This document shows positions 1 to 36,985 of a DNA stretch of 36,985 bases, in pieces (positions within the stretch are counted from its first letter, which is position 1; every line of letters starts with the position of its first letter). The notes beneath the pieces were generated by a model. The model searched no databases, had not been told where the DNA came from, and saw nothing but the letters and a program-made list of their open reading frames with translations. The stretch lies in the sequence record DRR378314_377. One strand, given 5' to 3'. Position numbers and translations under genes: made by a program.

Positions 1-1
1 T

Positions 2-41
2 TTCGCGGGCGGGGCCCGCTCCTACAAGGCAAGCTCCCACA
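2..41 (-). repeat. REP-like palindromic elements (a GTAG-type REP next to half of a GTGG-type element) downstream of betB
   Basis: Minus strand reads TGTGGGAGCTTGCC-TT-GTAGGAGCGGGC-CCC-GCCCGCGAA. The 14-mer TGTGGGAGCTTGCC recurs exactly at 11567-11580. Truncated by the window edge. Confidence 0.6.
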
Positions 42-45
42 GCCC

Positions 46-1509
<1,464 letters not shown>

Positions 1510-1532
1510 AGGGGTACCTCGATGGCAGTGGG

Positions 1533-2201
1533 TCACCCGGCCGGTGCGGCCAGATGCTCGATAAAACGTCGGGTGCCGGACAGCAGCGGCTCGTCGAGCC
1601 CCTCGCTGCGGCGGCGCAGGGTGTTAAGGGCCTGCTGCGGGTGCGTGCTTTGCCGCCACTGACGGTGGCAGAACAGCCGCACCGCGAACGCGGTCAGGAA
1701 CGAGGGGTCTTGCAGGTCGCTTTCGTTACACAGCGGCAGGGCCGGAAAGCGCGCCGCCAGCGCGGCGGCGAAAGCGCCGTCGCCCAGGCCCAGGACGCCG
1801 CCGTGCGGGCCGTGGACCGGCGTGGTGCCCAGTCCGCAACTGGGCGAGCGGGCCTTGAACACGAAGCCGTCGAGCGGGGTGTCGATATTGCGGGCCTGGG
1901 CGCCCAGGGCATCGGTATGGTCCTGGTCGGGCCGGGCTACGCCGCGCACCCGCTGTTCGCCGTCCAGGGTCACCACCTGGATCGGCGGGCGCGGCACCGG
2001 CAGGCCGATGGCCACCTCCGGACACACCTCCACGAAACGCACCAGGGGGCCGAGTTCGCGGTGCAACAGGGGTTCGTCGCGGTGGCCGCCGTCGTAGCGG
2101 ACCGGGCGGCCGAGCAGGCAGGCACTGACGCCCAGCCGTGGCCGTCGGTGCGCTGGCGGGGCCGTTTCGAAGCCCATTTTTTGCAGTAAATCCGGTAGCA
2201 T
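1533..2201 (-). CDS. DUF523 / 2-thiouracil desulfidase (TudS/YbbK)-family Fe-S protein
   Basis: Motifs GVSACLLG, RYDG, VCPEV and SPSCG. ATG 2201 preceded by GGAGAGG. Confidence 0.8.
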   Translation of the reverse strand: MLPDLLQKMGFETAPPAHRRPRLGVSACLLGRPVRYDGGHRDEPLLHRELGPLVRFVEVCPEVAIGLPVPRPPIQVVTLDGEQRVRGVARPDQDHTDALGAQARNIDTPLDGFVFKARSPSCGLGTTPVHGPHGGVLGLGDGAFAAALAARFPALPLCNESDLQDPSFLTAFAVRLFCHRQWRQSTHPQQALNTLRRRSEGLDEPLLSGTRRFIEHLAAPAG

Positions 2202-2235
2202 GGGGAACCCTCTCCCAACCTGTACCGATTGTCCC

Positions 2236-3207
2236 ATGAAAGGTGTGATCCTCGACAGCCAGACCCTCAAGCCTTCGGAGCTGGACTTTTCCGATCTGGA
2301 AAAGCTGCTGCCGGAGTGGACATTCTATGAACAAAGCGGCCCGGACGATGTAAAAAACCGTTTGCGGGGCGTGACCGTGGCGATCACCAATAAAGTGGTG
2401 ATCGACGCGGACACCCTGGCCGCGTCGCCGGATCTGAAGCTGATCTGCATCTCCGCCACCGGCACCAATAACGTGGACCTGGAGGCCGCCCGGCGGCAGG
2501 GCGTGGTGGTCTGCAACGTGAGCGGCTACGCCACCGCCACCGTGGCCCAGCACACCCTGGCGCTGATGCTCGGCCTGGCCACCGCCTGGCACCGCTACGA
2601 CGCCGACGCCCGGGCCGGCCGCTGGTCCGAGTCCGACATGTTCTGCCGCATGGATTACCCGGTGGTGGAACTGGCCGGCAAGACCCTCGGCCTGATCGGC
2701 CACGGCGACCTGGGCCGGCGCGTGGCGGCGCTCGCCGAGGCGCTGGGCATGACCGTGCGGGTGGCGGCTTCGCTGCGCCCCGGGGCGGACAACAGCGGCC
2801 GGGTGCCGCTGGACACCCTGCTCGGCGAAGCCGATGTGATCAGCCTGCACTGCCCGCTCACCGACGCCACCGAGAAGATGGTCAACCGGGATTTCCTGGC
2901 CGCCATGAAACCCGGCGCCTTCCTGATCAACACCGCGCGCGGCGGCCTGGTGGATGAGCCGGCGCTGGCGGAAGCGCTGCGCGGCGGCCGTCTGGGCGGC
3001 GCCGCCCTGGACGTGCTCAGCCAGGAGCCGCCGCCGGCGGACCATCCGCTGCTGGCGCCGGACGTCCCCAACCTGATCATCACCCCGCACAGCGCCTGGG
3101 TGAGCCGCGAGAGCCGCCAGCGGCTGCTCGACGGGGTGGCCGCCAATATCCGGGCCTGGCGGACCGGCCGGCCCACCAATGTGGTCAATGGTCTGCTCAG
3201 CGCCTGA
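2236..3207 (+). CDS. D-2-hydroxyacid dehydrogenase (glycerate dehydrogenase/hydroxypyruvate reductase-like)
   Basis: Motifs ATGTNNVD, GLIGHGDLG (Rossmann), SLHCPL, INTARGGLVDE and TPHSAW. Confidence 0.85.
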   Translation: MKGVILDSQTLKPSELDFSDLEKLLPEWTFYEQSGPDDVKNRLRGVTVAITNKVVIDADTLAASPDLKLICISATGTNNVDLEAARRQGVVVCNVSGYATATVAQHTLALMLGLATAWHRYDADARAGRWSESDMFCRMDYPVVELAGKTLGLIGHGDLGRRVAALAEALGMTVRVAASLRPGADNSGRVPLDTLLGEADVISLHCPLTDATEKMVNRDFLAAMKPGAFLINTARGGLVDEPALAEALRGGRLGGAALDVLSQEPPPADHPLLAPDVPNLIITPHSAWVSRESRQRLLDGVAANIRAWRTGRPTNVVNGLLSA

Positions 3208-3222
3208 AACCGGAGATTAAGA

Positions 3223-3648
3223 ATGTGGTTACAGCGGATTCTTACCCTGGCGCCCCGTGGCCGGGGCTTTCATCTGGTCAGCGACGAGGTGCGCGACGCC
3301 CTGCCGGAGCTGGCGGAATACCGGGTCGGGCTGTTGCACCTGTTTCTGCAGCACACCTCTGCCTCCCTGGCGATTAACGAGAACGCCGACCCGGATGTGC
3401 GCGGCGATCTGGAGCGCCACTTCAACGTGATGGTGCCGGAGAACGCGCCGCATTACGCGCACACCCTGGAAGGGCCGGACGATATGCCGGCGCATATTAA
3501 AACGGTGTTGATCGGCGAGAGCCTGACGGTGCCGGTGCGTGACGGGGCGTTGGCACTGGGCACCTGGCAGGGCCTCTATTTGTGCGAGCATCGCGACCAC
3601 GCCGGAAGCCGGCGCGTGGTCGCGACGCTGCAGGGCGAGAAGCGCTGA
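3223..3648 (+). CDS. yjbQ: YjbQ/UPF0047 family protein (secondary thiamine-phosphate synthase)
   Basis: Motifs HTSASLAINENADPDV, EGPDDMPAHIK and LGTWQGLYLCEHR. GGAG RBS. Confidence 0.85.
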   Translation: MWLQRILTLAPRGRGFHLVSDEVRDALPELAEYRVGLLHLFLQHTSASLAINENADPDVRGDLERHFNVMVPENAPHYAHTLEGPDDMPAHIKTVLIGESLTVPVRDGALALGTWQGLYLCEHRDHAGSRRVVATLQGEKR

Positions 3649-3669
3649 CGCCGCCCGCGCGGAGTGTTG

Positions 3670-4398
3670 CTACTGCGAAATCCACTGCAGGAACTGGCGG
3701 CGCTCCTCCTGGGTGGCCTGGTTCCACTGGGCTTTCAGCGTGTCCAGATAGCTGGCCTGGCTGCCGGCGCTGGCGCCGCCCTCGGAGCCGTTAGCCGTGC
3801 CGCTTTCCGCGGGCGCCGCCGGTGCCGGCGTTACCGCTTCGGCCGCCTTGGCTTTCGGCTGCACCGCGGTGGCCCCCTTGGTTTCCACTTCGGTGCCGGT
3901 GATCGGCGCCAGGAAGCCCCGGTTGAGCACCAGGCCGCTGGCTTGGCTGGGGGTCTTCTCGCCGCTGTTCATGTTCTCCACCCAGCCGGAAAAGTCGTCT
4001 TCAAGGGCGCGTGCCTGGGTGACGTTCTGCGGGCGCTCGAAATCCAGGCGATAGAACTCGCCGGCTTCGCCGTCCACCACGAACAGGGCCGGGTCGGACT
4101 TCATCACTTCGTGGTTGTCGGCGTCCAGATCCCACAGCCGCTTGTAGTAGGCCAGGATCTCATAGCGCCCTGGGGTCACCTTGAGGTCCTTGTGGTCGGT
4201 ATTGAAGAAGGTGTTGACCCCGTCCACTTCGCTGCCGTTGATGGTGAAGACTTCCAGGTCGGAGGGCACGCGAATCGTCAGCACCTGGCTGTCCGGTTGT
4301 TTGGCGCCTTCGTAGAGTTGCACCACCGGGCTGCGGCTACAGGCGGTGAGCAGAAAGGCGGCGGCCGCGATCAGCGCGAACGAACGCAATAAAGCCAT
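3670..4398 (-). CDS. DUF2057 (YccT-like) lipoprotein
   Basis: Lipobox LTAC after a hydrophobic signal. C-terminal LKAQWNQATQEERRQFLQW is typical of DUF2057. Ala/Pro-rich linker. Confidence 0.7.
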   Translation of the reverse strand: MALLRSFALIAAAAFLLTACSRSPVVQLYEGAKQPDSQVLTIRVPSDLEVFTINGSEVDGVNTFFNTDHKDLKVTPGRYEILAYYKRLWDLDADNHEVMKSDPALFVVDGEAGEFYRLDFERPQNVTQARALEDDFSGWVENMNSGEKTPSQASGLVLNRGFLAPITGTEVETKGATAVQPKAKAAEAVTPAPAAPAESGTANGSEGGASAGSQASYLDTLKAQWNQATQEERRQFLQWISQ

Positions 4399-4478
4399 GA
4401 TGTTCTCCCGGTTTGCGGACCCGCCAGTGTGGCGGACCCGTGTGATGTTTTTATGACGGTCAGGGGTAGGGCCAGGCC

Positions 4479-4826
4479 CTAGAAGCCCCAGGTGGTCAGG
4501 TTCGAAGGTGGTTCCCCGTTCGCCAGGCTGTTCAGCCCGCGTACGCAGCGCACGATCCACCAGATCACGATGATCACCAGCAACAGCCAGCCGATCAACG
4601 CCAGCGTGGTGATGCCCGCGATCAGGTTGTACAGCAGGCCGATCCAGAAGGTGCGGTACTGGAAGCGGAAGTGGGCCTGGTGCGGCTCCGGCGCGTCCGG
4701 CGCCTGCAGATGGGCGATCACCGCGCCCACCAGCGCCGTGACGCCGCCGGTGAGCAGGCCGATCAGCAGCAGCGCGTAGTTGATCCGGACCAGCTGGGAG
4801 CGGGTTTCCGCACTGCTCTCGCTCAC
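4479..4826 (-). CDS. DUF4870-like small inner-membrane protein
   Basis: About three TM segments with the motifs HFRFQYRTFW and WWIVRCVRG. GTG start overlaps the upstream TGA (GTGA). Confidence 0.7.
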   Translation of the reverse strand: MSESSAETRSQLVRINYALLLIGLLTGGVTALVGAVIAHLQAPDAPEPHQAHFRFQYRTFWIGLLYNLIAGITTLALIGWLLLVIIVIWWIVRCVRGLNSLANGEPPSNLTTWGF

Positions 4827-5101
4827 GGCATTTCCTGGTCGGTCAGATCCGGTGCCGGGGCGTAGCAGGTGGCCATGCACTCATCCATGGTCTCGAACGG
4901 CACCTGGCCTTCGCAGCCGCCCCAGGCGAATTCCTGGCAGCTTTCGCTATCACTGTCGTAGTAATAGCCCGGTATGGCGGCGCGGCACTGGCCGCTGTCC
5001 GGCGCCTGGTGGCAGGCGTCCGGCAGGGGGTGGGCGTTGCGTCCGCTCTGGCAGCCGGCCAGCGTCAGGACAAGGGCGGACAGGATCAACAGGACACGCA
5101 T
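4823..5101 (-). CDS. BPTI/Kunitz-type serine protease inhibitor domain lipoprotein
   Basis: Lipobox LAGC. Six Cys in Kunitz spacing (C..GQCRA..YYYD...C.EF.WGGC.G..F....EC...C). AAGGAG RBS. Confidence 0.85.
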   Translation of the reverse strand: MRVLLILSALVLTLAGCQSGRNAHPLPDACHQAPDSGQCRAAIPGYYYDSDSESCQEFAWGGCEGQVPFETMDECMATCYAPAPDLTDQEMP

Positions 5102-5157
5102 CGGTGCTTCTCCTTGTGCGGTGGTAGCCCACACTATACCCGGACCGGCGGACGGTC

Positions 5158-5217
5158 TCAGCCCATCAGTTTGCCGCGGAACAGGAAAAACACCGCGCCC
5201 AGCAGGCACAGCCCCGC
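5158..5217 (-). pseudogene. 3' remnant of a DMT-family (DUF486-like) small membrane protein gene
   Basis: Reads AGLCLLGAVFFLFRGKLMG-stop with no start codon, beginning 2 nt after the P450 stop. Resembles the conserved C-terminus (W)AGLCLLGAV(Y/F)FxFR of DUF486 proteins as I recall it. Confidence 0.55.
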
Positions 5218-5219
5218 CT

Positions 5220-6599
5220 TCAGCGCGCCGAGATCTCCACCGGCAGGCCGTCCTTGGGCATGGCGAGAGGCACCAGCTGCACCGGCATTTCATAGCCGTC
5301 GCGCACGGACACCCGGTAGCGCCGCAGGAAGTGGAACAGGAAGGTCTTGGTCTGCAGTTCCGCGAAGTTCAGCCCCAGGCATTTGTGGTGGCCGCCGCCG
5401 AATGGAATCCACTGGAAGTGGTGTTTCTTGTGCTCGGCGCGCTCGTCGCTGAAGCGCTCCGGGTCGAAGTGTTCCGGGTTGCTCCAGTACTCGGGCATGT
5501 AGTGGGTGTACAGCGGCGACAGGTTGACCAGGGTGTTCTTGGGAATGCGGTAGCCCTGGAAGGTCACCTCCTCGGCGGTGCGGCGCGGGAAGGCGGTCAG
5601 TGCCGGTCTCAGGCGCAGGGTCTCCCGGAACACCCAGCCGGTCTTGGTCATTTTTTCCAGGTCGCCGTAGCCGAGCCGGTCCGGATGTTCCGCGGCGGCG
5701 GCCACCTGGTGCATCTCTTCCGCCAGGGTGTCCTGCCACTCCGGGTGTTTGCAGAGCAGGTAGATCAGCGAGCAGAGCGTGCTGGTGGTGGTGTCGTGGG
5801 CGGCGAACAGCAGGAAGATCATGTGGTTGGTGACGTCCTGGTCGCTCAGGCCGCCCTCTTCCTCGGCCGCCTTGCACAGCTCGCTGAAGAAGTCCGGGGT
5901 GTCAGCCTGGCGTTTTTCCGGGATCAGCCCGGCCACGAACTGCTCCAGATAACGCCGGCCGCGCAGGCCCCGGTACCAGAGTGTCCCCGGTATCGGCAGA
6001 CGCAGCACCGCCAGGGAGGCGTCCGCCGCGTCAATGAAGGACTGGTTCACTTTGTCCGCTTCCGGACCCATGCGCAGGCCGAAGAAAATCTGCGCGCCCA
6101 CGTCCAGCAGCAACGCCTTGATGCGGTCGAAGAAGGTGAAGGTTTCGCCGGTGGGCCAGGCCTTCAGGCCGCTCTCCACGCTCGGCCCCATACGGTCGAT
6201 GTAGCTGGCCAGGGCCGGCTTTTTGAACGCCTGCTGCATGATCCGGCGGTGGAACTTGTGGTCGGCGAAATCGCGCAGCATCAGGCCGTCGGTGAACAGC
6301 CGCTCGAGAATCGGATTCCAGGCCGCCCGGCTGGAGAACACATGCTCCTTGTCGCGCAGCACAAATTCATTGGCGTCCGGCCCGAGCAGGGTGACGCCGC
6401 GCTGAAACAGCACGCTGCCGCGATAGACCAGGCCGTAACGCTCGGCTTTGCTGTGCACCAGACCGTGGTAGTCGCGCAGAAACGCCAGCGTGTGGCCGAG
6501 CAGCGGCAAGCCGTAATCCCCCGGGATATGGCTCAGGTCGCGCTGTGGCATTTTTGGTAGTTGCGCCGCTCTGTCCTGGGCGCTGTCCATGGAACCCAT
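5220..6599 (-). CDS. Cytochrome P450 (CYP136-like)
   Basis: I-helix AAHDTT, ExxR (ETLR), PERF and heme motif FGGGHHKCLG. Confidence 0.9.
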   Translation of the reverse strand: MGSMDSAQDRAAQLPKMPQRDLSHIPGDYGLPLLGHTLAFLRDYHGLVHSKAERYGLVYRGSVLFQRGVTLLGPDANEFVLRDKEHVFSSRAAWNPILERLFTDGLMLRDFADHKFHRRIMQQAFKKPALASYIDRMGPSVESGLKAWPTGETFTFFDRIKALLLDVGAQIFFGLRMGPEADKVNQSFIDAADASLAVLRLPIPGTLWYRGLRGRRYLEQFVAGLIPEKRQADTPDFFSELCKAAEEEGGLSDQDVTNHMIFLLFAAHDTTTSTLCSLIYLLCKHPEWQDTLAEEMHQVAAAAEHPDRLGYGDLEKMTKTGWVFRETLRLRPALTAFPRRTAEEVTFQGYRIPKNTLVNLSPLYTHYMPEYWSNPEHFDPERFSDERAEHKKHHFQWIPFGGGHHKCLGLNFAELQTKTFLFHFLRRYRVSVRDGYEMPVQLVPLAMPKDGLPVEISAR

Positions 6600-6760
6600 A
6601 ATTATTTCCCGTTTAAAAACCGCATTACCGGCAATGTACTGCCGTCCCGGTAAGCGGCGCCAGACGCTGTTGGCAGGTGTCAATCGCCACTGTCCGGCCG
6701 GGTAGGGGGCCGGTGAACACGGGCTGGCCGGGGCCGGCGCCGCTTCTCTAGGATGGGGGC

Positions 6761-7669
6761 ATGACAGACGACCTAATCACGGTGTTCGGCGGCAGCGGCT
6801 TTCTTGGTCAGGACGTCATCCGGGTGCTGCTTGCCCGGGGCCATACCGTCCGCTTGGTGGCCAGGCACCCGCAGCGGCCCCGTTTCGACCGGGACCAGGA
6901 AAAGCGGCTGCAACGCCGCGCCGCGGACATCAGGGACCCGGGCGCGGTGCGCGATGCGGTGGCCGGCAGCCGCGTGGTGATCAATGCGGTGTCCCTGTAC
7001 ACGGAGCGCGGCGACCTGACTTTCGAGGCGATCCACGTGCGCGCCGCCGCCGGGCTGGCCGCCGCCGCCCGTGACGCCGGCGTTGTCCGGTTGCTGCAGG
7101 TGTCCGGTATCGGCGCCACCCTGAACTCGCCGTCGCCGTACATTCGCGCCCGGGCACGGGGCGAAGCGGCGGTGCTCGACGCCTTTCCCGACGCCGTAAT
7201 CGTGCGGCCCGCCTCGCTGTTCGGCGCCGGGGACGCGTTGATTCGCTCCCTGGCGATGCTTAGCCGCGCCCCGGTGATTCCGTTGTTCGGGCGTGGCCTG
7301 ACGCGGTTGCAGCCGGTCTGGGTGGAGGACGTGGCCGGGGCGCTGGCACGGCTGGCGGACCACACCGCGCCGGCGGCGGGGCTCTATGAGCTGGGCGGCG
7401 CCGAGACGCTCCGGTACCGGGCGCTGGTGGCCGCCGTGTGCCGTCATCTGGGGCGCCGCCGGGTGCGGCTGGCGGTGCCCTTCGTGCTCTGGCATCTGCT
7501 GGCGATGGGGTTGTCGCGGCTGCCGTCGCCACCCCTGACGCGGGACCAGCTCTGGCTGATGGCCAAGGACAACGTGGCCTCCCCGCAGGCGGACGGCTTC
7601 GCCGCCCTGGGCATGCGGCCACGGGGTGTCCGCGAGGCCTTGCCGGTCTGCCTGGGGCCGCCCCGCTAG
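6761..7669 (+). CDS. NAD(P)-dependent epimerase / NDUFA9-like atypical SDR
   Basis: Motifs TVFGGSGFLG, IVRPASLFG and LQPVWVEDVA. Confidence 0.8.
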   Translation: MTDDLITVFGGSGFLGQDVIRVLLARGHTVRLVARHPQRPRFDRDQEKRLQRRAADIRDPGAVRDAVAGSRVVINAVSLYTERGDLTFEAIHVRAAAGLAAAARDAGVVRLLQVSGIGATLNSPSPYIRARARGEAAVLDAFPDAVIVRPASLFGAGDALIRSLAMLSRAPVIPLFGRGLTRLQPVWVEDVAGALARLADHTAPAAGLYELGGAETLRYRALVAAVCRHLGRRRVRLAVPFVLWHLLAMGLSRLPSPPLTRDQLWLMAKDNVASPQADGFAALGMRPRGVREALPVCLGPPR

Positions 7670-7678
7670 ACGTCGCGC

Positions 7679-9295
7679 TTAAAGGTGCGTCGGGTTGTGC
7701 AGGTCGCGCTGGTCCATGGGCGGTGGCGACCACTGATAAATCCAGGTTTCGGTGAGCGGCTCGCCGTTGTCCTTGCGCTTGAGATAGAGGCGCAGGTTGA
7801 TCGGTGTGGTGTCGTCTTCCGGCGGCACCACGTCGAACATGGCCCGGTAGCCGTTGATGGCGTGCAGCGGCCGCGCCGAGGTGATCTCCACGCGGCCGGA
7901 CGAGTGCTCGATCACCGGCACCACTTCCACGTCGCCGGCCAGGCCGTCGATGGGCCCGCCCAGGAAGTCCACCGCGAACCGCCAGCTGAAGTATTCCCGG
8001 GTCTGCCCGACCACGCCGCCGAGGCCGGTGCGAGTGGCCACACAGCGCGCCAGTGACGGCCGCGGCGCGCGGCCGGTCCAGGACAGGCGGTAGGCGAACA
8101 GGGTTTCCTCGCCGGGCTGTACCGGCTTGTCCGGGTTCCAGAACGCGACGATGTTGTCGAAGGTTTCGTCCAGGGTGGGGATCTCCACCAGCTGGATGCT
8201 GCCTTTGCCCCAGTCGCCCCGGGGTTCCACCCACAGGCTGGGGCGGCGTTCGTAGAACACGCCGTCGTCCTGGTAGTGATCGAAATTACGGTCGCGCTGC
8301 AGCAGCCCGAAGCCGCGCGGATTGTTGTCGGCGAAGGCGTTGAAGCGCAGCTGTGGCGGGTTGGCCAGCGGTCGCCAGATCCATTCGCCGCCGCCGGTGT
8401 GTATCGCCAGGCCGTCGGAGTCATGAATTTCCGGGCGCCAGTCCCAAGCCACCCGGCGGCTGTTTTCGCCCACCTGGTACATGCTGGTGAGCGGCGCCAC
8501 CCCCAGCCGCTCGATCGGCTTGCGCGGGTAGAGGGCCGCGTCCACATCCATGATCACGTCCCCGGACACGCGTTCGATGATAAAGCGGTAGGCGCCGGTG
8601 ACGCTGGGCGAATCGAGGAAAGCGTAGACGATCACCTGGTCGGCGTCCGCCGGACGCTCGAACCAGAAATGGGTGAATTCCGGAAACTCTTCCGGCTCCG
8701 ACATGGCGGTGTTCACCGCCAGGCCCCGCGCCGACAGGCCGAACTGCAGCGACGCGCTGGTGGCGCGGAAATAACTGGCGCCCAGAAAGGCGGCGATGTC
8801 CCGTTCCCAGTCGCTGTGGTGCAGCAGCCGGAAGCCGGCGAAACCCAGCCCCTCGGGCAGCGACGAGGTATCCAGATCGGTGTGGCTGAAATCGAACAGG
8901 TCGGTGCGGTAGGGAATCGGCCGGGCCCGGCCGTCCACCACTTCGTGCATCTTCACCGGCGTATGGAAATTGAGGCCGAGATGGAAGAACTGCATGCGGA
9001 AAGCGGCGTCCCGGTCGTCCGCCCACAGCGCCTCATCATCGCGATACTGAATGCCCTGGTACTGGTCCCAGGACAGGTCGTCGATGGCCGGCGGCAGGTC
9101 CAGGCGGTGGCTGTGGTAGCGCTGCCCGGCGAAATGCCGCGCCATGCCTTTCAGCCAGGCGTAGCTGAACGGTTCGCCGGGGCCTTCGCCGTGGGCGCCG
9201 GCCGGTTGGCCGAGCACCCGCGCCAGGGCCGGCGCCGCCGGCAGCAGAGCGCCGCCGAACAGCCCCAGGGCCTTCAATACTGAACGTCGATCCAT
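7679..9295 (-). CDS. opgD: Periplasmic glucan biosynthesis protein OpgD/MdoD (OpgG family), Tat-exported
   Basis: Twin-arginine signal MDRRSVLK. Motifs FLGASYFRA, GLSARGLA, EEFPEF, RPEIHDSDGL and DETFDNIVAFW. Confidence 0.85.
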   Translation of the reverse strand: MDRRSVLKALGLFGGALLPAAPALARVLGQPAGAHGEGPGEPFSYAWLKGMARHFAGQRYHSHRLDLPPAIDDLSWDQYQGIQYRDDEALWADDRDAAFRMQFFHLGLNFHTPVKMHEVVDGRARPIPYRTDLFDFSHTDLDTSSLPEGLGFAGFRLLHHSDWERDIAAFLGASYFRATSASLQFGLSARGLAVNTAMSEPEEFPEFTHFWFERPADADQVIVYAFLDSPSVTGAYRFIIERVSGDVIMDVDAALYPRKPIERLGVAPLTSMYQVGENSRRVAWDWRPEIHDSDGLAIHTGGGEWIWRPLANPPQLRFNAFADNNPRGFGLLQRDRNFDHYQDDGVFYERRPSLWVEPRGDWGKGSIQLVEIPTLDETFDNIVAFWNPDKPVQPGEETLFAYRLSWTGRAPRPSLARCVATRTGLGGVVGQTREYFSWRFAVDFLGGPIDGLAGDVEVVPVIEHSSGRVEITSARPLHAINGYRAMFDVVPPEDDTTPINLRLYLKRKDNGEPLTETWIYQWSPPPMDQRDLHNPTHL

Positions 9296-9364
9296 GTCGT
9301 CCTCTCCGTGTTGGTTCGCCACCGGGGCCGGTGACCGCTCTGCGAATAGAACGCCGGAGCGCGG

Positions 9365-10537
9365 CTAAGTTCCAGCCCGGCGGGCCAGAAACCCGGAACA
9401 GAACACTACCAGAGCGGCGCACAGCAGCACCGTGCCGCCGATCTCGAAGATCAGCGGCCCGCCGCTGGGGTGGGCGTACAGCGTCGCCATGGCGTAGGCG
9501 GCACCGGCCTGGCCCACCGCGAACAGCGCGGTGGCGCGGCCCCAGGCGTGGGTGGCCCGATGCGCCGGCACCAGCTCGGCCACCCGGCCCATGGTGCCGG
9601 CCACCATGGCCGGAATCATGGCGCCGACCACGAACGAGGACAGCGTCACCACCGCCAGGCCGGGCAGCAGCATCGGCAGCATCACCGCCAGCCCCTTGCA
9701 GGAGAGCGCGCCGATCAGGGTCCAGTGCCAGCCCAGGCGCCGGGCGGCGGCGCCGGCCAGGAACGGGCCGCTGATCGCGCCGAAGGCGAACACCGCCCAC
9801 TGGCCGGCGGCGGCCCAGGTGCCGAATTCCCGGTAGCGTTCCAGGTAATCGACCCAGAACACCGTATGCGGCACGAAGCCCACCGCGTCCATCAGGTAGG
9901 CGGCGTACAACATGATCAGAAGAATACCGGCGCCGTTACCGTTGGCGGGGGCCTCCGCCACGGTGGGCATGGCCGGCCAAGCCCGCCACACCAGCAGGGT
10001 GGGCACCACGCAGGCCGCCGCCAGGCCGACCCAGGCCAGCGCCAGTCCCTGGGTGATCAGCAGCGGCACCAGGGTGGCGGAGAACAGCACGCCCAGGCCG
10101 ACGCCGGCGAAGATCCAGGTGGTGCCGCGCTTGCGCATGGATTCCGGCAACTGGGAGGCGATCAGCGACGGCGCGATCACCATCAGAAAGGCGCCGGTGA
10201 CCCCGGCCACGAAACGCCACAGGCTGAACCACCACACCGGCGCCGCCCAGGCGCTGGCCAGGAAACCCAGGCCCACCAGCAGCACCGACGCCTTGATCAC
10301 CCGGGTGGGGCCGAACCAGCGGCTGACGCGGCTCGCCAGCACCGCCCCCACCAGATAGCCGAGCAGGTTGGCGGCGCCCACATAGCCGGCGTCCGCCTCG
10401 TTCAGCCAGCCGGCCGCGATCACGCCCGGCAGCAGGGCGGCGTAGGCGAAACGCCCCAGGCCGATGCCCACCAGGGTGGCGGAGCCGGCCATCAGCACCA
10501 GACGGCCGGGCGACAGAGAGGGATTGGGCGGTGTCAT
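9365..10537 (-). CDS. YbfB/YjiJ-family MFS transporter
   Basis: Motifs GIGLGRFAYAALLP and ANLLGYLVGA. About 12 TM segments. Divergent from a LysR gene. Confidence 0.8.
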   Translation of the reverse strand: MTPPNPSLSPGRLVLMAGSATLVGIGLGRFAYAALLPGVIAAGWLNEADAGYVGAANLLGYLVGAVLASRVSRWFGPTRVIKASVLLVGLGFLASAWAAPVWWFSLWRFVAGVTGAFLMVIAPSLIASQLPESMRKRGTTWIFAGVGLGVLFSATLVPLLITQGLALAWVGLAAACVVPTLLVWRAWPAMPTVAEAPANGNGAGILLIMLYAAYLMDAVGFVPHTVFWVDYLERYREFGTWAAAGQWAVFAFGAISGPFLAGAAARRLGWHWTLIGALSCKGLAVMLPMLLPGLAVVTLSSFVVGAMIPAMVAGTMGRVAELVPAHRATHAWGRATALFAVGQAGAAYAMATLYAHPSGGPLIFEIGGTVLLCAALVVFCSGFLARRAGT

Positions 10538-10586
10538 GCAAGCTCCAGCGGATCGAATCAGCGACCCAGTTAACCAGAGCACTTTT

Positions 10587-10601
10587 ATCACTGGAAATGA
10601 T
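10587..10601. promoter_or_regulatory. Putative LysR recognition site (ATCA-N7-TGAT, T-N11-A)
   Basis: ATCACTGGAAATGAT dyad in the AT-rich gap between the divergent MFS and LysR genes. Confidence 0.55.
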
Positions 10602-10644
10602 TTTTTAAGATGCTCTGTATCGAAAAATGTGAAGAGCTCTGGCC

Positions 10645-11541
10645 ATGTTGATCCGCTCCCTGGAAATCTTTCGCGCCGTGGTCGATACCGGCAGCTTCAG
10701 CGCCGCCGCCGAGCGCCTGCACACCGTGCAGTCCAACGTTACCGCCCACATCAAAAAGCTGGAAACGGAACTCGATGCCCGTCTTTTGGAGCGGCGCACG
10801 CCGGTGGTGCCGACCCCCGCCGGCCGCCAGCTGCTGAGCTACGCGCGGCGTATCGTGGCGCTCCACGACGACGCCGTGGCGCGCTTCCACCCGCAGGCGG
10901 AACCCGCCGGCGAGTTGCGTCTGGGCAGTATGGAGACCACCGCCGCGGTGCACCTGCCGGGCCTGTTATCCACCTTCAGCCGGCGCTGGCCGCATCTGGC
11001 CGTGCACCTGCGCACCGGCACTTCCTCGGCGTTGATCGAGGCGGTACGCGCCGGGCAGCTGGACGCCGCTTTCGTGACCGGCGAAAAAGTCGGAGAAGAC
11101 GTGCTGCTGCGGCCGGTGTTCGAGGAGCGGCTGGTGCTGGTCAGCAACCGCCCGCTGGACGCCATGCCCGACCGCGCCACGCTGGCGCAGACGGCGTTCC
11201 TGGCGTTCCGTCAGGGCTGCGGGTATCGGCACAGCATTGAGAAACTGTTCGCCGAGCAGCGGGTGCCGGCGCCGCGTATCCACGAATTCGGCAGTCTGGA
11301 CGCCATCGTCGGCTGCGTCGCCGCGGGCATGGGGCTGGCGTTGCTGCCCGAGTCCACCGTGCGCCAGTACCGTCAACGCTTTGAGCTGCACGCCCTGACG
11401 CTGCCCGCCTCGTTCGCTGACGTGACCACGCAATTGGCGACCTTGCCCCGGCCCAGTTGGAGCCGTGCTTTGGAGGTGTTCATGGAGGGGATGGGGGAAC
11501 TTGAAAAGGAACGGGCGCCGGTACAGGCGGCGGTTTCCTAG
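10645..11541 (+). CDS. LysR-family transcriptional regulator
   Basis: N-terminal HTH GSFSAAAERLHTVQSNVTAHIKKLE, then LRLGSMETT and a substrate-binding domain. Confidence 0.9.
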   Translation: MLIRSLEIFRAVVDTGSFSAAAERLHTVQSNVTAHIKKLETELDARLLERRTPVVPTPAGRQLLSYARRIVALHDDAVARFHPQAEPAGELRLGSMETTAAVHLPGLLSTFSRRWPHLAVHLRTGTSSALIEAVRAGQLDAAFVTGEKVGEDVLLRPVFEERLVLVSNRPLDAMPDRATLAQTAFLAFRQGCGYRHSIEKLFAEQRVPAPRIHEFGSLDAIVGCVAAGMGLALLPESTVRQYRQRFELHALTLPASFADVTTQLATLPRPSWSRALEVFMEGMGELEKERAPVQAAVS

Positions 11542-11565
11542 CTCCGGACTTTCTACGGAGCGGGC

Positions 11566-11596
11566 TTGTGGGAGCTTGCCAGGCTCGCTCCCACAA
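11566..11596. repeat. REP-like palindrome TTGTGGGAGC-N11-GCTCCCACAA
   Basis: Perfect 10-bp arms. Shares a 14-mer with the element at 28-41. Confidence 0.6.
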
Positions 11597-11597
11597 C

Positions 11598-11627
11598 AAG
11601 CCCCACCCGCGAGAGCGGGTGGGGCTT
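11598..11627. terminator. Intrinsic terminator-like hairpin between convergent lysR and slyD
   Basis: AAGCCCCACCCGC-GAGA-GCGGGTGGGGCTT: 13-bp perfect stem with a tetraloop. Confidence 0.7.
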
Positions 11628-11636
11628 CGGTCGTGC

Positions 11637-12125
11637 TTAGTGCTCGTGGCCTTCGGGCCCGTGCACGTGGCCGTGCTCTTTCTCTTCGTCGGAAGCTTCG
11701 CGTACTTCGGTCACTTCCACGTCGAAGTTGAGGGTCTCACCGGCCAGCGGGTGGTTGCCGTCCACGGTGACCTGATCGCCTTCCACCTCGGTGATGGTGA
11801 AGATGCGCTGGCCCGCTTCGGTCTGCGCCTGGAACTGCATGCCCGGCTTCAGCTCGCCACCGGCGCCTTCAAAGGCGGACGTGGGGACTTGCTGGATCAG
11901 GCCTTCGTGGCGTTCGCCGTAGCCTTCTTCCGGGGTCACGGTAACTTCCAGCTTGTCGCCGGCCTGCTTGCCCACGAGCGCCTTTTCCAGGCCGGGGATG
12001 ATGTTGCCGTGGCCGTGGAGGTAGTTCAGCGGTTCTTCACGCTGGCGCGAAGAGTCGATGGTCTGGCCCGCTTCGTTGGTCAGGGTGTAGTGGAAAGCCA
12101 CTACGGTGTTCTCTGCGATTTGCAT
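11637..12125 (-). CDS. slyD: FKBP-type peptidyl-prolyl isomerase SlyD
   Basis: Motifs YLHGHGNIIPGLEKAL and VDGNHPLAGETLNFDVEV, with a His-rich tail (HGHVHGPEGHEH). Confidence 0.9.
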   Translation of the reverse strand: MQIAENTVVAFHYTLTNEAGQTIDSSRQREEPLNYLHGHGNIIPGLEKALVGKQAGDKLEVTVTPEEGYGERHEGLIQQVPTSAFEGAGGELKPGMQFQAQTEAGQRIFTITEVEGDQVTVDGNHPLAGETLNFDVEVTEVREASDEEKEHGHVHGPEGHEH

Positions 12126-12369
12126 TGGGCGCCCTTTTGGGGTTGATGAATGTCCGACGCTGGGCGTCTCGGATGCCCGTAATGGTAACAGCCCCGTCGA
12201 GGGCTTGACCAACGCGGCGGCGGCCGTGGGCCGTGGCAACTGGCGCGAAATGACCGGCCGGGGCCGTAATGCTAAGGTTTTGAAAGACTTTTACCGTTGC
12301 ACGGCGGCGCCGTTGCGGCATCATAGACGGCGCCTTGAATGGGCGGATTCCGATACAGGGAGCGCAACC

Positions 12370-13008
12370 GTGAAGACCCTTCCAGAACTTTTTGCCAACA
12401 ATGACGAGTGGCGTCACCGGACCGAACAGAACCAACCTGGCTTCTTCAAACAGCTGGAGGGCCAGCAAAGCCCCCGTTTTCTATGGATCGGCTGTGCCGA
12501 TTCCCGGGTGCCCGCCAACCAGATCGTCGGCCTGATGCCCGGCGAACTGTTCGTGCACCGCAACGTGGCCAACCTGGTCAATCACACCGACCTCAACCTG
12601 CTGTCCGTGCTGCAGTTCGCCGTGGATGTGCTCAAGGTGGAGCACATCATGGTGGTCGGCCATTACGGCTGCGGCGGCGTGCGTGCCGCCACCGAGGATC
12701 AACCCCACGGGCTGATCGACAACTGGCTGCGCCAGGTGCGCGAGCTTTACCTGCGCAACCGCAAGGCCCTGGCCGAACTGCCGGACGACGGTGCCCGCCT
12801 GGATCGCATGTGCGAGCTGAACGTGGCCCGCCAGGTGATCAACGTGGCCAACACCACCGTGGTCCAGGAAGCTTGGCGCCGCGAGCAGCCGCTGAGTATC
12901 CACGGCTGGATCTACTCCATCGCCAACGGCAAGCTCAGCGACCTGGACCTGGGTGTGAACAACAACCCGGAGCTGCGCACCCTGGAAGCGGACAGCTACA
13001 ACGGTTGA
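12370..13008 (+). CDS. can: Beta-class carbonic anhydrase
   Basis: Motifs WIGCADSRVP, FVHRNVAN and GHYGCGGV (Zn ligands). GTG start after AGGGAG. Confidence 0.9.
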   Translation: MKTLPELFANNDEWRHRTEQNQPGFFKQLEGQQSPRFLWIGCADSRVPANQIVGLMPGELFVHRNVANLVNHTDLNLLSVLQFAVDVLKVEHIMVVGHYGCGGVRAATEDQPHGLIDNWLRQVRELYLRNRKALAELPDDGARLDRMCELNVARQVINVANTTVVQEAWRREQPLSIHGWIYSIANGKLSDLDLGVNNNPELRTLEADSYNG

Positions 13009-13014
13009 CCGGCG

Positions 13015-13581
13015 TTAATGCGCGTGCCCGCTGCCTCCGTGGTTGTGCCCGTGCCCTGACGGCGTTGTCGCGTGCTCGCCGTCACCGCCGGTCAGGTTAG
13101 CCCATTGCGATTCGGACATGTCCGGCAGGACATGCAATAGCGCCACGATGTCCCAGAGTGTCTCGTCGTCGTGGCTGGGGCCCCAGGCCGGCATGCCGCT
13201 CATTTTAATGCCGTGTTTGATCGTCCAGAATGCGCGGCGCGGGTCATGGATGCCGTGATCGGTCAGGTCCGGTGGTTGTGGATAGAGCCCGTCGCGCATG
13301 GCGCCGCTGCCTTGGCCCGGCGCCAGGTGGCAGCCGACGCACATGGCTTGGTATTGTTCCGCGCCCGCAGCCACGCGAGCGGGGTCGGAGAGGTCCCCGG
13401 GGACCGTTATGTCCTCCGCCCGGGCATCCACCGAGCGATGGCGGGCATAGCCGATCAACGCCTCGGTGGCCGACCAGTGCGGCTCATCGGCCGCGAAATT
13501 GTAGGCGCCGCTGACAACAAACACGCCCGCGCCCAACAGCAACAGGGCCACCAGCACCGACCACGCTTTTAATGTTTTCAT
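13015..13581 (-). CDS. Membrane-anchored c-type cytochrome with His-rich tail (CopM-like position in the cop cluster)
   Basis: CxxCH (CVGCH), IKHGIKMSGMPAW and C-terminal HGHNHGGSGHAH. GAGGAG RBS. Confidence 0.8.
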   Translation of the reverse strand: MKTLKAWSVLVALLLLGAGVFVVSGAYNFAADEPHWSATEALIGYARHRSVDARAEDITVPGDLSDPARVAAGAEQYQAMCVGCHLAPGQGSGAMRDGLYPQPPDLTDHGIHDPRRAFWTIKHGIKMSGMPAWGPSHDDETLWDIVALLHVLPDMSESQWANLTGGDGEHATTPSGHGHNHGGSGHAH

Positions 13582-13675
13582 AAACGCTCCTCGGATGTGC
13601 ATTTGCGGTAATGTCTTGTGGTGAAAGGGTGCGCCGCCGAGCATCCGTTAATCGGGGCTCGACGGCGCCCGAGGG

Positions 13676-14392
13676 CTAGAACCAGAAGCGAACACCGGCC
13701 ACCAGCGTGGTCTCGGAAACGTCGTCTCCAGCGCCACGGGTTTTGGCGGCGGTATCACCGAACTGCCGTTCCCAGTTCACGCCGATATAGGGCGCGAACT
13801 CGCGGCGGATCTCGTAGCGCAGTCGCAGACCGGCTTCGATGTCCGTGAGACCTTCGCCGATGCCGAGTTCTTCATCTTCCTTGCCGTAAAAGTTGGCTTC
13901 CACCGCCGGCACCAGGATCAGCTTCTGGGTAAACAGAATTTCGTATTCCGCCTCCAACCTCAGGTTGGTGAGTCCTTCCTCACCGACGAACAGGGTGGCC
14001 TCGCTTTCGAACAGATAGGGCGCCAGCCCTTGAACCCCGAAACTGGCCCAGTCCCGGTTCGGATCGTCCGGCTGCCAGTCCCGGCGGGCGCCGAGCTGCC
14101 AGTCCCAGAACGGTGCGAAGGCTCGGTTCCAGGCAACCCGGGTCTCGAAGCCTTCGGTTTCGCCGCCGTTGTCCATCAGGCGTTCGCCTTCGGTGCTGAG
14201 ATAGAGCTTGTTCAGGTCGCCGCCGTACCAGGCGGCGGCTTCCCAGGCGGCCACGGTGCCTTCATCGGCGTCGCGGGCTTCGAACTCATCGACGATCACA
14301 CGGCTGAACGCCGGCTCGTGCTTGTCCACCGCCTGAACCAAGGGTGACAGTGCTAGCAAAGCAGCGGCGGTTATCAGATGTGTCTGTTTCAT
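13676..14392 (-). CDS. copB: Copper resistance outer-membrane protein CopB
   Basis: Motifs WYGGDLNKL, GLAPYLFE and GLRLRYEIRREFAPYIGV, ending in WF. ATGA overlap with the copA stop. Confidence 0.9.
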   Translation of the reverse strand: MKQTHLITAAALLALSPLVQAVDKHEPAFSRVIVDEFEARDADEGTVAAWEAAAWYGGDLNKLYLSTEGERLMDNGGETEGFETRVAWNRAFAPFWDWQLGARRDWQPDDPNRDWASFGVQGLAPYLFESEATLFVGEEGLTNLRLEAEYEILFTQKLILVPAVEANFYGKEDEELGIGEGLTDIEAGLRLRYEIRREFAPYIGVNWERQFGDTAAKTRGAGDDVSETTLVAGVRFWF

Positions 14393-16293
14393 GACCGTGC
14401 CTCCTTCGTCGTTGCGTTGTCGACCACGCGCACCTCGCGGAACATGCCGGCCTCCATGTGGTAAAGCAGATGACAGTGGTAGGCCCAGCGTCCGGTGGCA
14501 TCGGCGCGCACCAGGTAGCTGAGTTTCTCGCCGGGTTTCACGGTGATGGTGTGCTTGCGCAGCAGTCGCCCGCCGCCCAGTTCCAGGTCGCTCCACAGGC
14601 CGTGCAGGTGAATCGGGTGGGTCATCATGGTGTCGTTGACCAGGGTGATGCGCGCCCGCTCGCCGTGGTAAAGCTCCAGGGGTACGGAGTCGGCGAACTT
14701 GATGCCGTTGAAGCTCCACATATAACGGCTCATGTTGCCGGTCAGGTGCAAGACGATCTCGCGGTCCGGCGTCAGGCTGTCCGGCGGGCCGCCGGCGGTC
14801 TCCATGTCCGCGTAGGTGAGGACCTTCCAGTCGCGTTCGCGCAGGCCGATGCCGGGATCGTCGAGCATCGCCGCCGGCGCCATGGCGCGCATGTCCACGC
14901 CCGGCCCGTATTCGGAATCCAGATGCTGGACGGCGCTGGTGCGCGGCGCCAGATCCGGGTTATCCGCCACGAACGCGAACGGCACCTTGTGGTCGCCGTC
15001 GTGCTGCATGCCTTTATGCTGCATCCCGGCATGTTTCATACCACCGTGACCCATGTCGTCGTGCTGCATGCCCTTCATGGCGCCATGGTCCATCTTGCCG
15101 TGATCCATCGCACCGTGGTTCATGCCTTCCATGTCGCCATGGTTCATGCCGGCCATGCCGCCCATACCCATTTCGGTGTGCCCCAACAGCGGCGGCGGGT
15201 CCATCTCCGGCACGGCCGCGCTCATGGCCGGGTCGGGGGTGAGGGTGCCGCGCGCGAAGCCGGAGCGGTCGATGCTTTGCGCGAACACGGTGAACGCTTG
15301 CTTTTTCTCGGGGGTGACGATCACATCGATGGTTTCCGCCACGCCCAGCCGGCATTCATGGAAGCGCACCGGTTTCACCGGCTGCCCGTCCATAGCCACC
15401 ACGGTCATATCCAGGCCGGGGATGCGAATATCGAAGAACGTCATGGCGCTGGCGTTGACGAAGCGCAGCTTCACTCGTTCGCCGGGTTTGAACAGACCGG
15501 TCCAGTTGGCGTTCGGGCTGCGACCGTTAAGCAGGTAGGTATAGGTATAGCCGGTGACGTCGGCGAGGTCGCTCTGGCTCATGCGCATGGTGTTCCACAT
15601 GTGCCGGTCCTTGAGCGTTTGCATCACGCCTTTTTCACGGAAGTCGCGCAGCGTGTCGAAGATCGTGCGCTCGTTGAAGTTGTAGTAGTGACTGAGCTTT
15701 TTAAGGGTGGCGTAGATTTGCTCGGGTTTTTCGTCGCTCCAGTCGGACAGCACCATCACGTAGTCCCGGTCCACCGGTTGCGGATCCGCCTCGGCGGGAT
15801 CGATGACGATGGCGCCGTAGACCCCGCTTTGCTCCTGGAAACGGGAATGGCTGTGATACCAGTAGGTACCGTTTTGCTTCACCGGGAAGCGATAAGTGAA
15901 GGTCTCGCCGGGCGCGATGCCGTCGAACGATAACCCCGGCACGCCGTCCATCTGAAAGGGAAGCAGCAGCCCGTGCCAGTGGATGGAGCTGGTTTCCGGC
16001 AGGTAGTTGGTGACGTTCAGAGTCACGGTGTCGCCTTCGCGCCAGCGCAGGGTGGGTGCCGGCAGGCTGCCGTTGATCAGCGTGGCCGGGCGCGTGGTGC
16101 CGGTGATATTCACATCGGCGCCGCCGATGGCCAGGTTAAAGGTGTTGCCGCTAAGCGTGGCGGCGCCGGTCTGCCCCTGGCTGGCGAGCAGTTTGGCGGG
16201 GCTCATGCCGAGTCCGCCGATGCCGAGAGCGCCGGTGCCCAGGGCCAGACCCTGGACGAAGCGACGACGCCCCATAAGAGGTGAAGTGGTCAT
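14389..16293 (-). CDS. copA: Periplasmic multicopper oxidase CopA (PcoA family)
   Basis: Tat signal RRRFVQG. Cu ligands HWHG, WYHSH, HPIHLHG and HCHLLYHMEAGM. Met/His-rich MxHG insert. Confidence 0.93.
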   Translation of the reverse strand: MTTSPLMGRRRFVQGLALGTGALGIGGLGMSPAKLLASQGQTGAATLSGNTFNLAIGGADVNITGTTRPATLINGSLPAPTLRWREGDTVTLNVTNYLPETSSIHWHGLLLPFQMDGVPGLSFDGIAPGETFTYRFPVKQNGTYWYHSHSRFQEQSGVYGAIVIDPAEADPQPVDRDYVMVLSDWSDEKPEQIYATLKKLSHYYNFNERTIFDTLRDFREKGVMQTLKDRHMWNTMRMSQSDLADVTGYTYTYLLNGRSPNANWTGLFKPGERVKLRFVNASAMTFFDIRIPGLDMTVVAMDGQPVKPVRFHECRLGVAETIDVIVTPEKKQAFTVFAQSIDRSGFARGTLTPDPAMSAAVPEMDPPPLLGHTEMGMGGMAGMNHGDMEGMNHGAMDHGKMDHGAMKGMQHDDMGHGGMKHAGMQHKGMQHDGDHKVPFAFVADNPDLAPRTSAVQHLDSEYGPGVDMRAMAPAAMLDDPGIGLRERDWKVLTYADMETAGGPPDSLTPDREIVLHLTGNMSRYMWSFNGIKFADSVPLELYHGERARITLVNDTMMTHPIHLHGLWSDLELGGGRLLRKHTITVKPGEKLSYLVRADATGRWAYHCHLLYHMEAGMFREVRVVDNATTKEARS

Positions 16294-16343
16294 GTCACGA
16301 CTCCTGAATAGAAAGAGGTGCGCCCACGGGCGCATGGAACCTT

Positions 16344-16715
16344 TTAAATCGGGAGTAGTGCGGACGGTGGCCGCCAGGGGGAGGCGTGGAAGCCGGCGAG
16401 CCGCTCGCCGGCGCGGGCGATGTGACGCCTGGGGGTGACCAGGGGCGGTCGCGCCGGCGCCAGGCTGGCCGGCATGCCGTTGGCCTGGCAGGCCTGGGTG
16501 CAAGAGCAGGGCGCGCTATCATGGACGTTGCCCTGGCAATGGATCTGAACGCTGGCGCTGTCGGCTTGCGCGCCCGCGCACGGCATTTCACTGGTGGTGC
16601 CGTGTGCCGACCCCGCCATCACGTGAGCCGCCTGTACCGGCGACCACAGCAGCCCGCCCGCCAGCCAGAGCAGCAGAATCAGAAAACCAGGGCGGGACCG
16701 CAGTGATGAATTCAT
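16344..16715 (-). CDS. CopL-like leader/regulatory protein with signal-like N-terminus, Cys cluster and C-terminal RPP
   Basis: Directly upstream of copA. Hydrophobic N-terminus ending VQA, then CSCTQAC and GFHASPWRPPS. Confidence 0.7.
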   Translation of the reverse strand: MNSSLRSRPGFLILLLWLAGGLLWSPVQAAHVMAGSAHGTTSEMPCAGAQADSASVQIHCQGNVHDSAPCSCTQACQANGMPASLAPARPPLVTPRRHIARAGERLAGFHASPWRPPSALLPI

Positions 16716-16721
16716 AGTAGA

Positions 16722-16753
16722 ACTATAAAACCCCGGGGCAGCCCCGGGGTCAA
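16722..16753 (-). promoter_or_regulatory. MerR-type long-spacer promoter with a dyad operator upstream of the copL-like gene; may also be the SDR terminator
   Basis: Minus strand TTGACC-20 nt-TATAGT. The perfect dyad ACCCCGGGGC-T-GCCCCGGGGT starts inside the -35 and is followed by a T-run. Confidence 0.5.
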
Positions 16754-16777
16754 GCCGCAACCTGTGGCCGACGACGG

Positions 16778-17560
16778 TTAGCGGCGCACGCCGCTGGCAT
16801 TGAGGTGGCTGCCGCCGTCCACCAGCAGCGCTTCGCCGGTGACCAGGTCGCCGCCGATCACCAGCCCCAGCACCGCCTGGGCCACGGTTTCCGGCGAGGC
16901 GGCGTCATTCAGGGCGGCGCCGGCCTTGGTCTTGGCCAGCAGGTTGGCGTAAGCCTCCTTGCCCAGCCCTTTCTCCAGCCATTCGCCCTGCACGAAGCCC
17001 GGGCAGATGGCGTTGACGCGGATCTCCGGGCCCAGCACCCGGGCCAGGGATTTGGTCATTGTCAGCAGGGCGCCCTTGGAGGCGGCGTAGGCGATCGAGC
17101 TGCCCACCCCGGCGAGGCCGGCGATGGAGGCCATGTTGATCACCTGGGCGGTGCCCGCCTGGCGCAGCGCTTTCTCGGCGGCGCGGGTCATCTGGTAGGG
17201 CCCCACGGTGTTCACCGCGTAGAGGTGCAGGAAGTCGTCCTTGCTCAGGCCGTCCAGATCCTGGTGGGCGCAGAATTTGGTGGTGCCGGCGTTGTTGACC
17301 AGCACGTCCAGGCGGCCGAACTCCGCCAGGGTCGCTTCCACCAGGGTCTGGCACTGGGTGTCGTCGGACACGTCCGCCTGCTGAACCAGGGTGCGGACGC
17401 CGAACGCCTCGCAATCCTTGGCCACGGCGCGGGCGCCCTCTTCGTTACGGCTGTAATTGATCACTACGTGGCAGCCCTGTTCCGCGAACAAACGGGCGGT
17501 GGCGGCGCCGATGCCGGAGGACGAACCGGTGATCAGAGCCACGGCGTTTTTTATCTTCAT
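16778..17560 (-). CDS. Classical short-chain dehydrogenase/reductase
   Basis: Motifs TGSSSGIG, NNAG, YAASK and RVNAICPG. Confidence 0.9.
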   Translation of the reverse strand: MKIKNAVALITGSSSGIGAATARLFAEQGCHVVINYSRNEEGARAVAKDCEAFGVRTLVQQADVSDDTQCQTLVEATLAEFGRLDVLVNNAGTTKFCAHQDLDGLSKDDFLHLYAVNTVGPYQMTRAAEKALRQAGTAQVINMASIAGLAGVGSSIAYAASKGALLTMTKSLARVLGPEIRVNAICPGFVQGEWLEKGLGKEAYANLLAKTKAGAALNDAASPETVAQAVLGLVIGGDLVTGEALLVDGGSHLNASGVRR

Positions 17561-17632
17561 GCTTATAATCCCGAGACAAACGAAAAAGAAAATCGACGTT
17601 AACACGCTGGCCGCTAAAAGCGCATCGGGTTC

Positions 17633-18334
17633 CTAGGAGGCCGGGCCGGCGGCCTGGCGGAACAGCCCGGCCAGGTCGTCGAGCTGCTCGTGCAGTTCGC
17701 CGTTCACTTCCTTGGTCAGCACATGCAGCAGGATCATCGCGTTGATCGGCGCGTCGGAGCCGTCCGGGTGACGGAAGCGGCCGACGAAACAGCGATTCAG
17801 TTCGCCCAGATTGCGGTAGGCCCGGTCCATGTCTTCCAGGTTCAGCGGCAGGTCGGGGTTGTCCCGTTTCGCCAGGTAGCGGCGCAGCAGGAAGAAACCG
17901 GCGGCGCGGGTCAGGGTTTCCGTTTCCGTGCTCACCGGCAGGTGGAACAGGGCCATGGGCCGCAGGAAGCGGGTGTGCGGGCAGTCGCTGAGCGCGCACA
18001 CCAGCCCGAACAGTGAACTGAGCGCCCGTTGCGCGGTGGTGTCCAGCCGGTATTCCCGTTCCCGGGTGGTGACCCTTAAATGGATGGGATCGAAGGAGCG
18101 GCCCAGTTGGTGATCGGGGAGCAGCCACGCCAGGTTGCGGGCGATCGGACAATAGCGGTGTTCGTCGCGGCTCAGCGGGCAGTGGGAACACTGGCAGTGT
18201 TCCAGCAGGGCCCAGTCCGGGGGCACGAAATCCGGGTCCACGGCCAGGCCGTGGCTCTCCGGTTCCTGGTGCAACTTGATGTGGGTTACCTGCCCGTCGG
18301 TGTCGGTCAGCTGGTAGTGGATATCAGGCTGCAT
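17633..18334 (-). CDS. Cys-rich conserved hypothetical protein (DUF6901-like)
   Basis: Motifs PDWALLEHCQCSHCPL, YCPIA and CALSDCPHTRFLRPMALFHLP. Start overlaps the kinase stop. Confidence 0.6.
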   Translation of the reverse strand: MQPDIHYQLTDTDGQVTHIKLHQEPESHGLAVDPDFVPPDWALLEHCQCSHCPLSRDEHRYCPIARNLAWLLPDHQLGRSFDPIHLRVTTREREYRLDTTAQRALSSLFGLVCALSDCPHTRFLRPMALFHLPVSTETETLTRAAGFFLLRRYLAKRDNPDLPLNLEDMDRAYRNLGELNRCFVGRFRHPDGSDAPINAMILLHVLTKEVNGELHEQLDDLAGLFRQAAGPAS

Positions 18335-19781
18335 GGGCACGCTTCTTTTCCGCCAGCGGCAGGCGGATGTCGATGCGGGTACCTTCGCCGGGCGCGCTGG
18401 TGGCGGTGAGGGTGCCGCCGTGGCGCTGAATAATGTCCTGGGAGATGGACAGCCCCAGGCCGGTGCCCTGGCCAATCGGCTTGGTGGTAAAGAACGGCTC
18501 GAAGATCTGTTCCAGCTGGGCCGCCTCCATGCCCGGGCCGTTGTCGGTCACCGACAGGCAATACGACTGCTCGTCGCTGTGCGCTTCGATGCGGATCTCG
18601 CCATCCTGCTCCACCGCCTGGGCGGCGTTGACCAGAATGTTCATCAGCACTTGAGAGAGCTGGCTCTCCGAACCGTTCACCGGCGGCAGATCCGGCGGCA
18701 GGTGGGTGGTGACCCGCACGCGCTCCAGTTCGTGGCGTGCCAGGTTCATGGACGTGGCCACGCAGCGGGACAGATCCACCGGCTGATAGCGTTCCTGCTC
18801 GTTATGGGAAAAGTGCTTCAGGTCGCGGATGATTTTCTTGATCCGGTCGATGCCTTCGCTGGTTTCGCGCATCAGGTGGGGATGATCGTTAAGAATCATT
18901 TCCAGCGAATCCATATTCAGGCGCAATGACTGTTCCGCCTGCAGAAATTGTTCAAAGCGTTCCGGGCTGATACGGCGGCGCAGCCCGGCGATCACTTTCG
19001 ACAGTGTGGTCAGGTACTGCTCGCTGCGGCGCAGGTTGGCGGAGACGAAGGCAATCGGGTTATTGATTTCGTGGGCGATGCCCGCGGAAATCGTGCCCAG
19101 GGAGGCCATTTTTTCCGAATGCAGCAGCATCGACTCCACCTGGTTGATCTTATCGTCCTTGTCGCGCACCGCCTGGATCAGTTCACTGTTCTGCGCCTTG
19201 ATCTGAGTGATGTCGGTGCCGAAATAAATATAGCCGTCGTCCTCATCGGTGATGTACGACAACGGGAAAATAAACATATTCACCCAGTACAGCTCACCGT
19301 CCTCGCCACGGCCGCACACTTCGCCGCTCCAGACGCCGCGCCGCGCCTGTTCGCAGCGCATGAAATGCGCGCTCAGTTCGGGGCGGTCCTTGGGGTGATG
19401 CATGCTTTCGTGCTGGCCGATCAACTGCCGGAAGGAAAAACCGCTGAGTGACAGAAAGCGGTCGTTGGCGAAGGTAATGATGCCTTTTTCGTTGGTGGTC
19501 ATTACACAGTATTCATCGATGATCCGCGCCAGCGGACCGAGCACCCGTTTGTTGAGTTTGTACTCGTCCGCGTTCACTTCGATCAACCGCAGTTTGCGGC
19601 CGAAGGCGCTCTGGCTCAGCGAGGCGAATTCCGACAACCTGGCTTCCACGTTCATGGAGGCCCGGTAGGTTTTGTACATGAAGAAAATGATGATCAGCAG
19701 GATCACCGTGGAGGACATCAGAAACAGCCCCTGGCTCCCCAGCCCGGCAAACGGCCCCTGTAACGATGTAAATAGATCCAT
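18324..19781 (-). CDS. PAS-domain sensor histidine kinase (NtrB-like HisKA/HATPase)
   Basis: One N-terminal TM, PAS (ITFANDRF...WSGE), H-box AHEINNP, N-box NILVNA, DNGPG, FEPFFTTK and GTGLGL. Confidence 0.9.
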   Translation of the reverse strand: MDLFTSLQGPFAGLGSQGLFLMSSTVILLIIIFFMYKTYRASMNVEARLSEFASLSQSAFGRKLRLIEVNADEYKLNKRVLGPLARIIDEYCVMTTNEKGIITFANDRFLSLSGFSFRQLIGQHESMHHPKDRPELSAHFMRCEQARRGVWSGEVCGRGEDGELYWVNMFIFPLSYITDEDDGYIYFGTDITQIKAQNSELIQAVRDKDDKINQVESMLLHSEKMASLGTISAGIAHEINNPIAFVSANLRRSEQYLTTLSKVIAGLRRRISPERFEQFLQAEQSLRLNMDSLEMILNDHPHLMRETSEGIDRIKKIIRDLKHFSHNEQERYQPVDLSRCVATSMNLARHELERVRVTTHLPPDLPPVNGSESQLSQVLMNILVNAAQAVEQDGEIRIEAHSDEQSYCLSVTDNGPGMEAAQLEQIFEPFFTTKPIGQGTGLGLSISQDIIQRHGGTLTATSAPGEGTRIDIRLPLAEKKRAHAA

Positions 19782-19786
19782 GCGGG

Positions 19787-20239
19787 TTACTCCCCGTCGT
19801 AACCCATGCTTCTGAGGGCTTCGCGCTGGTCGCGAACGGTCTGCGCGAGAATTTTATTTTCCACCAGGATATCGCGGAATTTCAGACCCTCCTCGACACT
19901 TTCCAGCAACTGGTCGTCGTCCCAGGGTTTGGGCACGAAGCGGAAGGCGCCGGCCTGGTTGATGGCGGACATCAGGGTGTCGATATCGATCACGCCGGTG
20001 AGCAGGATACGGATGGTATCCGGCTGCATGGTCCGCAACTCCTGCAGCATCTCAATGCCGTCCATGTCCGGCATCCGGTAATCGGTGATCACCGCGTCGA
20101 ACACGGTGGTGCGGGCGCGCCGTAACGCGGTGGCGGCGTCCGTGTAGGTTTCCACTTCCCAGTCCGGCCGCGTCGCCAGAACCCGGTTCAGCGCCTTGAG
20201 AATATAATCTTCGTCGTCGACAACCATGATGCGGTACAT
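19787..20239 (-). CDS. Response regulator with a receiver domain plus short helical tail and no DNA-binding domain
   Basis: Motifs VVDDE, ITDYRMP (phospho-Asp), LLTG and FVPKPW. Confidence 0.9.
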   Translation of the reverse strand: MYRIMVVDDEDYILKALNRVLATRPDWEVETYTDAATALRRARTTVFDAVITDYRMPDMDGIEMLQELRTMQPDTIRILLTGVIDIDTLMSAINQAGAFRFVPKPWDDDQLLESVEEGLKFRDILVENKILAQTVRDQREALRSMGYDGE

Positions 20240-20406
20240 GGTGATCTCCCCTTGCCCCATGAATCTGCTCAAATTATCGGCGCCGCTGGTTAAAAAGTCA
20301 TCACCGTTCACGGCGCGCTCATTTATTCTACGAAGATACTACTACGGATTCCGCTTGAACAATCCATTTCATCGCCTTGCCGGGACCCCTTGTCGCCCCG
20401 TAATTC

Positions 20407-20838
20407 TCAGGCGCCGCCCGGGGTGATGATGGATTTGGTCACCGAACCGGTGGCGATCAGCTTCTCGCTGCCGTCGGGTTTCACCGCCAAGGCGTCCGCG
20501 CGCATTGCCGCCAGGGTCCGGCCGAGCCGGTCCACGCGGGCGCGGATAACCACCCGGTCGCCTTTGAAGGCGGCGCGCAGCACACTGGTGTGGGTCTCAA
20601 TCGACACCGGATGCTTGTCCGCCTCCAGCAGGGTCAGGCAGGCGAAGAAGCAGGCCACGTCGAAGAACGTGTAGAGCATGCCACCGTGAAGCGAGCCCTC
20701 CGGGTTGAGGGTGAAGTCGTTGAGTTCGATTTCCACTTCGCTTTCGCCGTCGGCGGCCTTATGCAGGCGCAGGCCACAGGCGCGGTGAAGCGGGTGGGAC
20801 AGCACGTCGTCACGGACTTCTTCGAAACGGCTGGGCAT
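20407..20838 (-). CDS. PaaI-family thioesterase (hotdog fold)
   Basis: NPEGSLHGGMLYTFFD motif. AAGGAG RBS. Confidence 0.85.
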   Translation of the reverse strand: MPSRFEEVRDDVLSHPLHRACGLRLHKAADGESEVEIELNDFTLNPEGSLHGGMLYTFFDVACFFACLTLLEADKHPVSIETHTSVLRAAFKGDRVVIRARVDRLGRTLAAMRADALAVKPDGSEKLIATGSVTKSIITPGGA

Positions 20839-20894
20839 ATCATTCTCCTTGGCCGGGTGTGTCAGGGGCGTTGAGTATAGGACAAAATGTCCGG

Positions 20895-20923
20895 TTGCCG
20901 AACGAGGTAGAGGCCGGTAGCAT
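20895..20923 (+). promoter_or_regulatory. Putative sigma70 promoter of the czcI-like/czcCBA operon
   Basis: TTGCCG-17 nt-TAGCAT, ending 7 nt before ATG 20931. No SD at normal spacing. Confidence 0.5.
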
Positions 20924-20930
20924 TTAGTTC

Positions 20931-21269
20931 ATGATCCGTCTTCTGAATGCCCTCACACTCCTTGCGGTCCTGACCAACAGCCTGGTCTGGAGTGGCGATG
21001 TGGTGGCGCATACCCTGGACAAGGACGGACATTCCCACGCTGAGGCCACCAACGAGCCCTCCCAGCTTCACATCGTCACCTCCACGCCTCAATCGGACGA
21101 CGGAGACGGTGATCGGCATCACTGCTGCCATCAGGCTTCCCACTTGAGCGGACTGAGTGCGGTCCCGGTGGCATTTACGGTGATTAGTAGCCCGGCATTG
21201 TCGATTGCTCCCAGCAGTCCTCCTATCAGCGGATTCTTTCGCTCCCCCTTCCGACCTCCCTCTGTCTGA
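20931..21269 (+). CDS. CzcI-like leader protein with signal-like N-terminus, HHCCH and C-terminal RPP
   Basis: First ORF of the RND operon. Hydrophobic N-terminus, then DGHSH, RHHCCHQASH and GFFRSPFRPPSV. Confidence 0.75.
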   Translation: MIRLLNALTLLAVLTNSLVWSGDVVAHTLDKDGHSHAEATNEPSQLHIVTSTPQSDDGDGDRHHCCHQASHLSGLSAVPVAFTVISSPALSIAPSSPPISGFFRSPFRPPSV

Positions 21270-21333
21270 TTCACTGGACAAGTTTGACGGCGCTTCAGCG
21301 CCGATTTGATTCCCTGAATCACGCATACAGAGG
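21259..21333 (+). promoter_or_regulatory. Hairpin able to sequester the czcC Shine-Dalgarno
   Basis: Nested complementary pairs CCTCTGT(21259-65)/ACAGAGG(21327-33), TGATTCA(21267-73)/TGAATCA(21315-21) and CGGCGC(21288-93)/GCGCCG(21298-303). Confidence 0.6.
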
Positions 21334-21338
21334 TCTTT

Positions 21339-22688
21339 ATGAACCGACCGTGGAAGTTGGTCGTGCCGGCGGCGTGTGTCGCCCTCGGCCTGGCGGGTCC
21401 TGTGCCCGCCGATCAGTTCAGCATGGGGCGGGTGGGCGATTATCTGGCCGAAAAGCCGGTTAACGAATCCGTCTCTCTTTCACTGCAGCAGGCGCTGGAA
21501 AAGGCGCTCCGGCGTAACAGTGCGCTGCAGTCGGCGCGCGCTGGCGTCGGACGTTTCGAGGGCCGTCTGACACACGCCAGTCGGTGGTTGCCCGCCAATC
21601 CGGAATTATCTCTGCAGGTCGCGGAGAGGGACCAGGACGGACAATCCAGTACCGATAAGGGCATCCGATTGTCCCAGGAAATTTGGATTGGCGGGCAACG
21701 GGGGCTTGGTAAAGCGGCGGCGTCCGCACGGTTGACCGCCGCCGAGCAACGGCTTGCTTTTCTCGAAACCAGTGTGCGCGCGCGAGTGCGCCTTGCCTAT
21801 CTGGAAGCCTTGCTGGCCCGGGAAAGCGTTGAAACCGCTGAGCGAGCCGAGACCCTGACTGGAAAACTTTACCAGTTTGCGTCACAGCGTTTTCAGGCCG
21901 GGGCCGCCACCCAGCTAATACTCAATACCGCCCGTATTGGTGCCGCCCGCGCCCGTGCGGCACTGGTTGATGCCCGCCGGGATCATAAACGGGCTCGATT
22001 GGCGCTGATGGAACTGCTGGTGATGGATCCGGAAAGCGCCCGTTTGCGTTTGACCAGTGAACTGAGCCTGGACCGCTTTAACCTGCCGAGTATGGGCCCG
22101 CTGTTGGGAGAGGCGCTCAAGCGCCGCCAGGACCTGGTCGCCGCGGCCAGGGAGGTTGTCGCCGCGCGCAAGACACTGTCCCTATCAAAACGCCAGCTGA
22201 TTCCAAATCTCAAAGTGTTCGGTTTCATGAAGGAAGAAGAAGGTGCGGACGTTGCGGGTCTGGGCGTGTCCATGCCCATTCCGGTGTGGGATACCCGCTC
22301 CGGTGAAAACCAGGTGGCGCGCGCGGAGCTGGAGCAGGCGCGCATCGAAGAAGATGCGTTGCGCTTGCAGGTTCGCACCGAAGTGATTGGCGCGGTAACC
22401 GACTACAACGCCGCTCGACAACGGCTTGAGGTATTCGGCAAGGATGTCCTGGCCAGCGCCGAGGAAAACGTCCGGCTCACAGAAAAAGCGTTTCGCGCCG
22501 GTAGTGTTGGCGCGCCGACCCTGGCCATGGCCCAGGACGATCTTATCAACACGCGAAGGGAATATCTGGATGCGCTGCGTGAAGCGATTGGCGCCGCCGC
22601 GGCCCTGGAGAGGTCCACTGGCGGTGTGGTGGCGCTGCGTGAAGCCGGAACCGAACAACTGAAGAACGCGGGAGATTCCGAATCATGA
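21339..22688 (+). CDS. czcC: TolC-family outer-membrane factor of heavy-metal RND efflux (CzcC-like)
   Basis: Signal peptide, LPANPELS and LSQEIWIGGQR, two OEP helical repeats. First gene of an OMF-MFP-RND operon. Confidence 0.8.
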   Translation: MNRPWKLVVPAACVALGLAGPVPADQFSMGRVGDYLAEKPVNESVSLSLQQALEKALRRNSALQSARAGVGRFEGRLTHASRWLPANPELSLQVAERDQDGQSSTDKGIRLSQEIWIGGQRGLGKAAASARLTAAEQRLAFLETSVRARVRLAYLEALLARESVETAERAETLTGKLYQFASQRFQAGAATQLILNTARIGAARARAALVDARRDHKRARLALMELLVMDPESARLRLTSELSLDRFNLPSMGPLLGEALKRRQDLVAAAREVVAARKTLSLSKRQLIPNLKVFGFMKEEEGADVAGLGVSMPIPVWDTRSGENQVARAELEQARIEEDALRLQVRTEVIGAVTDYNAARQRLEVFGKDVLASAEENVRLTEKAFRAGSVGAPTLAMAQDDLINTRREYLDALREAIGAAAALERSTGGVVALREAGTEQLKNAGDSES

Positions 22689-23905
22689 AAGTAGCCACGA
22701 CGATCACGACAATGGTGTTAACTCTGGCGTTGGCGGGATGCGGTGATGCTTCTCCCGGACATGACGATGAGACCGGCCACGCCAAAAAAGAGGCGGGCCA
22801 CGAAAGGTCGGAATCGGGCACCGAACACGGCGACCATAATGAAGAAGCGGGCTCGAAAGTCTCTTTAACTTCGGAGCAAAGCGCCTTGTTGAACCTCAAG
22901 ACCGACAAGGTGCCCGGTGGTCGAGCCGATCAAACCATCCAGGTGCCGGCCAGCGCGCATTTCAATGCGGACCGTATCGCCCATGTGGGCCCCTTGCTCT
23001 CGGGCAGAGTGGAGAAAGTGGTTGCCGACCTCGGAGACCGGGTGGAACCCGGTGATCCACTGGCTGTCCTGTCCAGCCCGCGACTGGGCCAGGTCAAGGC
23101 GCGCTACTTGAGAAAACAGGCGGAGTTCGAGGCCGCGGCCGCCGATTTGCGCAGGCAAAGCCGCCTTGCGAAACAGAATATCGTCAGCCAGGCGGACCTG
23201 CTGGACACCCGCGCCCTTTATCGCGGTGCCCGCGCGGAAAGAAACGCCGCAAAGGCGGCGTTGCGGGCCATGGGGCTCACCGCAGAGCAAATAGCCGCGC
23301 TGGATCAGAACGATGACCTGAGCCGGTATGTATTGACCAGCCCCCTGGCCGGTGTCGTGGAAGAGCGCGATCTGGCGCCGGGGCAGATACTTTCGACGGA
23401 GCAGACCCCGATTATGGTGGTCGACGCGAGCTCTCTTTGGGTGTTCGGTCAAGTGTACGAGAAAAACGCGGATTTGGTCGCCGTGGGCCAGCCGGCGCGT
23501 TTCGACACCGTGGACGCAGCGGTCGATGGAAAAATCGACTGGGTGGCCAGCCGGCTTGATCGCGAGACCCGCACTTTGAAGGTCCGTGCGTTGATCGATA
23601 ACTCTTCTCACAACATTAAAGCCGGCCAGTACGGTGATCTGACCATAACCCGCCAGGTGGCCGATCCGGTGCCTTTGGTGCCTGTCGATGCGGTGCAGAC
23701 CATCAACGGGCAGACGCACGTTTTTGTGCCCGGTGACAAAGACGATGAGTATCGTGCCCAGGAAGTGCAAACCGGCGAGGAAGCCAACGGTTTAATCGAG
23801 ATCAAAAGCGGTTTGCAGATTGGCGCTTCCGTAGTGACGTCCGGCGCTTTTGACCTTAAGTCCGCGCTCACCGCCAGCGGTCGTAGCGCCGCGCACGGCC
23901 ACTGA
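22685..23905 (+). CDS. czcB: Efflux RND periplasmic adaptor (CzcB-like) lipoprotein
   Basis: Lipobox LAGC, His/acidic N-terminal region, GDRVEPGDPL, LTSPLAGVV and DRETRTLKVRA. ATGA overlap with czcC. Confidence 0.85.
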   Translation: MKVATTITTMVLTLALAGCGDASPGHDDETGHAKKEAGHERSESGTEHGDHNEEAGSKVSLTSEQSALLNLKTDKVPGGRADQTIQVPASAHFNADRIAHVGPLLSGRVEKVVADLGDRVEPGDPLAVLSSPRLGQVKARYLRKQAEFEAAAADLRRQSRLAKQNIVSQADLLDTRALYRGARAERNAAKAALRAMGLTAEQIAALDQNDDLSRYVLTSPLAGVVEERDLAPGQILSTEQTPIMVVDASSLWVFGQVYEKNADLVAVGQPARFDTVDAAVDGKIDWVASRLDRETRTLKVRALIDNSSHNIKAGQYGDLTITRQVADPVPLVPVDAVQTINGQTHVFVPGDKDDEYRAQEVQTGEEANGLIEIKSGLQIGASVVTSGAFDLKSALTASGRSAAHGH

Positions 23906-23918
23906 TCGGGAGTTCAAT

Positions 23919-26900
23919 ATGATCGAAAGATTGATTGATGCCGCGCTGCGTAACCGCTTGCTGGTACTGGTATTCATGCTCGGTGTCGCCGGTTGGGGGG
24001 TGCTCTCCTGGCGGCAGTTGCCGGTGGATTCGTTCCCGGATGTGACGCCAAGCATGGTGCAGATTTTCACCGCCTCGCCCGGCTTGTCGCCGGAGGATGT
24101 GGAAACCCTGATCAGTTATCCGGTGGAAATATCCATGTACGGCCTGCCGGGTCTGAAGCGGGTGCAGAGCACCTCGATCTTCGGGCTCTCCAGGGTCAAT
24201 GTGTATTTCTCCGAAGACACAGATGTCTACTTCGCACGCCGCCTCGTGATGGAACGACTGGCCAAGGCGCGCGCCGAGATTCCCGGCGACCTTGGCGAGC
24301 CCCAGTTGGGGCCCATCACCAGCGGCCTCGGTCGGGTGATGATGTACACCCTGGAAACCGAGCCGGACAGTGACATTTCGTTGACGGAGCTGCGTGAGCT
24401 GCAGGATTGGGTGGTCAAGCCCATGATGCGCACGGTGCCGGGGGTGACCGGCGTGTTGTCTCTCGGTGGCTATGAAAAGCAGTACCAGGTCCGGCTTGAT
24501 ACGCGCGCTCTACTGGCGCGGGACCTTACCGTCGCGGATGTACGCGGAGCTATTACCGCTAACAATAAGAATGTGGGCGCCTCCTTTATTAATCGCGCCG
24601 GGGAAGAGAACGTGATCCGCGGTTATGGATGGGTGCCCCCGGGTAACGCCGGCTTGGATGCTATCCGTGACATCGTCATCCGTGCCCACGAGAGCACTCC
24701 GGTAACAGTCGGTGACGTGGCGAGTGTGGAGTATGGGCCGGCCATTCGCCGCGGTGCGCAAATTGCCAGTGGTGCCGAATCGGTGGGCGGCTATGTTCTT
24801 AAGCTGCTTGGTTCCAATACCAGTCAAGTCCTAAAGGACGCCAATCAAAAGCTTGAACAAATCAACGGCGCACTGCCCGACGGTGTCAGGGTAAAAGCGT
24901 TCTACTCGCAAAAGGAGTTGATCGATAAGGCGGTGGGAACCGTGGAGTCGGCGTTACTGCAGGGCGCGGTGCTGGTGATATTGATTTTATATCTCCTGTT
25001 GGGGAATCTGCGCTCCACGCTGATCGTGGTCGCCAGCCTGCCTCTCTCCGCGCTGTTCGCGTTCATCGCGATGCGCTATGTGGGGCTATCCGCCAACCTC
25101 ATGAGTCTGGGGGGGTTGGCTATCGGCCTGGGCATGATGGTGGACGGTTCGGTGGTGATCCTGGAAAACATCTTCCGGCATATGGAAAATCGCGCCGAGG
25201 AGAATGTTTCCATGGCCAGGCTGGCCAGTGAGGCGGCGCGTGAGGTGGCGCGCCCCATTGTGTTTGCCAGCAGTATTATCATCATCGTCTTCCTGCCGCT
25301 TTTCACGCTGCAAGGCGTGGAAGGGAAAATGTTCTCGCCGATGGCCTACACCATCGCCTTCGCATTGCTCGGCGCCATGATTGTAGCATTGGTGCTGGTG
25401 CCCGCGCTGATGACCTATGCCTTCAAGAAGGATGGCAACTACGGTGAGCCGCGACTGGTGGGCTGGTTAAAGGATCGTTATCAGCCCGTGCTGGACAAGG
25501 TTATGGCCTGGCCCAAGGTGGTCGCCGGCGCGGCGGTACTGGTTCTGGTGCTGGGTGTATCGGTGTTTCCGCTCCTGGGCAGTGAATTCGTGCCGACCCT
25601 TCGTGAAGGGACGCTCATGGTGCGCTCTACCCTGCCACCGGCTGCCAGCCTGGACAGTGCTATCGGTTATGCCAAACGCATACAAACGGTGTTCGAGGAA
25701 TTCGAACCGGTAACCGGCACCTACTCCAGAGTCGGGCGCGCTGAGGTGGGCGGTGACCCCGAACCCGTAAATGTCATCGCCACCACCATCACACTCAAAC
25801 CCCTTGGTCAGTGGTCCGGCGACTACGACTATGAAGGGTTGCAGTCGGCCATGTCCGATGCGGTGGCGGACCGGCTGCCGGGGCTGGCCAATAATTTCTC
25901 TCAGCCGATTCAGTTACGTACCGACGAACTGTTATCCGGTATCAAGGCACAGATCGCGATCAGTATATTCGGTGAAAACTTCGGAGAACTCGCCCGTATC
26001 GGTGAGCAGGTCAAACGTATCGCGCAAGCCACGCCTGGCGCTGTCGATGTGCGCATGCAGCAGCAAGGGGGCAAGCCGCAGATCCGAATCCGACCGGACA
26101 GGGAGGCGATGGCCCGCTACGGTTTGAGCGTCGACCAGCTGTTCGCCACTGTGGAAACCGGTATCGGCGGCGACGCGGCCGGTCAAGTGTTCGAAGGTAT
26201 TAAGCGCTTTGATCTGTTCGTGCGGCTGCGCGAGGAGCAACGCGACACGGTGTCGGCGATTGAAGACCTTTTGATCCGAACGCCGGCCGGCGCGGTGATA
26301 CCGCTGACCCGCGTCGCCGATGTGGAGCGCTTCATCGGCCCGAAAATGATCTCCCGCTCCAAGGCCAGCCGGCGCCTGTTCGTGCAACTGAACGTGCGCG
26401 GCCGGGACATGGGCGGGGTGGTCACGGAGATACGTCGTAAGGTCGCCGAACAGGTGGATATGCCGACCGGCTATTTCGTCGAATACGGCGGTCAGTTCGA
26501 GAATCAGCAACGGGCCATGAAGCGTCTCTATCTGGTCGTGCCCGTGACTCTGGCGCTGATCTTTCTGCTTCTGTACACCGCCTTTAACAGCTTGCGTTAT
26601 GCCGCGCTGATTTATCTGAATGTGCCGATCGCCACCATGGGTGGGATTTTCGCATTGTGGCTATCGGGCATGTATCTCTCCGTATCCGCCGCCGTCGGCT
26701 TTATCGCCGTGTTCGGCGTCGCGGTACTCAACGGCGTGGTCCTTGTGAGCTACATAAACCAATTGCGTGACGAAGGCATGGACGTTTTCGAAGCCGCCCG
26801 AACCGGCGCCATGCGGCGCTTGAGACCGGTGCTGATGACCGCGCTTACCTCTATGCTGGGCCTGCTTCCGCTGCTGATCGCCGATGGCATTGGCGCCAAC

Positions 26901-27026
26901 GTTCAGCGTCCACTCGCCGCCGTGGTCGTGGGGGGCTTGATAACCTCCACCTTGCTGACCCTGCTGGTCATTCCGGTGGTCTATCCCTGGTTTGCCGGCG
27001 CCCGCCGGGACGATGTTGAATTCTAA
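23919..27026 (+). CDS. czcA: Heavy-metal efflux RND permease (CusA/CzcA family)
   Basis: Motifs LPVDSFPDVT, VDGSVVILEN, EGKMFSPMA, GGQFENQQRA, FGVAVLNG and RLRPVLMTA. Confidence 0.9.
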   Translation: MIERLIDAALRNRLLVLVFMLGVAGWGVLSWRQLPVDSFPDVTPSMVQIFTASPGLSPEDVETLISYPVEISMYGLPGLKRVQSTSIFGLSRVNVYFSEDTDVYFARRLVMERLAKARAEIPGDLGEPQLGPITSGLGRVMMYTLETEPDSDISLTELRELQDWVVKPMMRTVPGVTGVLSLGGYEKQYQVRLDTRALLARDLTVADVRGAITANNKNVGASFINRAGEENVIRGYGWVPPGNAGLDAIRDIVIRAHESTPVTVGDVASVEYGPAIRRGAQIASGAESVGGYVLKLLGSNTSQVLKDANQKLEQINGALPDGVRVKAFYSQKELIDKAVGTVESALLQGAVLVILILYLLLGNLRSTLIVVASLPLSALFAFIAMRYVGLSANLMSLGGLAIGLGMMVDGSVVILENIFRHMENRAEENVSMARLASEAAREVARPIVFASSIIIIVFLPLFTLQGVEGKMFSPMAYTIAFALLGAMIVALVLVPALMTYAFKKDGNYGEPRLVGWLKDRYQPVLDKVMAWPKVVAGAAVLVLVLGVSVFPLLGSEFVPTLREGTLMVRSTLPPAASLDSAIGYAKRIQTVFEEFEPVTGTYSRVGRAEVGGDPEPVNVIATTITLKPLGQWSGDYDYEGLQSAMSDAVADRLPGLANNFSQPIQLRTDELLSGIKAQIAISIFGENFGELARIGEQVKRIAQATPGAVDVRMQQQGGKPQIRIRPDREAMARYGLSVDQLFATVETGIGGDAAGQVFEGIKRFDLFVRLREEQRDTVSAIEDLLIRTPAGAVIPLTRVADVERFIGPKMISRSKASRRLFVQLNVRGRDMGGVVTEIRRKVAEQVDMPTGYFVEYGGQFENQQRAMKRLYLVVPVTLALIFLLLYTAFNSLRYAALIYLNVPIATMGGIFALWLSGMYLSVSAAVGFIAVFGVAVLNGVVLVSYINQLRDEGMDVFEAARTGAMRRLRPVLMTALTSMLGLLPLLIADGIGANVQRPLAAVVVGGLITSTLLTLLVIPVVYPWFAGARRDDVEF

Positions 27027-27075
27027 AATCTGAGAACGGCCGGCATCGTCGATGGCGGCCGATAAGGAGACCGTA

Positions 27076-27402
27076 ATGAAAGAGATAAAAGCTTACGTAC
27101 GAAACAACATGGTCAACAAGGTGATTGACGCCTTAGCGCAGCTGCCGGAGCCGCCTTCGGTGGCGGCCGTTCCGCTGGAGACCTATGGTCACGGCGTCAT
27201 TGACGACGCCTACGGTCGATTACGAATGACAAAGCTGGAAGTCGACATCGCTGATGCCCGCGTGGAGGAGGTCGTGATCGTGATTGAGAGGGCCGCCAGG
27301 ACAGGGGAGGGTCATCCGGGTGACGGCCGAATTCTTGTGGCTGGCGTTGAGGCCGCCTTGCGTATTGATACTGGCGAGCGCGATGAGGACGCTTTGAAAT
27401 GA
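27076..27402 (+). CDS. P-II (GlnB-like) family protein associated with metal efflux
   Basis: Motifs MKEIKAYVR, KLEV, ARTGEGHPGDGRILV and LRIDTGE. AAGGAG RBS. Confidence 0.85.
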   Translation: MKEIKAYVRNNMVNKVIDALAQLPEPPSVAAVPLETYGHGVIDDAYGRLRMTKLEVDIADARVEEVVIVIERAARTGEGHPGDGRILVAGVEAALRIDTGERDEDALK

Positions 27403-27455
27403 GTCAGTGGATTTCACTGTCCTTAAGATGTCACCGGGACAGTTCGAGATAAGCA

Positions 27456-27944
27456 ATGAATTTCCGAATGGCCTTGGTAGCCGTCACAAGGTTGCGACAG
27501 TGGACCATGTCGAGAATGGTGAGCGCAATCTCGAGAGCAGGGACGCCCAATTCGGATCCAGACGACGGATGGAGAACGCGAATAAAGAGGTATCTACGCT
27601 TTCTAATTTGCGGCGGTGCGGCCACGGGAGTCCATTGGTTGATTATGGCGCTATTAATGACGGTCGACGTTCCGCCCGCCTGGGCTACCGGGGTCGGAGC
27701 GATTGCGGGCGCCATAGCTAACTATCCGTTGCAAAAAATTTTTACTTTTTCTGGTCGTGTGTCTCCAAGTCCGGTGCCGGTCTACATCCTGGCATGCATT
27801 CTGACATGGAGCCTTAACTTGTTCCTGTTCGTGACTCTTAACTCCGGGTTTGGTTTTTCTGCTGGCATTGCTCAGATTTTTGTTACCGCATTCGTGGCAA
27901 TTGGAAGTTACGGTTTTTATAGAAAGTGGGTTTTCCATGATTAA
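27456..27944 (+). CDS. GtrA-family membrane protein (undecaprenyl-phosphate-sugar flippase); start uncertain, probably later
   Basis: Motifs RYLRFLICGG, NYPLQKIFTF and YRKWVF. Four TM segments. Stop overlaps the gtrB-like start. Confidence 0.7.
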   Translation: MNFRMALVAVTRLRQWTMSRMVSAISRAGTPNSDPDDGWRTRIKRYLRFLICGGAATGVHWLIMALLMTVDVPPAWATGVGAIAGAIANYPLQKIFTFSGRVSPSPVPVYILACILTWSLNLFLFVTLNSGFGFSAGIAQIFVTAFVAIGSYGFYRKWVFHD

Positions 27945-28956
27945 AAATTCTAGCGGTTATTCGGTTGAGGCTGAAGTCCCGGTCATTAGTCTGGTTATAC
28001 CGATATATAATGAGAGAGAGGTACTGCCAGTTTGTCTGCCTCGCCTTGATAAAGTAATGCGTGAGGTCGGCTTTTTTTTCGAAGCCATCTTCGTGGATGA
28101 CGGTAGCAAGGATGATGGTTATGAGTACCTGGTTGAGCAGTCCCGTCGATATTCCTGGATCAGGCTGGTGCGCCTCAGTCGAAACTTTGGGAAAGAAGCC
28201 GCATTGACCGCCGGTCTCGACTATGCTGCCGGTGAGGCGGTGGTTATTCTGGACGCGGACTTACAGGACCCTCCTGAGTGTATTCCTAAAATGGTCGAAG
28301 CTTGGCGGGCTGGTGTCGATGTCGTCCTGATGCAACGCCGTACCCGGTGCGGAGAAAGCTGGGTTAAGCGCGCCAGTTCCTATCTGTTTTACCGCCTATT
28401 GAATCGATTGAGTGACTGCGAGATTCCTGCGGATGTGGGTGATTTTCGTTTGATGAGCCGGCGTTGTCTGCAAGCCGTGCTCGAGTTGCCCGAACGAAAC
28501 CGTTACATGAAGGGGTTATTTTCTTGGGTTGGGATGCCTACAGAAGTGATTCAGTATGACCGCGGCGCCAGAGTGGCGGGCAAGACAAAATGGAATTACG
28601 CGGGTTTAATTGGGCTGGCCATGGAAGGCATCACCTCTTTTTCCATCGCGCCTCTTCGGTGGGCTGCGGTAATGGGTGTTTTTAGCGCTATTTTTGGCGG
28701 CGGCTTCGGGTTATGGATTATATTCAAGGCAATGGTGTTTGGTGCGCAGGTGGCCGGGTATCCATCATTGATTGCTTTAATTACCTGCTTGGGCGGTGTG
28801 CAACTTATTACTTTTGGAATACTGGGGGAGTACGTTGGGAAAACCTACCTGGAGGCTAAGCGCCGACCGATCTATTTGGTTCGTGAGGTGTTGAGCGCCG
28901 TCCGCGGAGGGGAAGCGGCTTCGGCGCGTGGAGGTTGTAATGCCAGGGACCATTGA
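27937..28956 (+). CDS. GT2 polyprenol-phosphate glycosyltransferase (GtrB/ArnC-like)
   Basis: Motifs VIPIYNE, VDDGSKD, LSRNFGKEAALTAG, DADLQDPPE, GDFRLM and GEYVGKTYLEAKRRP. Two C-terminal TM segments. Confidence 0.9.
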   Translation: MIKNSSGYSVEAEVPVISLVIPIYNEREVLPVCLPRLDKVMREVGFFFEAIFVDDGSKDDGYEYLVEQSRRYSWIRLVRLSRNFGKEAALTAGLDYAAGEAVVILDADLQDPPECIPKMVEAWRAGVDVVLMQRRTRCGESWVKRASSYLFYRLLNRLSDCEIPADVGDFRLMSRRCLQAVLELPERNRYMKGLFSWVGMPTEVIQYDRGARVAGKTKWNYAGLIGLAMEGITSFSIAPLRWAAVMGVFSAIFGGGFGLWIIFKAMVFGAQVAGYPSLIALITCLGGVQLITFGILGEYVGKTYLEAKRRPIYLVREVLSAVRGGEAASARGGCNARDH

Positions 28957-30448
28957 AAATCGCCGTGACTGGAAGCTGGTGCCTCGCTCGCCAACGGAAA
29001 AGCTGGTGCTCGCACTAATGGTCGTTCTACTCAGTCGTTGGATCTCCATGGCCTTTTTACCCTTTACTGATACCACGGAAGCGCGCTATGCGAATATTGC
29101 CCGGGGCATGGCAATATCGGGGGACTGGATCACTCCCTGGTTTGAGCCGGGCCTGCCATTCTGGGGAAAGCCGCCGCTGTCATTCTGGATTCAGGCCGTG
29201 TCGTATAAGGTTCTCGGCTGGGACGAGTTCGCACTTCGTTTTCCGGCCTGGCTGGCTCAGTTGGGTATGGTGTGGCTGGTTTGGCGTTACGCGTCGAGCC
29301 TGGTAAGTCGTCAAAGTGCCCTTATAACCAGCCTGATATTTGCATCGTCCAGCCTGGCTTACGTACTCGCCGGTGCCGTAATGACGGATCCGTTCCTGGG
29401 CCTGGGAACTACCGCAGGCCTGACCGGCGCAGCTTTGGCCCTGCGTGGTGAAGGCTTGGTCTGGGGCTGGGTTTGCTTTTTGGGTCTGGCCGTGGGGCTG
29501 CTCGCTAAAGGTCCGCTGACCTTTGTTCTGGTCGGCGGCCCGTTATTTTTGTGGTTGCTGTGGACGCACCGCTGGAGCGACCTAAGGCGCTTGCCGGTCG
29601 TTGGCGGCACCATCGTGATGCTATTAATGACGGCGCCATGGTATCTGTTGGCTGAACTGAAGACGCCGGGATTTATCGACTATTTCCTTGTTGGAGAGCA
29701 CATTAAGCGCTTTCTGGATCCAGGTTGGGTTGGGGATATTTATGGAAGCGCCCATGATGAAGTTCGTGGAACTATATGGCTGCTGACCTTGTATGCGACC
29801 CTGCCCTGGTCGCCACTGGCGTTGAGCGGGCTTTTTCTGCTGCTTCGAAATGACGATTGGGGGTTTGGTGCTATACGGCGTGGCCTTAGTGATGACGACA
29901 ACAAGTTATTGTTGCTAGCCGCTTTCATGCCTAGTTTGTTCTTTACTTTTTCGGGAAATATTCTCGCTAGTTACGTACTTCCTGGGCTGCCATTCATGGC
30001 GCTGCTAATGGTGCGCGGTATGCAAAGCTCGGGCGTGACCTCCCGCTGGCTAGACCTATGTTTGTGGCCGTTTGCGCTGTTTGTGCCGACTTTGTCTTTG
30101 GTCGCTGGTGCCTGGATTTACCTGCATCCTGGAAGTATAAAGACGGAAAAGGGGTTGATTGCCTGCTATTATCGGCAGCCGGAGAATGGCGCAGCTCCGC
30201 TCATCTATTTGGATGATGCGCCTTTTTCGGCCCGCTATTACAGTCAGGAAAAAGTCCGAGAAAAGAGTTTGGATTTGATTCTCCGAGAAGTGAAGAATTC
30301 CCCCGGTAGATCGCTATATGTCGCCGTCCAACCGGACGACCTGGATCGTTTTAAGAGGCAGTTGTCCGCACCGTTCGTGAAAATATTCGAGAATCGCCGT
30401 TACGTATTGATGACTCAGAGTGACCGTGCCGTTGTAACGTGCCGGTAA
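28940..30448 (+). CDS. ArnT/PMT-family (GT-C) lipid-linked sugar transferase
   Basis: Motifs DTTEARYA, GDWITP, FWGKPPL and LAKGP, multiple TM segments. GGAGG RBS. Confidence 0.85.
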   Translation: MPGTIENRRDWKLVPRSPTEKLVLALMVVLLSRWISMAFLPFTDTTEARYANIARGMAISGDWITPWFEPGLPFWGKPPLSFWIQAVSYKVLGWDEFALRFPAWLAQLGMVWLVWRYASSLVSRQSALITSLIFASSSLAYVLAGAVMTDPFLGLGTTAGLTGAALALRGEGLVWGWVCFLGLAVGLLAKGPLTFVLVGGPLFLWLLWTHRWSDLRRLPVVGGTIVMLLMTAPWYLLAELKTPGFIDYFLVGEHIKRFLDPGWVGDIYGSAHDEVRGTIWLLTLYATLPWSPLALSGLFLLLRNDDWGFGAIRRGLSDDDNKLLLLAAFMPSLFFTFSGNILASYVLPGLPFMALLMVRGMQSSGVTSRWLDLCLWPFALFVPTLSLVAGAWIYLHPGSIKTEKGLIACYYRQPENGAAPLIYLDDAPFSARYYSQEKVREKSLDLILREVKNSPGRSLYVAVQPDDLDRFKRQLSAPFVKIFENRRYVLMTQSDRAVVTCR

Positions 30449-30518
30449 ACCCAGCGGAGCTAGAAGACGCCGCCAGCTCGTCGGCTTGAGCGGCTGAGCC
30501 ATTCGCAAGGAGAAAACT

Positions 30519-31472
30519 ATGCCGCATGATCATGGAGCCGCACACGTTGAGCCCGATACCGGCGATCGCCGTGTATCCATAGCCATTTGGGCCAATGGTA
30601 TTCTGACCGTGGCTCAAATCGTCGGTGGTATACTTTCGGGAAGCCTCGCGCTGATCGCGGATGCCCTGCATAATTTTTCCGACATGGCCGCCCTGGTGAT
30701 CGCCTTCGCGGCACGCAAGATCTCAAGACGGCCAGCTGACGAACGCATGACTTTCGGATACGGGCGCGTTGAAGTGGTGGCTGCCTTAATTAATTACACT
30801 ACATTGATCTTGATTGGAATTTATCTAATTTACGAAGGCGGTATGCGTATTATCAGCCCGCCCGAAGTGCAGGCGTGGACGGTGGTTGTCCTTGGCTCTA
30901 TCGCGCTGGTCGTGGACGCGCTGACAGCGGTTTTGACTTATTCAATGCAGAAAGGCAGTGTGAATATTCGCGCTTTGTTCCTGCATAATCTTTCGGATGC
31001 ACTTGCCTCTGTTGCCGTAGTCGTCAGCGGCACACTTATTATTCTATATGACATGTGGTGGATAGACCCGGCGATCACGATCGGTATTGCGGTTTATATC
31101 CTTTACTTGTCTTTCGCCGAGATAGGCGGTCCGATTCGCACATTGATGCTTGGAAGTCCACCGGATATCGATAGCAAATCCGTTTTGAGCATGATGCGTG
31201 GTGTAGAGGGCGTCGACGACGTGCATCATGTGCATCTCTGGCAGATGGAGGAGAGTGAGCCAGCTCTCGACTGCCATGTGGTGTTGATGGCAGATGCCTG
31301 GTCACGAATGGAAGACATTAAGAGCCAGATTAAGCGGCGGTTGGAAGACCAGTTTGATATTAGCCATTCCAGTCTGGAGTTCGAGCATGAGCACAGACAG
31401 CATCAAAATGCCGATCTCTATGGCCACGGTCGATCCGAAGATCGCAATGCGGCACAGTTTTCGGGGCCCTAG
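30519..31472 (+). CDS. czcD: Cation diffusion facilitator (CzcD/ZitB, Zn/Co/Cd)
   Basis: Motifs SLALIADALHNFSD, TFGYGR, LFLHNLSD and DVHHVHLW. AAGGAG RBS. Confidence 0.9.
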   Translation: MPHDHGAAHVEPDTGDRRVSIAIWANGILTVAQIVGGILSGSLALIADALHNFSDMAALVIAFAARKISRRPADERMTFGYGRVEVVAALINYTTLILIGIYLIYEGGMRIISPPEVQAWTVVVLGSIALVVDALTAVLTYSMQKGSVNIRALFLHNLSDALASVAVVVSGTLIILYDMWWIDPAITIGIAVYILYLSFAEIGGPIRTLMLGSPPDIDSKSVLSMMRGVEGVDDVHHVHLWQMEESEPALDCHVVLMADAWSRMEDIKSQIKRRLEDQFDISHSSLEFEHEHRQHQNADLYGHGRSEDRNAAQFSGP

Positions 31473-31775
31473 AGGAGCACAGTGGTGTCATTGCCTGGCA
31501 TGCCGTGGCAGGTTGTCTCGAAGCGACTTAGAGCACATGTATGCTATGCTTCGGGAACGGTTTGCGGTTGCTCGCAAGCCCGGTTTGGTTCATGACCTGG
31601 TTGATTTCGAAGGTTAAGAGGACTTGTACGCCATGCATGGAGATTTCAAGATGGACATCGCTCGCTGAATAGATTTTGGCCGTATCGCCGTAGTCGGTGA
31701 CCGGAAATGGATTGAGCTGGGAGCGCCGCGGCTGACATAACGTAGCGGTAACATGCGCATAATGTTGGAGTATTC

Positions 31776-31976
31776 ATGCAAAAAAAGGCGCTTTGTGCGT
31801 TCCTCGTCATTTTCTCGTTGATGTTTTTCACCAGTCTGGCCATGAATCTGTACACTGACCGCGCTGTCTATTTGGCCCCTCTTATTGGGCTCGGCGGGAT
31901 GCTCTGGTCGGTGCTGAGGTTGCGAGGTTGCACTCATGCCGCGGGCTTGAGAATAGGCCGTGACGATACGGAGTGA
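31776..31976 (+). CDS. Small hypothetical membrane protein (2 TM)
   Basis: GGAG RBS at normal spacing and two hydrophobic segments. No recognisable family. Confidence 0.4.
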   Translation: MQKKALCAFLVIFSLMFFTSLAMNLYTDRAVYLAPLIGLGGMLWSVLRLRGCTHAAGLRIGRDDTE

Positions 31977-32035
31977 GCGGGGCCGACAGCGCTCGGCACC
32001 CTCAAGCCATTCTCGCCGAGCCGCGCCGAACGGTG

Positions 32036-32932
32036 CTAGCTCTTAAGCGCCAGAATCCGCCTGGCACCGTTCAGCACAATCACACCCGTGATCGTGCCGA
32101 TAATTAGGTCCGGGTAATTAGATCCGGTCCACGCGACCAAGGCGCCGGCGGTAATGACTCCCATGTTAACGACCACGTCATTGGCGGAGAAGATCCAGCT
32201 CGCTTTCATATGCGCCCCGCCCTCTCGATGTTTGGATATGAGAAGAAGGCAGCTGATATTGGCAATCATTGCGACGAACGCGATAGCCATCATAACCAGC
32301 GATTCAGGTTCACTCCCAAATGCAAAGCGTCTCATCACTTCCGCAAGTACGCCTATGGCTAGAATCAGCTGGAGTACACCAGCAATGTGGGCGGCGCGCA
32401 CTTGCATTTTCACCCCACGCCCAACCGCATAAAGGGCTATTGCGTATACTGCCGCATCGGCAAAATTGTCCAGCGATTCTCCGAGCAGTCCGGTGGATTG
32501 GGCGATCAAGCCGGCAGTCATCTCCACCACGAACAAGAGAGCATTGATGCTCAGCAGCCAACGCAGACTGCCGGATTCCTGCTCCGCGGAGAGGGTCGAA
32601 GATCCGGCGGTCTTGGCGGCTTCGGAATTGATAGCCGTGGTGCTCTGGAGCGAGGCTCCTAGCCCTAGGGTGGTCAGCTTTTCAGTGATAGGGTCAGCCT
32701 CGCCATGATGTATGACCTCCAATCGGCGGTTCGATAGGTCAAAGGTCAGCGCGCGAACCTCTTCAAAGCCGCTCAAAGCCAAGCGGATCATTCGTTCTTC
32801 TGACGGGCAGTCCATCTTGGGCACTGTATAAGTGCTGATCCGTGTTCCTGATGTTGTGCGGCCGCCAGCACCATCGTTGCTCGACTGGGGTGTTGCACTA
32901 CGGCCAGAGGGCCTGTCAACCGATTGGCTCAT
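32036..32932 (-). CDS. Cation transporter: HMA-like N-terminal domain fused to a CDF-type TM domain (CadR-associated)
   Basis: Motifs VPKMDCPSEERMI, STGLLGESLDNFADA and HMKASWIFSAND. Divergent from cadR. Confidence 0.85.
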   Translation of the reverse strand: MSQSVDRPSGRSATPQSSNDGAGGRTTSGTRISTYTVPKMDCPSEERMIRLALSGFEEVRALTFDLSNRRLEVIHHGEADPITEKLTTLGLGASLQSTTAINSEAAKTAGSSTLSAEQESGSLRWLLSINALLFVVEMTAGLIAQSTGLLGESLDNFADAAVYAIALYAVGRGVKMQVRAAHIAGVLQLILAIGVLAEVMRRFAFGSEPESLVMMAIAFVAMIANISCLLLISKHREGGAHMKASWIFSANDVVVNMGVITAGALVAWTGSNYPDLIIGTITGVIVLNGARRILALKS

Positions 32933-32965
32933 GACACGATTCCGATCAGAAAATATAATAAGGCT

Positions 32966-32996
32966 ATTCAAAACCATATAGTCGCTATAAGGTCAA
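32966..32996 (-). promoter_or_regulatory. CadR/MerR-type promoter-operator driving the cation transporter
   Basis: Minus strand TTGACC-19 nt-TTGAAT, with the dyad TATAG-CGA-CTATA in the spacer. Confidence 0.75.
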
Positions 32997-33027
32997 TAGG
33001 GCGAAGGATATCTAGAGGAGAAGTCGA

Positions 33028-33429
33028 ATGCTCATTAGTCAGTTGGCGCGCTCAGTAGGGGTCGACCCTCAGACAATACGATTCTATGAACGGCAAGGTC
33101 TGTTGCCGTCGCCTGATAGGCAGGAAAATGGTTATCGCATTTATACCGACCAACATGCTGAGCAGCTGACCTTCGTTCGTCACTGCAGAATTCTGGACCT
33201 TTCACTGTCTGAGATTTCCGAACTTCAGAAGTGCCAGAGCGACCCACATCAGTCTTGCGCTGTCGTTAACGTCTTGCTGGACGAGCATGTCTCCCGGTTG
33301 CGATCACGGATCATCGCTATGTTGGCGCTCGAGGAACAGCTCATTTCACTAAGAAAGAGTTGCAACGATGACCGCAAGGTTCGAAGTTGCGGAATTCTTT
33401 CTGGAATTAGCGATATTGACTTTCAATGA
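33028..33429 (+). CDS. cadR: Cd(II)/Pb(II)-responsive MerR-family regulator
   Basis: HTH ISQLARSVGVDPQTIRFYERQGLL and three Cys ligands (QSC, KSC, RSCGIL). Confidence 0.85.
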   Translation: MLISQLARSVGVDPQTIRFYERQGLLPSPDRQENGYRIYTDQHAEQLTFVRHCRILDLSLSEISELQKCQSDPHQSCAVVNVLLDEHVSRLRSRIIAMLALEEQLISLRKSCNDDRKVRSCGILSGISDIDFQ

Positions 33430-33550
33430 AGTAGATTCAATCGGCATCATCGATGATTCGGTTGATTAAACAGTGCTGGAGGTCAACAGCATTTGGTCTT
33501 GTGGGAAACATGGATCGACGTCGAAGTCCTTTGGTTGTATATGAAAGTGC

Positions 33551-34471
33551 CTAGCTTCGTGCGATGATCTTGGCCGCAATAGGTGAGGTGATCATTTGAA
33601 TCACGGCAAAAAAAGCGGAGGGGATAGCTATTTCTGATGGCAGGCCCGATGCGGCCACGAAAGCCGCGGCGATGCTGAATTCCTTTTTGCTTACGGTGAA
33701 GAGATATGTAATCACCTCCTTACAATCATTGGTTAGTAGTCGTGAGGTCATCGCTACCAAATAACCGATAAGGTTCAGGCACAAGGCCGCCCCCGCAATG
33801 ACAAAAGCGTACCAGCCGTAGTTGATAATGGTTGCAGCATTTGGCCCGACCACGGCGAGCAGTATCAATAGGTAGATAATTGAGCCGAGGCCCGCGTAAT
33901 GGGAGTCGTACCGTGCGCAAAAGTCTGGGAGCCCCGTACGTGAGCTTACACCCAACACCGTAGGGACAAAGACGATCAATACTAGTTCCAGGATTATGGA
34001 TTCGAGTGGGACTTCCAGTTGTATCCCCGTGAGCCATAGAAACAGGAAGGGAACGATGAACGGAGACAGTACTGTATTGATTGCGTTAAAGACCGCGGCC
34101 AGAGCAACATTGCCCCGCGCTATCAGTACCAAGAGGGGGGACGAGACATCCGTTGGCAGGGTGCCAAGTAAGGTTTGGCCGGCGGCCAGTGGGCCACCTC
34201 CAAAGAAGAAACGACCGGTTACCCAGCCGGCAATCGACATGGGCCCATAGACCAGGCCCAGGGCAAGGAATTGCCTTGACGGCTTACGTACCACCATCCG
34301 TACATCGTGCGCGTCGAAGGTCAGGCTGATGATAAACATCAGAAGCGCCAGTAGTGGCCCGATGCCGGGTTCCAGGAACTGACCGGTTTCCGGGATTGCT
34401 AGCCCTAGCCCAGCTACAACAATGACAAACCACACAAGTTTGGATTCGACAAAAGAAATTAGTTGATTCAT
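33551..34471 (-). CDS. Bile acid:sodium symporter (BASS) family transporter
   Basis: Motifs LLALLMFIISLT, PTDVSSP..ARGNVALA and LSPFIVP. About 9-10 TM segments. Confidence 0.75.
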   Translation of the reverse strand: MNQLISFVESKLVWFVIVVAGLGLAIPETGQFLEPGIGPLLALLMFIISLTFDAHDVRMVVRKPSRQFLALGLVYGPMSIAGWVTGRFFFGGGPLAAGQTLLGTLPTDVSSPLLVLIARGNVALAAVFNAINTVLSPFIVPFLFLWLTGIQLEVPLESIILELVLIVFVPTVLGVSSRTGLPDFCARYDSHYAGLGSIIYLLILLAVVGPNAATIINYGWYAFVIAGAALCLNLIGYLVAMTSRLLTNDCKEVITYLFTVSKKEFSIAAAFVAASGLPSEIAIPSAFFAVIQMITSPIAAKIIARS

Positions 34472-34486
34472 CGTTTGGCTTCCTGC

Positions 34487-35716
34487 CTAAAGCAGCGCGC
34501 TGACGCCCAGCACACCGGCGAAACCCACCGTGTAGGCCACCAGCAGATAGCCGGAGTACTTCAGGTAGCTGCCGAAGGTGAGCGATTCCACCTTGCTCAT
34601 CGCCACCACCCCGGCGGCCGAGCCGATCACCAGCAGCGAGCCGCCCACGCCCACCGCGTAGGTGAGGGTAAGCCATTGTGGCAACGTCATTTCGATGCCG
34701 GAATTCAACAGCGCGGCCGTCAGCGGCACGTTGTCGAACAGCGATGACACCAGCCCCATCACATAGTTGGCGGCCAGCGGCGGCATCACGTCGTACAGGT
34801 GCGGGAAGTAGGCCAGCACGCCCAGCTCTTTCAGCATGCCCACCAGCAGCAGCACGCCGAGGAAAAACAGCAGCGTGTCGAACTCGATCTTGCGGATGTA
34901 CTCCAGGGTGGGTTCGTCACGGTTGAGAAACTGCACCACCATGAACATCAGCGACAGGCCGAACAAAAACATCAATACCGGCGGAATGCCGAACAGAATA
35001 TTGCCGCCGATGGTGGACAGGATGGTAGCGAAGAACAGCCCGGCCACCACCTTGTCGCCGCCGTTGATGTGCACTTCTTTCTTTTCCAGCACCAGCTGCC
35101 CGTTCAGGCCCCGGGACAGCATCAGTGACAGGGACGCCACCGCCAGAAAAGCGGGCAGGCTGAGCAGCAGCAGATGGGGGATTTCCACCTTGTCGGCCAG
35201 GAAGATCATCAGCGTGGTGACGTCGCCGGTGATCAGCGCGGTGCCGCCGGCGTTCACCGAAAACACCACCAGCACCACGTAGCGCAGCAGCTTGTCCGTG
35301 GGCAGGTTCAGATTCAGCAGAATCGCGATGCACACCAGGGTGGCGGTGATGTTGTCGGCCATGGACGAGAAGCAGAACGCGAACAGGCCGGTGAGCAGCA
35401 TCAACTGGCGCTCGCTCATGCGCTCGGGAATCAGCCGGTTGACGATGCCGTCGATGATGCCCTTGCTGGACAGATAGGCGACGAACGTCATCGCCGCCAT
35501 TAAAAACAGCCACAGCGAGGCGATATCCAGCAGGTTGTCGTCCAGGGCGAGCATCAGCGCTTCGCTGGTCTCGCCGGCGGGCGGCGAAATGAAATACAGC
35601 ACCCAGACCAGCGAGCCGAAAAACAGCGTGGTCTTGGCTTTGTCGATATGAACCACGTCTTCCACAACAATGGAGACGAACCCGAGAGCTACGAGACACA
35701 GCAGCACGGCGGACAT
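34487..35716 (-). CDS. nhaD: Na+/H+ antiporter NhaD (IT superfamily)
   Basis: Motifs LFLMAAMTFV, ADNITAT, GDVTTLMI, DNVPLTA and GGSLLVIGSAAGV. Confidence 0.85.
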   Translation of the reverse strand: MSAVLLCLVALGFVSIVVEDVVHIDKAKTTLFFGSLVWVLYFISPPAGETSEALMLALDDNLLDIASLWLFLMAAMTFVAYLSSKGIIDGIVNRLIPERMSERQLMLLTGLFAFCFSSMADNITATLVCIAILLNLNLPTDKLLRYVVLVVFSVNAGGTALITGDVTTLMIFLADKVEIPHLLLLSLPAFLAVASLSLMLSRGLNGQLVLEKKEVHINGGDKVVAGLFFATILSTIGGNILFGIPPVLMFLFGLSLMFMVVQFLNRDEPTLEYIRKIEFDTLLFFLGVLLLVGMLKELGVLAYFPHLYDVMPPLAANYVMGLVSSLFDNVPLTAALLNSGIEMTLPQWLTLTYAVGVGGSLLVIGSAAGVVAMSKVESLTFGSYLKYSGYLLVAYTVGFAGVLGVSALL

Positions 35717-35808
35717 GGCGGACTTCCAGGCAGGACAGGGGAAAAGACGGCGGCGATTCTAACGCCGATACGTCAAGAAAGCGACCTACCTGTTTCGCGG
35801 ATGGCTCT

Positions 35809-36249
35809 TTACTGCTTGCCGGCCACCGCCTCCAGGGGATGGTCGTTTCGGCACAGGCGGTGATCGCCGAGCACCTCGATCACCCCGCAGTGGGCGACAT
35901 CGCCGCCGGCGCACCCTTTGATCATACGGTCCAGTTCGTCACGCAGCGCGCACAGCGCGCCAATGCGGTCGTCCACCGCGTCCCGGTGGCGCCGCGCCAG
36001 TGCATCCACGGCGGCGCAATCGCGGTGCTCCTGGTCCGACAGGGCGAGCAGCTCGCGGATCGCTTCAATGCGGAAGCCCAGCTGCCGGGAGTGGCGAATA
36101 AAATGCAGCCGGTCACGATGGCGCTCGCCGTAGCGCCGCTGGTTGCCGGCACTGCGCGCCGGCTCCGGCATCAGGCCGATCTTTTCGTAGTAGCGGATGG
36201 TCTCCACCTTGCAGTCGGTGGCGCGGCTTAACTCGCCGATTGAAAGCAT
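35809..36249 (-). CDS. MerR-family divalent-metal-responsive regulator (CadR/PbrR/ZntR-like)
   Basis: HTH IGELSRATDCKVETIRYYEKIGLM. Cys at the three divalent-sensor positions (RDC, KGC, AHCGVI). Confidence 0.85.
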   Translation of the reverse strand: MLSIGELSRATDCKVETIRYYEKIGLMPEPARSAGNQRRYGERHRDRLHFIRHSRQLGFRIEAIRELLALSDQEHRDCAAVDALARRHRDAVDDRIGALCALRDELDRMIKGCAGGDVAHCGVIEVLGDHRLCRNDHPLEAVAGKQ

Positions 36250-36267
36250 GCGGCTTCCCTCGTCTAT

Positions 36268-36282
36268 CTGTAGTGACTACAG
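36268..36282. promoter_or_regulatory. MerR (CadR-type) operator, copy 1, upstream of the merR-family gene
   Basis: Dyad CTGTAG-TGA-CTACAG with no adjacent TTGAC -35. Confidence 0.7.
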
Positions 36283-36329
36283 CTATTTAACCGAAATGGC
36301 GAGGTCAGCGAAACCGCCAATCCTGGGCA

Positions 36330-36363
36330 TTGAAATAAGCATCATTTGGTGACATATTTGGTG
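36330..36363 (+). promoter_or_regulatory. Putative vapBC promoter with overlapping direct repeats (autorepression site)
   Basis: TTGAAA-17 nt-CATATT. ATTTGGTG occurs twice, at 36344-51 and 36356-63. Confidence 0.5.
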
Positions 36364-36393
36364 CTAACCTGACACTTGGAGAGGAGCAGCAGG

Positions 36394-36582
36394 ATGCGGA
36401 CCACGATCAATATCGATGACGACTTGCTGGCCGAGGCCCAGCGGCTCACCGGCGTTAAGGAACGTACCCAGATTATCCGTGATGCCCTGGTGGCATTGAT
36501 CGAACGGGAGAGCGCCTTGCGGCTGGCGCGCCTGGGCGGCTCCGAGCCGGATCTGGCGGTGCCCGGGCGCCGCCGGCCATGA
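36394..36582 (+). CDS. vapB: Type II TA antitoxin VapB
   Basis: MRTTINIDDDLL RHH-type N-terminus and RLARLGGSEP. ATGA overlap with vapC. Confidence 0.85.
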   Translation: MRTTINIDDDLLAEAQRLTGVKERTQIIRDALVALIERESALRLARLGGSEPDLAVPGRRRP

Positions 36583-36968
36583 TTCTGGTGGACACGTCGG
36601 TGTGGGTGGACCATCTGCGCGCCGGCGACCGGGAGCTGGCCCGCCTGTTGGAGCGTAACCAGGCGCGGATACACCCCTTCGTGGTCGGCGAGCTGGCCTG
36701 CGGCAACCTGAGCCGCCGCCGCGAGGTGCTGGATTTGCTGCGGGGGTTGCCACCGGTGCCGGTCGCGGACCAGGACGAGGTGTTGTTCCTGATCGAGCGG
36801 CACGGTCTGATGGGGCGGGGTATCGGTTTCATCGACGCGCATCTGCTGGCCGCAACGCTGCTCAGTCACGCCACTTGTCTGTGGACCCGGGACAAGCGGC
36901 TCGCCGAGGTGGCGCGAGACCTGGGCGTGGACGGCGCACCGGGGCCGATGATTCATGATCGGGCTTGA
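36579..36968 (+). CDS. vapC: Type II TA PIN-domain toxin VapC
   Basis: Acidic PIN residues in ILVDTSVW, VVGELACG, IGFIDAHL and WTRDKRL. Confidence 0.9.
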   Translation: MILVDTSVWVDHLRAGDRELARLLERNQARIHPFVVGELACGNLSRRREVLDLLRGLPPVPVADQDEVLFLIERHGLMGRGIGFIDAHLLAATLLSHATCLWTRDKRLAEVARDLGVDGAPGPMIHDRA

Positions 36969-36985
36969 CCCTGTAGTGGCTACAG
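36965..36985 (+). promoter_or_regulatory. MerR (CadR-type) promoter-operator, copy 2, for a gene beyond the window
   Basis: TTGACC directly followed by CTGTAG-TGG-CTACAG. The -10 lies outside the window. Confidence 0.75.

Follow-up and report, generated by a model that had tools for sequence, protein, structure and literature searches.

The two small ORFs that precede copA and czcC in the window (the whole analysed stretch of 36,985 nucleotides, record DRR378314_377) are paralogues, as judged from their sequences, and belong to a published class of leader peptides. Their tail is RPP, not RAPP or PPP. The class includes CutF (Rhodobacter), CruR (Bordetella) and CopL (Xanthomonas). Its members have a signal peptide and a metal motif, from which about 45 residues lead to a Pro motif at the C-terminus, and together these make the ribosome stall in a metal-dependent way. 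From sequence and by analogy, we consider it fairly probable that ORF-A and ORF-B are cis-acting metal-sensing leaders of this CutF-like/DUF2946 class and work by the mechanism proposed below. They fit the class by architecture and by weak profile similarity. The observation is real but not novel, because the leader-peptide family is already published.

Two leaders and their family

ORF-A and ORF-B were found where the earlier note had placed them. The features of the cop locus are:

16722..16753, minus strand: promoter-like TTGACC, then the dyad ACCCCGGGG-CTG-CCCCGGGGT, then TATAGT (read from sequence)
16344..16715, minus strand: ORF-A, a 123-aa CutF/CopL-like leader upstream of the multicopper oxidase (translation; homologues; sub-threshold full-length DUF2946 match)
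16629..16715, minus strand: predicted Sec-type signal peptide of ORF-A, residues 1-29, VQA/A (hydropathy, AF2 helix; cleavage site by eye)
16488..16508, minus strand: ORF-A Cys cluster C70-x-C72-x3-C76, at -45/-43/-39 from the Arg (spacing count)
16362..16394, minus strand: ORF-A conserved tail G108-F-H-A-S-P-W-R-P-P-S118 (alignment of homologues)
16352..16360, minus strand: anti-Shine-Dalgarno CAC.ACUCC in ORF-A codons A119-L-L-P122 (MFE and centroid folds)
16319..16334, minus strand: GC hairpin, then a U-rich tail, within the 50-nt gap between ORF-A and copA (terminator-like site in scan)
16296..16304, minus strand: copA Shine-Dalgarno region GGAGUCGUG, with the ATG at 16291-16293
14389..16293, minus strand: copA, Tat-signal multicopper oxidase (Pfam, NCBIfam; TIGR01480, 839 bits)
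13676-14356, minus strand: copB, after copA (Pfam/NCBIfam)
13015-13644, minus strand: cytochrome c gene, after copB (Pfam/NCBIfam)

A P-type ATPase was ruled out as the product of this copA, since the TIGR01480 match (839 bits) identifies a periplasmic Tat-signal multicopper oxidase.

ORF-A has nine close homologues (66-95% identical), with the same ATG start wherever they are full length. It is intact across seven Alcanivorax loci, its motifs being invariant wherever the tail is present, and 12 cop-type relatives all keep C70, C72 and C76. The TATAGT ends 6 nt before its ATG, and the promoter-like element is kept in 6 of 6 aligned loci despite a differing upstream flank; from this layout we infer a MerR-type promoter and a leaderless transcript. 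The hairpin in the gap is also kept in other species, with a different sequence.

The features of the czc locus are:

20931..21269, plus strand: ORF-B, a 112-aa CutF-like leader upstream of czcC (translation; seven homologues; sub-threshold full-length DUF2946 match)
20931..21008, plus strand: predicted signal peptide of ORF-B, residues 1-26, VVA/H (hydropathy, AF2; cleavage site read from sequence)
21117..21143, plus strand: ORF-B His/Cys cluster H63-H-C-C-H-Q-A-S-H71 (spacing count)
21231..21263, plus strand: ORF-B conserved tail G101-F-F-R-S-P-F-R-P-P-S111 (alignment of homologues)
21253..21273, plus strand: anti-Shine-Dalgarno GACCUC inside the ORF-B R-P-P codons and a second arm (S-V codons, UGAUUCA from the stop codon) (MFE and centroid structures identical)
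21288..21303, plus strand: inner GC hairpin CGGCGC-UUCA-GCGCCG, then AUUUGAUUCC (terminator-like site, nested in the outer helix)
21330..21335, plus strand: czcC Shine-Dalgarno GAGGUC, with the ATG at 21339
21339..27026, plus strand: czcC-like outer-membrane factor, membrane fusion protein and CusA/CzcA-family RND pump (Pfam OEP, HlyD_D23, ACR_tran)

The RND pump matches TIGR00914 with 1117 bits. The fusion protein scores 152 bits against CzcB/NccB, which is below the cut-off, and 72 bits against CusB, and is thus nearer to the former. H64, C66, H67 and H71 of ORF-B are invariant in 11 czc-type relatives.

The N-termini of both ORFs are indeed signal-like and hydrophobic, with V-x-A sites. The best 12-residue Kyte-Doolittle window scores 2.6 in ORF-A (residues 12-23) and 2.1 in ORF-B (at residue 4), and AF2 places helices at residues 8-23 and 2-22 (the latter with pLDDT 78-87). 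The signal helix is the sole confident AF2 element in both, with shallow alignments, which matches the report on CruR.

The two leaders align over their full length, by BLASTP (30% identity over about 110 residues, E=1e-7) and by hhalign of their subfamily alignments (probability 96.1%, E=3.3e-9), which contradicts the view that the sequence between their motifs is unrelated. Invariant positions common to both are L-x-W-S, A-H, C-x-C/CC-x-Q and G-F-x-x-S-P-x-R-P-P. Against the 508 stop-to-stop ORFs of the window, the family HMM matched only ORF-A and ORF-B (E=5e-36 and 2e-34; next 0.037). Two spurious window ORFs also carry a bare [FWY]RPP tail.

Pfam DUF2946 (PF11162) aligns to both over the full length (ORF-A E=0.25, 12.5 bits; ORF-B E=0.025, 15.8 bits), with scores that stay below its gathering score of 23.7 bits, and no NCBIfam model matched either ORF. 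Among diverse relatives, 10 of 19 match DUF2946 at E<=1, the best at 5e-4. The CXXC and RAPP motifs of DUF2946, as defined in PMC9426467, are absent from both ORFs, which have CxCxxxC or HHCCH and RPP without the Ala. All four rule-based CutF-like features of PMC9973294 are present in ORF-A and ORF-B: a length below 150 residues (123 and 112 aa), a Pro motif near the C-terminus (RPP 6 and 2 residues from it, respectively), a signal peptide (hydrophobic core, V-x-A site, AF2 helix) and a short distance to the next gene (50 nt to copA, 69 nt to czcC).

Conservation of the tail and of the metal-motif spacing

Both ORFs contain GFxxSP[WF]RPPS. ORF-B reads ...GFFRSPFRPPSV at its C-terminus and ORF-A reads ...GFHASPWRPPSALLPI, with five residues past RPPS, and so does not stop at that motif. 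The label "RAPP-type" does not apply, the motif here being [aromatic]-R-P-P-S with nothing between R and PP. The RPP codons include rare ones in both ORFs: CGG CCA CCG at 16365-16373 in ORF-A (CCA is 7.5% of Pro codons in 21 window genes) and CGA CCT CCC at 21252-21260 in ORF-B (CGA is 6.7% of Arg codons, CCT 6.2% of Pro codons).

The identical spacing proposed by the earlier note is correct as a count, with C70 of ORF-A and H63 of ORF-B each 45 residues before the Arg and C72 and C65 each 43 before it. These are non-homologous positions, however: MAFFT pairs C70 with C65 and C72 with C66, which leaves homologous ligands 1-2 residues out of register. Counted back from the Arg, the Cys/His clusters are at 42-45 residues, with C76 of ORF-A at -39. 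The same alignment shows homologous ligand segments with point substitutions, which speaks against a swapping of ligand modules.

The check for conservation in homologues was positive: 31 of 34 proteins examined end in [FWYL]RPP plus 2-6 residues, a count that is partly circular because the profile used to retrieve the set rewards the tail. All 31 tailed relatives have a Cys on the N-terminal side of the Arg, 42-47 residues away, in line with the DUF2946 spacer (about 45 residues between motifs, within 1-2).

A second sample, of 10 plasmid copA loci, was chosen by position and apart from the profile. An RPP-tailed ORF lies directly upstream of copA in four, and two genes upstream in a fifth (Shewanella). 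Leaders of this sample have Cys at -45/-43/-39, -45/-43/-41 and -46/-44/-39, and a like architecture precedes copA in Rhodanobacter, Dyella and Xanthomonas. A leader of this kind is absent at the other five sampled copA loci and at the one sampled czcC plasmid locus.

Predicted pairing of the leader ends with the downstream Shine-Dalgarno sequences

At the czc locus, GACCUC of the RPP codons is predicted to pair with the czcC Shine-Dalgarno GAGGUC (z=-4.89 and -5.28; none of 200 shuffles as good). At the cop locus, CAC.ACUCC is predicted to pair with GGAGU.GUG, and the signal is weak (z=-1.8 and -2.05; 8 and 6 of 200 shuffles as good). The pairing ACUCC:GGAGU is the same at all 7 Alcanivorax loci, and compensatory changes were seen in 0 of 29 pairs of the cop consensus structure. 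The czc leader region is uninformative on pair conservation because it is identical in all 5 genomes. Each locus has a predicted CutF-type stem-loop that would shield the Shine-Dalgarno and be in reach of a ribosome at the Pro motif (z about -5 for czc, and a weak z of about -2 for cop), without covariation.

In an accessibility model with a ribosome footprint of 27 nt, Shine-Dalgarno accessibility is predicted to rise from 0.34 to about 0.6 for ORF-B, only once the P site is at F107/R108, and from 0.26 to 0.37-0.40 for ORF-A, only once it is at P116. The modelled gain is modest. Pairing of like kind was found in 3 of 4 plasmid loci, all three in Rhodanobacteraceae and so not independent; it was not seen in the MFE fold of the fourth, the Xanthomonas CopL locus.

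Proposed mechanism, alternatives and known systems

Each leader would have a Sec-type signal peptide and be exported during translation. By the time the ribosome gets to R-P-P, close to the 3' end, the metal-ligand cluster (Cys or His/Cys) would be 39-47 residues back, beyond the exit tunnel and in or just past the translocon. Metal on the cluster would keep the ribosome paused longer at the two prolines; the CxCxxxC leader of copA-copB is expected to respond to copper, and the HHCCH leader of czcCBA to a divalent ion (Zn, Co or Cd, for example). The paused ribosome would cover the anti-Shine-Dalgarno in or just after the RPP codons and free the ribosome-binding site of copA or czcC, while without metal the leader would be completed quickly and the stem would re-form.

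This proposal starts from what was observed, namely leader homology, conservation of tail and spacing, and predicted RNA helices. Stalling, metal dependence, direction of response and metal specificity we infer for the window leaders by analogy with experiments on relatives, as described in PMC9973294, bioRxiv 10.1101/2025.02.05.636593, PMC9426467 and PMC12992588. R-P-P-S is neither RAPP (CruR, EF-P-independent) nor PPP (CutF), and the Pro-rich tail of CutF is by itself no strong staller, according to PMC9973294.

An unlikely alternative, which can coexist with the leader mechanism, is that the mature peptides function in trans, as a CzcI-like modulator of CzcCBA or a copper chaperone of the oxidase, with the tail as a protein-protein contact site. 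The predicted signal peptides and metal-ligand clusters would suit this role; CutF was first proposed as a chaperone (PMC8456105), and CzcI of Cupriavidus metallidurans is reported as a periplasmic protein quenching CzcCBA (PMC10127602). However, that CzcI lacks the Pro motif (PMC9973294), AF2 predicts no confident fold beyond the signal helix of ORF-A or ORF-B (shallow alignments), and the anti-Shine-Dalgarno region falls on the invariant tail. CutF and CruR are moreover not detectable in cells and act only in cis, as PMC9973294 and PMC9426467 report.

Very unlikely, in our view, is a CruR-type control by transcription (Rho or the gap hairpins) instead of translation initiation, with default arrest at RPP that metal relieves. 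CruR, of the same superfamily, does operate by relief of arrest according to PMC9426467, and in each gap the scan flags as terminator-like a GC hairpin followed by a U-rich stretch. Such logic has the wrong sign, however, as the detoxification genes would be off with metal. At 50 and 69 nt, the gaps are short compared with the 162 nt in cruR, and by geometry the hairpins would be out of reach for a ribosome pausing at RPP or at the ORF-B stop codon. Terminator-like sites number 6 in the scan vs 4.2 +/- 2.3 in shuffles. The U-tracts are weak.

A chance likeness of Pro-rich, GC-rich short ORFs with no regulatory role, to which the bare tails in the two spurious ORFs and the sub-threshold Pfam matches might point, is scarcely credible given the pairwise (E=1e-7) and profile-profile (E=3e-9) similarity, the intact ORF-A with invariant motifs in its homologues and the seven Alcanivorax loci, and the like architecture before copA in Rhodanobacter, Dyella and Xanthomonas.

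For the preferred cis-acting leader reading, a close parallel is CutF of Rhodobacter capsulatus (cutFOG; PMC8456105, PMC9973294, bioRxiv 10.1101/2025.02.05.636593), compared here by its published description. It has a Sec signal, CxxxC, a Pro-rich tail and a stem-loop shielding the cutO Shine-Dalgarno, and its 45-residue distance is explicitly said to put the motif in the SecY periplasmic vestibule (PMC9973294). Its action is in cis, with longer stalling when copper is present. Like ORF-A, it is a small ORF (118 aa) directly before a Tat-exported multicopper oxidase, with CxxxC (C72-x3-C76 in ORF-A), additional Cys ahead of it and a distance of about 45 residues to the Pro motif; the Sec signal and the stem-loop over the downstream Shine-Dalgarno are also alike. 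Its tail, PEPEGPPPRL, has an EF-P-dependent PPP, whereas GFxxSP[WF]RPPS has two prolines and an invariant Arg. ORF-B also departs from CutF in its His/Cys cluster and in having an RND pump downstream.

CruR (Bp2923, Bordetella pertussis) is the DUF2946 prototype, with CXXC, RAPP and 45 intervening residues; this spacing varies by no more than 1-2 residues across >2000 DUF2946 proteins, and regulation is broken by a +5 insertion (PMC9426467). Its arrest was shown in vitro (PMC12992588). The window leaders are DUF2946-like too, and in CruR the Cys motif likewise lies about 45 residues before a C-terminal motif containing Arg-Pro-Pro, 2-3 residues from the end, a spacing that matters for its function. 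Unlike them, CruR has CXXC and R-A-P-P instead of CxCxxxC/HHCCH and RPP, heads an import operon (TonB-dependent transporter) with a 162-nt gap, requires neither signal peptide nor EF-P, and is relieved from arrest by copper, leading to Rho termination.

CopL of Xanthomonas (copLAB) shares the position before copA-copB, with a longer gap (129 nt), and reportedly has no trans action (cited in PMC9973294). The ORF at the copL position of the sampled X. campestris plasmid ends in LIRPPIS with Cys at -45/-43/-41. BLASTP was not significant (E=1.5 vs ORF-A, 2.8 vs ORF-B) and the family HMM gave no match to it at E<=1, so that it has only architecture and position in common with the window leaders.

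CzcI/CzcI2 of C. metallidurans, compared by description, is also a small ORF directly before czcC, and CzcI is among the CutF-like proteins (SSN cluster 20; PMC9973294). The czcI2 transcript is leaderless, according to PMC10127602, and the promoter layout suggests the same for the window ORFs. Unlike these, CzcI reportedly has no C-terminal Pro motif and is a periplasmic pump quencher.

ApdA, ApdP and SecM also have a C-terminal Arg and Pro-Pro near the stop codon, and their arrest controls a downstream gene, with SecM released by translocation force. They monitor secretion, not metal, and are not homologous to the window leaders. The R-[A/G]-P-P arrest-site register is absent in both (W-R-P-P-S, F-R-P-P-S), and RPP would be followed by Ser in the A site, unlike in RAPP/RGPP peptides.

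The idea of one design for CopL-like and CzcI-like leaders holds in part. It is experimentally shown in the relatives CruR and CutF, and the window ORFs fit by architecture, weak profile similarity and predicted Shine-Dalgarno-sequestering folds at the RPP codons; novelty, RAPP label and module swap are not supported. PMC9973294 already describes CutF-like proteins before multicopper oxidases and RND outer-membrane factors (CusC/CzcC/SilC being the most frequent neighbours), with Cys, His or mixed ligand sets, and both the spacer geometry and these usual downstream genes are known. What is new is the Cys 42-47 residues before the Arg in all 31 [FWYL]RPP-tailed proteins (of 34), the leader directly upstream in four of 10 plasmid copA loci and two genes upstream in Shewanella, and the predicted pairing, strong for czc and weak for cop, of the downstream Shine-Dalgarno with codons at or just after RPP at both window loci.

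Two homologous leaders in a metal-resistance neighbourhood

The two leader ORFs lie in a metal-resistance neighbourhood of the window, where each precedes the genes of one operon:

Minus-strand operon: ORF-A (16344-16715, -; 123-aa leader peptide), Tat-signal multicopper oxidase of the copA/pcoA type (TIGR01480, 839 bits), CopB, cytochrome c
Between both operons: short-chain dehydrogenase (SDR), DUF6901 protein, PAS histidine kinase, stand-alone receiver protein, thioesterase
Plus-strand operon: ORF-B (20931-21269, +; 112-aa leader peptide), outer-membrane factor (czcC), membrane fusion protein, CusA/CzcA-family RND pump
Farther downstream of the plus-strand operon: P-II-like protein, two cation diffusion facilitator (CDF) transporters, two MerR-family regulators
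ORF-A to copA gap: 50 nt
ORF-B to czcC gap: 69 nt

Contig1 of Alloalcanivorax venustensis ISO4 has 100% identity to the window over both leader loci. Between the metal operons, the DUF6901 protein, the PAS-domain histidine kinase and the response regulator (17633-20311, -) have no evident connection to metal control; the response regulator has a receiver domain only, without a DNA-binding domain. The small P-II-like protein (PF00543, E=6e-7; 27052-27399, +) is immediately 3' of the RND pump gene. Elsewhere in the window, a 156-aa ORF (4826-5293, -) encodes a Kunitz/BPTI-type protease-inhibitor domain (52.6 bits to PF00014, whose cut-off is 21; E=5e-14), which is uncommon among bacteria.

Both ORFs were found where the earlier note had placed them and translate as it had described, ending in GFHASPWRPPSALLPI (ORF-A) and GFFRSPFRPPSV (ORF-B). 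Their N-termini are indeed signal-like, being hydrophobic and predicted as helical (hydropathy, AlphaFold2). Past the signal helix AlphaFold2 gives low-confidence coil in both leaders, from alignments of 11-12 sequences, in which disorder and a shallow-alignment effect are not separable.

Counting residues before the Arg of the Arg-Pro-Pro (RPP) near the C-terminus, C70 of ORF-A and H63 of ORF-B are at -45, and C72 and C65 at -43. The identical spacing claimed earlier is numerically correct, but in the joint alignment (PCSCTQACQ and HC-CHQASH; pairs C70/C65, C72/C66 and Q74/Q68) homologous ligands stand 1-2 residues out of register. The sequence in between had been called unrelated, which is wrong: BLASTP aligns the two leaders end to end (30% identity, E=1e-7), and a profile-profile comparison of 12 cop-type with 11 czc-type relatives gives a probability of 96.1% (E=3.3e-9). 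Because the joint alignment shows the ligand segments to be homologous, the two sensors differ by substitutions within one segment, and not by a swapped ligand module. Among the 508 stop-to-stop ORFs of the window, the family HMM matches just these two. The likeness of the leaders is real and beyond chance.

Conservation of the tail and published relatives

Word-indexed searches returned 9 close relatives for ORF-A and 7 for ORF-B, and a third such search 14 relatives (two of them new); 18 matches at E<=1e-3 came from a profile search run exhaustively over 1.84 billion representatives. In a set of 34 proteins, both queries counted, 31 end in [FWYL]RPP with 2-6 further residues. In each of these 31, one or more Cys precede the Arg by 42-47 residues; the distances peak at 45, 43, 42 and 39. 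As for the three untailed proteins, the tail is replaced in P0011 and divergent in P0034, and P0029, retrieved by the profile search, is an unrelated repeat protein. The conserved block around the tail reads G-F-x-x-[S/P]-P-[F/W/Y]-R-P-P, with the tail itself as [aromatic]-R-P-P-[S/T/I].

The retrieval profile of this set rewards the tail, and a second sample was therefore chosen by genomic position: 10 plasmid loci with a copA oxidase homologue, picked for taxonomic spread out of 3070 matching records. An RPP-tailed ORF is found immediately upstream of the oxidase gene in four of them (two Rhodanobacter loci, Dyella, and the copL position of Xanthomonas), with gaps of 110-129 nt, and two genes upstream in a Shewanella locus. 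The remaining five have no RPP-tailed ORF upstream, and three of these have a divergently transcribed response regulator instead. Cys residues in the five positive loci are at -45/-43/-39, -45/-43/-41 or -46/-44/-39. The conservation of RPP tail and spacer that the earlier note had proposed checking therefore extends well beyond Alcanivorax, and the lack of it in homologues, named there as grounds for refutation, is not what the sample shows.

Other searches were narrower in outcome. True matches among genome contigs come from the Alcanivorax group only; one further match, L013, was a false positive antisense to an epimerase gene. Neither leader gave a tblastn match to plasmids, and CzcC matched a single record there, a Marinobacter plasmid with no leader ORF in its 326-nt upstream gap.

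In terms of domain models, full-length matches of both leaders to Pfam DUF2946 are below threshold (12.5 and 15.8 bits against 23.7), 10 of 19 diverse relatives match it at E<=1, and NCBIfam has no model matching either leader. The protein atlas reports unnamed clusters only, with DUF2946 as lead for 22% of the members of one cluster.

Both leaders very probably belong to the CutF-like class of metal-sensing leader peptides. CutF of Rhodobacter is reported as a 118-aa protein with C69xxHC73 and the tail PEPEGPPPRL, and nearly 3000 CutF-like proteins are described, which average two per genome and lie in differing neighbourhoods (Ozturk et al. 2021, PMC8456105). A later survey (Ozturk et al., PMC9973294) reports 5,334 of them, grouped into 29 clusters whose motifs are Cys, His or mixed, counts CopL, CruR, SilD and CusD as members, and gives the RND outer-membrane factor CusC/CzcC/SilC as their commonest downstream neighbour. 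According to its text, at a distance of 45 residues the motif would lie in SecY's periplasmic vestibule, and CzcI and CzcI2 of C. metallidurans are CutF-like without the Pro motif. For CruR of Bordetella, the DUF2946 prototype, a +5 insertion is reported to impair copper control and the RAPP motif to be needed for expression (Roy et al., PMC9426467); its arrest in vitro is described with both Pro codons in the P and A sites (PMC12992588). A 2025 preprint describes how copper induces stalling at PPP within the tunnel, a process that involves EF-P (10.1101/2025.02.05.636593).

Taken together, the CruR and CutF-like papers cover the geometry as well as the link to detoxification and efflux, so each element of the inference in the earlier note was already in print. 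The leaders differ from the prototypes in detail: CruR has R-A-P-P, whereas the window leaders have [aromatic]-R-P-P without Ala, set within a longer conserved block, where CutF has P-P-P. The Xanthomonas copL-position ORF reaches only E=1.5 and 2.8 to them, against E=1e-7 between the two. Our literature search found no text on the GFxxSP[FWY]RPP tail, which may already figure in the cluster logos (Fig. S6) or File S1 of PMC9973294.

Predicted RNA pairing and promoter-like sites of the leaders

From the RPP codons of ORF-B to the czcC start a single fold is predicted (MFE equal to centroid). In it the czcC Shine-Dalgarno GAGGUC is paired to GACCUC, which comprises the last two bases of Arg CGA, all of Pro CCU and the initial C of CCC. 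The S-V-stop codons form a second helix with a site 45 nt downstream, and a GC hairpin is nested inside. Its z-scores are -4.89 and -5.28, and none of 200 shuffles folds equally well. At the cop locus the z-scores are just -1.8 and -2.05. There the predicted partner of GGAGU.GUG, in the copA ribosome-binding site, is CAC.ACUCC in the A-L-L-P codons just past RPPS, and the two enclose a GC hairpin. All seven Alcanivorax-group cop loci keep the ACUCC:GGAGU pairs without change, and the RNAalifold consensus of these loci has compensatory changes at none of its 29 pairs. A similar pairing between leader end and Shine-Dalgarno is also predicted in three of the four plasmid loci, all Rhodanobacteraceae, and not in the Xanthomonas locus. 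A predicted anti-Shine-Dalgarno built from the putative arrest codons (RPP itself in ORF-B, the codons just past RPPS in ORF-A) sets the window leaders apart from the described prototypes.

We modelled a 27-nt ribosome footprint, forced single-stranded and moved codon by codon. Shine-Dalgarno accessibility rises only once the P site is at F107/R108 in ORF-B (0.34 to about 0.6) or at P116 in ORF-A (0.26 to 0.37-0.40). The RPP codons would thus be the first positions where the ribosome opens the helix.

These codons, CGA-CCT-CCC in ORF-B (21252-21260, +) and CGG-CCA-CCG in ORF-A (16365-16373, -), include rare ones: in 21 window genes CGA makes up 6.7% of Arg, and CCT and CCA 6.2% and 7.5% of Pro. 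All four plasmid ORFs immediately upstream of copA also use CGA for the RPP Arg. Their use here may stem from the constraint of the anti-Shine-Dalgarno or be linked to slow decoding.

A further RNAalifold pairing is that between the W-R-P-P-S codons of ORF-A and those for G-R-R-R in the copA Tat signal (columns 12-25 and 116-128 of the cop-locus alignment A4; window about 16362-16375 and 16258-16271, -). Both segments are nucleotide-invariant in the seven loci, and the pairing may be a GC-rich coincidence because there is no covariation. No Rfam family reaches its gathering threshold in the window, and around both loci there are two chance-level matches at E<=1.

Upstream of ORF-A (16722-16753, -) are CTTGACC, a perfect dyad ACCCCGGGG-CTG-CCCCGGGGT and TATAGT, with a 19-20 bp spacer. 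This arrangement, with a -10 element that stops 6 nt short of the ATG and no Shine-Dalgarno, is what MerR/CueR-activated promoters typically look like and would imply a leaderless transcript. The arrangement is kept in all six aligned Alcanivorax loci despite their differing upstream flank; a terminator scan marks the dyad as a terminator. A search for a CueR gene in the window gave two MerR-family genes, neither confirmed as CueR, one being a CadR/PbrR above cut-off and the other unassigned.

Upstream of ORF-B (20895-20930, +) is a weak promoter-like TTGCCG-N17-TAGCAT, under the scan threshold, that ends 7 nt ahead of the ATG; here too a Shine-Dalgarno is absent, and the palindrome GGACAAAATGTCC (20880-20892) closely precedes the promoter-like site. 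In C. metallidurans, czcI2 is reported to have a leaderless transcript (PMC10127602). The region of the promoter-like site is invariant across genomes, which precludes a comparative test. ORF-B, czcC and the start of czcB are near-invariant in four Alcanivorax-group genomes, with about 8 variable columns per 2100 nt (L010 about 2400-4500, window about 20830-22930, compared with L008, L011 and L012). In the flanks about 5 columns or more vary per 100 nt, and the ORF-A/copA side is just 86-92% identical. This pattern suggests a recent exchange or sweep of the czc segment.

Mechanism, alternatives and meaning

On the homologous architecture and the predicted RNA structures, we favour the reading that both leaders act like CutF. 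The leader would be exported co-translationally, its nascent chain would capture metal about 45 residues behind the peptidyl-transferase centre, and the pause at RPP would be prolonged, exposing the ribosome-binding site of copA or czcC. That metal switches the operons on would follow from their detoxifying function, and the metal specificities from context and the chemistry of the ligands. ORF-B makes a good divalent-metal candidate, because the membrane fusion protein scores nearer CzcB/NccB than CusB, and CDF and CadR genes are nearby. We found no experimental test of a divalent-metal leader before an RND pump in the literature searched. The earlier reading of metal-sensing arrest peptides appears essentially right, and is already published.

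Among the alternatives, there is a small chance that the leaders are trans-acting periplasmic proteins, as reported for CzcI (PMC10127602). Somewhat less probable still is control of the CruR type, in which metal relieves arrest and regulation is by transcription termination. In each gap a 6-bp GC hairpin capped by a tetraloop (16319-16334, -; 21288-21303, +) precedes a U-rich tail, and both hairpins are scored as terminator-like. The sign would however be wrong, and the ribosome would not reach the hairpins. The cop hairpin of other Alcanivorax species has the same shape, with its sequence shifted and its U-tract better; the hairpins could be an attenuator or just stabilise the outer helix. 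Chance similarity of the leaders is contradicted by the data and can be dismissed.

A further-reaching version of the CutF-like reading appears doubtful to us. Here the GFxxSP[FWY]RPP[ST] tail would be a distinct arrest module within the class, combining a RAPP-type critical Arg with a plain diprolyl pause. Point changes in the homologous nine-residue segment (PCSCTQACQ against HHCCHQASH) would have shifted the specificity of the sensor from copper to divalent Zn/Co/Cd, and ORF-B would be the first arrest peptide gating translation of a czcCBA-type RND pump by periplasmic divalent metal. Both leaders would come from leaderless transcripts, that of ORF-A from a MerR-type promoter, so that a cytoplasmic sensor acting on transcription would be layered over a periplasmic one acting on translation.

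The CutF-like class matters because its nascent chain is the sensor, reporting periplasmic metal to the very ribosome that translates it. The class is already established, and the window loci add members with a modest motif variant. What they contribute is a natural paralogue pair in a non-pathogenic marine bacterium, with one scaffold and different ligand sets, a very clean predicted Shine-Dalgarno:anti-Shine-Dalgarno design at the RPP codons, and a candidate divalent-metal version preceding an RND pump. The pair opens no new question and is well suited to asking how ligand chemistry sets specificity.
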